Part shown: in pieces, positions 1 to 64,000 of the stretch
Position numbering within the stretch: position 1 is the first letter of the stretch
Layout of the letters: each line of letters opens with the position of its first letter
Source of the DNA: Squalus acanthias
Taxonomy: Eukaryota
Direction: 5' to 3'
DNA length: 64,000 bases
Assembly: GCA_030390025.1 (NCBI GenBank)
Contig: JASTWF010000034.1
Span: 1,860,001 to 1,924,000 of the forward strand
Notes under the pieces: generated by a model
The model's database searches: none
What the model was told of the DNA's origin: nothing
What the model saw: the letters and a program-made list of their open reading frames with translations, nothing else
Program-made: the position numbers and the translations under genes

Positions 1-870
1 ATGCCGGACGTCTGCTCTATGAGATTTTTGTTGGTGCTATGGCTCTCATTGTATTGCCACTCGGCAGGGGTGTTGGGTTTTTGGAGCGGTGTCATCAGCC
101 AGGTGCAGAGTGGATAACCCTTCTCCCCGAGGAGCCATCCACTAGGTTGACATGATGGTTGGAAGAGGTCTGCAGCAGTGGTCTGGCGCAGGATAAAAGT
201 GCTGTCGCTGCTGCCATGATGGCGTGCATTGACGGCGTGTATGAGCTGTCTGTGGTCACAGACCAAATGGCCATTCAGAGAGTGGAAGCCCTTGTGGTTT
301 CTGAACACCTCTGCATTCTCATGAGGTGCCCACAATGCCACATGCATGCAGTGAAAGGCACTCTGAACCATGGGGAAGCCCGCTATCCTCGCAATGTCAC
401 ATGCGTGTTTGCGCTGTTGGTCCCGGGTCATGAGAAGTGATGTACTGGCGTCTCCTCTTATACTAAGATTTTGTCACCTCTCGGATGCAACAATGAACAG
501 CGAACTGGGAGATATTCACTATGTCCCCAGTAGAAGCCTGAAAGGAACCGCTGACTTAAAAATTCCGAGCCACTGTCAACTTCACTGCCATCGACAGAGA
601 CGTCCTGGTCCTGAGTTGAGGCTGCAGATCTGGTTGCAGGAGGTGGCAGATCTCAGTGACCACCTCCTTGCTGAAGCGCAGCCATTGGAAACACTGCTCC
701 TCAGACAAATGGATATAGGAGGAGAATTGCTCCCTGAATACCCTGGGAGGGTAAGGTCTCATGTTGGCCCTACTCCGCTGGTCGCGTTTGCCACTCTCTC
801 TCTCTCTGTGCCTCTGCTGTCTCCGAAGATGAAACTGGACGACGACGCCCCAAGTTAGTGCGGCCCCCAT
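1..870 (-). pseudogene. Harbinger/PIF (HARBI1-like) DDE transposase remnant; runs off the window start, element sequence may extend to ~1350
   Basis: Minus-strand translation gives 'RPYPPRVFREQ..YIHLSEEQC..LRFSKEVVTEICHLL', 'IAGFPMVQSAFHCMHVA..FRNHKGFHSLNGHLVCD' and 'GWLLGEKGYP..WLMTP'. These match HARBI1 motifs, with catalytic DCTH and GDKGY mutated and the frame broken. Confidence 0.85.
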
Positions 871-1583
871 CGAAGCTTATAAATATCGTTAGAAGGAAGG
901 TGAAATAAAAATGAACCTCCAAATTGGTGCTCAGAACACAGAACTCCTTTGGTGAGCGTCGAATCTCTCCAGGCGTCTCTCAACCTGCATGTTCCAAAAA
1001 AATCGGTGACAAGATACGGCAGGAGGCAACCGCCTTTAAATAGCGCTCCTCCAGCCCCTTCCCGACTTGGAAACATACCCCCTCTACGTGTTGTTCCTAG
1101 CGGCAGGCTCTAAGGCAGGGGACGCGAGTCAATTTTCAGTCCGGGGCGCCACCAGGGCATTGCAAGCTCGACTGATGTCACGATCTGCAGGCGCAGGAGA
1201 TCGTGGCGGCAGTGTTCAGTGCCAGCGCAAAATGACTGGTCAATTTCATGAGCGGTGCTAAAATAGCCGCACTCGGGCACTAAGCTCCTATCGCCCCGTT
1301 ACCCCTCCCCCACCCGAAGGTGCTCAGGGGAGGTGCTAACCAACCGACTTTCCCACCCATGATTATCTGTGTTTCTATCTTTGTGGTTTCCCCATCCCAT
1401 CCGCGCTGCTGTCAGCTATTGATTCTGAAGGTGATTTCGTGTTACCAAGATTCAAATGTTCATCTCTGGCAAATTTATTGGAGGTGACTCTTTATTCAAG
1501 GAATGTCAGTCTGCTAACGACACTGAACATTTGTATCAGGTCAGAAAAATGCTGTCTTGGTTCGGGAGACTTTTCACCTAATG

Positions 1584-1714
1584 GCGAAAGGCCATCGACC
1601 TGAAATGTTAACTCTGTTTCTCTCTCTCCACAGATGCTGCCTGACCCGCTGAGTATTTCCATCATTTTCTGTTTTCATGTCAGATTTCCAGTATCCGCAG
1701 TATTTTGCTTTTGA
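1584..1714 (+). mobile_element. Short Penelope-like terminal-repeat fragment with degenerate hammerhead motif
   Basis: Flanked by a 12-bp direct repeat TTTCACCTAATG (1572-1583, 1715-1726). Same sequence family as 12975, 16740, 29735, 34150 and 37160. Confidence 0.6.
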
Positions 1715-2105
1715 TTTCACCTAATGCTCGGTATGGTTACTTAGAGAGTCACAGGAACAAATCCTGGCAGATCACATCCACATCTTTAAATGTCTGAAAT
1801 ATCCGCTAATCATTCAGTTCCAGTCAGTGTCTCCTTTCCCACCCTCTCCAGTTCGGCATTATTGGCACTGCTTCTGATGATTAAAGTAGGATTACAAGGA
1901 TAATTTACATTCTCACAAAACGTTCATTCAGCCAGATTTCAATACATTTCTTTTTGATCATTGATTTGAATTCACAATTGCATCCCATGCCCGTCTGTCA
2001 CAGTACAGTGGATCTGTCAGTGAGACCCAGAGTGATTCTCTATTGCCTCCTGCTGTACTTCAGGATAAACAATCCCAGCTGATTGTAACTGAAGTACTGA
2101 GGATA

Positions 2106-4064
2106 AGAACATAGAACATAGAACAGTACAGCACAGTACAGGCCCTTCGGCCCTCGATGTTGTGCCGAGCATTGTCCGAGACCAAGATCAAGCTATCACA
2201 CTCCCTATCACTCTGGTGTGCTCCATGTGCTTATCCAATAACCGCTTGAAAGTTCCTAAAGTGTCCGACTCCACTATCACAGCAGGCAGTCCATTCCACA
2301 CCCAACCACTCTCTGAGTAAAGAATCTACCTCGGACATCCCTTCTATATCTCCCCCCATGCACCTTATAGTTATGCCCCCTTGTAACAGCTGCCTCTACC
2401 CGAGGAAATAGTCTCTGAACATCCACTCTATCTATCCCCCTCATCATCTTATAAACCTCTATTAAGTCGCCTCTCATCCTCCTCCGCTCTAAAGAGAAAA
2501 GCCCCAACTCCCTCAATCTTTCCTCATAAGACCTCCCCCCCAAACCAGGCAGCATCCTGGTAAATCTCCTTTGCACTCTTTCCAATGCTTCCACGTCCTT
2601 CCTATAGTGAGGTGACCAGAACTGCACACAATATTCCAAATGTGGTCTCACCAAGGTCCTGTACAGTTGCAGCATAACCTCACGGTTCTTAAACTCAAAC
2701 CCTCTGTTAATAAACGCCAACACACCATAGGCCTTCTTTACTGCTCTATCCACTTGAGTGGCAACCTTCAGAGATCTGTGGATATGAACCCCCAGATCCC
2801 TCTGCTCCTCCACGTTCCTCAGAACCCTGCCGTTGACCCTGTAATCCTTATTCAAATTTGCCCTACCAAAATGAATCACCTCGCACTTATCAGGGTTAAA
2901 TTCCATCTGCCATTTTTCGGCCCAGCTCTGCATCCTATCAATGTCTCTTTGCAGCCTACAACTGCCCTCCACCTCATCCACTACTCCACCAATCTTGGTG
3001 TCATCAGCAAATTTACTGATCCACCCTTCAGTCCCCTCCTCCAAATCATTGATAAAAATCACAAACAGCAGAGGACCCAGCACCGACCCCTGTGGCACAC
3101 CGCTGGTAACTGGTCTCCAGTCCGAAAATGTTCCATCCACCACCACCCTCTGCCTTCTATGAGATAGCCAGTTACTTATCCAATCGGCCAAATTTCCCTC
3201 TATCCCACAACTCCTTACTTTCTTCATGAGACGACCATGGGGAACCTTATCAAACGCCTTACTAAAATCCATGTATACGACATCAACTGCTCTACCTTCA
3301 TCTACACACTTAGTTACCTCCTCAAAGAATTCAATCAAATTTGTTAGGCAAGACTTACCCTTCACGAATCCGTGTTGACTATCCCTGATTAAGTTGCCCC
3401 TTTCCAAATGGTCATAAATCCTATCCCTCAGGACCTTTTCCATTATCTTACCAACCACCGAAGTAAGACTAACCGGCCTATAATTACCAGGGTCATTCCT
3501 ATTTCCTTTCTTGAAGAGAGGAACAACATTCGCCACTCTCCAGTCCTCTGGCACCATCCCCGTGGACAGTGAGGACCCAAAGATCAAAGCCAGAGGCTCT
3601 GCAATCTCCTCCCTTGCCTCCCAAAGAATCCTAGGATATATCCCATCTGGCCCAGGGGACTTATCGACCCTCAGGTTCTTCAAAATTGCTAAAACATCTT
3701 CCCTCAGAACATCTACCACCTCCAGCCTATCCACCTTTATCACACTCTCATCCTCAAGAACATGGCCCCTCTCCTCGGTAAACACTGACGAAAAGTATTC
3801 ATTCATCACCTCTCCTATCTCTTCTGACTCCATGCACAAGTTCCCACTACTGTCCTTGACCGGCCCTACCCTCACCCTGGTCATTCTTTTATTTCGCACA
3901 TAAGAGTAAAAAGCCTTGGGGTTTTTCTTGATTCGACCCGCCAAGGACTTCTCATGCCCCCTCCTAGCTCTCCTAAGCTCTTTTTTTTAGCTCATTCCTT
4001 GCTACCTTGTACCCCTCAATCGACCCAACTGAACCTTGTTTTCTCATCCTTACATACGCTTCCT
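2106..4064 (-). mobile_element. 5'-truncated young CR1 LINE with nearly intact reverse transcriptase ORF
   Basis: The 555-aa ORF (2277-3944) has [37 protein letters not shown] and KFADD. A (TTCTATG)n 3' tail lies at 2106-2125. Confidence 0.97.
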
Positions 4065-4973
4065 TTGATATCTTCTCGTCTAATATTCTCTGCACAAGTT
4101 GGAAACAACAGGTGAAAAAGTACAAGGATAAATCTCTTCCATTTGTGTTCAGATACTTTACAACCGCACTTTGCCTGTGGGATAAATTGTCTGATTTCGA
4201 TACTGATAAACGCATTTAGTGGGACATTACCTGGTCGATCATCGCTATTTACTTTAATTCAGAGTCCATTATTTGCAATGTTACTTTGCAAATCTTCCTT
4301 TCAATGAGCTAGAATCTGTGTATTTCAACAAAAATGCAGAACACTCTATCTTCAAAACATAACTGATAGCCCAGTTATCTTTATAACTGCAGTGCACTTG
4401 TATTTATTATCTTAGCATTGTCGTATTACATCCGTACATTTTACATACAATTGCCTGTAATTATTGCATGCCAAGGTTGCAGTTTCTGTATTTTGCTGTT
4501 GCATTCCTTTTCAGTTCTAAATAGAATGGATATTCTGACCAGGAGCAGGAATCCAAGCGGGATCCCCACCACCCCTCGCTAACACAGGGGCACAGAAGCG
4601 AACTGCACCGCTCCAAATGCTGACTGATCCCGGGACACGAAGGCTTCCTGAGAGGGTCTGGTCCTTTGTGTCCCTGGTACCTCGGGCGGTGCTTTTGTGT
4701 GCTGGGCTAAATTTAGATCGATCATTTAATCTCTCCTTGATCAAACATCTGTTACTTTCATATTGTATTTATTCCCATTTCAGTTATTGATTCCACAATG
4801 TATTCCCGATTATTCTTACAATAAGCCCTGTATTCAGCTCCACAGGTAATAGGATTAGATTATATCATTGAATGTCGCTCGTGAGTTGCAGATTTCACCC
4901 CGAATTCCATCAAACTGCTGCTTTTGCTCCCAGCCTGATGAATAATTTCCCTGTTTATTTCCCTTCCTCACAG

Positions 4974-5875
4974 TGAACTTAGTGACGATTGTGATCCTGT
5001 CTCGGGGAAAGTGCGGTCTCTCCAAATGTGTCACTCGCTACCTGGTGTCCATGGCAGCGGCGGATCTACTGGTCGTTATCGTCGACCTGATATTGAGGCA
5101 GATTCCCATTGTTTATGAGGAACAGTTTATTTTCGTGCGGTCGATCCCCGTGTGTAATATCCACGCCGTCCTGCTGTTCGCAGCCACAGACTGTTCTGTC
5201 TGGTTCACCGTCACTTTCACCTTTGATCGATTTGTGGCCATTTGTTGCCAGAAGCTGAAAACTAAATATTGCACCGAGAAAACGGTGGCTGTGGTTCTGG
5301 GAACAGTGACTGTGCTGAGCGGTTTAAAGAACATCACCTGGTATTTTATGTTCAGAGGTCAGTATTGGTTTGGGAACGTCCCCTGGTTTTGTGAGGTCAC
5401 AGACGATGTTCGGCATTCACGGGTCTGGGGAACAATCGAGCTCCTTCATTATATTCTCACCCCGTGTGTCCCATTTGTGGTGATTCTGCTGCTCAATGCT
5501 GTCACCGTCAGACACATTTTAGTGGCCAGCAGAGCCCGCAGGAGACTCCGGGGTCCCAGCAGTGGGGAGAGTCCCAGAGACCCAGAGATGGAGAGCCGCA
5601 GGAAATCCATCATTTTACTGCTTGTTATCTCCGGCAATTTCATCCTGTTATGGGCAGTGTTTATGGTGTATTCTATATGGAGCCGGATATGGTGGTTGGG
5701 GTATCGGTCTGTATTTCTATCTGTTTATGTAATGGAACTGGGATTCATGCTGCAGTTGCTGAGTTGCTGCACAAACACTGGGATTTACGCCGTGACTCAG
5801 ACTAAGTTTAGACAGCAGTTGAACAATGTGGGGAAATATCCCTTTACTCTGATTGTAAAATTCATTAAAGGATAA
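4974..5875 (+). CDS. GPR139-like: Terminal coding exon of a class A GPCR of the GPR139/GPR142-like family; the first exon was not located
   Basis: A polypyrimidine tract and CAG acceptor (4971-4973) precede an open frame of ~300 aa. It contains 'NLVTIVILSRGKCGLSKC', 'MAAADLLV', 'SVWFTVTFTFDRFVAICC', 'PEMESRRKS', 'CCTNTGIY' and hydrophobic TM segments, and stops at 5873-5875. Confidence 0.92.
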
Positions 5876-5939
5876 GAAGAGGCGGAGACTTTTCAGACTG
5901 AGAGTTGAGAGTTCACAGGGCCTCATATGGTGGCGTGCC

Positions 5940-6930
5940 GCACAAAGATGGCGGCTCTGGGGCTCCACAAAAAGATGGCGGCACCAGCGCCCCGCACAAA
6001 GGAGGCGGCTCCTGGGGCACCGCACAACAATGGTGGCTCTGGGGCTCCGCACAACAATGGCGGCTCTGGGGCCCCCGACAAAAATGGCGACTCCGCGGCC
6101 CTGCACAAAAATGCTGGCTCTGGGGCACAGCACAAAGATGGCGGCTCCGGGGCCCAGCACAAAGATGGCGGCTCCGGGGCACAGCACAAAGATGGCGGCT
6201 CCGGGGCACAGCACAAAGATGGCGGCTCCGGGGCCCAGCACAAAAATGGCGGCTCCGGGGCACCGCTCAACAATGGCGGCTCTGGGGCTTCGCACAAATA
6301 TGGCGGCTCCGGGGCATCCCACGAAAATGGCGGCTCCGCGGCCCCGCACAAAAATGGCGGCTCCGGGGCCCAGCACAAAGATGGCGGCTGCGGGGCCCCG
6401 CACAAAGATGGCGGCTCTAGGGCCCGCACAAAGATGGCAGCACTCGCGCACCGCAGAAAGATGGCGACACTGATGCCCTGCGAAATGATGGTGGCTTTCG
6501 CCCATCCCCACGCCCATCAGAAAGATGGTGGCACTAATGTCCAGCACAAAAATGGCGGCTCCTGCGCCGGACTGAAAGATGGCAGCTCTGGAGCCCCGCA
6601 CAAAGATGGCGGCTCTTGGGACCTGCACAAAGATGGCGGCTCTGGGGACCCGCACAAAGATGGCGGCTCTGGGGCCATGCACAAAGATGGAGGCTCTGGG
6701 GCCCTGCACAAGGATGGCGGCTCTGGGGACCCGCTCAAAGATGGCGGCTCTGGGGCCCCGCACAAGAATGGCGGATCTGGGGACCTGCACAAGGATGACG
6801 GCTCTGGGGACCCGCACAAAGATGGCGGCTCTGGGGCCCCGCACAAAGTTGGCGGCTCTGGGGCCCCGCACAAAGATGGTGGCTCTGGAGCCCCGCACAA
6901 GGATTGTGTGTCTGGGGCCCCGCACAAGGA
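5940..6930 (+). repeat. CpG-rich 27-bp minisatellite (~35 units), most units carrying AAGATGGCGGC or a close variant
   Basis: Unit approximately GCACAAAGATGGCGGCTC(C/T)GGGGCCCC. The 9-aa periodicity (HKDGGSGAP) appears in several open frames. Confidence 0.95.
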
Positions 6931-7227
6931 TTGCGGCAGTCACTCCAGGACTTTCCATGGTGGCGGGAGCAGTTGGAGTCCCGGTTACTGTGAGAGCGGG
7001 CAGCGAGGCGGAGCAGCCTGGCCCGGCCCACAGGACCCCGAGCAGCCCAGCCCGGGGAGGAGATGGCCCGGCACCAGGACTTTATTAGTCATTATAACCC
7101 TTTAAATTCATTGCACCACTTTACAGATCTTTTATAACCCTTTATAAATCATTATGACTATTAATAAAACATTATGACGCTTTTTCAATCATTATGACAC
7201 TTAATAAATCATTTTTATCTCTAATTC

Positions 7228-7632
7228 TTGGGATGTGGGCGTCGCTGACAAGGCCAGCATTTATTGCCCATCCCTAATTGCCGTTGAGCAGGTGGTGGTG
7301 AGCCACCTGAGACAAGTAAAATGTCTTGATGGGCCATTTCAGAGGCCAGGTAAGAGTCAACCACATTGCAGGGGGTCTGGAGTCACATTTCTACCAGACT
7401 AGGTAAGGACAGCAGATTTCCTTCCCGAAAGGCCATTAGTGAACCAAATGGATTTTTACGACAATCCGGTACTTTCATGGTCACCATTATTGAGACAAGC
7501 ATTTCATTCCAGATTTGTTTAATTAATTGAATTTAAATTCCCCCAGCTTTTGGGATTTGAACACATGTCTCTGGATCATTTGTCCAGTCATCTGGTATTA
7601 ACTAGTCCAGCAACACAACCACTGTGCTACCG
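7228..7632 (-). mobile_element. tRNA-derived SINE with LINE-derived tail
   Basis: The minus strand starts GGTAGCACAGTGGTT (A-box-like) and has GTTCAAATCCC (B box). Its tail matches the LINE 3' end at 7650-7835. Confidence 0.7.
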
Positions 7633-7649
7633 TACCCTTCAAATATATC

Positions 7650-7835
7650 GCCGTTCTTTCATCGTCACTGGGTCAAAAGCTTGAAAATCCTTCAGTAAAA
7701 GTATTGTGGGAGCACCTTCACCACACGGACTGCAGCGGCTCAAGATGAAGGCCCACCATTTTCTCATGGGTAACTAGGGATGGGCAAGTGATACCGGCAT
7801 TGACAGCGTCACCCCTAGCCTGATAACAAATACAT
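7650..7835 (+). mobile_element. 3' end of a non-LTR retrotransposon whose tail is shared with the adjacent SINE
   Basis: '..CTGCAGCGGCTCAAG..CACCA..CTAGGGATGGGCAA..' is the reverse complement of the SINE tail at 7230-7305. Confidence 0.55.
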
Positions 7836-9569
7836 CGAAATAATAAAATAGGATTAAAATCAATGATTTTATAATTCATTGATTGAAACCTGATGAGGAA
7901 TGTGATCAGAGCGGGGCTTCAAGTACGCTAAACAAATTGTCAACACCACTTGGATCTCCAATTCTATCATTGTATGATTGATACTACTCACACTTTCCTC
8001 ATTTCCAAATCATTACAAAAGGTGCTTGAGAAAGGATTACATATTACCAACATTGAAGCCCATGGGATTAAAGTGGCAGTGACAACAGTGAGTGGTGTGG
8101 GGTATATCAGTATGTAAGATATAATTACATTGAGGGGTGTATCAGAGTGTTACAATGAGGGGTGTGGGGTTTATCAGAGAGTTACAGTGAGTGGTGTGGG
8201 GTTTATCATAGTGTTACAGTGAGGCATGTGGGGTGTATCAGAGTGTTACAGTGAGGGGGTTGGTGTATATCAGAGGATTACAATGAGGGGTGTGGGGTTT
8301 ATCAGCGTGTTGCAGTGAGATGTGTGGGGTACATCAGAGTGTTACAATGAGGGGTGTGGGGTATATCAGTGTGTTACAGTGAGGGGTGTGCAGTATATTA
8401 GAGTTTAACAGTGTGGGGGTTGGGGTATATCAGATTATTACTGTGAGGGGTGTGGGGTTTATCAGCGTGTTGTAGTGAGTTAAATCAGAGAGTTACAGTG
8501 AGGTGTGTGGTGTATATCACAGTGTTACAGTGAGGAGTGTGGGGTTTATCAGCATGTTGCAGTGAGGTGAGTGGGGTATATCAGAGAGTTACAGTGATGT
8601 GTGTGGTGTATATCACAGTGTTACAGTGAGGGGTGTGGGGTTTATCAGCATGTTGCAGTGAGGTTTGTGGGGTATATCATAGTGTTACCGTAAGCGGTGT
8701 GGGGTATATCAGTGTGTTACATTGGTGTTTCTTGTTTATATCAAAGTGTTACAGCGAGAAGTGTGCGGTATATCAGAGCATTACAGTGATGGGTGTGGGG
8801 TATATCAGAGCATTACAGTGAGGGGTGTGGGGTATATCAGAGCATTACAGTGAGGGGTGTGGGGTATATCAGAGTGTTGAAGTGAGGTGAGTGGGGTATA
8901 TTGGTCTGTTACAGTGAGAGGTTTGGAATATGTAAGAGAGGATTAATGTAAGGGGTATATCATTGTGGTACAGAGAGGTGTGTGAGGTATATCAGTGTGT
9001 TACTGTAAGGGATGTGTGGGGTATAGCAGAATGTTATAGTCAGGGGCGTGGGTTTATATCAGAGTGTTACAGTAAGGGCTGTTGGGTATATAGATATTTA
9101 CAGTGAGAGGTGTGGGGGTATATCAGAATGTTGTAATCAGGCGAGTGGGTTTACATCAAAGATCTACAGTGAGGGGTGTGGGGTACATCAGAGTAATACA
9201 ATGAGCGGTGTTGGGTATATCAGAGTGTTACAATCAGGAGTGTGGGTTTATATGAGTGTTTTACATTGAAGGGTGTCGGGTATATCAGAGTGTTACAGCG
9301 TGGGGTATGGAGTATATCAGAGAGTGTTACAGTGAGGGGTGTGGGGTACATCAGAGTAATACAATGAGCGGTGTCGGGTATATCAGATTGTTACAGTAGG
9401 AGGTGTAGCGTATAACAGAGTGTTACAGTGAGGGATGTGAGTTTATATGAGTGGTTTACATTGAGGGGTATTGGGTATATCAGAGTGTTACAGTGAGGGG
9501 TATGGAGTATATCCGAGAGTGTTACAGTGAGTGGTGTGGGGTAAAACGGTGTGTTACAGTGAGAGGTTT

Positions 9570-10408
9570 AAGAACATAAGAATGAAAGAAATAGGAGCAG
9601 GAGTAGGCCATTCGGCCCCTTGAGCCTGCTCCGCCATTGAATGAGATCATGGCTGATTTTCTGCCTCAATTCCATTCACCGGCCTTATCTCGATATCCCT
9701 TGATGCCCTTACTAGTCAGAAATCTATCGACTTCTGTTTTGAATATATTCAATGACTGAGCCTCCACAGCCCTCTGGGGTAGAGAATTCCAAAGATTCAC
9801 CACCCTCTGTGAAGAAATGTCTTTATTAGAGTTAGATATATTTCTTAAGGCTAAGGGGATCAAGGGATATGAGGAGAAGGCAGGGACAGGGTACTGAATT
9901 TGGATGATCAGCCATGATCGCATTAAATGGCGGTGCAGGCTCGAGGGGCCGAATGGCCTACTCCTGCTCCTATCTTCTGTGATTCTATGTTTCTATGCTT
10001 CTCATCTCAGTCCTGAATGGCCTACGCTTTATCATAAGGTTGTGGCCCTTGGTTCTAGACTCCCCAACCAAGGGAAACATTCTCCCAGCATCCAACCTAT
10101 CAAGCACTGTAATAATTGTTTATTTCAATGAGATACACCTCTCATTCTTCTGAATTCAAGAGAATACAGGCCTAGTTTATTTAATCTCCTCTCATATGAC
10201 AGTCCCGCCTTCCCAGGAATCAATCTCATGAACCTTCGTTACACTCCCTCTATGGCAAGTATATCCTTCCTTAGTTAAGGAAACCAAAATTGTACACAGT
10301 ACTCCAGGTGTGGTCTCACCAAGTCCCTATATAAAAGGAGGAAGACTTCTTTACTCCTGTACTCAAATCTTCTTGTAATGAAGGCCAGCATACCATTTGC
10401 CTTCCTTG
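9570..10408 (-). mobile_element. Nested CR1 3' fragments; a short plus-strand CR1 tail (~9825-9997) sits inside a minus-strand copy
   Basis: 'QRVVNLWNSLPQRAVEA' motif, CR1 3' UTR hairpin (GGAGCAGGAGTAGGCC) and two tails in opposite orientation. Confidence 0.85.
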
Positions 10409-10483
10409 GGGTATGTAAGAGAGTGTTACAATCAGGAGTGTGGGTTATATCAGAGTGTTACAGTGAGAGGTGTGTGGTTTATC

Positions 10484-11611
10484 TGTGAAAGAATAAGCCA
10501 TATAACCTATTCAGAAAAATACACCATTCTATAAAGGAATTCTGGCCTTATTAAAACATGACAAACTGGGTCTGGAAATCTAGAAACCTAACTATGAAAA
10601 AGCTCTGAAAGCATTCTGGCTGTAGAGATAAGATAGTTGTTGACACTGAGTCAATAACCTTATTGAAACAGAAGGTTAAAGGCTCCGGTAGGCTGACATT
10701 TCGTAACAAGACAATGCTTCACCCTGGTTAAGGTGTTCTAATTTATACCTCGTAAAGAAGCATAAACATTTGCCTTCGTAAAAATGACATCAAGTAAAAC
10801 GCACCTGCCGTTACACCGTTTTTTATGGAAAATTTAGAAAACCTAGAGAAGAGACATAATTCTGCATTGCTACCAGCTGTGGTGACTGTAAGAATTGCAG
10901 GGGTCAGCAGAAAAATGACCAGAGATAATTAGCTTACATGAGCAGAAAACCTTAAAGGAATTACCGCTGGAAAAGGGTATAAATATTGAACTCTCAAATG
11001 GGATAGTAGACGCGCTTTAAAGGGGCAAGGTGATTCTTGGCTTCAGAGACGGCTCTGTTTGTCTCCAACTCTTTGTACCTCGGGTATCAAAGGTATTTGA
11101 TTTTGGTGGATATCATGTAGAAAACTGAGAATTGTAAAACTGTAGCAAAGTTAAGATTGGAGAATAAGGTTCTCTAATAATCGAATTGTAAGCTTTCTCT
11201 TTTTGGAACTGTTAATGTTGCGATTGACTCACCAACTGTAAATTACATGTCGGTTCTTTAATAAATCTATATATTTTTAGAATTCTCTCACATAAGACAT
11301 CTGTATCAAACTCGCGAACTCAATCTCTGTGCACTCTTTGGTGAGGAGTTGCAGAATTCTGGGGAGTTTTCCGGACCCTCATAATATCCGGAACGTTACA
11401 GTCTAGCTCATCTTATTAAAAGTGCTATCTGGAGGACGGTAACATGTTCAGGTTGTTCCTTTCCTTTAGGGAGAGATAGTCCGGAACTTTAGATCCAATT
11501 AAGCATCTTTAGGATTCGGCTACCTCAAAGTTTAGTTGAAAGTGAACGTCTGAGGAACATGCCTGATCCGGGGTAGCCCTAAAGGGGCTAGGACTAGTAA
11601 TTATCACTTCA
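10484..11611 (+). mobile_element. Solo LTR (~1.13 kb) of an ERV or LTR retrotransposon
   Basis: TG...CA ends (TGTGAAAG...CACTTCA) with a 4-bp TSD TATC (10480-10483, 11612-11615) inside the satellite. TATAAATA at ~10978 and AATAAA at ~11260. Confidence 0.8.
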
Positions 11612-12974
11612 TATCAGCGTGTTGCAGTGAGGTGTATGGGTAAAATCAGAGAGTTACAGTGAGACATGTGGGGTATATGTCAGTTTTACAGTGAAGGGTG
11701 TGGGGTTATTCAGATCGTTAAAGTGAGTCGTGTGGGGTATATCAGTGTGTTACAGTGAAGAGTGTGGTGTATATCAGTATTACAGTGAGAGGTGTCGGGT
11801 AAATCACAGTTTTACAGCGAGGGGTGTGGGGTATAACAGAGTATTACAGTGAGGGGTGTGGGGTATATCAAATTGTTACAGCGAGGGGTGTGTGGTATAT
11901 CAGAGTGTTACTTTGATGGTTGTTGGGTATATCAAAGTGTTACAGTGAATGGTGTGGGGTATATCAGTGTGTTAAAGTGAGGAGAGTGGGTTATATCAGA
12001 TTGTTAAAATGAGAGGTGTGGGATATGTAAGAGAATTTAAGTGAATGGTGTGGGGTATAACAGAGTATTACAGTGAGGGGTGTGGGGTATATCAGAGTCT
12101 TACAGTGAGTGGTGCGTGGTATATTGATGGTTGTTGGGTATATCTTAGTGTTACAGTGAGGGGTGTGGGGTATATCAGAGTGTTAAAGTGAGGTGAGTGG
12201 TGTATATCGGTCTGTTACAGTGAGAGGTTTGAAATATGCAAGAGAGGGTTAAATTATGGGGTATATCAGAGTGTTAATGAGGTGTGTGATTCATATCAGA
12301 GTTTTAAATTGAGGGGAGCGGCGTATATCAGAGTGTTAGCATAAGGGGTGTGGTGTATATCGGTGTGTTACACGAAGGCATGTGTGGGGTATATCAGAGT
12401 GTTAAATTGAGGGGAGCGACGTATATCAGAGTGTTAGCATAAGGGGTGTGGGGTATATCGGTGTGTTACACGAAGGCATGTGTGGGGTATATCAGAGTGT
12501 TGTAGTCAGGAGAGTGGGTTTGCATCAGAGTGCTACAGTTACGGGTGTGGGGTACATCAGAGTAATACAATGTCACAGTGAGGGTCGTGGGTATAACGGT
12601 GTGTTACAGTAAGATGATTGGGATATGTAAGAGAGTGTTACAGTCAGGAGTGTGGGCTATATCCTTGTTATAGTGAGGGGTGTGGTTTATATCAGAGTGT
12701 TACAGTGAGGGGTTGTGGGGTATATCAGATTATTATAGTGATTGATGTGGGGTATATTAATGTTGCAGTGAGGGGTGTTCAGTATCTGAGTTTAAGAGTG
12801 AGGTTTGTGGGGTATATCAGAGTGTTAAAGTGAATGGTGTGGGGTATATCAGAGTGTTAAAGTGAATGGTGTGGGGTATATCAGAGTGTTACAGTGAATG
12901 GTGCGGGGTATATCAGAGTGTTAAAGTGAGGTGAGTGGTCCATTACTCTTTATCTATTCCATGGGTACCTGCCT

Positions 12975-13110
12975 GTTACAATGAAAGGTCTACGACCTGA
13001 AACGTTAACTCTCTTTCTCTCTCCATAGATGCTGCCTGACATCCTGAGTATTTCCAGCATTTTCTGTTTTTACTTCAGATTTACAGCATGCGCAGTACTT
13101 TGCTTTTATG
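12975..13110 (+). mobile_element. Penelope-like terminal-repeat fragment with degenerate hammerhead motif
   Basis: ATGA-A-AGGTC-TAC-GACCT-GAAA-CGTT-AACT followed by the family tail GATGCTGCCTGAC... Confidence 0.6.
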
Positions 13111-13156
13111 CGCCTGCCTGGAATTATTTGATCGGACAGTATTGAAAGGAGCTTTA

Positions 13157-13985
13157 AGAACATAAGAAATAGGAGCAGGAGTAGGCCATTTGGCCCTTCG
13201 AGCCTGCTCCGCCATTCAATATGATCATGGCTGTTCTTCTACCTCATCTCCACATTCCTGCACCATCCCCGTACCTCTTGATTCCCTCAATATTCAAAAA
13301 TCTATCGATCTGTGTCTTGAATATACTCAATGACTGAGTCTCCACAGCTCTCTGGGCTATAGAATTCCAAGGATTCACCACCCTCTGAATGAAGAAATTT
13401 CTCCTCATCTCAGTCCGAAATGGCCGACCCCATATTCTGAGACTGTGACCCCTGGTTCTGGAATCCCAGGCCAGGGGAAACATCCTCCCTGCATCTAACC
13501 AGTCAAGCATAGTAAGCATTTTGTATGTTTCAAATAGATCACACCTCATTCTTCTAAACTCTCGAGAATATCGGCTTCGTCTACTCAATCTCTCCTCATA
13601 GGACAATTCCCCCATCCCAGGAACCAGTCTGGTGAACCTTCCTTGCACTCCCTCTTTGACAGGTATATCCTTCCTTAGGTAAGGAGACCAACACTGTACA
13701 CAGTACTCCAGGTGTGAATTTCACCCGGGCCCTATATAATTGCATAAAGAAGTCTTAACTTTTATACTCAAATCCTCTTGTAATGTCGGCCAACATACCA
13801 TATGTTTTCCTAATTGCTTGCTGTACCTGCAGGTTAAAGTTCAGTGATTCGTGTACAAGGACACCCAAGTCCCTCTGAATACCAACATTTCCCAATCTCT
13901 CACCATTTAAAAAATACTCTAGTAGGAAAAATAGAAAAGCAAAGTGGATAACTTCACATTTTTCAGCATTATATTCCATCCACAT
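13157..13985 (-). mobile_element. CR1 3' fragment (paralog of 36275-37110)
   Basis: ORF2 C-terminal motifs (RFTRLVPGM, RRNFF.QRVVN) and a 3' tail. Confidence 0.9.
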
Positions 13986-14003
13986 ATTACGTCCACGTAA
14001 GTT

Positions 14004-14457
14004 AGAACATAGAACATAGAACATAGAACAGTACAGCACAGTACAGGCCCTTCGGCCCTCGATGTTGTGCCGAGCATTGTCCGAGACCAAGATCAAGCTA
14101 TCACACTCCCTATCACTCTGGTGTGCTCCATGTGCTTATCCAATAACCGCTTGAAAGTTCCTAAAGTGTCCGACTCCACTATCACAGCAGGCAGTCCATT
14201 CCACACCCCAACCACTCTCTGAGTAAAGAATCTACCTCGGACATCCCTTCTATATCTCCCCCCATGCACCTTATAGTTATGCCCCCTTGTAACAGCTGCC
14301 TCTACCCGAGGAAATAGTCTCTGAACATCCACTCTATCTATCCCCCTCAACATCTTATAAACCTCTATTAAGTCGCCTCTCATCCTCCTCCGCTCTAAAG
14401 AGAAAAGCCCCAACTCCCTCAATCTTTCCTCATAAGACCTCCCCCCCAAACCAGGCA
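14004..14457 (-). mobile_element. Young CR1 3' fragment, nearly identical to 2106-2552
   Basis: Near base-for-base match to the first CR1, with an AGTTA duplication at the flanks. Absent from the paralogous site at ~36260. Confidence 0.95.
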
Positions 14458-15779
14458 GTTATTAGAATATTAATCACAATGCAACCAGACAATCAACAAA
14501 TATAAAGTGCTGTAGTTCTTTAATTCGCAGTATTAAAAAGCACTGAACAAAATGGGTATCCGTATTTTCAACTTCAATAACTTCCATGAATAAACGTGGT
14601 CTTCTTGAACCAGCACACCACCCATGTAACAGGTCAGAAATGCAGCACTTATTCACAAGTGCAGAAAAACACATACACACTTTGTGTCATTGAAGTATAA
14701 ACAGAAAGCAGGAAAAACTGTGATTTAACAGAAATAAACATCTGTCTTTCTTTCTGGACAGGAGAACCAGTCAGACTGACTGGGAAATGTTTACTCATAT
14801 GTTGATGTAAAGATTTATAATTTACCAATTTCGCTCCGAGTGTTTTTCTCTCAAACATTCTCCACAATATTATTCCCTGCTCTTATCAAGAAAAATGTTG
14901 AATTATTTTAGGTACTTCACAATTAAAAGTGGGGAACAAACTTCATTGTACTCACAATTTTTAATCTCCCATATCAAACATTCAATCGAATTGTACGTTA
15001 TCAGATTAATCAAAGTATTTTCTGTGTCTTTCTCAATAAACAAATAAAAGAGTATCCTGCAATTTGTATACATCATTACATATCTCTTGTTTCTGTTAAC
15101 ACTTCCCTAAATGTTTAAGAGCAAATCTATATTTACATTATTCCTGTGACTTGTTTGGACTACAGAACGACAGGCAAAATGAAAGGATTTGTGTTTTTCC
15201 ATTTTTTCGTTCTCTTCCCATATGTCTGAATGGAATATATTTAAAAAATTCATTTAAAAGTAATATGTAAATCCTACAAATCCTCCCCTGCCCTCCCCCT
15301 CCTCAACACCATGGTTGCAGGTTTGTGTAAAGATAATCACTTCAATTGATCGCTCAAAATCAAAAATCGAGAAATTTCAATTTTAAAACATTTTAAGCAT
15401 TTCAGAACCTCTTTAAAAACGTGTGGACTTCAAGACCTGGTTGAAACTTGTTTAGCTGAGGAGGAAATAGATTTTTGGTTCTGTTTCTTCCAAAATCATA
15501 TTCAAAACTTAGGGGGGGAAATGTATTTAACACTCATTTATTGTGAATAGTTCATTAAAATCTTTAAATTCTTTCAAGTCTCATTGCAGCTTTGACAGAG
15601 GAAGTTGCTCCAAGTTTCTATTTCCCGCTTCAATGCTGTCGTTAAACATACAACCAAAAAAATAAAATAAAGTCTAATTCCAAACGGAGCTCAGATCAGA
15701 AAGTGAGTAACATGGTTAAACTTGCTCAGAAGGCGGCGAGGTTATCTCTCCCCAGCCCTGGCGATGAGTTGGGATCAGT

Positions 15780-18240
15780 GCTGTACTTGCCCTGGGAGCA
15801 TTTGATTGGGACAGTGCAGAGAGCTTTAATCTTTATATAACCCGTGCTGTTATTGCCCTGGGAACGTTTGATGGGGCAGTGCAGAGAGCTTTAATCTTTA
15901 TAAAACCCGTGCTGTTATTGCCCTGGGAATGTTTGATGGGGCAGTGCAGAGAGCTTTAATCTTTATATAACCCGTGCTGTTATTGCCCGGGGAATGTTTG
16001 ATGGGACAGTGCAGAGAGCTTTAATCTTTATATAACCCGTGCTGTTATTGCCCGGGGAATGTTTGATGGGACAGTGCAGAGAGCTTTAATCTTTATATAA
16101 CCCGTGCTGTTATTGCCCGGGGAATGTTTGATGGGACAGTGCAGAGAGCTTTAATCTTTATATAACCCGTGCTGTTATTGCCCGGGGAATGTTTGATGGG
16201 ACAGTGCAGAGAGCTTTAATCTTTATATAACCCGTGCTGTTATTGCCCTGGGAATGTTTGATGGGACAGTGCAGAGAGCTTTAATCTTTATATAACCCGT
16301 GCTGTTATTGCCCTGGGAATGTTTGATGGGACAGTGCAGAGAGCTTTCATCTTTATATAACCCGTGCTGTTATTGCCCTTTTAATGTTTGATGGGGCAGT
16401 GCAGAGAGCTTTAATCTTTATATAACCCGTGCTGTTATTGCCCGGGGAATGTTTGATGGGACAGTGCAGAGAGCTTTAATCTTTATATAACCCGTGCAGT
16501 TATTGCCCTGGGAGCATTTGATTGGGACAGTGCAGAGAGCATTAATCTTTATATATCCCGTGCTGTTATTGCCCTGGGAATGTTTGATGGGACAGTGCAG
16601 ACGGAGCTTTACTTTGCATCCCGGGTGTTTGGGTATTGGGCCCCTCCGCCCGCTCCAGCTCACTGTGCAGCCTGTGAATTTAAGTGCGCAGGATCTTACA
16701 GATCGCCCCGCGGCCAAGAACCTTCCAGGGAACATTGCTCAGCAGGTCAGGCAGCATCTGTGGAGAGAGAAACAGAGTCAATGTTTCAGCTCGATGACCT
16801 TTCATCAGAACTGGAAAATGCTACAGATGTATCAGATTTTAAGCATGTATAGAGGCAGGGAAAGGGGGGAAGGGAGGAAAGATCAAAAGGGAAGGTCTGT
16901 GCTGTACCTGCCCTGGGTGTATTTGGTGGGATTGGGTAGCGGGAGCTTTACTCGTGCTGTACTTGCCTTGGGAGAATTTGATGGCACAGTGCAGAGGGAG
17001 ATTTACCCAATACCTAACAGCTGCTGCACCTGCTGTGGAAATGTTTGATGAGGCAGTGTAGAAGCAGATTTAACCTGTATCTAAACCATGCTGTTCCTGC
17101 CCTGGGAGTGTTTGATGGGACAGTGTAGAGTGAGCTTTACTCTGAATCTAACCCGTGCTGTACCTGCCCTGGGAGTGTTTGATGGGACAGTGTAGAAGGA
17201 GCTTTACTCTGTATCTAACCCGTGCTGTACCTGCCCTGGGAGTGTTTGATGGGACAGTGTAGAGGGAGCTTTACTCTGTATCTAACCCGTGCTGTACCTG
17301 CCCTGGGAGTGTTTGATGGGACAGTGTGGAGGGAGATTTACTCTGTATCTAACCCGTGCTGTACCTGCCCTGGGAGTGTTTGATGGGACAGTGTAGAGGG
17401 AGCTTTACTCTGTATCTAACCCATGCTGTACCTGCCCTGGGAGTGTTTGATGGGACAGTGTAGAGTGAGCTTTACTCTGTATCTAACCCGTGCTTTACCT
17501 GCCCTGGGAGTGTTTGATTGGACAGTGTAGAGGGAGCTTTACTCTGTATCTAACCCGTGCTGTACCTGCCCTGGGAGTGTTTGATGGGACAGTGCAGAGG
17601 GAGCTTTACTCTGTATCTTACCGTGCTGTACCTGCCCTGGAAGTGTTCGATGGGACAGTGTAGACGGAGCTTTACTCTGTATCTAACCCGTGCTGTACCT
17701 GCCCTGGGAGTGTTGGATGGGAAATGTAGAGGGAGCTTTACTCTGTTTATAACCCGTGCTGTACCTGCCCTGGGTGTGTTTGATGGGACTGTGTAAAGGG
17801 TGCTTTACTCTGTATCTAACCCATGCTGTACCTGCCCTGGGAGTGTTTGATGGGATAGTGCAGAGGGTGCTTCACTCTGTATATAACCCGTGCTGTACCT
17901 GCCCGGGGAGTGTTTGATGGGACAGTGTAGAGGGAACTTTACTCTGTATCTAACCCGTGCTGTACCTGCCCTGGGAGTATTTGAAAGGACAGTGTAGAGG
18001 GAGCTTTAGTCTGTATCTTACCTTGTGCTGTTTTGCCCAGGGCGTGTTTGATGGGACAGTGTAGAGGGACCTTTACTCTGTATCTAACCCGTGCTCTACC
18101 TGCCCTGGGAGTGTTTGATGCGACAGTGTAGAATGAGATTTACTCTGTCACTAACCCGTGCTGTACCTGACCTTCGAGTGTTTAATAGGACAGTGCAGAG
18201 GGAGCTTTACTCTTATCTAACCCGTATTGTACCTGCCTGT
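15780..18240 (+). repeat. 65/67-bp minisatellite (CTGTACCTGCCCTGGGAGTGTTTGATGGGACAGTGTAGAGGGAGCTTTACTCTGTATCTAACCCGTG)
   Basis: A homogeneous 65-bp variant sub-array (15780-16600) and a 67-bp sub-array (17080-18240), separated by unique and Penelope-like sequence. Confidence 0.95.
16740..16897 (-). mobile_element. Penelope-like terminal-repeat fragment containing a hammerhead core
   Basis: The minus strand reads AGTT-CTGATGA-AAGGTCATCGAGCT-GAAA-CATT-GACT (16776-16812). Confidence 0.6.
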
Positions 18241-18429
18241 GAGTATAACCAACACCACCAGCGGCTTTTAATCCCCCCGGCTGACACCCGCTCTGCCGTT
18301 TATCCCCCCATCTGTATCTCTAACTCCCCCGCTCCCCGTGAACTGCCCGTTTCTATCACCCATTAGTACATCTCCTCCGCTGTCCAATCTGCCACCGTTT
18401 ATCTCCATCACCCCTGTCAAATATCCCCG

Positions 18430-19982
18430 TATACAACGCCCTGTATACTCTACCAGTGTGACATCACCTCTACATACTATACCCGTGACTCCCCCTGTAT
18501 ACTATACCCTTGTGACACCCCCTGTACACTATACCCCGTGACACCCCCCTGTATGCTATACCCGTGAAAATCCCTGTACTCTACACCCCTGTGACACGCC
18601 CCGTATACAATAACCCTGTGACGCCCCCTGTATACTCTACCCGTGACACCCCCCAGTACACTATACCCGTGACACCCCCCTGTGTACTATACCCGTGACA
18701 CCCCCTGTACACTATACCCGTGACACCCCCCTGTATAGTATACCCCTGTGACACCCCCTCTGTACACTAGACCCCTGTGACACCCCCTGTACACTTTATC
18801 CCGTGACACCCCCCCCCCCATATGCTATTCCCGTGAAAACCCCTGTACAGTACACACGGGACACCCCCGTATACTATACCCGTGACACCCCCTATATACT
18901 ATACCCGTGACACCCCCTGTACACTAAACCCGTGACAACCTCGTATACTATACCCCTGTGACAACCCCTGTATACTATACCCCTTTGAGTCTACCCTGTA
19001 TAATATACCCGTGACACCCCCTGTATACAATACCTCTGTGACACTCCCCTGTATACTATACCCATGACAACCCCTGTATACTAAACCCGTGACACCCCCT
19101 GTATACTTCACCACTGTGACACCCCCTTGTACACTACAACCCTGTGACATCCCCTGTACACTATACCCCTGTGAAACACCCCGTACACTATACCCCTGTA
19201 ACAGCCCCCTATGACACGACCCCTGTATACTATACGTGCGACACTCCCCTGTATACTATACCCCTGTGACACCCCTTGTGTACAATACCCGTGACACACA
19301 GCTGTATACTATATCCCTGTGATAACCCCTGTATACAATACCCGTGACACACCCCTTTATACTATACCCGTGACAACCCCTGTATACTATACCCCTGACA
19401 CTCCCCTGTCTCCTATACCCATGACATCCCCTGTATACAATACCCGTGACACACCCCTGTATACTATAGCCCTATGACACTCCCCTGTATAATATACCCA
19501 TTACACCCCCTGTAAACTATATCCCCGTGACGCCCCGTGTACACTACACCCCTGTGACACCCCCTGTACACTATAACCCTGTGACACATCCGCTTAATAC
19601 TATACCCGATACACCACCCCTCTATACTATACCCGTGACACACCCCTGTATAAAATACCCGTGATACCCCTGTATACTATACACGTGACACTCCCCTGTA
19701 TACTATACCACTGTGACACCCCTCTGTACACTATACTCCAGTGACACTCCCCCTGAATACTTTATCCCTGTGACAGCACCCCTGTATACTAGAGCCCTGT
19801 GACACCCACTGTATACTAGACCCGTGACTATCCCCTCTATAGTATACCCACGTGACACCCCCTGTATACTATACCCCAGTTACACCCCTCTGTATACTTT
19901 ACCCCTGTGACACCACCCTTGTATACTGGACTCCTGTCACAATCCCCTGTATATTATACCATCGTGATACTCCCTGTATACT
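18430..19982 (+). repeat. ~25-28-bp minisatellite (CCCTGTATACTATACCCGTGACACC)
   Basis: Direct periodicity. Confidence 0.95.
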
Positions 19983-22900
19983 GAAAGTAGCGGGTACAGA
20001 GCGAGAGCACCAAAACCCGGGAGAGTTCAAACCACGGGAACAGAGCGAGAGAGTCAAAACCCGGGAGAGTTCAAAAGCAGCGGGAGCAGAGCGAAAGCGC
20101 CAAAACCCGGGAGGGTTCAAAAGCAGCGGGAGCTGAGCGAAAGCGCCAAAACCCGGGAGGGTTCAAACCCCGGGAACAGAGCGAGAGAGTCAAAACCCGG
20201 GAGGGTTCAAACCCCGGGAACAGAGCGAGAGAGTCAAAACCCGGGAGAGTTCAAACCCCGGGAACAGAGCGAGAGAGTCAAAACCCGGGAGAGTTCAAAA
20301 GCAGCGGGAGCAGAGTGAGAGAGTCAAAACCCGGGAGATTTCAAAAGCAGTGGGAACGGAGCGAGAGAGTCAAAACCCGGGAGAGTTCAAAAGCAGCGGG
20401 AGCGGAGCGAGAGAGTCAAAACCCGGGAGAGTTCAAAAGCTGAGATACAAGGGCCGCTTTGTGTTAAGAAGTAAATAGTTATCGAAGTGTGACGTCACCA
20501 GAAAGCAGGTAAGTGATCGGTTGCTGCGTATGTCTCTATTTCTCGATTTTTTCCCCAAACGTGCCTTGGTGTAGATTAAAAGATATAAGCGTTCCAAATT
20601 TGAAAACTAATTAATTAATTGAGATGGGAGACCAGGCAATGTGTTGTTGTTGTTGTTGTTGCTCGTGGACACCATTGAGGTCCAGGGCGACCACATCTGC
20701 AGCAAATGTTGGCTGCTCGATGAACTTTGGCTCAGAGTTGATGAGCTGGAGTCCGAGCTTCAGACACTGCGACACATTAGGGAGAGGGAGCGTTACCTGG
20801 ACACTATGTTACAGGAGGCAGTCACACCCACTAGAATAATTACTTTCACATTGCCCCATGGTCAGCGACAGGAGGGTGTGACTCCAAGCGAGGCAGGTAT
20901 TGGGTTCCAGGAGGAGGTGGTGGAGGAGCCTCAGCCCTCGGCCTTGTCCAACAGGTGCGAGATTCCTGCTCCCTGTGTGGATGAGGCCAGGGATGGCAGG
21001 GAGGATGAGCAAACTGACCACAGCACCGTGGTACAGGGAGCCATTCAAGTGGGGGGAGCAAAAAGAAATATTGTAGTGATTGGGGACAGTATAGTGAGGC
21101 GGATAGATACTGTTCTCTGCAGCTGTCAGCCTGAGTCCCGAAGGCTGTGTTGCCTGTCCGGTGCCAGGGTTAAGGACATCTCCTCTGGGCTGGAGAAAAA
21201 CTTGGAGTGGGAGGGGGAAGATGCAGTTGTCATGGTCCACGTAGGTACCAATGATATAGGTAGGACAAAGAAAGAGGTTCTGCAGAGAGAGAGTATGAGC
21301 AGCTAGGGGCTAAATTATAAAGTAGAACCACAAAGGTAATAATCTCTGGATTACTACCTGAACCACGAGCGAATTTACACAGGGTAAATAAGATCAGAGA
21401 AATGAACGAGTGGCTCAAAGACTGGTGTGGGAGAAATGGGTTTCGATTTGTGGGACACTGTCATCAGTACTGGGATAAGAGGGAGCTGTTCCGTTTGGAC
21501 GGGCTTCACTTGAACCATGCTGGGGCTAGAGTCCTGACAAATCGAATAACTAGGGCTGTAGAGAGGGCTTTAAACTAAATAGTCGGTGGGAGGATCCAGG
21601 TGAGTGGGAAAATGAAAAGTCAATGAGAAATGAGAATGCAATAGAGCAGGCTAGAGATGGGGGAAATAATAACCAGAGTATGACAGGAAGGGACAGAATG
21701 TTTAAAAATAAGAGTGTAACAGAAAAAAGGTCAAAAGAAGGAAAAATGGTAAAAAGACAAAGTTAAAAGCTCTATATCTGAATGCACCTAGCATTCGTAA
21801 CAAGATAAATGAGTTGACGGCACAAATAGATACAAATGGGTATGATCTGATCGCCATTGCAAAGACGTGTTTGCAAGGCGACCAGGGCAGGGAACTGAAT
21901 ATTCCAGGGTATATGATAATTCGGAAGGATAGAAAGAAAGGAAAGGGAGGTGGGGTGGCTTTGTTGGTAAACGATGGGATTAGTGCAGTGGTGAGAAGTG
22001 ATATTGGCTCAGAAGATCAAGATGTAGAATCGGTTTGGGTGAAGATAAAAAAAAATAAGGGGAAAATGTCTCTCGTGGGCGTAGTCTACAGGCCCCCGAA
22101 CAGTAGCAATGCTGTTGGACAGAGTATAAATCTACAAATAATGGAGGCCTGTAAAAATGGTCCGGTAATAATCATGGGTGATTTTAATCTCAATATTGAT
22201 TGGACAAATCAAATTGGCCATGGAAGCCTGGAGGAGGAGTTCATAGAGTGTATCCGGGATGTTTTCCGAGAACAGTATGTAATGGAACCAACCAGGGAGC
22301 AGGCTATCTTGGATCAGGTACTATGTAATGAGACAGAATTAATAAATGATCTCATAGTAAAGGATCCTCTAGGAAAGAGTGATCATAGCATGGTTGAATT
22401 TCAAATTCAGTTGGAGGGTGAGAAAGTTGTATAGCAAACCAGTGTCCTGATCTTAAACAAAGGCAATTATAATGGCATAAGGGCAGAACTGGCTAAAGTG
22501 GACTGGAAAAACAAATTAAAGGGTAAGAAGGTTGAAATGCAGTGGCGGACATTTAAGGAGATATTTCATAACTCTCAACAAAAATATATTCCACTGATAA
22601 AGAAAGCTTTTAAGAGAAGGGAGCACCATTCGTGGCAAACTAAGGAAGTAAAGGATGGCATCAAATTGAAAACGAAGGCATAAAATGTTGCCAAGATTGG
22701 TGGGAGACCAGAGGATTGGGAAAATTTTAAAAACCAACAAAGGATGACTAAAAAAGTAATAAATAGAGAGAAGATGAATTATGAGAGTAAGCTGGCAAGA
22801 AACATTAAAACAGATAGTAAGAGCTTCTACAGGTATATAAAAAGGAAGAGGGTAGCTAAAGTAAACGTTGGTCCCTTAGAGGATGGGACTTGGGAATTCA

Positions 22901-24600
22901 ATAATGGGAAAGGGGAATTGGCAGAGACACTGAACAAATATTTTGCATCGCTCTTCACTTTAGAAGACACTCACAACATCCCAATAATGGATAATCAAGG
23001 GACCAAAGGGAGTGGAGAACTAAGGACAATCACCATCACTAAGGAAACAGTACTTGGTAAAATAATGGGACTAAAAGACGACAAGTCCCCTGGAACAGAT
23101 GGCCTGCATCCCAGGGTCTTAAAAGAAGTGGCTGCAGAGATACTGGATGCATTGGTTGCAATATCCCAAAATTCCCTGGACTCTGGAGAGGTCCCAGCGG
23201 ATTGGAAAACCGCTAATGTAACACCGCTATTTAAGAAAGTAGGGAGAAAGAAAGTAGGAATCTATAGACCAGTTACCCTAACATCTGTCGTTGGGAAAAT
23301 GCTGGAGTTCTTCATTAAGGAAGCAGTAGCAGGGCATTTAGAAAAATATACTGCAGTCAAAGTTGCTAGAGTTCTTTGAGGATGTAACAAGCAGGGTGGA
23401 CAAGGGTGAACCAGTATTTGGATTTCCAGAAGGCATTCGTTAAGGTGCCACATAAAAGGTTACTGCAAAAGATAAGAGCTCACGGAGTTGGGGGTAATAT
23501 ATTAGCATGGCTAGAGAATTGGCTAACTAACAGAAACCAGAGATTCGGGATAAATGGGTAATTTCTGGTTTGCAAACGGTAACTAGTGGGGTGCCACAAG
23601 GATCGGTGCTGGGGCCCCAACTATTTACAATCTACATTAATGTCTTGGATGAAGGGATCGAGTGTAATGTAGCCAAGTTTGCAGATGATACAAAGATGAG
23701 TGGAAAAACAAGTTGTGCAGAGGACTCAATGAATCTGCAAAGGGATATAGACAGGCTAGGTGAGTGGGCAAACATTTGGCAGATGGAGTATAATGTGGGA
23801 AAGTGCGAGGTTATCCACTTCGGCAGGAAAAATAAAAAAACAAACTATTATTTAAATGAAGAGAGTTTACAAAATGCTACAGTTCAGAGGGACCTGGGGG
23901 TGCTTGTGCATGAAACACAAAAAGTTTGCATGCAGCTAGAGCAAGTAATCAAAAAGGCAAATGGAATGTTGGCGTTTATTTCAAGGGGGTTGGAGTATAA
24001 AAGCAGGGAAGTCCTGCTACAACTGTACAAGGTATTGGTGAGACCACACCTTGAGTACTGCGTACAGTTTTAGTCTCCTTATGCAAGGAAGGATATACTT
24101 GCATTGGAGGCAGTTCAGAGACGATTAACTAGGTCAATTCCAGAGATGAGGGGGTTGACTTATGAGGAAAGGTTGAGCAGGCTGGCCCTATACTGATTGG
24201 AATTTAGAAGAATGAGATGTGATCTTATCGAAACATATATTATACTGAGGGGCTCGACAGGTTAGATGCAGAGAGAATGTTTCCCCTCATGGGGAAACCT
24301 GGAACTCGGGGCACAGTCTCAGAATAAAAGGTCGCCCATTTAGAACTGAGATGAGGAGGAATTTCTTCTCTCAGAAGCTCGTAAATCTGTGCAATTCTCT
24401 GCCCAAGAGAGCTGTGGAGGCTGGGTCACTAAATACATTTAAAGTGAAGACAGACAAATTATTGCAAGATAAGGGAGTGAAGGGTTATGGGGAGCGGGCT
24501 GGGAAGTGGCTTTGAGCCCAGATCAGCCATGATATTATTGAATGGCGGAGCAGGCTCGAGGGGCCAAGTGGCCTATTCCTGCTCCTATTTCTTATGTTTT
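19983..24600 (+). mobile_element. Full-length decayed CR1 LINE: tandem-repeat 5' UTR, ORF1 (Zn finger/coiled coil/SGNH esterase, ~20624-21579), ORF2 (APE endonuclease + RT, ~21760-24510)
   Basis: ORF1 has 'HICSKC..LRVDELESELQTLR', 'VVIGDSIVR', 'VHVGTND' and 'DGLHLN'. ORF2 has 'LYLNA', 'GGGVAL', 'VYRPP', 'MGDFN', 'SDH', '[10 protein letters not shown]' and 'KFADD'. TTCTTATG tail; several stops and frameshifts. Confidence 0.95.
19985..20445 (+). repeat. ~43-47-bp CpG-containing tandem repeat forming the CR1 5' UTR
   Basis: Repeated GAGCGAGAGAGTCAAAACCCGGGAGAGTTCAAA units directly upstream of ORF1. Confidence 0.85.
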
Positions 24601-25749
24601 TCTTAGGGTAATCAGAGCTCAGATCAATCAAGGCTTTAAACTTTTCTAACAAATTAGATTTATTAACGTTAAAATACAACAAGTTTTGCAACAGTGTTCG
24701 AACGTTCCCAGGCAAAGCTCTGAAATTTCGACTCCAACGCCTTTACCATTCGGATATCGCAGCTGCTTAAGTGCAGCGGTCAGCTGAAATGCACAAATCG
24801 CGGATCCTGCACTGAGTGTTTAATCTCGGCAATGACCATTTCGCTGGTTTCGTGATATTCAATTTGCTGCAAATTCATTAAATTGAAAAGAGTCGCAGCG
24901 ATCATTACAATAAACGAAATCCTCCGATATTGAAGAGGAGTATAACATGTTGAGAACAGTATCCAATATTCTGCAGGATAACGCAAATAAACAGCAGGAA
25001 TATTGTGTTCTGCTCCCACATGACACAGATCAGCCTCAGGCTCTGCTCCCTGCCCGCCGGCTGCTGAAACCTTGTCTCCAGATGATAAACTGATTCTAAA
25101 CTGGAGCTAAAGATTCAGGATAGAGCCTAAACACAGCGGGTGGGATCAAATATATAAAGCAGTTATTTTAGACCAGAGACAGCGTTAAATCACATATATT
25201 TCTCAAATGCATCAATGTATGAATGTGACACTAAATGTGTTTAATTACAGTGGGGGGATTTAACACAGATTCGGGGCCAGTGGTTTCCAAGGTGATCTTA
25301 GCTGTGGCTCTTTTGCCTCTTTCTCCCCTTCCTCCCACACGCTGCCGGTTTTCAACATTGTATTAAATCTCCTGCTCTGGGCCATTCAGCCCATTTTAAT
25401 TTATCCCTCCAGAACAACCATAGTCTTCACCCCATTGCTCAATCCAGTTGTTTCCTAAATCATTCCGGGGCTTTCACCACCATCGCTGGGCCTGGAGTCC
25501 ATTGGAAGTGTTGATCATTCTCCTGATATCAGTCCTAAATAGTTCACTTTTAAATTTGAGCTTCTTCCAACTTGTTCCTTCGCCCACAATGTAATTTGAA
25601 TTAGTATTCCACACAAGTTACTAACTTGTTGATCTGTGTAATACCATGTCACAGATGCCTCCATTCTAAGCTGATATGTCCAAGGTGTCGATTTTAACTC
25701 CAGCAAGTAAAACCCTCCTTGTTCTGCAGGATCGGAGTGTGTCTGGTGC

Positions 25750-25826
25750 TGCTGCTCCCTCCTCTGGCCGTTGTGCAGTATTGCACCACCAGCTCCCTCT
25801 GCTGGCTGCTGCGCAGTACTGCTGTG
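25750..25826 (-). promoter_or_regulatory. Two tandem CTCF-like motifs
   Basis: The minus strand has GCCAGCAGAGGGAGCTG (25790-25806) and a weaker GGCCAGAGGAGGGAGCAG. Each is preceded by a GCA(G/A)TACTGC upstream-motif-like sequence. Confidence 0.45.
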
Positions 25827-25877
25827 TATTGGTGAACCTGATGCAATTTCGAACTCCTCTGCTTCTAGCTCTGTCAT

Positions 25878-27025
25878 AAGAACGTAAGAACATATGAAAT
25901 AGGAGCATGAGTAGGCCATTTGCCCCTTAGAGCTTGCTCCGCCATTCAATAAGATCATGGCTGATCTTCTACCTCATCTCCACTTCCCTGCACTATCCCC
26001 ATAACCCTTGATACCCTTATTATTCAAAAATCTATCGATCTCTGTCTTGAATATAGTCAAGGACTGAGCCTCCACAGCCCTCTGTGGTAGCGAATTCCAA
26101 AGATTCACCATCGTCTGAGTGAAGAAATTTCTCCTCTTCTCAGTCCTAATTGGCCGACCACTTATTCTGAGACTGTGAGCCCTGGTTCTAGACTCCCCAG
26201 CCAGAGGAAACATCCTCCCTGCATCTACCCTGTCAAGCCCTGTAAGACTTTTGTTTGTTTCAATGAGATCACCTCTCATTCTTCTAAACTCTAGAAAATA
26301 TAGGCCTAGTCTACTCAATCTCTCCACAAAGGACAATCCCCCCATCCCAGTAACAAGTCTGCTGAACCTTCGTTGCACTCCCTGTATGACAAGTATATCC
26401 TTCTTTAGGTAAGGAGACCAAAACTGCACACAATACTCCAGGTGTGGTCTCACCAAGGCCCTATATAATTGCAGTAAGACGTCTTTACTCTTATACTCAA
26501 ATCCTCTTGTAATAACGGCCAACATACAATTTGTTTTCCTAAGTGCTTGCTGTACCTGCAGGTTAACTTTCAGTGATCCGTGTACAAGAACACCCAAATC
26601 CCTCTGAAGGACAACATTTTCCAATCTCTCACCAGTTAAAAAATACTCTGCTTTTCTATTTTCCTACGAAAGTGGATAACTTCATAATTCTCCACGTTAT
26701 AATCAATTTGCCCTGTTCTTGCCCACTCACATCGCCTGTCTATATCCCCTTGAAGCCTCCTTGCAACCTCTCCCAACTTACATTCCTACCCAGCATTTAT
26801 CATCAGCAAACTTGGATACATTACATTTGGTTCCCTCATCCAAATCATTGATATAAATTCTGAATAGCTGAGGCCCAAGCACTGATCCTTGCGGTACCCC
26901 ACTAGTTACAGCCTGCAAACCCGAAAATGACTCTTTTATTCCGACTCTCTGTTTTCTGTCCGATAGCCAATCCTCAATCCATGCTAATATATTACCCCGA
27001 GTCCCATGAGCCCTAAACCTCTCCA
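25878..27025 (-). mobile_element. 5'-truncated CR1 LINE
   Basis: [15 protein letters not shown] and RPHLEYCVQFWSP motifs, with a 3' tail. Confidence 0.93.
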
Positions 27026-27289
27026 ACCTTCCGAACTCCTCGACCCTTCCTATATTCCTTGTAGCCCTTTCAATAAATCTCTCGACCATTATCCACATCT
27101 GACCGACACTACACTGCATAAAACCTGTGCTCTTCGTAGTGCAGTCTGTGCTTGCAATTGCTAATAATTCCGATATTGGGATCTAAACATTTCAGGTGTC
27201 TGTCATTTCCTCTTTAAGGTTTTTGTTCTTTTACAATGCAGCATTACACCATTTGTAGAGTTTTATGATTCCTTCTGACAGAAACATGC

Positions 27290-27892
27290 ATGGGACAGTG
27301 CATAGGGAGCTTTACTCTGCATCTAATCCTTGCTGTACCTGCCCTGAGTGTGTCTGATGGAACAGTGTAGAGGAATCTTTACTCTGTATCTAACCCCGTG
27401 CTCTACCTGCCCTGGGACTGTTTAATGTGACAGTGTAGAGGGAGCTTCAATCTGTATCTAACCCGTGCTGTACCTGCCCTGGGACTGTTTGATGTGACAG
27501 TGTAGAGTGAGCTTTACTCTGTATCTAACACGTGCTGTACCTGCCCTGGGAGTGTTTGATGAAAAAGTGTAGAGGGAGCTTTACTCTGTATCTAACCCGT
27601 GCTGTACCTGCCCTTGGAGTGTTTGATGGGGACAGTGTAGAGGGAGCTTTACTCTGTATCTAACCCGTGCTGTACCTGCCCTGGGAGTGTTTGATGGGAC
27701 AGTGTAGAGGGAGCTTTACTCTGTATCTAACCCGTGCTGTACCTGCCCTGGGAGTGTTGATGGAAAAGTTTAGAGCTGGCTTTACTCTGTATCTAACCCG
27801 TTCTGTACCTGCCCTGAGAGTGTTTGATGGAACAGTGCAGAGGGAGCTTTACTCTGTATCTAACGCTTGCTGTACCTGCCCTAGAGTGTTTG
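27290..27892 (+). repeat. 67-bp minisatellite (same family as 17080-18240)
   Basis: Same unit sequence. Confidence 0.95.
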
Positions 27893-27894
27893 AG

Positions 27895-28205
27895 TGTCTC
27901 ACTCCCTCTCTCTCTCCATGTCGCTCCCTCTCTCTCTCTCTCTCTCTCCATGTCGCTCCCTCTCTCTCTCTCTCCATGTCGCTCCCTCTCTCTCTCTCTC
28001 TCCATTTCGCTCCCTCTGTCTTTCTCTCTCTCAATGTCTATTCCTCTCTCTCTCTCTCTTTCGCTCCTTCCCCTCTCTGCTGCCGTCCATCTCCCCATCT
28101 CTCGCTCTCTTCGTCTATTCTGCCAACACGCTACCTCTATCCCTAATTTTCTCCTTCTCCCTGTGCACCTCTCTTTTTTCTCTCTCTCCCTCTCTCTCTG
28201 TTTCC
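27895..28205 (+). repeat. (CT)n-rich simple repeat
   Basis: CT runs interspersed with CATGTCGCTCC. Confidence 0.9.
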
Positions 28206-29429
28206 GCTCTGATTTGTGTCTTGATTGAAATGTACCCTGAAATATTTCAGCCTGACTGTTTAAAATAACAACAATAAATGACATTTCTGTGATATTTTTA
28301 TATCTTAAGCATAGTGCTCGGAATCTGTTGGCGATATCTAGTTTCACGATCTGAAATATTTGAGTGTTTAAAATTGACTGGGATATTGATACAGAGAATG
28401 TTTCAGACATTCCTGCATTGTGGAACGGTGTGAGCTCTTTGCAGAAGCAGGAAATGGATTGTTGAAAGGAGATGCGGATTTTGTTTGTTTGAATAAGGTG
28501 AGAATCTGATCGTGTCTGAATAACTTCAATCTCTTCAAACACATGAAGGAACTAGAGATGGGGGTAATACACAAACCTGAGACCCCAGACAAGGGCCGAA
28601 GGAAGGTTTGTTCACAGATTAACCATTCTCCAGGCTGATAGTTTCTGGGTGATGTCATTCTGGAGGCCTGGGCAAACATACAGAAAGCACGAGTTCAAAT
28701 CCCACCCTGGGCTGTTGTGAATTTGAATTCTGTTCTTTTGAAATAAAATAAATCTGGAATAAAAGAACTTCGAAAACAGAATGACTCACTCCCGCCTGGT
28801 ACTGCACAGCCGAGTGTACCGTAGAGGACAAGGCGGGAGTGAATTGTTGCCTTTTACCCGCTGTGTGTACTGTATAAAGATACAGATTAAAGTGTGTATA
28901 TTTTGGTGTTTGTGTGTGTGTGTGTATGTTGGAGATGGATTTTGGATATATTTTAAGATGGAGATCTAAAGATAAAAATAGTGAGCGTTTAAAATCGGGG
29001 ATGTTAATAGAAACAAGAGTTATGTAATGAAGTATAAGAATTGCAGGAACCTACTTTAGAAGAAACCACTCTTTGTTAATTGAAAAAGACACAGAAAATA
29101 CGTTGATTAAACTGATAACGTACAATTCAATTTGTTTTGAATGTTTGGAATAGGAGATTAAATATTGAGAGTAAAATGAAGTTTGAATCCCGCTTTTCGT
29201 GGGGAAGTACCTAAAATAATTCAACACTTTTCATGATAAGAGCAGGGATTAATATTTTGGAGAATGTTTGAGAGAAAAACATTAGAAGCGAAATAGGTAA
29301 ATTATAAATCTTTAATTCAACATATGAATAAACATTTTCAAGTCAGTCTGACTGGTTCTGCTGGCAAGGAAGAAAGACAGATTATTATTTATGTTCAGTC
29401 GTAGCTTTTCCTGCTTTGTGTTTATAATT

Positions 29430-31560
29430 AAGTGACGCAAATTTTTTGTATATTTGTCAATTGTAAATTAACAACAAATAATCACATTTCTGTGGCAATT
29501 TTTTGCCTCTTAAACGATTGAATTTGTGGCTCGGAATCTGGCTGGTAAATCTCGTTTAATTACCTGAACGATTTGAGTGTTTAAAGTTGATCTAGGATAT
29601 GGGATGAAACGCTTATTCTGATATTCCTGCATTGTGGAACAGTATATCTTTGCAGAGGCAGGAAATGGCATTGTGGATTGGAGGCGCAGTTTTTGCCCAG
29701 GGCAGCACCATGGCCAGGGACATGCTTTTCCTGAATAACAACAGAAAACGCTGGAAAAACTCAGCAGGCCAGGCAACATCCATGGAGAGAGAAACAGAGT
29801 CAACGTTTCAGGTCGAAATCCTTCGTCATGCTTTTCCTGATCTGCTGCATTCTGTGTAGATCAGAAACAGATTCAGGTGTTCATATTAATCACCCCAAGA
29901 CAATGAAATGGGTAAACAATGTCTGACCAACGCCAGAGACTTCAAGCGCAGGAGATGGTGGAATATACAAAACCCAAGGTTCCCAGACCAGATGAGGCAG
30001 CAGGTGTTGGCACACATTATAGTTCTGCATCTCTTGTGTCTTTGGAGCAGGTTCAGTTTAACTTTAAAATGACTCTCTCAAATAATAGGCCTGAGAGAGA
30101 TCCTGACAGAAATTAAGAACAGACATTCTGAGAGTTTCAAAGAGAGAGGTGTAGCGATTTCAAGAAATACAAAATTATCAAGTAATAAAGGAAAGGTACA
30201 GAGAGATACAGAAATATAAAGCGAGATCGATATACTGAGAGGCACATAGAGAGAGAGAGATGTACAGAGATATAAAGGAAACTGTAAAAATACAGAGCTA
30301 TGATAAAAAGCATCAGATACAGGACACCAGTCTTTATACAACCTGCGTGTCTGCCCCACTGGTCTCAGAATGTAACCCAGGGACCCTCACCGCCTGCCTC
30401 TCCAAATCTAATAAAACATCTTTCATTCTCTTATTTCATCACTCCCAAATTCCCAGAGAACAACTGAGAGAAACTAAGGACCAGAAAGCAGATTGTGAGA
30501 AATACAAAGACAGGGATCAAGTAAAGAACTACAAAGATATATTAAGAGATTAAGTGACGCAAATTCTGTGTATATTTGTCAATAGTAAATTAACAACAAT
30601 AAGTCACATTTCTGTGACAATTTTTATGTCTTAAAAGATTGCATTTGTGGATCAAAATCTGCCTGGTAAATCTAGTGTCATTACTAGAAAGATTTGAGTG
30701 TTTAAAGTCGATCTAGGATATGGGATCAAAGGCTGTTTCTGACATTCCTGCATTGTGGAACACTATGATATCTTTGCAGAGGCAGGAAATGGCATTGTGG
30801 ATTGGAGGCGCAGTTTTTGCCCAGGGCAGCACCCTGGCCAGGGACATGCTTTTCCTGATCTGCTGCATCCTGTGTAGATCAGAAACAAGTTAAGGTGTTC
30901 ATATTAGTCGCCCCAAGACAATGAAATGGTTAAACCACGTCTTGCTAACGCCAGAGTCTTCAAGCGCAGGAGATGGTGGAATATACAAAACCCAAGGTTC
31001 CCAGACCAGATGAGGCAGCAGGTGTTGGCACACATTCTAGTTCTGCATCTCTTGTGTCTTTGGAGCAGGTTCAGTTTAACTTTAAAATGACTCTCTCAAA
31101 TAATAGGCCTGAGAGAGATCCTGACAGAAATTAAGAACAGACATTCTGAGAGTTTCAAAGAGAGAGGTGTAGAGATTTCAAGAAATACAAAATTATAAAG
31201 TAATAAAGGAAAGGTACAGCGAGATACAGAAATATAAAGCGATATCGATATACAGAGAGACACATAGAGAGAGAGATGTACAGAGATATAAAGAAAACTG
31301 TAGATATACAGAGCTATAATGAAAAACATTAGAGATACAGGACACGAGTCTTCGTACAATCTGCGCGTGTGCCCCACTGGTCTCAGAATGTAACCCAGGG
31401 ACCCTCACAGCCTGTCTCTCCAAATCTAAGTAAAACATCTTCATTCTCTTATTTCATCACTCCCAAATTCCCAGCGAACCAGTGAGAGAAACTGAGGAAC
31501 AGAAAGCAGATAGTAAGAAATACAAAGACAGCGATCAAGAAAAAAAGTAGAAAGAGTTGT
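29430..31560. repeat. ~1.0-1.1-kb tandem duplication (29430-30555 vs 30555-31560)
   Basis: Colinear shared blocks such as GTGACGCAAATT, GGCAGGAAATGGCATTGTGG, CCCAAGGTTCCCAGACCAGATGAGG and CATCACTCCCAAATTCCCAG. Confidence 0.9.
29735..29826 (-). mobile_element. Penelope-like terminal fragment inserted in the first copy of the tandem duplication
   Basis: 14-bp TSD CATGCTTTTCCTGA (29721-29734, 29827-29840). The empty site is present in the second copy (~30845). Confidence 0.8.
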
Positions 31561-31644
31561 GGAGAGATTAAGGTGCAGAAATAAATTAAAGGAGAGATGG
31601 ATGGATAGGTAAAGAGAAAGATGGAGAACTAAAGATAAAAATAC

Positions 31645-31875
31645 AGAGCGATTAAATTCGGGGATGCGCAAGAGGCCAGAATTGGAGGAGCGCAGAGATC
31701 TCAAAGGGCTGTGGGGACAGAGGAGGTTACAGCGATAGGGAGGGGCAAGGCGAATAATAAAATTGAAGCGTTGCCAGGCCGGGAGTCAATGTAGGTCAGC
31801 GAGCCCAGGGGTGATGGGTGAAAGGGACTTGGTGCGAGTTAGGAGAAACAAAGGCATGGATGAGGGTTTCAGTAG
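31645..31875 (-). mobile_element. L2-like LINE 3' fragment
   Basis: Minus-strand 'LRSLRSSNSGLLRIP.FNRS' resembles the L2 ORF2 C-terminus. Confidence 0.55.
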
Positions 31876-31904
31876 GTCACTGTGCAATTTCACATCAATC
31901 ACTC

Positions 31905-32200
31905 CTGGCAGGTACAGCACTGGTTAGATACAGATTAAAGCTGTTTCTACACTGTCACATCAAACACTCACTGGGTCGGTACAGCACAGGTTAGATACAG
32001 ATTAAAGCTGTTTCTACACTGTCCCATCAAACACTCACTGGGTCCGTACAGCACAGGTTAGATACAGATTAAAGCTGTCTGTACACTGTCCCATCAAACA
32101 CTCCCAGGGCAGGTACAGCACGGGGTTAGATACAGATTAAAGCTGTTTCTACACTGTCCCATCAAACACTCACTGGGTCGGTACAGCATTGTGAGATACA
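31905..32200 (-). repeat. Inverted copies of the 67-bp minisatellite family
   Basis: Reverse complement of the 17-18 kb unit. Confidence 0.9.
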
Positions 32201-32204
32201 AGTT

Positions 32205-32740
32205 AATGTGTCTCTGCTGCTGTGAAGTAGGACTCTGTAACAAGTGACCCTGTGTACAGTGTGTGTCTCTCCCAGTGTGGAGTCGAACTCTGCAACAAGT
32301 GTCCCTGTGTACAGTGTGTGTCTCTGCTGGTGTGGAGTCGGACTCTGTAACAAGTGTCCCTGTGTACAGTCTGTGTCTTTGCTGATGTGGAGTCAGACTC
32401 TGTAACAAGTGTACCTGTGATCAGTGTGTGTCTCACCCAGTGTGGAGTCGAACTCTGTAACAAGTGTCCCTGTGTACAGTCTGTGTCTCTGCTGATGTGG
32501 AGTCGGACTCTGTAACAAGTGTCCCTGTGTACAGTCTGTGTCTCTGCTGATGTGGAGTCGGACTCTGTAACAAGTGTCCCTGTGTACAGTCTGTGTCTCT
32601 GCTGATGTGGAGTCGGACTCTGTAACAAGTGTCCCTGTGATCAGTGTGTGTCTCTCGCAGTGTGGAGTCGGACTCTGTAACAAGTATGCCTGCGTTCAGT
32701 GTGTGTCTCTCCCAGTTTGGAGTCGGACTCTGTAATAAGT
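32205..32740 (+). repeat. 55-bp minisatellite (GTGGAGTCGGACTCTGTAACAAGTGTCCCTGTGTACAGTCTGTGTCTCTGCTGAT)
   Basis: Direct 55-bp periodicity, resuming briefly after the CR1 at ~33672. Confidence 0.93.
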
Positions 32741-32741
32741 A

Positions 32742-33672
32742 GAGACATAGAAAAATAGGAGCAGGAGTAGGCCAATCGGCCCTTCGAGCCTTCTCCGCCA
32801 TTCAATATGATCATGGCTGATCCGCTATCTCAATACCATATTCCCGTTCTCTCCCCAAACCCCTTGAAGCCTTTTGTCTCCACAAATCTATCTATCTCCT
32901 CCTTAAATATATTCAGTGATTGGGCCTCCACAGCCTTTTGTGGTAGAGAATTCCACAGGTTCACCACCCTCTGAGTGAAGAAATTACTCCTCATTTCAGT
33001 CCTAAATGTCCTACACCGTCTCCTGCGTCTGTGACCCCTCGTTCTAGACCCCCCAGCCAGGGGAAACATCCTCCCTGCATCCATTCTGTCTAGCCCTGTC
33101 AGAGATTTATACGTTTTAATGAGATCCCCTCTCATTCTTCTAAACTCTAGTGAATACAAGCTTAGTCGACCCAATTTCTCCTCATACGACAGCCCTGCCA
33201 TCCCAGGAAACAGCCTGGTGAACCTTCGCTGCACTCCCTCTCTGGCAAGTATATCCTTTCTTAGGTAAGGAGATCAAAACTGCACACAGTACTCCAGGTG
33301 TGGTCTCACCAAGGCCCTGTATGTCTGTAGTAAGACATCCTTGCTCCTGTTCTCAAATCCTCTTGTAATGAAGGCGAACATACCATTTGCCTTCCTAACT
33401 GCTTGCTGCACCTGCATGTTTGCTTTCAGTGACTGGTGTACAAGGACACCCAGATCCCTTTGTACATCAACATTTCCCAATCTATCACCATTTCAATAAT
33501 ACTCTGCCTTTCTGTTTTTCCTACCGAAGTGGATAACTTCACATTGATGCACGTTATACTGCATCAGCCATGTATTTTCCCACACACCCAACTTGTCTAA
33601 ATCGCCTTGAAGCCTCTTTGCATCCTCCTCACAACTCACAATCCCACCTATTTTCGTGTCGTCAGCAAACTT
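32742..33672 (-). mobile_element. 5'-truncated CR1 LINE
   Basis: KFADD through the ORF2 C-terminus and 3' tail. Confidence 0.92.
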
Positions 33673-34213
33673 GTGTCCCTGTGTTAAGCGTGTGTCTCTG
33701 CTGGTGTGGAGTCGAACTCTGTAACCAGTATCCCTGTGTGAGGGAACTTAAACACAATTCGTGCTTTAACTGCCCTGGGAATGTTGAGGAGACAGTATAG
33801 CTGGAGCTTTACGCTGTATTTAAACGGTGCTGTACCTGCGCTAGGAGTGTTTGACAGGAGAGTGCAGACGGAGCTTTAATCTGTATCTAACCCATACTGT
33901 ACTTGCGCTGGGAGTGTACCTGCATGCTGACTTTTTGTGATTCATGTACAAGGACCCTCAGATCCCTCTGTACTTCAGCATTTTGTAATCTCTCATTTTG
34001 CAGCACCTGTTAGTTATGGGTAAATCTCCCTCTACACTGTACCTTTAGATTCTCCCAAGGCAAGTACAGCACGAGTTATGATCCCACTACCCAATCCCAC
34101 CAAACACACCCAGGGCAGGTACAGCACAGACCTTCCCTTTTGTTCTTTCCTCCCATCCCCCCTTTCCCTGCCTCTGTACTTGCTTAAAATCTGTTACATC
34201 TGTAACATTTTCC

Positions 34214-34250
34214 AGTTCTGATGAAAGGGCATCGACCTGAAACATTAACT
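34214..34250 (+). ncRNA. Minimal type I hammerhead ribozyme motif (partly mutated) in a Penelope-like fragment (34130-34292)
   Basis: AGTT-CTGATGA-AAGGGCATCGACCT-GAAA-CA-TT-AACT: stem I AGUU/AACU with the conserved core. The stem III palindrome ACGU is mutated to ACAU. Confidence 0.6.
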
Positions 34251-36274
34251 CTGTTTCTTTCTCCACAGATGCTGCCTGACCTGCTGAGCAATGTTCCCTG
34301 TAAGCTGTGTGAGTGGGCGGCGATCTGTAAGGTCCCACGCACTGAAATTCACAGGCGGCACAGTGAGCTGGAGCGGGCGGAGTGTCCCAATACCCAATGA
34401 CCGGGTATCCTCACAGAGCCGTTTGTGAACTCACAGAGCCAATCCCAATTGCAACAACATTTGCTGAGATACAGAGCCCTGGCACCCGGCGAGCGTTGTC
34501 TCGAGATTCATTCAGTCCCTTTTCCATGGAGACGCGCGTAGTCCGTTCCGGGTGACTGAGCGGCGGCCGCACTTTGGAACAACACAGGTGGAGGTGCAGC
34601 GCGTATACAATGGTACAAGGGCCGCTGGAAGGAGGCGAAAGCAAACATTTTTTAGCCCCTCGGTGAAACAAAGATATGAGAATTTGATTTTTTGTTAATT
34701 CAGAAAATTGTTTAAAGCCGGAAATAGATATGGGAAAGTGATGTTGAATGTTTTGTGGTAAGTTCCAGTTCAATTTTGCCAGGGCTCGTCCCCTTTCTGA
34801 AATAGTTTATCAGGGTTATTTAAATCATGTTGCGAGAGGGGTGAAAAAGTTTGTGCCCCCGTTTGTACCTCAGAGTCTGAGAGACGGAGGGAACGGCAGC
34901 AGAAAAACAGGAAACAACATCTCCAGAAACTGATCGCAACTCATCGCCAAGGCTGGGGAGAGATAACCTCACCGCCTTCTTAGGAAGTTTAACCACTATA
35001 TTCACTTTCTGATTTGAGCTCCGTTTGGAACTAGATTTGTTTTATTATATTTTGTCGTATGTTTAACGACAGTATTGAAGGGGGAAAGAGAAACTTGGAG
35101 CAACTTCTTTTGTCAAAGCTGCAACGAGACTTGAAAGAATTTAAAGATTTTTAATGAACTTGTCACACAAAATGAGTGTTAAAAACACTTTTTCCCCCTA
35201 GGTTTCGAATATGATTTCGGAAGAGACTGAAGCAAAAGTCAATTTCCCCCTCATCTAAACAAGTTTCAGCCACGTCTTGAAGTCCAGACGCTTTTAAAGA
35301 GGTTCTGAAATGCTTAAAATGTTTTAAATTTGAAATTTCTCAAGATCTGATTTTGAGTGATCGATGAAGTGATTAGCTTTACACACACATGCAACCATGG
35401 TGTTGAGGAGGGGGAGGCAAGGGGATGATTTGTAGGAGTTAAATATTACTTTTTAATGACTTTTTAAAAATATACCATTTAGGCATTTAGGAAGAGAACC
35501 AAAAAAGGGGAAAAACACAAACCATATTATTTTATCTGTCGTTCTATAGTCCGAACAAATCGCAGGAATAATGTAAATATGGATTTGCTGTTCAATATTT
35601 AGTGCCGTGTTAATAGAAACAAGAGTTATGTAATGATGTATAAAAATTGCAGGAAACTACTTCAGAAGAAACCACTCTTTGTTTATTGAGAAAGACACAG
35701 AACATACTTTGATTAAACTGATAAATTACAATTCGATTTGGTTTGAATGTTTGAAATAGAAGATTAAACATTGACAGTACAATGAAGTTTGATTCCTGCT
35801 TTTAATTGCGAAGTACCTAAAATAATTCAACAATTTTCGTGATAAGAGCAGGGATTAATATTGTGGAGAATGTTTGAGAGAAAAACACTTGAAGCAAAAT
35901 TGGTAAATTATAAATCTTTACGTCAACATATGAGTAAACATTTCCAAGTTAGTCTGGCTGGTTCTCCTGTCCAGGAAGAAAGACACATTCTGTTAAATCA
36001 CAGCTTTTCCTGCGTTTTGTTTCTAATTCAGTGACGCAATATTTGTATGTGTTTTTCTACACTTGTGAATATGTGCTGCATTTCTGACATGTTAAATGGA
36101 TGGTGTGCTGGTTCAAGAAGACCACGTTTATTAATGGAAATGATTGAAGTTGAAAATACGGATACACATTTTGTTCAGTTCTTTTTAATACTGCGAATTA
36201 AAGAACTACAGCACTTTATATTTGTTGATTGTCTGGTTGCATTGTGATTAATATTCTATTAACTTACGTGGACG

Positions 36275-37110
36275 TAATATGTGGAAGAAAATAACGCGGA
36301 GAAATCTGAAGTTATCCACTTTGGTAGGAAAAATAGAACAGCAGAGTATCTTTCAAATGGTGCGAGATTGGCAAATGTTGGTGTTCAGAGGGATTTGGGT
36401 GTCCTTGTAGAAAAATCACGGAACGTTAACCTACAGGTACAGCAAGCAATTAGGAAAGCAAATTATATGTTGGCCTTCATTAGAAGAGGATTTGAGTATA
36501 AAAGTAAAGACATCTTATTGCAATTATATCGGGCCCTGGTGAGACCACGCCTGGTGTATTGAGTACAGTTTTGGTCTCCTTACCTAAGGAGGGATATACT
36601 TGTCAAAGTGGGAGTGCAACAAAGGTTCACCAGACTGGTTCCTGGGATGGGGGGATTGTCCAATGAGGAGAGATTGTGTAGACTATGCCTATATTCTCTA
36701 GAGTTCAAAAGAATGAGAGGAGATCTCATTGAAACATGCAACATTTTTTACAGGGCTTGACAGGATAGATGCAGGGAGGATGTTTCCCCTGGTTGGGGAG
36801 TCTAGAACCAGGGGTCACAGTCTCAGAATAAGGGTTCGGCCATGTAGGACTGAGATGAGGAGAAATTTCTTCACTCAGTGGGTGGTGAATCTTTGGAATT
36901 CTCTAGCTCAGAGGGCTGTGGAGACTCAGTCGTTGAGTATAATCAAGACAGAGTTCGATAGATTTTTGAATATTGAGGGAATCAAGGGAAATGGGGATAG
37001 TGCGGGAATGTGGAGATGAGGTACAAGATTAGCTGTGATCATATTGAATGGCGGAGCAGGCTCGAAGGGTCAAATGGCCTACTCCTGCTCCTATTTCTTA
37101 TGTTCTTATG
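36275..37110 (+). mobile_element. CR1 3' fragment (inverted paralog of 13157-13985)
   Basis: ORF2 C-terminal motifs and a TTCTTATG tail. Confidence 0.9.
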
Positions 37111-37554
37111 TGCTTAAAGCTCCCTCAATACTGTCCGATCAAACAATTCCAGGCAGTCGCACAAAAGCAAAATACTGCGGATGCTGGAAATCTGAAGTAA
37201 AACAGAAAATGCTCGAAATACTGAGCAGGTCAGGAGCATCTGTGGAGAGAAGAACAGAGTTAAGGTTTCAGGTCATAGACATTTCATTGGAACAGGCAGG
37301 TACACTTGGATTAGATACAGAGTAATGCTCCACTCACCTCATTTAACACTCTGATATACCCCACGCCATTCACTTTAACAAAGTGATATACCCCTCAGTT
37401 TAATCCTCTCTTACATATCCCAAACCTCTCACTGTAACAGACCGATATACCCCGCTCACCTCACCTTAATACTCTGATATACTCGACACCCCTCAATGTA
37501 ACACTCTGACATAACCCACACCCCTCACTGTAACACTCTGATATAACCCGCACC

Positions 37555-38320
37555 TGTAGGATAGAGTGTATTTGAATGATTTAGTAAACATTTTTGTCTA
37601 ACTATAATATGTGAAATTTTCTGTTAAAAGCCTTAAAGCCTGTATAAAATGGCGAATGGCTGAGAGAGAAGCAGGATGGGAAATTGTGCTAACCTGACTG
37701 AAACTCGCTCTGTTTGCAATTACTGAAGTAATGGAATGTAATGCTAAGTTGATGGAGACTATCAGGGAGGTGGTATTTAGTAATGTGATAGAAAAGAGAT
37801 AAGAGTTGGAGAAGAGAGAGAGATAAGTGAAGCACCTCTCAGTGATAACTACTATAAAATGGACAAATTGTTTGGACAACATCTTGGGAAATGGTTTTTG
37901 GAAAGTGAATATCTAAAGTTAAAAGGGCCCTTTGATATGCACAAAGCGAGTCCGAGTGGGATCAACAAGGTCATAAAACATGTATTGGTGTTGGATAGCT
38001 GTTTGCAGTCACGTAGGAAGAGGGAAAAAAGGTGAATAAAGATACGGATTTTGAACACTGAAGGCAGCGCGAACCAGAGGTGAAGGGGCTTCAGTCGAGA
38101 GAACACAGCAAGAGAAGGAAGAGACCGCGCCACAGTCGCTCGGAAGGAACGCCGAGGCTCAAACGAACAAGACTGTGACTATCTCCTTGTTAAGTATTAA
38201 CTTCTTTGTACTGGATGTTTAATGCTTAATAAACCTGGTTTACTGATACACAATGTACCTGTACAAAGAGTGGTTTGTGTAGTCACGGACAAATAATTAT
38301 AAGAGCTTTTGGAAGCTACA
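37555..38320 (+). repeat. 5' LTR
   Basis: TGTAGG...GCTACA, colinear with 46920-47690; AATAAA at ~38228. Confidence 0.95.
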
Positions 38321-38323
38321 ATT

Positions 38324-38341
38324 TGGCGTCCAACGTGAGGC
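38324..38341 (+). promoter_or_regulatory. Primer-binding site, tRNA-Lys(1,2)-like
   Basis: TGGCGTCCAACGTGAGGC lies 3 nt after the LTR and matches TGGCGCCCAACGTGGGGC at 16 of 18 positions. Confidence 0.85.
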
Positions 38342-38557
38342 TGTGAGTATTAACTGAAACCAGGTCTATTGTGCATAAAGCAGCCGTTCGCATTTTCCCT
38401 TGGATTTTCGTCTGACCAACGAGGATCCTCGTGGAAAGTTAGGTTTTCTAACAGATAGTGTCTCTTTAACGCACAAAAGAATGCCGAGTGAGTATTTTCT
38501 TGTAGATTATAAAGCGAAGTTTATTTAGAAGTGCGATGAGGCACAGTTACAAATGTT

Positions 38558-39880
38558 AGTAGAATGGGCCCTTGCAATCAGAATCAGGGAAATTTATAAT
38601 GGGGAACAAAGAAATGGTTAACCAATTAAATAAATACTTTGGTTCTGTCTTCACAAAGAAAGACACAAATTTCCTCCCAGAGATGTCGGGGAACATAGGC
38701 TCTAATGAGAGGGAGGAACATAGAAACATAGAAACATAGAAGATAGGAGCAGGAGTAGGCCATTCGGCCCCTCTAGCCTGCTCCGCCATTCAATGTGATC
38801 ATGGCTGATCATCCAAATTCAGAACCCTGTCCCTGCTTTCTCCCCATATCCCTTGATCCCTTTAGCCTTATGAAATATATCTAACTGCTTCTTGAATATA
38901 TTTAATGAATTGGCCTCTACTGCCTTCTGTGGTCGAGAATTCCACAGGTTCACCACTCTGGGTGAAGAAATTCCTCCTCATTTCTGTCCTAAATGTCTTA
39001 CCCCTTATCCATAGACAGTGACCCCAGGTTCTGGACTCCCCGAACATCGGGATCATCCTTCCTGCATCTAGTCTGTCCAGTCCTTTCAGAATTTTATAAG
39101 TTTCAATGAGATCCCCTCTCATTCTGCTAAACTCCAGCGAGTATTAGCCCAATCGACACAATTTCTCTTCATACGTCATTCCTGCCATCCCAGGTATCAG
39201 CCTGGTGAATCTTCGCTGAACTCCTTCCATGGCAAGAACCTCGTTCCTCAGATAAGGCGACCAAAACTGCACACAATACTCAAGATGTGGTCTCACCAAG
39301 GCCCTGTAAAACTGGAGCAAGACATCCTTGTTCCTGTACTCAAACCCTCTCGCTACGAAGGCCAACACACCATTTGCCTTCTTAACCGCCTTCTGCACCT
39401 GCATGCTTACCTTCAGCGACTGGTGCACAAGGACAACCAGGTCTCGTTGCACTTCCCCTTCTCCCAATCTATTGCCATTCAGATAATAAGCTGCCTTCCA
39501 GTGTTTGACACCAAAGTGGATAACCTCGCATTTATCCGCGTCATATTGCATCTGCCATGCTTCTGCCCAATCACCCAACCTGTCCAAATCATCCTGGAGT
39601 TTCTCGGCATCCTCCTCACAGCACACACGCCACCCAACTTTGTGTCATCTGCAAACTTGGAGATATTACATCTAGTTCCCTTGTCTAGATCATTTTATAT
39701 ATATTGTGAATAGCTGGGGTCCAAGGACCGATCCCTGTGGTACCCCACTAGTCACTGCCTGCCACTTGGAAAAATACCCGTTTATTCCAACTCTTTGCTT
39801 TCTGTCTGCCAACCAGTTATCTATCCAAGTCAATACCTTGCCCCCAATCCCATGTGCCTTAACTTTACACGCTAATTTCA
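38558..39880 (-). mobile_element. CR1 insertions in the provirus leader/5' gag: a plus-strand fragment (~38558-38718) and a minus-strand 5'-truncated CR1 (~38719-39880)
   Basis: RT motifs [10 protein letters not shown] and KFADD, with a (TTTCTATG)n tail at ~38719-38740. Confidence 0.9.
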
Positions 39881-41060
39881 TTCCCGTGAGGTCCCCATCT
39901 CATATGCCACCATCGACCTGGCTGAAAGACCACCAGACTATGATAATAAAAATATAATCGAACCCACAGCGGACGAACTTGCGCCCGTTAGAGCTTCGGT
40001 TAATGTCCTGACTCGAACCCAAGTGATTCCTAATGCACGACCAGCACTAGTAGCTGACGGTGACCCGGGACAAGCAGCACAACCAGTGGCACCTCCAGGG
40101 ATACTTTGGGCAGTTACTCATGGAAGGTCCCAGCCCCTAAACTATGCAGAACTACAGGCATGTGTCCAACAATTCGGACCAGTTAACCCACAAACATGCC
40201 CCAGAGAGTTAAGGCAACGCATTCCGGAAGTACCATCCTAATTTTGAAGACAATGACTTGAAGAAGGTTGTACTGTCTGCCCTGACTCCGGACATACGGA
40301 CTAGTCTCCCCTTTTTGGCCTTTAATGTGGGGAACACACTGAATGACTTAATCACATATATACAGACAGCTTTAGGCTTGGATACTATTGATTTGGTCCA
40401 GAAATTAAACCAAACCCAACAAGGGCCACATGAGATCCCTGCTGCTTTCGGAGATCGGTTGTACACTATTTATAAAATGACGCAAGCACGCCCCAATGCT
40501 GATGCATTGAACTGGACGGAATAAGCGGCATTTAAGAAAATATGTTTAAAGAATATTCAGACCTCACTGCGAGCAACTTTAGGGCGCACGGTCAGCCACA
40601 ACTTGCAATGGACAGCCCTTTTTAGAGACACTACTTCTGCATGGGCCTATGATAACATTCATGTCCAGGCATCAATCACAGAAACGCCAGTACATTTATT
40701 GAGGGACCCCAGGCTTCTCTAGTATCAAACCCCCGTAGACAATCGTTCATGTGTTACAACTGCGGTAAGATGGGTCACTTTGTGAAAGATAGCCGAAGTC
40801 CTAGACAAACAGGCTCGGGAGGTGGGCGGAATAACAATAATTACCCGAGATGTGGTCCGTCCCGTTTACCTCATCCAGTGGATAGCAAGCTGGACGCTAT
40901 GGAATCACTAATTGAAAGAATGTCATGCATGATGTAAACACTTACAGGAACCCAGTTGTCGGCGAGTCCTGTGGCCCCAACTATGAGTTGGAATTCGACT
41001 CCCCCTATGAGCTCATTATTCCCGCCCCCACCACTGCAACAACCCAATGGCCCACAATGA
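39881..41060 (+). pseudogene. gag: gag remnant (capsid-like region, CCHC zinc knuckle, Pro-rich C-terminus)
   Basis: 'QQGPHEIPAAFGDRL' is MHR-like. 'CYNCGKMGHFVKDS' is a knuckle with the last Cys lost. The frame continues past a premature TAA to TGA at 41058-41060. Confidence 0.85.
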
Positions 41061-44000
41061 CGGGATCCGGCCCACTGGCCGGGTCTGAAGTGGGGTTCAG
41101 ACGAGACGGCCATGGTCGACCAGTTGTCTCAGCTTTGCTGCCTGGGGGCTGACAGCAGACTATGCTAATAGACACTGGGTCATCTGTTACAATCTTGCAT
41201 TCCCCAGACCCGGAACGCCAACTGGATATAGGCAAAAGTAGCTTCGTCATAACGGGAGTCACCGGGGCACAAGCACCCGTATATCCAGGGGATGCACTTA
41301 ACATTTCCCCCGAGGAATTCCCCGTAACAATTACCGATCCATTGTACATGTGTATGACAAACAGAATGGGGATACTTGGGAATGATACCCTAAGGGAAAT
41401 GACAGCCATTGTAGATTACAATCAGGATTGTTTATGGGTTGAGTCTAAACCGGGAGATGTAGTTCAAATCTCAAATGCTCACTCGGTGTTTGCTATAAAG
41501 AAGCCTGAGCAGATAGCACTGCCGCCACATTCTCTGCCTGCTGTTAACTACTTAGTGACCAAACATGGAGCAGCCGTTGCTAAATCTAAACACGACTGTG
41601 GGAGGATGGAAAGGGAGACGCGAATTAATGGGCCACCCCATCGCGCATGTAAACAATATCCGATTCCCCGAGAAAGTTTTCCGTATTTGCGAACAGTCAT
41701 TGCCTCATTGGAAGAACAGGGAGTACTGCGCAAGGGTTATTTTACTACCAATTCCCCTGCATGGTCAGTTAGGAAGCCGGATGAATCTTGAGGCTTACTA
41801 TTGATTACCGTGCCTTAAATAAAGCTTCCCACGTCAAAGCCCGACTGTTAGTCAAGCCCCTTCGCTACTACATCCATACCCCCCAAGGCCACTGTCTTCT
41901 CCACCTTAGACATAGCGAATGGTTTTTGGAGTATTCCAGTTGCTCAGGAGGACCAGTACAAATTTGCTTTCACGTTTGAAGGGCAGGGCTACACATTTAC
42001 GTGACTACCGCAAGGGTTTCATAACTCGCCATCGATCTTTCATCAGTATATGGCACGAGCAGTTAAAGACTTTTCTAAACCTTCAGCCCTTCTACAGGAT
42101 GTTGATGATCTACTTTTGGCTACTGAAACAATGGAAGAGCACCTAGAACTCTGAGATGAGCTGATAGGACTAGTACAAAAGGCAGGGCTGAAAATAAATC
42201 CAAACAAGGTTCAGCTGGCAAAAGATGAGGTTACCTTTCTGGGAGTAAAATTTTCAGCGACTGGCCTTAGTCCGGACCACAAGAAGATAGAGACTCTTCA
42301 GCGACTCCCGTTACCAGTTTCAAAGACTGCATTGCGATCCTTTTTAGGTTTGGTCGGATACCAGCGAAATTGTATTCCGAACTTTGCAGACTTGGCTAAA
42401 CCTTTGTATGATCTTTTACAGGGAGATGCGGAAGAGATACAACCCATATGGGGAGATCACCAGACTGCTGCGGTTAGTGCTTTGAAACAAGCCACGATAC
42501 AGGCAACTGCTCTCATCTCCCCGGATCACGGTCAGCCCTTTCACCCCTACCAGCCTAACTACCGTTTTGAGTCAGAAACAGGCAATCAGTGAGACACTAC
42601 GCACTATCGCGTATGCCTCACGTATACTACGAGGGGTGGAAAGTACATTCTCAGCGTGTGAACGTCATCTGTTGGCCACATTTTGGGCAGTCAATCATTT
42701 CACCTACATTACCGGACTGCAGAAGGTCATCTTGCATTCACCACACACGCCCCTTAATCTGCTGTTAAAACCAAGTGAGACCAAGGTATCCTCTCAGCGA
42801 ATAAGTAAATGGACACTAGAATTCTTACACTGTGACCTGAACATTACGCCTCAACGAACCACGCTGTGACCACTTATGCTCGCCTATGAGGGAAGCCCAC
42901 ACCAGTGTCCATTACCAGTGCTAGATATGGAACCAAATCCAGTAAAGGCTAACGCCATACCCGGAGCTCGAAATGTGTACCTTGACGGGTCATCATACTG
43001 TGTAGATGGCCATCCTAGAACTGGATGTGCCCTTATTGATATCGACGCTCCCGATTGGTCAGAGGGATTTCACGTTCCCGTCCACTCCTCACAACAGGCA
43101 GAACTGATTGCAGTAATTCTAGCCGTACATTACACGGCTATGGATGAAACAAATATCTGGTCCGACAGCAGTTACGTTTGTAATACAGTTATGGCTCTTC
43201 CCCTCTATAATACCAATGAGTTTTGCTCATCAGAACATAAATCTTTATTACATTCTGGTCTCCTCCGTAAGCTATGGAAAGTGCTCCAGGAACGAGTCGC
43301 CCCTTGTCACGTGTGTAAGGTAGCAGCCCATCAGAAAGATTCATCCCCCCATTCTCGAGGTAACCAAATGGCCGATCGCTTTGCTAAGCAGGCGGCCGAG
43401 AACGGAAAGTTACTACCTTGGTGGGTATGAATAATACTCAGACACCCGTAGTGGGGGCGGTGACTAAGACTAAAACCATTGATCTTTTGGCCCTACAGGA
43501 TTCATATGCTCCTTATGCACAGGTACTAGCCTGGCATCAACAGGGATGCCCGGTACCAGCACCCACCCTATGGGCAGACTCCACTGTAATGCAACAAGAT
43601 GTAGATAAAAACCCTCCCCTACTAATGATCAGGAATAAAGAGGGTGACCTAGTAGTTTGTATTCCTCCTCAGTTAAAGGAAGAAATTCTAGCTCTCTTTC
43701 ATTCATTTCACGGGAGCAGTTTTCACAACACTGCAAGAAATGTTACAGATAAAACATAAATTGCACCTTGCGCACCATCCACAATCATCAGGGATTGTGG
43801 AGAGGGGAAATCGAACTTGAAAGACAATGTTGCAGAAGTTGTGTACAGATCACCCCACTCAGTGGACTGACATGTTGCCTTTATGTCTAATGGTAATACG
43901 ATCTACCCCACACGGGACTACGAGGGTAAGTCCATATGAGGCTATGACTGGGAGGCAAATGCGGATACCAGGACATGCAATATATGGAACTAACACACCA

Positions 44001-44327
44001 TTAAAACTACAACCATGTAGCCAAAAATGGTTACAAACCTTGATAGATCATATGGACGAGGTGAGCAAGCTGGTGGCCATTAACATAGGCAAATCGCGTG
44101 AACAAATCAAGCGATATTATAAGAGAGTAAAACCATTTGAGTATGATGTTGGAGACCGAGTAATGTCACACAATTTATCTCCAAAAAATCACTCATTCGA
44201 GATAAAATGGACCACAGTAGATAAATTAAATCCAGCTGTGTATCTACTGAATGTCCCATATGGTCCGAAGGGAGAACCTAAACTGAAATGGCTCCATATC
44301 AATCAGATGAAAACTGTTAAGAATTAA
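41061..44327 (+). pseudogene. pol: pro-pol remnant: aspartic protease, RT, Ty3-like RNase H/tether, retroviral RNase H, integrase with internal deletion
   Basis: Protease 'MLIDTGSS'. RT 'NSPAWSVRKPD..RLTIDYR.LN', 'LDIANGFWSI', 'LPQGFHNSP' and 'QDVDDLLL'. RNase H 'IAYASR..CERHLLA' and 'YLDGSS..QQAEL..SDSSY..GNQMAD'. Integrase 'HPQSSGIVERGN' and 'SPYEAMTGR'. Confidence 0.95.
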
Positions 44328-44360
44328 GATGTTACATTTTGATTTACCCACAGGTTAAAG

Positions 44361-46877
44361 ATGTGGCTCTGTAGTCTGATACTGATAATTGGATGTGCAG
44401 TGAGCTCTCCGGAGGTAACAAAATCTTTTGACATTACCATTAACATCTGTACACTGGACGAAGGAGGCGAATGCGTCCTACTCCACATCTATGGAACGGA
44501 AACTCGAATTGTTGGCGGACATAAATAATCAAAGAACTATCATGGACCATCCGAGACGTATGAGGAGGATGTTCCAGTTTGGATCAGAAATAGTACAAAA
44601 GATAATATAACAACACCATACGTAACGGGTTGTGGTACATTACAAGAAAAGGTGTATAATTAGGAAATAAAAGAAGGATATGGTGTGTGTATCAGGTGCG
44701 GGATAAGGTACAGGAAAGGCCCAAATGTGTGGAAATTCCTGAAGAAAAATAATGGAATCTGGGAACAGGTACAAGAATCCGATCAGGGAGCAGTAGCTTC
44801 GGAAAGTAAGGGATATATACAATTATGCTGGCCTCGGTGGTGGAAGAAAAATACCGGCCAGTATTCTTGTATTGGGTCGAATATTATCATGGGCTTTAAA
44901 AATCAGGATGATGATTGGCCTCCTATTCCCGAATATGATGTAAAGATTACCTCAGCAGAATATGAGATTCCCAGAGACGATATAGAGATCACCGCGGCAG
45001 AAAATAAACCCTTTATGATAACCTTTATACGTTGGGGAAATTATAGGGATTTTGGGAATAAAGATAACAGCATAATATAATTCAAAAATGCGATAACTGG
45101 TTGTGTAAGGGAAGATGGGTATGTCTATAGTGTTAAGCTCACACCCTATGCGAAAGTAAGTCATTCAGAACCAGGAGAGGGTGTACCCGAGGAACAATGT
45201 CCCCAACTAACAGCGGGACCTGGGAACGGTCTTGTAATTATACCCACCTATAAAGCAGTGTATCATCAAGTAATACCGGAAGTGGCCCCTGTTATTCTAA
45301 ATTTAACAGAACTAATACTACCAAAGTGGTGCCCTGACAAAACAGCACAACTAACTCAGAGAATGCTGCAGCAAGTTTTTAATCAGTACTGGGAAAAGGC
45401 GACCTTATCTATAAGTATAGAGAAAACAGAACGGACCTTCCGTCACGAGTTTAGTACCACTAAAGAGAGCAGCCAGGGAAAGAGTAGACAGAAAGAGGAT
45501 TGATAAACGATGGACTCACAGGTTTCAAGACAGTAACATCGGTAATTAACTCAATGGACTCCGCAGATTTACAAATACAATTACAAACGGTGAGGGAAAA
45601 GTTGAAGGAGATACTTAGTAGAGAAAAAAACATAGTAAGGGAGGAGCTAAGGGATGATCAGGTAATGACCATACACCTGCGGGACATCATACATGAAATA
45701 GAGGATCATGGCAAAAGAATTAATGATCTGATTAGAGAAAACAAATGCCTCTGATCAAGCAGCCCATAATGACGTATGCGTTATGTACGGGAATTGGCTG
45801 ATTGAACAAACTAGGGAAAAACTTCAGACCATCAATCAGGGACGTCTCCCCACTTGGGTCACTAATAAACACTAATCAGGGCTATCCAATTATTACGATG
45901 GTGCAGAACTATGTAAGATCAGGAGTTTGATTAGAATACACCCTGTTAAACGCGAATGCCACGAGGTAGGGAGTCAAAAGTTGATGGGACTATTACTACA
46001 AATTCCTAGTCTAATGAATCGATCTGGACACAACCCCTGATTTAGGATAGAAAATATAGGAGTAGTACAAGGGAATACTATTACCCGATTTCTCACGGCA
46101 CCACAATGGTTAGTACAATTAGGAAAACTAACATGGATTGAACCAAACCTCCAGGGATGCAATACAAATGAGGATGCCTTTGTCGGTCCATACCGTTTAT
46201 ATGAGCATTCAAAGGATACCTGTGGATATGGTTGGAATGAAGAAAGGTTAAACTGTACCATGGAAGTGACAGGCCCCTCAGATTTAAGAACTAGAACAGC
46301 CTACGTACGAGAAGGGAGGTATTGTTTTACCACTTTAGAAAACTCCTATAGTCATGGAAAAATTGAATGGTCAATAACCCCAGGGACCTACTGTATTACT
46401 ACTAGAAAGACTACAGTAATAGGAGGAAGAATTCTCCTTGTAATAGCCTCACATGGCCAACAAGTACTACAAACAAATTTAAAAATAAATCTAGAAGATT
46501 ATGTCACAAGATTCGGATATGACATCCCTGAATTACCTGAAGCATTAGCCGAGCTAATAAGTCAAGTGAGCACCTCTCAACGTCATTATTATACGTTGGT
46601 GCAAGGAAATAAAGACATTGCTGAGGAAATTCCAGACATCGAGACTCAGACCCACTGGTGGGATATAGGAACAAATATGGACATTTCCCCTTGGATTATA
46701 ATAATTTCCCATGTACTGTTCATAGCCCAACTCATAGTACTAATATGCTTACTGCTGTACAACTGCTACCTGAAACACCTGATGTCTAATACCCAATCAT
46801 GTTTAAATATGATCACAACCCAAAATACCTTAGAGTTACACAAACGAAAGAGAACTAATCCATATGTAAGAGTTTAG
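44361..46877 (+). pseudogene. env: env remnant (~840 codons): signal peptide, SU-like region, furin site, long heptad- and Cys-rich ectodomain, TM anchor
   Basis: A splice acceptor CACAG (44349-44353) precedes ATG 'MWLCSLILIIGCAVSS'. RQKR/GLINDGL is restored by a 1-nt indel at ~45495, and the TM is 'WIIIISHVLFIAQLIVLICLLLY'. Confidence 0.88.
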
Positions 46878-46919
46878 TTTTGAGGGGTCGGCAAATGCAT
46901 CGCCCTCAATGTAGGGATT

Positions 46920-47690
46920 TGTAGGGTAGGGTGTATTTGTATGATTTAGTAAACATTTTTGTGCAACTATAATATGTGTAATTTTATGTTAAAAGCCTAA
47001 AAGCCTGTATAAAATGGCGAATGGCTGAGAGAGATGCAGGATGGGAAATTATGCCAAACCTGACCGAAACTCGCTCTGTTCTCAATGACTGAAGTAATGG
47101 AATGGAATGCTAAGTTTATGGAGACTGTCAGTAACGTGGTATTCAGTAATATGATGGAAAAGAGATAAGAGAAGTGAAGAGAGAGATAAATTGAAGGCAC
47201 CCCTCAGTGATACCAGTATAAAATGGACAGACTCTTTCGACAAAATTTTGGGAAATGCTCTTTGGAAAGAGAACATCTAAAGATAAAGGGCACTTTGATA
47301 TGCACAAAGCGAGACCTAGTGGGATCAACAACGTCATACAACATGTACCAGGTGTCGGATAGCTGATTGCAGTCACGTAGGCAAAGGAAGGGAAAGTGTA
47401 TAAAGATACAGATATTGAACACTGAAGGCAGCACGAAACAAGAATCAGAGTTGAAGGAGCTTCAGTCAAGAGAAAACAGCAAGAGAATAAAGAGACCGCA
47501 CTACAGTCACTCAGAAGGAACGCCGAGGCTCAAACGAACAAGACTGTGACTATCTCCTTGCTAAGTATGACTTATTTGTACTGGGTGTTCAATGCTTAAT
47601 AAAGCTGTTTTACATATACACAATATACCTGCACCCAGAGTGGTTTGAGTAGTCAAGGACAAATTATTATAAGAGCTTTTGGAAGCTACA
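46920..47690 (+). repeat. 3' LTR
   Basis: TGTAGG...GCTACA, preceded by a TTGAGGG..CCCTCAA hairpin and a degenerate purine tract. Confidence 0.95.
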
Positions 47691-48950
47691 CACCACAGGC
47701 CGGGAATGGAGTGTGAGTTCCCCCTTCTTTATGTATGGTTCAGTACCACACTGAATGAGAACTGACACACCACAGGCCAGGAATGGAGCCTGGGCTCTCC
47801 CTTCTCTGTGTGTGTGGCTCAGTCATTCACCGACTTTGAACAACAGACATACCACAGGCCAGGAATGTAGCCTGAACCCTTGCTTCTCTGTGTGTGGTCC
47901 TCAGTACCTCTTTGACTGTGAACAACTGACATACCACAGGCCGGGAATGGAGCCTGAGCACCCCCTTCTCAGTGTGTGGGGCTCAGTAACTCACTGACTG
48001 TGGGCAACTGACATACCACAGGCTGGGAATGGAGCCTGGGGACACCCTTCCGTGAGTGTGACTCAGTACCTTACCGACTGTGAACAACGGACATTCCACG
48101 GGAACTGGAATAGTGCCTGAGCCCTTCCTTCTCTGTGTGTGGGCCTCATTACCATATCGAATGAGAACAACTGACACACTACAGGCCTGGTATGGAGCTC
48201 GGCCCTTCCTTCTCTGTGTTTGGGCCTCATTACCATACCGAATGAGAACAACTGACACACCACAGACCGGGAATGGAGCCTGACCCCTTCCTTCTCTGTG
48301 TGAGGGCCTCAGTACTTCACCGAGTGTGAACAAATGACACACCACGGACCGGGAATGTAGCCTGTCCCCTTCCTTCTCTGTGTGTTGGCCTCAGTACCTC
48401 ACCGACTGTGAACAACTAACATACCACAGGTCGGGAATTTAGCCTGGGCCCTTCCTTCTCTGTGTGTGGGTGTCAATACCTCAGCGACTGTAAACAATTA
48501 ACACACCACAGGCCGGGAATGGAGCCTGAGTCCGTTCTTCTCTTTGTGTGGGCCTCAGTACCTCAACGACAGTGAACAACTGACACACCACAGGCCGGGT
48601 ATGGAGCCTGGGCCATTCAATCTCTGTGTGTGGGGCTCAGTACCTCACCAAATTGAGAACAACTGACATAACATGGGCCGGGAATGGAGCCTGAGCCCTT
48701 CCTTCTCTGTGAGTGGTCCTCAGTACCTCACCGAATGAGAACAACTGACATACCATGATCCGGGAATGGAGCCTGAGCCCTTCCTTCTCTTTGTGTGGTC
48801 CTCAGTACCTCACCGAATGTGGACAATTAACAAAGCACTGGCCGGGAATGGAGCCTGTGCCCTCCATTCTCTGTGTGTGGGCCTCAGTTCCTCACCGACT
48901 GTGAAGAAATAACATACCACAGCCCGGGAATGGAGATTGTGCGCTCCCTA
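47691..48950 (+). repeat. ~82-bp satellite (CACCACAGGCCGGGAATGGAGCCTGAGCCCTTCCTTCTCTGTGTGTGGGCCTCAGTACCTCACCGACTGTGAACAACTGACA)
   Basis: Direct periodicity. The array continues at 51895-53530, 56412-58460 and 61500-63320. Confidence 0.95.
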
Positions 48951-48954
48951 CTTT

Positions 48955-51895
48955 CAGTCTGGAAGGCAGAGCAAATATGTAACGGCACAAGGGAGTATGG
49001 CAAGGCTAAATGGCATTTATTTTAGTGCAAGGAGTCTTACGTGTAAGGCAGATGAATTGAAGGTGTTGATGAACACATGGGAGGATGATATTGTTGCTAT
49101 CACAGAGATATGGTTGAGGGAGGGGCAGGACTGGCAGCTCAATATACCAGGGTATAGAATCTTCAGGCGAGACAGAGGGAGGTGTAAAAGAGGAGGGGTG
49201 TCGCAATATTAATCAAGGAGTCAATTACTGCAGTAAGAAGGGATCATATCTTCGCAGGTTCCTCTAATGAGACCATAAGGGTAGAACTTAAAAACAAAAA
49301 GGGGGCAAACACTTTGCTGGGAGTGTACTATAGGCCCCCAAACAGTCAGAGGGAGATAGAAGAACAGATATGTAGGCAAATCTCAGAGAAATGTAGAAAT
49401 AATAGTGTAATAATAGTCGGGGATTTTATCTTCCCCAATATTAACTGGGATTGTCAGAGTGTGAAAGGCTTAGACGGTGCGGAATTCTTAAAGTGCATCC
49501 AGGAGAGCTTTTTAAGAAAGCATGTAGAAAGTCCTACAAGAGAGGGGGCGGTACTGGACCTAATTCTAGGGAATGTAGCCGGGCAAGTGGTAGAAATGTC
49601 ATTAGGAGAGCATTTTGGTGACAGTGACCATAATTCGGTAAGATTTAAGGTCGTCATGGAAAAGGACAAAGATGGACTGGAAATACTGGTTCTAAATTGG
49701 GGGAAGGCCGATTTTAATATGACAGGCAGGATCTGGCCAATGTGGACTGAGTAAAGCTACTTGTAGGAAAATCCACATCGGAGCAGTAGGAGTCATTCAG
49801 AAAGGAAATAGAGAGAATACAGCGCCAACATGTTCCCGTAAAGGTCAAGGGTGGGACCAGCAAGTCCAGGAAACCCTGGATGTCAAGGGATAAAGAAGAA
49901 TGGATTAGGAAAGAAAGGGAGGCTTTTGGCAGATACAAAGTACTAAAAACAGTGGAAGCCCTAGAGGAGTAAAGAAAGTCCATGGGGGTACTTAAAGAAC
50001 AAATTAGGAGAGCGAAGAGGGGGCATGAAAAAACACTGGCGGGAAAAAATAAAGAAAAATCCCAAGGTTTTATTTTAAGTATATTAAGGGCAAGAGGATA
50101 ACCAGGGAAAGAGTAGGGCCCATTAGGGACCAAAGTGGCAATCTGTGTGTATAACCGAAAGATGTAGGTGAGGTTTAAAATTAATATTTTGCATCTCTGT
50201 TCACTATGGAGAAGGACGATGTAGGCATAGAAATCAGGCAGCGGGATTGTGGTATACTTGAACAAATTAGCACTGAGAGGGAGGCGGTGCTGGTGGTTTT
50301 AGCGGGCTATAAATGTGGATAAATTCCCAGGCCCAGACGAGATGTATCCCAGGCTGCAGTGTGAGGCAAGGGAGGAGATTGCAGGGGCTCTGACATAAAT
50401 TTTCAGAACCTCTCTGGCCACAGGGGAGGTGCCAGATGACTGGAGAACAGCTAACGTAGTACCATTATTCAAGAAGGATAGTAATGATAAACCAGGGAAT
50501 GACAGGCCAGTGAGCCAAACATCAGTGGTAGGGAAATTATTGGAAAACATTCTGAGGGACAGAATTAGTCTCCACTTGGAGAGGCAAGAATTAATCAAGG
50601 ATAGTCAGCATGGCTTTGTCAGGGGGAGATCATGTCTAAACAATTTGATTGAATTTTTCGAGGGGGTGACTAGGTGTATGGATGAGGGCAGTGCAGTTGA
50701 AATGTCTACATGGATTTCCGTAAGGCTTTTGCCAAAGTCCTGCATGGGAGACTGAACAAGAATGTAACTGCCCATGGGATCCAGGGCAATTTGGCACATT
50801 GGATCCAAAATTGGCTTAGTGGCAGGAGGCACAGTGTGATGGTCGAAGGTAGTTTTTGTGACTAGAAGCCTGTCTCCAGTGGTGTACCGCAGGGATCGGT
50901 GCTGGGTCCCTTGCTGTTTGTAGTGTAAATTACTGATTTAGATATGAATGTAGGAGGTATGATCAGTAAGTTCGCAGATGACACGAAAATTGGTGAAGTA
51001 GTAAATAGCGAGGAGGGAAGCCTCAGGCTACAGGACGATATAGACGGGTTGGTCAGATGGGCAGAACAGTGGCAAATGGAATTTCACCCTGAAAAATGTG
51101 AGGTGATGCATTTTTGGAGGACTAACATGCCAAGGGAATAAACAATGAATGGTATGACCCTAGGAAGGGCAGATAATCAGAGGGACCTTGGTGTGCATGC
51201 ACATAGATACATGAAGGCAGCAGGAGAGGTAGATAATGTGTTTAAAAAGGCATATGGGATACTTGCCTTCATTAGCCGAGGCATAGAAGATAAGAGCAGA
51301 GAGGTTATGATGGAGCTGTACAAAACGCTAGTTAGGCCACAGCTGGAATATTGTGTGCAGTTCTGGTCACCACACTATAGGAAGGATGTGATTGCATTGG
51401 AGAGGGTGCAGAGGAGATTCACCAGGATGTTACCTGGGCTGGAGCGTTTCAGCTATGAAGAGAGACTGGACAGGCTGGGGTTGTTTTTCTTAGACCATAG
51501 AAGGCTGAGGGGGGACCTGATTGAGGTGTACAAAATTATGAGGGGCATAGATAGGGTAGATAGAAAGGACATTTTCCCCTTAGTAAAGGGGTCACTAACC
51601 AGGGGGCATAGTTTCAAGGTAAGTGGCAGGAGGTTTAGAGGGGATTTGAGGAAACCCTTTTTCACCCAGAGGGTGGATGGAATCTGGAACTCACTGCCTG
51701 AAAGGGTGGTAGAGGCAGCAACACTCACAAAATTCAAGAAGCATTTAGATGAGCACTTGAAACGCCATAGCAGACAAGGCTACGGACCAAGTGCTGGAAA
51801 ATGAGATTATAATAGATAGGGCTTGATGGCCGGCGCAGACATGATGGGCCGAAGGGCCTCTTTCTGTGCTGTATATCTCTATGACTCTATGACTA
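48955..51895 (+). mobile_element. CR1 LINE (whole ORF2, decayed), copy 1 of a tandem triplication
   Basis: Endonuclease motifs (ITE.WL, YYRPP, GDF, DSDH) and RT motifs ([17 protein letters not shown]), with a (CTATGACT)n tail. Confidence 0.95.
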
Positions 51896-53530
51896 TTCTC
51901 TGTGTCTGGGCCTCAGTATCCCACCGAATGAGAGCAACTGACATACCACAGGCCGGAATGGAGTCTGAGCCTTTCCTACTCTGTGTGTGGGCCTGAGTAC
52001 CTCACCGACTGTGAACAACTGACAGACCACAGGCCGGGATTGGAGTCTGAGCCTTTCCTACTCTGTGTGTGGGCCTGAGTACCTCACCGACTGTGAACAA
52101 CTGACAGACCACAGGCCGGGATTGGAGTCTGAGCCTTTCCTACTCTGTGTGTGGGCCTCAATACCTCATCGACTGTGAACAAGTGACACACCACAGGCCG
52201 AGAATGGAGCCTGGGCCAGCCTTCAGCGTGTGTGGGCGTCGGTACCACACCGAATGATAACAAGTGACACACCACACACTGGGAATGGAGCCTGGGCCTT
52301 CGTTCTCTGTGTTAGGGCCTCAGTACCTCTTTGACTGTGAACAACTGACATACCACAGGCCGTGAATGGAGCCTGGACCCAAATTTCACTGTGTGTGTGG
52401 CTCAGTAACTCACCGACTGTGAACAAGTGACACACCACAGAACGGGAATGGTGTCTGAGCCCTCCCTTCTCTGTGTGATCCTCAGTGCCTCATCCACTGT
52501 GAACAAGTGACACATCACAGGCCGGGAATGGAGCCTGACCCCTCCCTTCTCTGTGTGTGGGGCTCAGTACCTCACCGACTGTGAACAACTGACACACCAC
52601 AGGCCGGGAATGGGGCCTGGGTCCACCCTTCTCTGTGTGTGGGGCTCAGTACCTCACCGACTGTGAACAACTGACACACCACAGGCCGGGAATGGAGCCT
52701 GAGCCCTCCCTTCTCTGTGTGTGGGCCTCATTCCCGCACCAAATGAGAACAACTGACACACCACAGACCGGGAATGGAGCCTGAGCCCACCCTTCTCAGT
52801 GTGTGGGCCTAATTACCACACCGAATGAGAACAACTGACACACTACAGGCCGGGAATGATGCTTGGATACTTCCTTATGTGTGTGTGTGCCTCAGTACCT
52901 CAGCGAATGAAAGCAACTGATATACCACAGGTCGGGAATTAGCCTGGGCCCTTCCTTCTTTGTGTGTGGGGCTCAGTACATCATCGACTGTGAACAACTG
53001 ACATACCACAGTTCGGGAATTTAGCCTGGGCCCTTCCTTCTCTGTGTGTGGGTGTCAATACCTCAGCGACTGTAAACAATTAACACACCACAGGCCGGGA
53101 ATGGAGCCTGAGTCCGTTCTTCTCTTTGTGTGGGCCTCAGTACCTCAACGACAGTGAACAACTGACACACCACAGGCCGGGTATGGAGCCTGGGCCCTTC
53201 AATCTCTGTGTGTGGGGCTCAGTAACTCAACAAATGAAAACAACAGACATACCACAGTCCGTGAATGGAACCAGAGACTTCCCTTCTCTGTGTGTGGGCC
53301 TCAGTACCACACCGAATGAGAACAACTGACATACCATGGGCCGGAAATGGAGCCTGAGCCCTTCCTTCTCTGTTTGTGGTCCTCAGTACCTCACCGAATG
53401 TGGACAATTAACAAAGCACTGGCCGGGAATGGAGCCTGTGCCCTCCATTCTCTGTGTGTGGGCCTCAGTTCCTCAGCAACTGTGAAGAACTGACATACCA
53501 CAGCCCGGGAATGGAGCCTGTGCGCTCCCT
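51895..53530 (+). repeat. ~82-bp satellite block
   Basis: Same unit as 47691-48950. Confidence 0.95.
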
Positions 53531-53534
53531 TCTT

Positions 53535-56412
53535 TCAGTCTGGAAGGCAGAGCAAATATGTAACGGCACAAGGGAGTATGGCAAGGCTAAATGGCATTTA
53601 TTTTAGTGCAAGGAGTCTTACGTGTAAGGCAGATGAATTGAAGTTGTTGATGAACACATGGGAGGATGATATTGTTGCTATCACAGAGATATGGTTGAGG
53701 GAGGGGCAGGACTGGCAGCTTAATATTCCGGGGTATAGAATCTTCAGGCGAGACAGAGGGGTGTGTAAAAGAGGAGGGGTGTCGCAATATTAATCAATGA
53801 GTCAATTATTGCAGTAAGAAGGGATCATATCTTCACAGGTTCCTCTAATGAGACCATAAGGGTAGAACTTAAAAACAAAAAGGGGGCAAACACTTTGCTG
53901 GGAGTGTACTATAGGCCCCCAAACAGTCAGAGGGAGATAGAAGAACAGATATGTAGGTAAATCTCAGAAAAATGTAGAAATAATAGGGAAATAATAGTCG
54001 GGGATTTCAACTTCCCCAATATTAACTGGGATTGTCAGAGTGTGAAAGGCTTAGACGGCGCGGAATTCTTAAAGTGCATCGATGAGAGCTTTTCAAGGCA
54101 GCATGTAGAAAGTCCTACAAGAGAGGGGGCGGTACTGGACCTAATTCTAGGGAATGTAGCCGGGCAAATGGTAGAAGTGTCGTTAGGAGAGCATTTTGGT
54201 GACAGTGACCATAATTCGGAAAGATTTAAGGTAGTCATGGAAAAGGACAACGATGGACTGGAAATAATGGATCTAAATTGGGGGAAGGCCGATTTTAATA
54301 TGACGGGCAGGATCTGGCCAATGTGGACTTGGTACAGCTACTTGTAGGAAAATCCACATCGGAGCAGTGGGAGTCATTCAGAAACGAAATAGAGAGAATA
54401 CAGCGCCAACATGTTCCCGTAAAGGTTAAGGGTGGGACTAAAAGTCCAGGAAACCCTGGATGTCAAGGGATAAAGAAGAATGGATTAGGAAAAAAAGGGA
54501 GGGTTTTGGCAGATACAAAGGACTAAAAACAGTGGAAGTCCTGGAGGAGTATAGAAAGTGCAGGGGGGTCATTAAAAAAGAAATTAGGAGAGCGAAGAGG
54601 GGGCATGAATAAACACTGGCTGGCAAAATAAAGGAAAATCCCAAGGTGTTTTATAAGTATATTAAGGGCAAGAGGATAACCAGGGAAAGAGTAGGGCCCA
54701 TTAGGGGCCAAAGTGGCGATCTGTGTGTAGAGCCGGAAGATGTAGGTGAAGTTTTAAATGAATATTTTGCATCTGTGTTCACTATGGAGAAGGACGATGT
54801 AGGCATAGAAATCAGGCAGGGGGATTGTGATATATTTGAACAAATTAGCATTGAGAGGGATGCGGTACTAGTGGTTTAAGCGGGCTTAATAGTGGATAAC
54901 TTCCCAGGCCCAGACGAGATGTATCCCAGGCTCCTGTGTGAGGCAAGGGAATAGATTGCAGGGGCTCTGACACAAATTTTAAGAACATCTCTGGCCACAG
55001 AGGAGGTCATGATGCGGAGATGCCGGTGTTGGACTGGGGTGGACAAAATTGAGAGGTCGCACAACACCAGGTTATAGTCCAACAGTTTTATTTGAAATCA
55101 CAAGCTTTCGGAGCTATCGATTGCTCGATGCACAGAGGAGGTGCCAGAGGACTGGAGGTCAGCTAACGTAGTACCATTATTCAACATGAATAGTATGGAT
55201 AAACCAGTGAATTACAGGCCAGTGAGCCAAACATCAGTGTTAGGGAAATAATCGGAAAAAATTCTGAGGGACAGAATTAGTCTCCACTTGGAGAGGCAAG
55301 GATTAATCAAGGATAGTCAGCATGGCTTTGTCAGAGGGAGATCATGTCTAAAGAATTTGATTGAATTTTTCGAGGGGGTGACTAGGTGTGTGGATGAGGG
55401 TAGTGCAGTTGATGCAGTCTACATGGATTTCAGTATGGCTTTTGCCAAAATTCCGCATGGGACCCAGGGCAATTTGTCACATTAGATCCAAAATTGGCTT
55501 AGTGGCATGAGGCAGAGTGTGATGGTCGAAGGTTGTTATTTTGACTGGAAGCCTGTCTCCAGTGGTGTAACGAAGTGAACGGTGCTGGGTCCCTTGCTGT
55601 TTGTAGTGTAAATTACTGATTTAGATATGAATGTAGGAGGTATGATCAGTAAGTTCGCAGATGACACGAAAATTGGTGGAGTGGTAAATAGCGAGGAGGG
55701 AAGCCTCAGGCTACAGGACGATATAGGCGGGATGGTTAGATGGGCAGAACAGTGGCAAATGGAATTTAACCCTGAAAAATGTGAGGTGATGCATTTTGGG
55801 AGGACTGACAAGGCAAGGGAATAAACAATGAATGGTAGGACCCTAGGAAGCACAGAGGATCAGAAGGAACGTTGTGTGCACGTACATAGATCCCTGAAGG
55901 CAGTAGGACAGGTAGATAAGGTGGTTAAGAAGGCAAAAAGGATAATTGCCTTCATTAGACGAGGCATAGAATATAAGAGCAGGGAGGTTATGATAGAGTT
56001 ATACAAAACGCTAGTTAGGCCACAGCTGCAATACTGTGTGCAGTTTTGGTCGCCACACTATAGGAAGGATGTGATTGCATTAGCGGGGGTGCAGAGGAGA
56101 TTCACCAGGATGTTACCTGGGCTGGAGCGTTTCAGCTATGAAGAGAGACTGGACAGGCTGGGGTTGAGGAAAACCTTTTTCAACCAGAGCGTGTTTGGAA
56201 TCTGGAACTCACTGCCTGAAAGGGTGGTAGAGGCAGGAACCTTCACAACTTTCAAGGAGCATTTAGATGAGATCTTGAAACACCATAGCATACAAGGCTA
56301 CGGACCAAGTGCTGGAAAATGGGATTATAATAGATAGGGCTTGATGGCCGGCGCAGACACGATGGGCCGAAGGGCCTCTTTCTGTGCTGTATAACTCTCT
56401 GACTCTATGACT
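53535..56412 (+). mobile_element. CR1 LINE copy 2, with a Penelope-like insert at 55008-55130
   Basis: Same 5' junction as copy 1. Carries internal deletions shared with copy 3. Confidence 0.95.
55008..55130 (-). mobile_element. Penelope-like terminal-repeat fragment truncated inside its hammerhead
   Basis: Flanked by a 12-bp direct repeat CACAGAGGAGGT. Overlaps in sequence with the insert at 59939-60219. Confidence 0.7.
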
Positions 56413-58460
56413 ATTCTCTGTGTGTGGGCCTCAGTATCCCACCTAATGAGAGCAACTGACACACCACAGGCCGGGAATGGAGTCTGAGCCTTTCCTACTC
56501 TGTGTGTGGGCGTCTGTACCACACCGAATGATAACAAGTAACAAACCACACGCTGGGAATGGAGCCTGGGCCCTTCTTTCTCTGTGTGAGGGCCTCAGTA
56601 CCTCATTGACTGTGAACAACTGACATACCACTGGCCGTGAATGGAGCCTGAGCCCATCCTTCACTGTGTGTGGGGCTCAGTGCCTCATCGACTGTGAACA
56701 AGTGACACACCACAGGCCGGGAATGGAGCCTGGGCCCTCCCTTCTCTGTATGTGGGCCTCATTAACACACCAAATGAGAACAACTGACACACCACAGACC
56801 GGGAATGGAGCTTGAGCCCACACTTAACTGTGTGTGGGCCTCAGTACCTAACCGACTGTGAACAACTGACATACCAGAGGCCGGGAATGAAGCCTGAGCC
56901 CACCCTTCTCAGTGTGTGGGCCTCATTACCACACCGAATGAGAACAACTGACACACATCAGACCGGGAATGAAGCTTGGACACTCCCTTCTCTGTGTGTG
57001 GGCCTCAGTACATCACCGACTGTAAACATTTAACACACCACAGGCCGGGAATGGAGCCTGGGCCCTCACTTCACTGTGTTTCGGGCTCAGTACCTCAGCG
57101 AATGAGAACAAATGACACACCACAGGCCGGGAATGAAGCTTGGACACTTTCTGCTGTGTGTGTGCCTCAGTACCTCAGCGAATGAAAGCAACTGATATAC
57201 CACAGGTCGGGATTGGCGCCTGGGCCCTTCCTTCTTTGTGTGTGGGGCTCAGTACCACACCGACTGTGAACAAATGACACACCGCAGGCCGGGTATGGAG
57301 CCTCACCCCTTCCTTCTCCGTGTGTGGGCCTCAATACCTCACCGACTCTGAACAACTGACATCCTACAGGCCGAGAATGGAGCCTGATCCCACCCTTCTC
57401 TGTGTGTGGGCCTCATTACCATACCGAATGAGAACAACTGACAAACTACAGGCCGGGAATTGATCCTGAGCCCTTCCTTCTCTGTGTGTGGGCCTCATTA
57501 CCATACCGAATGAGAACAACTGACAAACTACAGGCCGGGAATTGATCCTGAGCCCTTCCTTCTCTGTGTGTGGGCCTCATTACCATACCGAATGAGAACA
57601 ACTGACATCCTGCAGGTCGAGAATGGAGCCTGATCCCACCCTTCTCTGTGTGTGGGCCTCATTACCATACCGAATGAGAACAACTGACACACCACAGACC
57701 GGGAATGGAGCCTGAGCCCACCCTTCTCAGTGTGTGGGCCTAATTACCACACCGAATGAGAACAACTGACACACTACAGGCCGGGAATGATGCTTGGATA
57801 CTTCCTTATGTGTGTGTGTGCCTCAGTACCTCAGCGAATGAAAGCAACTGATATACCACAGGTCGGGAATTAGCCTGGGCCCTTCCTTCTTTGTGTGTGG
57901 GGCTCAGTACATCATCGACTGTGAACAACTGACATACCACAGTTCGGGAATTTAGCCTGGGCCCTTCCTTCTCTGTGTGTGGGTGTCAATACCTCAGCGA
58001 CTGTAAACAATTAACACACCTCAGGCCGGGAATGGAGCCTGAGTCCGTTCTTCTCTTTGTGTGGGCCTCAGTACCTCAACGACAGTGAACAACTGACACA
58101 CCACAGCCCGGGTATGGAGCTTGGGCCATTCAATCTCTGTGTGTGGGGCTCAGTAACTCAACAAATTAAAACAACAGACATACCACAGTCCGTGAATGGA
58201 ACCAGAGACTTACCTTCTCTGTGTGTGGGCCTCAGTACCACACCGAATGAGAACAACTGACATACCATGGGCCGGAAATGGAGCCTGAGCCCTTCCTCCT
58301 CTGTTTGTGGTCCTCAGTACCTCACCGAATGTGGACAATTAACAAAGCACTGGCCGGGAATGGAGCCTGTGCCCTCCATTCTCTGTGTGTGGGCCTCAGT
58401 TCCTCAGCAACTGTGAAGAAATAACATACCACAGCCCGGGAATGGAGCCTGTGCGCTCCC
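56412..58460 (+). repeat. ~82-bp satellite block
   Basis: Same unit. Confidence 0.95.
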
Positions 58461-58464
58461 TTCT

Positions 58465-61400
58465 TTCAGTCTGGAAGGCAGAGCAAATATGTAACGGCAC
58501 AAGGGAGTATGGCAAGGCTAAATGGCATTTATTTTAGTGCAAGGAGTCTTACGTGTAAGGCAGATGAATTGAAGTTGTTGATGAACACATGGGAGGATGA
58601 TATTGTTGCTATCACAGAGATATGGTTGAGGGAGGGGCAGGACTGGCAGCTTAATATTCCGGGGTATAGAATCTTCAGGCGAGACAGAGGGGTGTGTAAA
58701 AGAGGAGGGCTGTCGCAATATTAATCAATGAGTCAATTATTGCAGTAAGAAGGGATCATATCTTCACAGGTTCCTCTAATGAGACCATAAGGGTAGAACT
58801 TAAAAACAAAAAGGGGGCAAACACTTTGCTGGGAGTGTACTATAGGCCCCCAAACAGTCAGAGGGAGATAGAAGAACAGATATGTAGGTAAATCTCAGAA
58901 AAATGTAGAAATAATAGGGAAATAATAGTCGGGGATTTCAACTTCCCCAATATTAACTGGGATTGTCAGAGTGTGAAAGGCTTAGACGGCGCGGAATTCT
59001 TAATGTGCATCGATGAGAGCTTTTCAAGGCAGCATGTAGAAAGTCCTACAAGAGAGGGGGCGGTACTGGACCTAATTCTAGGGAATGTAGCCGGGCAAAT
59101 GGTAGAAGTGTCGTTAGGAGAGCATTTTGGTGACAGTGACCATAATTCGGAAAGATTTAAGGTAGTCATGGAAAAGGACAACGATGGACTGGAAATAATG
59201 GATCTAAATTGGGGGAAGGCCGATTTTAATATGATGGGCAGGATCTGGCCAATGTGGACTTGGTACAGCTACTTGTAGGAAAATCCACATCGGAGCAGTG
59301 GGAGTCATTCAGAAACGAAATAGAGAGAATACAGCGCCAACATGTTCCCGTAAAGGTTAAGGGTGGGACTAAAAGTCCAGGAAACCCTGGATGTCAAGGG
59401 ATAAAGTAGAATGGATTAGGAAAAAAAGGGAGGGTTTTGGCAGATACAAAGGACTAAAAACAGTGGAAGTCCTGGAGGAGTATAGAAAGTGCAGGGGGGT
59501 CATTAAAAAAGAAATTAGGAGAGCGAAGAGGGGGCATGAATAAACACTGGCTGGCAAAATAAAGGAAAATCCCAAGGTGTTTTATAAGTATATTAAGGGC
59601 AAGAGGATAACCAGGGAAAGAGTAGGGCCCATTAGGGGCCAAAGTGGTGATCTGTGTGTAGAGCCGGAAGATGTAGGTGAAGTTTTAAATGAATATTTTG
59701 CATCTGTGTTCACTATGGAGAAGGACGATGTAGGCATAGAAATCAGGCAGGGGGATTGTGATATATTTGAACAAATTAGCATTGAGAGGGATGCGGTACT
59801 AGTGGTTTAAGCGGGCTTAATAGTGGATAACTTCCCAGGCCCAGACGAGATGTATCCCAGGCTGCTGTGTGAGGCAAGGGAATAGATTGCAGGGGCTCTG
59901 ACACAAATTTTAAGAACATCTCTGGCCACAGAGGAGGTAAAATTGAGAGGTCGCACAACACCAGGTTATAGTCCAACAGTTTTATTTGAAATCACAAGCT
60001 TTCGGAACTATCGCTCCTTCCTCAGGTGAAGTAAATTGGATACAGAATCGTCAGAGCATATATAGATGGAAAAAAAAGCATGTGTACTTTACAATTGCAG
60101 ACCAATAAATTAAATCATCCTGACTATCTGCCGAGGTGTGATAAAGTTAATTAAGTCAGCCAGGAAGGTACCACATCAAAAGACATAGCAAGATACAACT
60201 GAGACAATGAGGTGAAGTCACAGAGGAGGTGCCAGAGGACTGGAGGTCAGCTAACGTAGTACCATTATTCAACATGAATAGTATGGATAAACCAGTGAAT
60301 CACAGGCCAGTGAGCCAAACATCAGTGTTAGGGAAATAATCGGAAAAAATTCTGAGGGACAGAATTAGTCTCCACTTGGAGAGGCAAGGATTAATCAAGG
60401 ATAGTCAGCATGGCTTTGTCAGAGGGACATCATGTCTAAAGAATTTGATTTAATTTTTCGAGGGGGTGACTAGGTGTGTGGATGAGGGTAGTGCAGTTGA
60501 TGCAGTCTACATGGATTTCAGTATGGCTTTTGCCAAAATTCCGCATGGGACCCAGGGCAATTTGTCACATTAGATCCAAAATTGGCTTAGTGGCATGAGG
60601 CAGAGTGTGATGGTCGAAGGTTGTTATTTTGACTGGAAGCCTGTCTCCAGTGGTGTAACGAAGTGAACGGTGCTGGGTCCCTTGCTGTTTGTAGTGTAAA
60701 TTACTGATTTAGATATGAATGTAGGAGGTATGATCAGTAAGTTCGCAGATGACACGAAAATTGGTGGAGTGGTAAATAGCGAGGAGGGAAGCCTCAGGCT
60801 ACAGGACGATATAGGCGGGATGGTTAGATGGGCAGAACAGTGGCAAATGGAATTTAACCCTGAAAAATGTGAGGTGATGCATTTTGGGAGGACTGACAAG
60901 GCAAGGGAATAAACAATGAATGGTAGGACCCTAGGAAGCACAGAGGATCAGAAGGAACGTTGTGTGCACGTACATAGATCCCTGAAGGCAGTAGAACAGG
61001 TAGATAAGGTGGTTAAGAAGGCAAAAAGGATAATTGCCTTCATTAGACGAGGCATAGAATATAAGAGCAGGGAGGTTATGATAGAGTTATACAAAACGCT
61101 AGTTAGGCCACAGCTGCAATACTGTGTGCAGTTTTGGTCGCCACACTATAGGAAGGATGTGATTGCATTAGCGGGGGTGCAGAGGAGATTCACCAGGATG
61201 TTACCTGGGCTGGAGCGTTTCAGCTATGAAGAGAGACTGGACAGGCTGGGGTTGAGGAAAACCTTTTTCAACCAGAGCGTGTTTGGAATCTGGAACTCAC
61301 TGCCTGAAAGGGTGGCAGAGGCAGGAACCTTCACAACTTTCAAGGAGCATTTAGATGAGATCTTGAAACACCATAGCATACAAGGCTACGGACCAAGTGC

Positions 61401-61500
61401 TGGAAAATGGGATTATAATAGATAGGGCTTGATGGCCGGCGCAGACACGATGGGCCGAAGGGCCTCTTTCTGTGCTGTATAACTCTCTGACTCTATGACT
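58465..61500 (+). mobile_element. CR1 LINE copy 3, nearly identical to copy 2, with a Penelope-like insert at 59939-60219
   Basis: ORF-track peptides are almost identical to copy 2 at offsets of 4931 and 5088 bp. Confidence 0.95.
59992..60029 (-). ncRNA. Intact minimal type I hammerhead ribozyme motif in a Penelope-like insert
   Basis: The minus strand reads UCAC-CUGAGGA-A-GGAGC-GAUA-GUUCC-GAAA-GC-UU-GUGA. All core nucleotides, 4-bp stem I, 5-bp stem II and palindromic AGCU stem III are present. Confidence 0.75.
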
Positions 61501-63320
61501 ATTCTCTGTGTGTGGGCCTCAGTATCCCACCTAATGAGAGCAACTGACACACCACAGGCCGGGAATGGAGTCTGAGCCTTTCCTACTCTGTGTGTGGGCG
61601 TCTGTACCACACCGAATGATAACAAGTAACACACCACACGCTGGGAATGGAGCCTGGGCCCTTCTTTCTCTGTGTGAGGGCCTCAGTACCTCTTTGACTG
61701 TGAACAACTGACATACCACTGGCCGTGAATGGAGCCTGAGCCCATCCTTCACTGTGTGTGGGGCTCAGTGCCTCATCGACTGTGAACAAGTGACACACCA
61801 CAGGCCGGGAATGGAGCCTGGGCCCTCCCTTCTCTGTATGTGGGCCTCATTAACACACCAAATGAGAACAACTGACACACCACAGACCGGGAATGGAGCT
61901 TGAGCCCACACTTAACTGTGTGTGGGCCTCAGTACCTAACCGACTGTGAACAACTGACATACCAGAGGCCGGGAATGAAGCCTGAGCCCACCCTTCTCAG
62001 TGTGTGGGCCTCATTACCACACCGAATGAGAACAACTGACACACATCAGACCGGGAATGAAGCTTGGACACTCCCTTCTCTGTGTGTGGGCCTCAGTACA
62101 TCACCGACTGTAAACATTTAACACACCACAGGCCGGGAATGGAGCCTGGGCCCTCACTTCACTGTGTTTCGGGCTCAGTACCTCAGCGAATGAGAACAAA
62201 TGACACACCACAAGCCGGGAATGAAGCTTGGACACTTTCTGCTGTGTGTGTGCCTCAGTACCTCAGCGAATGAAAGCAATTGATATACCACAGGTCGGGA
62301 TTGGCGCCTGGGCCCTTCCTTCTTTGTGTGTGGGGCTCAGTACCACACCGACTGTGAACAAATGACACACCGCAGGCCGGGTATGGAGCCTCACCCCTTC
62401 CTTCTCCGTGTGTGGGCCTCAATACCTCACCGACTCTGAACAACTGACATCCTACAGGCCGAGAATGGAGCCTGATCCCACCCTTCTCTGTGTGTGGGCC
62501 TCATTACCATACCGAATGAGAACAACTGACAAACTACAGGCCGGGAATTGATCCTGAGCCCTTCCTTCTCTGTGTGTGGGCCTCATTACCATACCGAATG
62601 AGAACAACTGACAAACTACAGGCCGGGAATTGATCCTGAGCCCTTCCTTCTCTGTGTGTGGGCCTCATTACCATACCGAATGAGAACAACTGACATCCTG
62701 CAGGTCGAGAATGGAGCCTGATCCCACCCTTCTCTGTGTGTGGGCCTCATTACCATACCGAATGAGAACAACTGACAAACTACAGGCCGGGAATTGATCC
62801 TGAGCCCTTCCTTCTCTGTGTGTGGGCCTCATTACCATACCGAATGAGAACAACTGACATCCTGCAGGTCGAGAATGGAGCCTGGTCCCTCCCTTCTCTG
62901 TGTGTGGGCCTCAATACCTCACCGACTCTGAACAACTGACATCCTACAGGCCGAGACTGGAGCCTGATCCCACCCTTCTCTGTGTGTGGGCCTCATTACC
63001 ATACCGAATGAGAACAACTGACAAACTACAGGCCGGGAATGTAACCTGAGCCCTTCCTTCTCTGTGTGTGGGCCTCAGTACCTCACCGACTCTGAACAAC
63101 TGACATCCTACAGGCCGAGAATGGAGCCTGATCCCACCCTTCTCTGTGTGTGGGCCTCAGTACCATACCGAATGAGAACAACTGACATCCTGCAGGCCGG
63201 GTATGGAGCCTGGTCCCTTCCTTCTCTGTGTGTGGGCCTCAGTACCTCACCGACTCTGAAGAACTGACATCCTGCAGGCCGAGACAGATGCTGATCCCAC
63301 CCTTCTCTCTGTGTGGATCT
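61500..63320 (+). repeat. ~82-bp satellite block
   Basis: Same unit. Confidence 0.95.
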
Positions 63321-63639
63321 CAGTTGTCGATTAGCTCATTAGTTCTAATTCCCTTCTCTTTCCTATAGCTCTGTAATGTTTTTCATCCCGGTAGTTGTCT
63401 TTCTCCCTTTTGAAACTTACTATTGAATCTGCTTCCGCCACCCCTTCAGGCAGGGCAAACCAGATCACAGCAACTCGCTGTTTAAAAAATGTGGCCTAAC
63501 GTCACTTCTGGTTCTTTTGCAATTACCTTAAATCTTGGTTCTCTGGTTACCGACCCTTCAGTCACTGCAAACAGTTTCTCGTTATATACAATATCAAACC
63601 ATTCATGATTTTGAACACCTCTGTCATATCCTCTCTTAT

Positions 63640-64000
63640 CTTCCTCTGCTCGAAGGAGAACAACCCCAACTTCTCCAGTCGCTCCAGATAACAGAAGCCC
63701 CTCAGCCCTGGTACCAGTCTGGTAAATCTGCTCTTAGCCTTCTCTGCTCTAAAGAGAATAACCCCAACTTCACCAGTCTCTCCAGATAACAGAATTCCCT
63801 CATCCCTGGTACCATTCTGGTAAATCTGCTCTTAGCCTTCTCTGCTCGAAGGAGAACAACCCCAACTTCACCAGTCTCTCCAGATAACAGAAGCCCCTCA
63901 TCCCTGGCAGCATTCTGGTAAATCTGCTCTTAGCCTTCTCTGCTCTAAGGGGAACAACCCCAGCTTCTCCAGTCTCTCCAGATAACAGAAGCCCCTCATC
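63640..64000 (-). repeat. 98-bp tandem repeat derived from the CR1 ORF2 C-terminus, adjoining a decayed CR1 3' end (63330-63640)
   Basis: CTCTGCT recurs at 63644, 63742, 63840 and 63938. The minus strand encodes RFTRM.PGMRGFCYLERL.KLGLFS.EQRRLR. Confidence 0.85.

Follow-up and report, generated by a model that had tools for sequence, protein, structure and literature searches.

A 64,000-nucleotide stretch of Squalus acanthias DNA (contig JASTWF010000034.1, positions 1,860,001–1,924,000; hereafter the window) carries a dead provirus. With good confidence, we read it as a member of a large, old and diverse family of endogenous retroviruses (ERVs) that lies outside the lokiretroviruses, is sister to an ERV of Xenopus tropicalis, encodes an Env with a predicted F-like fold and most likely belongs to the shark-frog foamy-like ERV (FLERV) lineage. 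This lineage has so far been known by pol only; the present element would add gag and an F-like env, the env being the notable part.

The element is bounded by two LTRs of 766 bp (5') and 771 bp (3'), which are 86.6% identical across 776 columns (K2P 0.137; Table 1). CACC at both element ends represents a 4-bp target duplication, and a copy on another contig (C7) has CTCC on both sides; 4-bp duplications were thus present in both copies seen with both ends, and integration of the family produces them. The U3/R/U5 limits within the 5' LTR are putative. The primer binding site was compared with the 3' ends (plus CCA) of tRNA-Lys(CTT) genes from the same genome; this 3'-end pattern occurs at 249 genomic places, and a tRNA-Lys(ctt) ended at the match in all six loci scanned. 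The family uses tRNA-Lys as its primer for reverse transcription.

Table 1. Features of the provirus in the window (strand left empty where none applies).
Feature	Position	Strand	Basis or remark
5' target-site duplication, CACC	37551–37554	+	identical four bases after 3' LTR
5' LTR, TG...CA	37555–38320	+	TATA-like box 37853–37859, AATAAA 38035–38040, positions hand-counted
Primer binding site, tRNA-Lys(CUU)	38324–38341	+	16/18 bases complementary to tRNA 3' end (+CCA)
Leader	38342–38566	+	homologous to leader in other copies
Foreign DNA in place of ~635 bp of 5' gag	38567–39875		comparison with other copies
gag remnant, several frames	39876–41060	+	capsid-like part; CCHC knuckle ~40752–40790; stop TGA 41058–41060
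pro-pol	41061–44327	+	Pfam, frame reading, copy comparison; final TAA 44325–44327
Protease within pro-pol	~41159–41407	+	
RT motif DVDD	42098–42109	+	
Tether	~42552–42824	+	
RNase H	~42972–43397	+	
Integrase N-terminal remnant	43427–43704	+	core deletion at 43704/43705
Integrase end and C-terminal domain	up to TAA 44325–44327	+	
Splice-acceptor-like pyrimidine tract ending CAG (CAG|G)	44330–44352	+	9 nt 5' of env ATG; sequence motif only
env: signal peptide and N-terminal surface-subunit head, ~290 codons	44361–45236	+	ATG at 44361; models low-confidence here
env: F2-like surface-subunit segment to furin-site remnant	45237–45494	+	mapped from residues 293–385 of modelled relative
env: F1-like fusion subunit	45497–46877	+	frame reading and model mapping
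env: fusion peptide and first heptad repeat	45497–45745	+	shifted frame
env: beta-rich core	to ~46455	+	
env: second heptad repeat	~46521–46604	+	
env: membrane anchor	~46692–46772	+	stop at 46877
3' LTR, TG...CA	46920–47690	+	LTR pair alignment
3' target-site duplication, CACC	47691–47694	+	sequence

In Pfam searches of stop-to-stop fragments of the window, zf-CCHC (1.5e-5), RT_RNaseH, corresponding to the tether (3e-15), and then RNase_H (2e-17) were matched, as was the tail of RVT_1; RVP was weak (0.006), and Gag_p30, the sole support for a capsid, was weak and below cut-off (0.005). Neither rve nor any Env family matched these fragments. The window copy is dead, with 5' gag and the integrase core lost and many frameshifts and stops. 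Its foreign insert of ~1.3 kb consists of a ~1.16-kb dispersed repeat (38717–39875; 11549 first-look candidates, with ~96% identity among the copies listed) and a remainder (38567–38716). Five in-frame stops and frameshifts near 41789, 41829, 41870, 42544 and 43427 interrupt pro-pol, and ~390–400 bp of the integrase catalytic core are missing compared to two other copies. YVDD stands at the RT motif in three of the four close copies printed, DVDD in the window; the integrase C-terminal domain is of the GPF type. Among naturally open frames of relatives, one of 828 aa spanning PR-RT-tether-RNase H matched RVT_1 (3e-29), RT_RNaseH_2 (3e-17) and RNase_H (1e-17), and one of 1105 aa adds Integrase_H2C2 and rve. 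In all three copies examined, the gag TGA is followed by pro-pol without a change of frame (the window copy shifts a few codons on), which suggests readthrough of the stop codon as the route to Gag-Pro-Pol, the mechanism known from gamma- and epsilonretroviruses.

The env gene, of ~840 codons, contains in-frame stops and two frameshifts, one at ~45494/45497, which destroys the furin site (relatives have RQKR or RRRR there), and one at ~45735–45745; the part after the furin site comprises ~459 codons. Given the acceptor-like motif upstream, Env would probably be produced from a spliced RNA. In Pfam, env gave no TLV_coat or gamma-type match, no Fusion_gly match at E ≤ 5 and no Foamy_virus_ENV match or leader-peptide type Env; no Pfam family and no PDB sequence-profile search detected it. 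The original prediction had called the two LTRs, the tRNA-Lys site, a CCHC gag, YVDD decayed to DVDD, two successive RNase H domains, a damaged 5' gag, an integrase deletion and a post-furin subunit of ~460 aa in an env without gamma-type hallmarks, all of which agree with the present results; the splice acceptor that it had assigned to env is retained as a candidate motif.

A search of the genome with the LTR, as had been proposed, revealed a multi-copy element (1140 first-look candidates); the Env C-terminus and the RT thumb yielded 9371 and 13913 first-look candidates, respectively, both protein counts taking in related families. An upstream flank of 1.5 kb is common to all seven other loci (96.7–97.6% identity), five of which also have the same uninterrupted insert junction. 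The window copy lost 5' gag to foreign DNA and also its integrase core, and segmental duplication later multiplied it along with its flanks. The low identity of the LTR pair might instead point to a chimeric locus that joins two proviruses, with LTRs not stemming from one integration: LTRs elsewhere match the 5' LTR at 97% identity and, compared to the C7 copy, the 5' LTR and leader are 88% identical and the rest of the element 92–93%, the break in identity coinciding with the foreign insert. However, the same CACC flanks both ends, and the LTRs that match at 97% are no independent elements but belong to segmental duplicates of this locus, with the same flanks and insert; we consider a chimera improbable.

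To approach the fold of Env, a naturally open 748-aa env frame of a relative was modelled with AlphaFold from a 51-sequence alignment (mean pLDDT 56.7; about 80–96 over residues 283–357 and 470–705). Foldseek returned 232 PDB matches for the model at E ≤ 0.001 (best 6.8e-10), the best 50 of which were all paramyxo- or pneumovirus F proteins. In VIA-align, the model matched Langya virus F with Z 12.5 (321 residues aligned) and prefusion foamy virus Env (8rm0) with Z 10.2 (299 aligned). TM-scores to F were modest (0.34–0.49 by target length) and rmsd values large, as expected if the conformations differ, although the metric is still weak. As judged by the model, the fusion subunit has a paramyxovirus-F-like fold, and Env would comprise a ~290-residue head followed by a complete F-like class I fusion machine, in the order F2-like segment, furin site, fusion peptide, two heptad repeats with a beta-rich core, and membrane anchor.

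The model also matched the BFVD entries of WEHV-1 Env (1.9e-10), WDSV Env (1.3e-6) and feline foamy gp130 (1.4e-4). An Env profile matched the 1229-codon env of a WDSV-like record of 12,708 nt that also has a cyclin-like ORF (95.3%, E 2.1e-8, 349 columns), that of a second record of 10,688 nt (93.8%, E 1.8e-7) and a profile of foamy Env (78%, E 1.8e-5). By profile and predicted structure, exogenous epsilonretroviruses have an Env of this same type. The premise of the original prediction that epsilon-type TM subunits are short and gamma-like fails for these exogenous viruses, the WDSV-like env being homologous and their Env being called distinct in the available text of PMC9967133. Among 1.84 billion proteins, 44 Env relatives were found at E ≤ 0.001; of ten looked up, six came from sharks or rays and two from frogs. 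The taxa of these relatives point to an elasmobranch as the most likely host, and the single host ORF inspected indicates no more than a chordate.

RT relatives were from X. tropicalis (54% identity), Latimeria (53%) and frogs (43–45%), with squirrel monkey foamy virus Pol at 30%. In a PDB sequence search, foamy PR-RT scored 213 bits, XMRV/MLV RT 197–200, Ty3 148 and HIV at most 62. The element is a retrovirus rather than a gypsy element. Two quick RT trees (62 and 65 rows) and a careful one (37 rows by 397 columns) were built without class II retroviruses, ERV-L, a named snakehead retrovirus and any of the foamy-like ERVs published from fish, sharks and frogs; two Pols matching the published lokiretrovirus consensus text served as the Loki reference. 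In the careful tree, the shark family groups with the X. tropicalis ERV (100/99), and the two belong loosely with other frog and coelacanth ERVs. The shark family stays outside the gamma/epsilon (class I) clade (98/99), in line with the prediction of a retrovirus outside gamma/epsilon that is not gypsy, and a polytomy connects class I with foamy viruses and the shark-frog set.

The same tree bears on the central claim of the original prediction, a loki-like or otherwise deep-branching lineage; if loki-like, it would belong to a lineage sister to all other retroviruses and be newly found in cartilaginous fish. Such a reading would accommodate the dual RNase H, the GPF-type integrase C-terminus, which resembles the Loki Pol text, and the F-like Env fold. 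Moreover, the best database matches are annotated 'NYNRIN-like', NYNRIN presumably being the same as CGIN1. Available passages of the lokiretrovirus report link the Loki integrase to CGIN1 and relate Loki Env to paramyxo- and pneumovirus F (PMC7947760). The long, F-related fusion subunit that had been likened to Loki Env is thus borne out by the model; however, it is not Loki-specific, since the model also matches epsilon-type and foamy Env. In the RT tree, the Loki pair branches first, and its sister clade (100/98) holds the remaining retroviruses together with the shark family; AU tests rejected a shark-plus-Loki clade, with only moderately small p values (0.021 and 0.027, for a 15-row group defined after the tree had been seen). 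In addition, the RT motifs are unlike every Loki sequence in the supplement passages (PMC7947760), Fusion_gly detects Loki Env but not the shark Env, and the parts of that report at hand list no lokiretrovirus among the Chondrichthyes screened, its table giving none positive of three Orectolobiformes genomes. By RT, the shark family is not a lokiretrovirus, and we regard a loki-like origin as very improbable.

A more plausible, albeit still tentative, alternative is true membership in the foamy-virus total group, with foamy viruses later losing the CCHC Gag and gag-pol readthrough. It is favored by the tRNA-Lys(CUU) primer site, tRNA-Lys priming being described for most foamy viruses in the available text of PMC5512871, by foamy PR-RT as the best PDB match, by the alignment of the Env core to prefusion foamy Env and the match of its profile to that of foamy Env (78%), and by the clustering of shark and frog FLERVs reported there, which parallels that of shark and Xenopus here. 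However, no supported branch unites the shark family with foamy viruses, Gag has CCHC and lacks the Gag_spuma domain, gag and pol share one frame across the TGA, foamy-type Env hallmarks are missing, and only 42 nt separate env from the 3' LTR, leaving no room for tas/bet-like genes. The Env profile also fits epsilon-type better than foamy Env. This last point, together with an RT outside class I, might reflect a mosaic in which an old 'foamy-like' gag-pol backbone acquired the env of an epsilonretrovirus-like virus, or the reverse, so that pol and env would have different histories; the profile is closest to the WDSV-like and 10,688-nt records (the latter basal in class I in the careful tree), and env swapping is described as common among retroviruses in the text seen of PMC9967133. 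Yet sharks or rays and frogs are the hosts of both Pol and Env relatives, and F-like Env also occurs in lokiretroviruses (PMC7947760, in part) and foamy viruses, so that common descent accounts for the pattern with no need of a swap; we therefore deem a mosaic rather unlikely.

We favor placement in the shark-frog FLERV lineage, an identity that we infer from matching descriptions. For CmiFLERV (Callorhinchus milii) and XtrFLERV (X. tropicalis), the sections available of Aiewsakun & Katzourakis 2017 (PMC5512871) likewise place shark with X. tropicalis by RT/Pol, basal and outside exogenous genera, and give tRNA-Lys primer sites for other FLERVs. There, only pol was detectable in the shark and frog elements, whereas the element described here also has a CCHC gag, a TGA in a context suited to readthrough and an F-like env. 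That the element is undescribed in this host group, as had been suggested, is therefore doubtful, and the lineage may already be covered by cartilaginous-fish EFVs (J Virol 2023) or by catshark ERV-Spuma.0-Sca, for which the accessible text reports no Gag domains (PMC10699275).

Other systems share single traits. In the WDSV-like record, pro-pol likewise follows the gag stop in frame and Gag has CCHC, and walleye dermal sarcoma and epidermal hyperplasia viruses have a very long Env that lacks hallmarks of the gamma type and is homologous by profile and predicted structure; their kind differs in an RT inside class I, in cyclin/accessory ORFs absent here and in Env length (1229 residues in the WDSV-like record, 840 here). 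Lokiretroviruses (Wang & Han 2020, PMC7947760, as far as available) also have LTR, gag, pol and env in this order, a tether with RNase H and an F-related Env, whereas the shark element has its RT outside their clade, an Env missed by the F0 Pfam model and no smc gene. Paramyxoviridae and Pneumoviridae F would share domain order and fold over about 300–320 residues, with the furin site at an equivalent place; compared to them, the shark Env shows 8–15% sequence identity, an extra ~290-residue N-terminal head and a retroviral gene context. Foamy viruses (Spumaretrovirinae; Env 8RM0, PMC11468914, seen in part) resemble the element in tRNA-Lys priming and the F-like fusion core, and differ from its CCHC Gag, readthrough-type gag-pol and lack of accessory genes. 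Env model residues 286–709 align to 8rm0 chain residues 139–852; in foamy Env the receptor-binding part is inserted between the F2-like and F1-like portions, whereas in the shark Env it would lie at the N-terminus.

The two long terminal repeats (LTRs) of the element share 86.6% identity across 776 alignment columns (K2P distance 0.137), and the features that the original prediction had listed were recovered (see table). CACC is found at both element ends, which argues for a single original integration, while a second family copy elsewhere in the genome (the C7 copy, locus L033) carries CTCC at both ends; 4-bp target duplications are a habit of the family in both copies seen whole. At the rate of 2.2e-9 per site per year taken from the text of PMC7947760, the LTR divergence corresponds to ~31 My, and at the 2.2e-10 given in PMC4422223 to ~311 My, a spread that renders the LTR date uninformative.

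The complement of the primer binding site has 249 matches in the genome, and in all six loci scanned with ARAGORN the match was the 3' end of tRNA-Lys(ctt), with which the window site agrees at 16 of 18 positions. The primer site of the C7 copy (L033 ~3249) differs from that of the window. Among five loci scanned for its complement, one has a tRNA-Lys(ttt) gene whose 3' end is the match, a second has a variant called as tRNA-Glu(ttc), and the remaining three, lacking a tRNA, are probably endogenous retrovirus (ERV) primer sites. Within one ERV family the lysine primer varies: the window copy has tRNA-Lys(CUU), the C7 copy tRNA-Lys(UUU). The tRNA-Lys(CTT) 3'-end pattern also forms dense, partly paired clusters on the assembly sequences C21 (~6.7-11.0 Mb) and C26 (~39.4-44.3 Mb), which suggests large tandem tRNA gene arrays.

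Pfam searches with stop-to-stop fragments of the window detected zf-CCHC, weak Gag_p30, weak RVP, the end of RVT_1, RT_RNaseH (the tether) and RNase_H, and gave no integrase core and no env match. Relative to two other copies, ~635 bp of 5' gag are absent, with 1309 bp of foreign DNA in their place, and ~390-400 bp of the integrase are deleted. In addition, pol has at least five frame changes and five in-frame stops, and its reverse transcriptase (RT) active site reads DVDD, as compared with YVDD in three of four close copies. The env frame begins 33 nt past the pol stop and is preceded by a tract with an acceptor-like motif that ends at 44352; its own stop is followed after 42 nt by the 3' LTR, too short a gap for accessory genes. 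The window copy is a dead provirus, for which none of the viral functions is possible.

Positions of the provirus features and of neighbouring elements in the window
Feature	Position	Strand	Remarks
5' LTR	37555-38320		766 bp; direct repeat, TG start, CA end
Primer binding site	38324-38341		18 nt, 3 bases past 5' LTR; complement of tRNA-Lys(ctt) 3' end
Leader end	38566		by comparison with two other copies
Dispersed repeat in foreign insert	38717-39875		last 1160 bp of the foreign DNA
Integrase deletion	43704/43705		
env	44361-46877		ATG to stop; frameshifts ~45494/45497 (furin site) and ~45740, plus more stops
3' LTR	46920-47690		771 bp; direct repeat, TG start, CA end
Duplicated unit	36022-39820		provirus, upstream flank and insert
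82-bp satellite	47688-48935		15.3 copies, 80% matches
Receptor frame	4946-5875	+	309 codons, open; 7tm_1 2e-19
Non-LTR retrotransposon fragment	2277-3986	-	RVT_1, 569 aa
Non-LTR retrotransposon fragment	21712-24073	+	endonuclease and RVT_1
Non-LTR retrotransposon fragment	49188-49754	+	endonuclease

A first look at the 3.7-Gb assembly returned 1140 candidates for the LTR, 9371 for the env C-terminus and 13913 for the RT thumb, and env identities among the genome copies extend from 99% down to 36%, so that the window element is one member of a large, old radiation. Seven other loci have LTRs with 97% identity to its 5' LTR; all of them have 1.5 kb of upstream flank in common with it (96.7-97.6% identity), and five pass into the foreign insert at one and the same unbroken junction. 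By these sequence comparisons the seven loci appear to have arisen by segmental duplication of the dead provirus and not by fresh integration, which would explain why the 5' LTR is nearer to the LTRs of these loci than to the 3' LTR of the same provirus. At the level of the whole unit of provirus, upstream flank and insert, at least seven more copies exist (L002-L008; 96-98% identity). Several lie on small unplaced contigs, and the copies reflect either segmental duplication or assembly redundancy.

The end of the foreign insert is a dispersed repeat of ~1.16 kb with 11549 first-look candidates, the listed copies of which are ~96% identical to the window segment and the frames of which had no Pfam match; it entered at least three family copies independently (the window copy, locus L026 at 3037-4197 and the protease of locus L030). 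In two near-identical sister copies (C2671:4902886-4903907 and C3259:132212-133160), a ~39-bp piece of the 3' LTR (LTR positions 174-223), single in the window copy, has expanded into a ~25-unit tandem array.

For the protein analyses we used naturally open frames from other copies and mended none. An open 828-aa frame (85% DNA identity to the window) comprises protease, RT, tether and RNase H, and an open 1105-aa frame from a 62%-identical subfamily carries Integrase_H2C2 and rve; the integrase C-terminus of the open frames has a GPF motif and weak MLVIN_C/SH3 matches. Open env frames reach 759 aa, the whole ~840-codon frame being open in none of the 14 env loci fetched. In all three copies examined, gag ends in a TGA that is followed by pro-pol in the same frame, an arrangement from which Gag-Pro-Pol would be made by stop-codon readthrough. 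For a natural 294-aa gag frame, the zinc knuckle alone was detected in Pfam and PDB searches, with no capsid match; a capsid is weakly suggested by the sequence.

The original prediction had read the element as belonging to a lineage like the lokiretroviruses (Loki) or to another deep-branching retroviral lineage. As Loki references for trees built on RT plus tether we used the protein rows P0123 (Zoarces) and P0124, which bear Loki motifs and whose RTs are, by eye, near-identical to two consensuses in the supplement of PMC7947760. More references came from a protein search and from exogenous retrovirus records of IMG/VR. These records were labelled from the Pfam matches of their gag, env and accessory frames, with Gag_spuma and Foamy_virus_ENV marking foamy viruses, and Gag_MA, Gag_p30 and TLV_coat marking gamma. 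A 12,708-nt IMG/VR record has a cyclin-like ORF and a 1229-codon env, and we take it to be walleye dermal sarcoma virus (WDSV) or close kin; further records comprise one of 10,688 nt with a 1134-codon env and two with weak TLV_coat. Two quick trees (62 and 65 rows) were built, and a careful tree used 37 of the 65 quick-tree rows over 397 columns. The sole class II-like row, P0185, was left out after the first quick tree (branch length 5.07), and the second was built without a further 15 (near-duplicates, four gypsy rows, and P0030, replaced by an identical foamy record); the rows are without class II, ERV-L, named SnRV and all published foamy-like ERVs (FLERVs).

In the careful tree, retroviruses and gypsy rows split at 100/100. 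All retroviruses other than Loki, the shark family included, form the sister clade of the Loki pair (100/98), and the gamma/epsilon clade (class I), with the 10,688-nt record in it, stands at 98/99 with the shark family outside. The shark family pairs with a Xenopus tropicalis protein (100/99); on these rows, which lack published fish and shark FLERVs, this pair forms a polytomy with foamy viruses, class I and the remaining ERVs of frogs and coelacanth. Both quick trees agree with the careful tree. In AU tests, forcing five shark rows together with Loki cost 45.8 log-likelihood units (p 0.021), and forcing a 15-row shark-frog-coelacanth set, a group picked after the tree was built, cost 26.3 units (p 0.027). 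Loki membership is rejected for Pol on the basis of this tree and these tests.

The RT motifs differ as well. In the supplement of PMC7947760, Loki Pol consensuses have motifs of the CPFGY..NSPAEF and IYVDDI type, whereas the shark family reads LPQGFHNSP and LLQYVDDLLLA; three shark-family RT words occur zero times each in that supplement text, so no reference in it shares them. The species table of the same work gives X. tropicalis and Latimeria as Loki-positive and, for Orectolobiformes (Chondrichthyes), none of three genomes screened. The Loki Env trait Fusion_gly (PF00523) was not matched in five natural env frames at E<=5 or in eight relatives at E<=0.1. The family does have a tether plus RNase H, as does Loki, but dual RNase H is common to all retroviruses and is therefore non-discriminating. 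Gypsy (Metaviridae) is excluded by the full-support split and by the second RNase H, and class I by the composition of the gamma/epsilon clade; a grouping of integrase with CGIN1 is a further trait of Loki, and the name "NYNRIN-like" given to database relatives is annotation only. Of the RT placement originally foreseen, the position outside gamma/epsilon and gypsy stood and the association with Loki did not. RT sequences place the shark family outside Loki, the gamma/epsilon clade, exogenous foamy viruses and gypsy, and likeness to Loki is kept only for the predicted fold of Env.

According to the available text of Aiewsakun & Katzourakis (PMC5512871), an X. tropicalis FLERV clusters with Callorhinchus shark FLERVs with strong support, and in both hosts pol is the sole FLERV gene detectable. 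The pairing of the shark family with X. tropicalis fits this lineage, to which the family would belong. We regard the element as a member, decayed and multiplied by segmental duplication, of a lineage of shark and frog ERVs that is probably already known from pol, which makes the suggestion that it is possibly undescribed in this host group doubtful; new here are the gene content of the family and its F-like, epsilon-type Env. As far as the consulted parts of these sources go, the catshark consensus ERV-Spuma.0-Sca is without recognisable Gag domains (PMC10699275), the elephant shark has SnRV-like and epsilon-like lineages (Han 2015, PMC4422223), and retroviruses split into five clades (Xu et al. 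2018, PMC6001957). A paper on endogenous foamy viruses of cartilaginous fish (J Virol 2023) may already describe the shark family in full.

At the sequence level, Env had no match in a word index of 5.8 billion proteins, its profile found nothing below E 0.16 among PDB sequences, and Pfam gave chance-level matches only for env frames and relatives. A profile of 11 natural env frames retrieved 44 relatives among 1.84 billion proteins; of ten looked up, six came from sharks or rays (Pristiophorus, three times, Chiloscyllium, Rhinoraja and Mustelus) and two from frogs (Pelodytes and Mantella). Pol has its relatives in these two host groups too, and the taxa of the Env relatives are what suggests the host group of the window. 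We modelled a naturally open 748-aa env frame from a 51-row alignment (mean pLDDT 56.7; ~80-96 for residues 283-357 and 470-705). Foldseek returned 232 PDB matches at E<=0.001, the 50 listed being all paramyxo- or pneumovirus fusion proteins (F), with alignments of 454-544 columns and hPIV3 F on top (6.8e-10). With VIA-align, Langya virus F reached Z 12.5 over 321 aligned residues (Z 9.9-12.5 over the 50 entries listed), and the prefusion foamy-virus Env 8rm0 reached Z 10.2 (rmsd 5.9, 299 residues).

Model residues 293-706 correspond to F residues 26-434, and the furin site of the relatives (RQKR or RRRR) sits at the F2/F1 boundary. The order of elements described for "subclass Ib" in the available text of PMC11468914 recurs in the predicted model, from an F2-like strand/helix, furin site and fusion peptide through a heptad repeat, beta-rich domains and a second heptad repeat to the anchor. 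Env is thus predicted to be a ~290-residue head followed by a complete F-like unit; modelled alone, the head has a mean pLDDT of 42.9.

The env profile aligned with the 1229-residue Env of the WDSV-like record over 349 columns (hhalign; 95.3% probability, E 2.1e-8), spanning the furin site and a Cys-Pro...Gly-Pro motif ahead of it. Against the Env of the 10,688-nt record it gave 93.8% (E 1.8e-7), against a single foamy Env 69%, and against a foamy Env profile 78% (E 1.8e-5, 135 columns). Among BFVD predicted structures, the Env model matched Env of walleye epidermal hyperplasia virus (WEHV)-1 at 1.9e-10, WDSV Env at 1.3e-6 and feline foamy gp130 at 1.4e-4, along with numerous F-like glycoproteins, among them those of mononegaviruses and baculoviruses. 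The best match, closer than any named virus, was the 928-residue A0A384ZVF2 (E 1.1e-15, 902 columns), which from this structural comparison may be the nearest exogenous relative of the shark-family Env.

Epsilonretroviruses and the shark family thus have an Env of WDSV/WEHV type in common but not the RT. The long fusion subunit without gamma hallmarks, originally taken to point to Loki, is indeed present, but it is no evidence for Loki since exogenous epsilonretroviruses have an Env of the same type. In the text available, a 2023 review (PMC9967133) sets epsilonretroviral Env apart from the gamma type and describes it as a recent development, and a 2021 preprint (bioRxiv 10.1101/2021.11.05.467493) leaves it outside the beta/gamma classification, with an SU that could not be modelled. 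A statement that epsilonretroviral Env is F-like was not found in the limited library searched.

The tRNA-Lys primer sites are a likeness to foamy viruses, from which the family differs in other respects. Foamy Gag lacks a Cys-His box and has Gag_spuma domains, found only in foamy records, whereas the shark family has zf-CCHC in the window copy and relatives; foamy Pol is made independently of Gag from an mRNA of its own, and gag and pol ORFs overlap in foamy records, unlike the putative in-frame readthrough arrangement here; and the accessory genes that foamy viruses carry past env, ahead of the 3' LTR, are missing from the window provirus. The F-like core of foamy Env is spread over chain residues 139-852 (8rm0), in agreement with PMC11468914, which, in the part available, describes the foamy receptor-binding module as inserted between the two Env subunits, in contrast to the N-terminal head predicted for the shark family.

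Our working model starts from what can be read in the sequence: a tRNA-Lys primer site, 4-bp duplication, CCHC Gag, in-frame gag TGA before pro-pol, standard retroviral pol domains and, in relatives, a furin motif. To these the structure prediction adds an F fold of Env. In such a virus, the gag TGA would be translated by readthrough, env mRNA would be spliced, the N-terminal Env head may bind the receptor, and furin cleavage would be followed by trimeric class I fusion.

The shark-frog FLERV branch had been defined from pol alone and its biology was formerly unknown; the copies now reveal an orthoretrovirus-style Gag, the gag-pol layout and a predicted F-type fusion protein with an N-terminal, presumably receptor-binding, head. 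Its Env is tied by profile to the walleye tumour viruses, formerly left out of the beta/gamma Env classification. F-like Env is carried by Loki (published), foamy viruses (solved structure), the shark-frog lineage (by prediction), a class I-basal record and exogenous epsilonretroviruses, so that such envelopes would occur on four or five deep branches of the retroviruses, those of Loki and foamy viruses counted in. This bears on the open question of the origin of retroviral env. We consider it conceivable, though the odds lean somewhat against it, that an F-like envelope is ancestral to Retroviridae and that in most ERVs it was later replaced by a gamma-type Env; if so, the WDSV-type Env would be hundreds of millions of years old, not recent.

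As to the surroundings, the satellite begins in the last bases of the 3' LTR, and the 3' flank of the provirus therefore consists of satellite right from the start; the flank on the 5' side does not look like this satellite. The window also holds non-LTR retrotransposon fragments and a rhodopsin-family receptor frame whose nearest Atlas clusters are named "probable G-protein coupled receptor 139". As to the host, the frame points to a chordate and no further, and this GPR139-like frame is probably a host gene or retrocopy.
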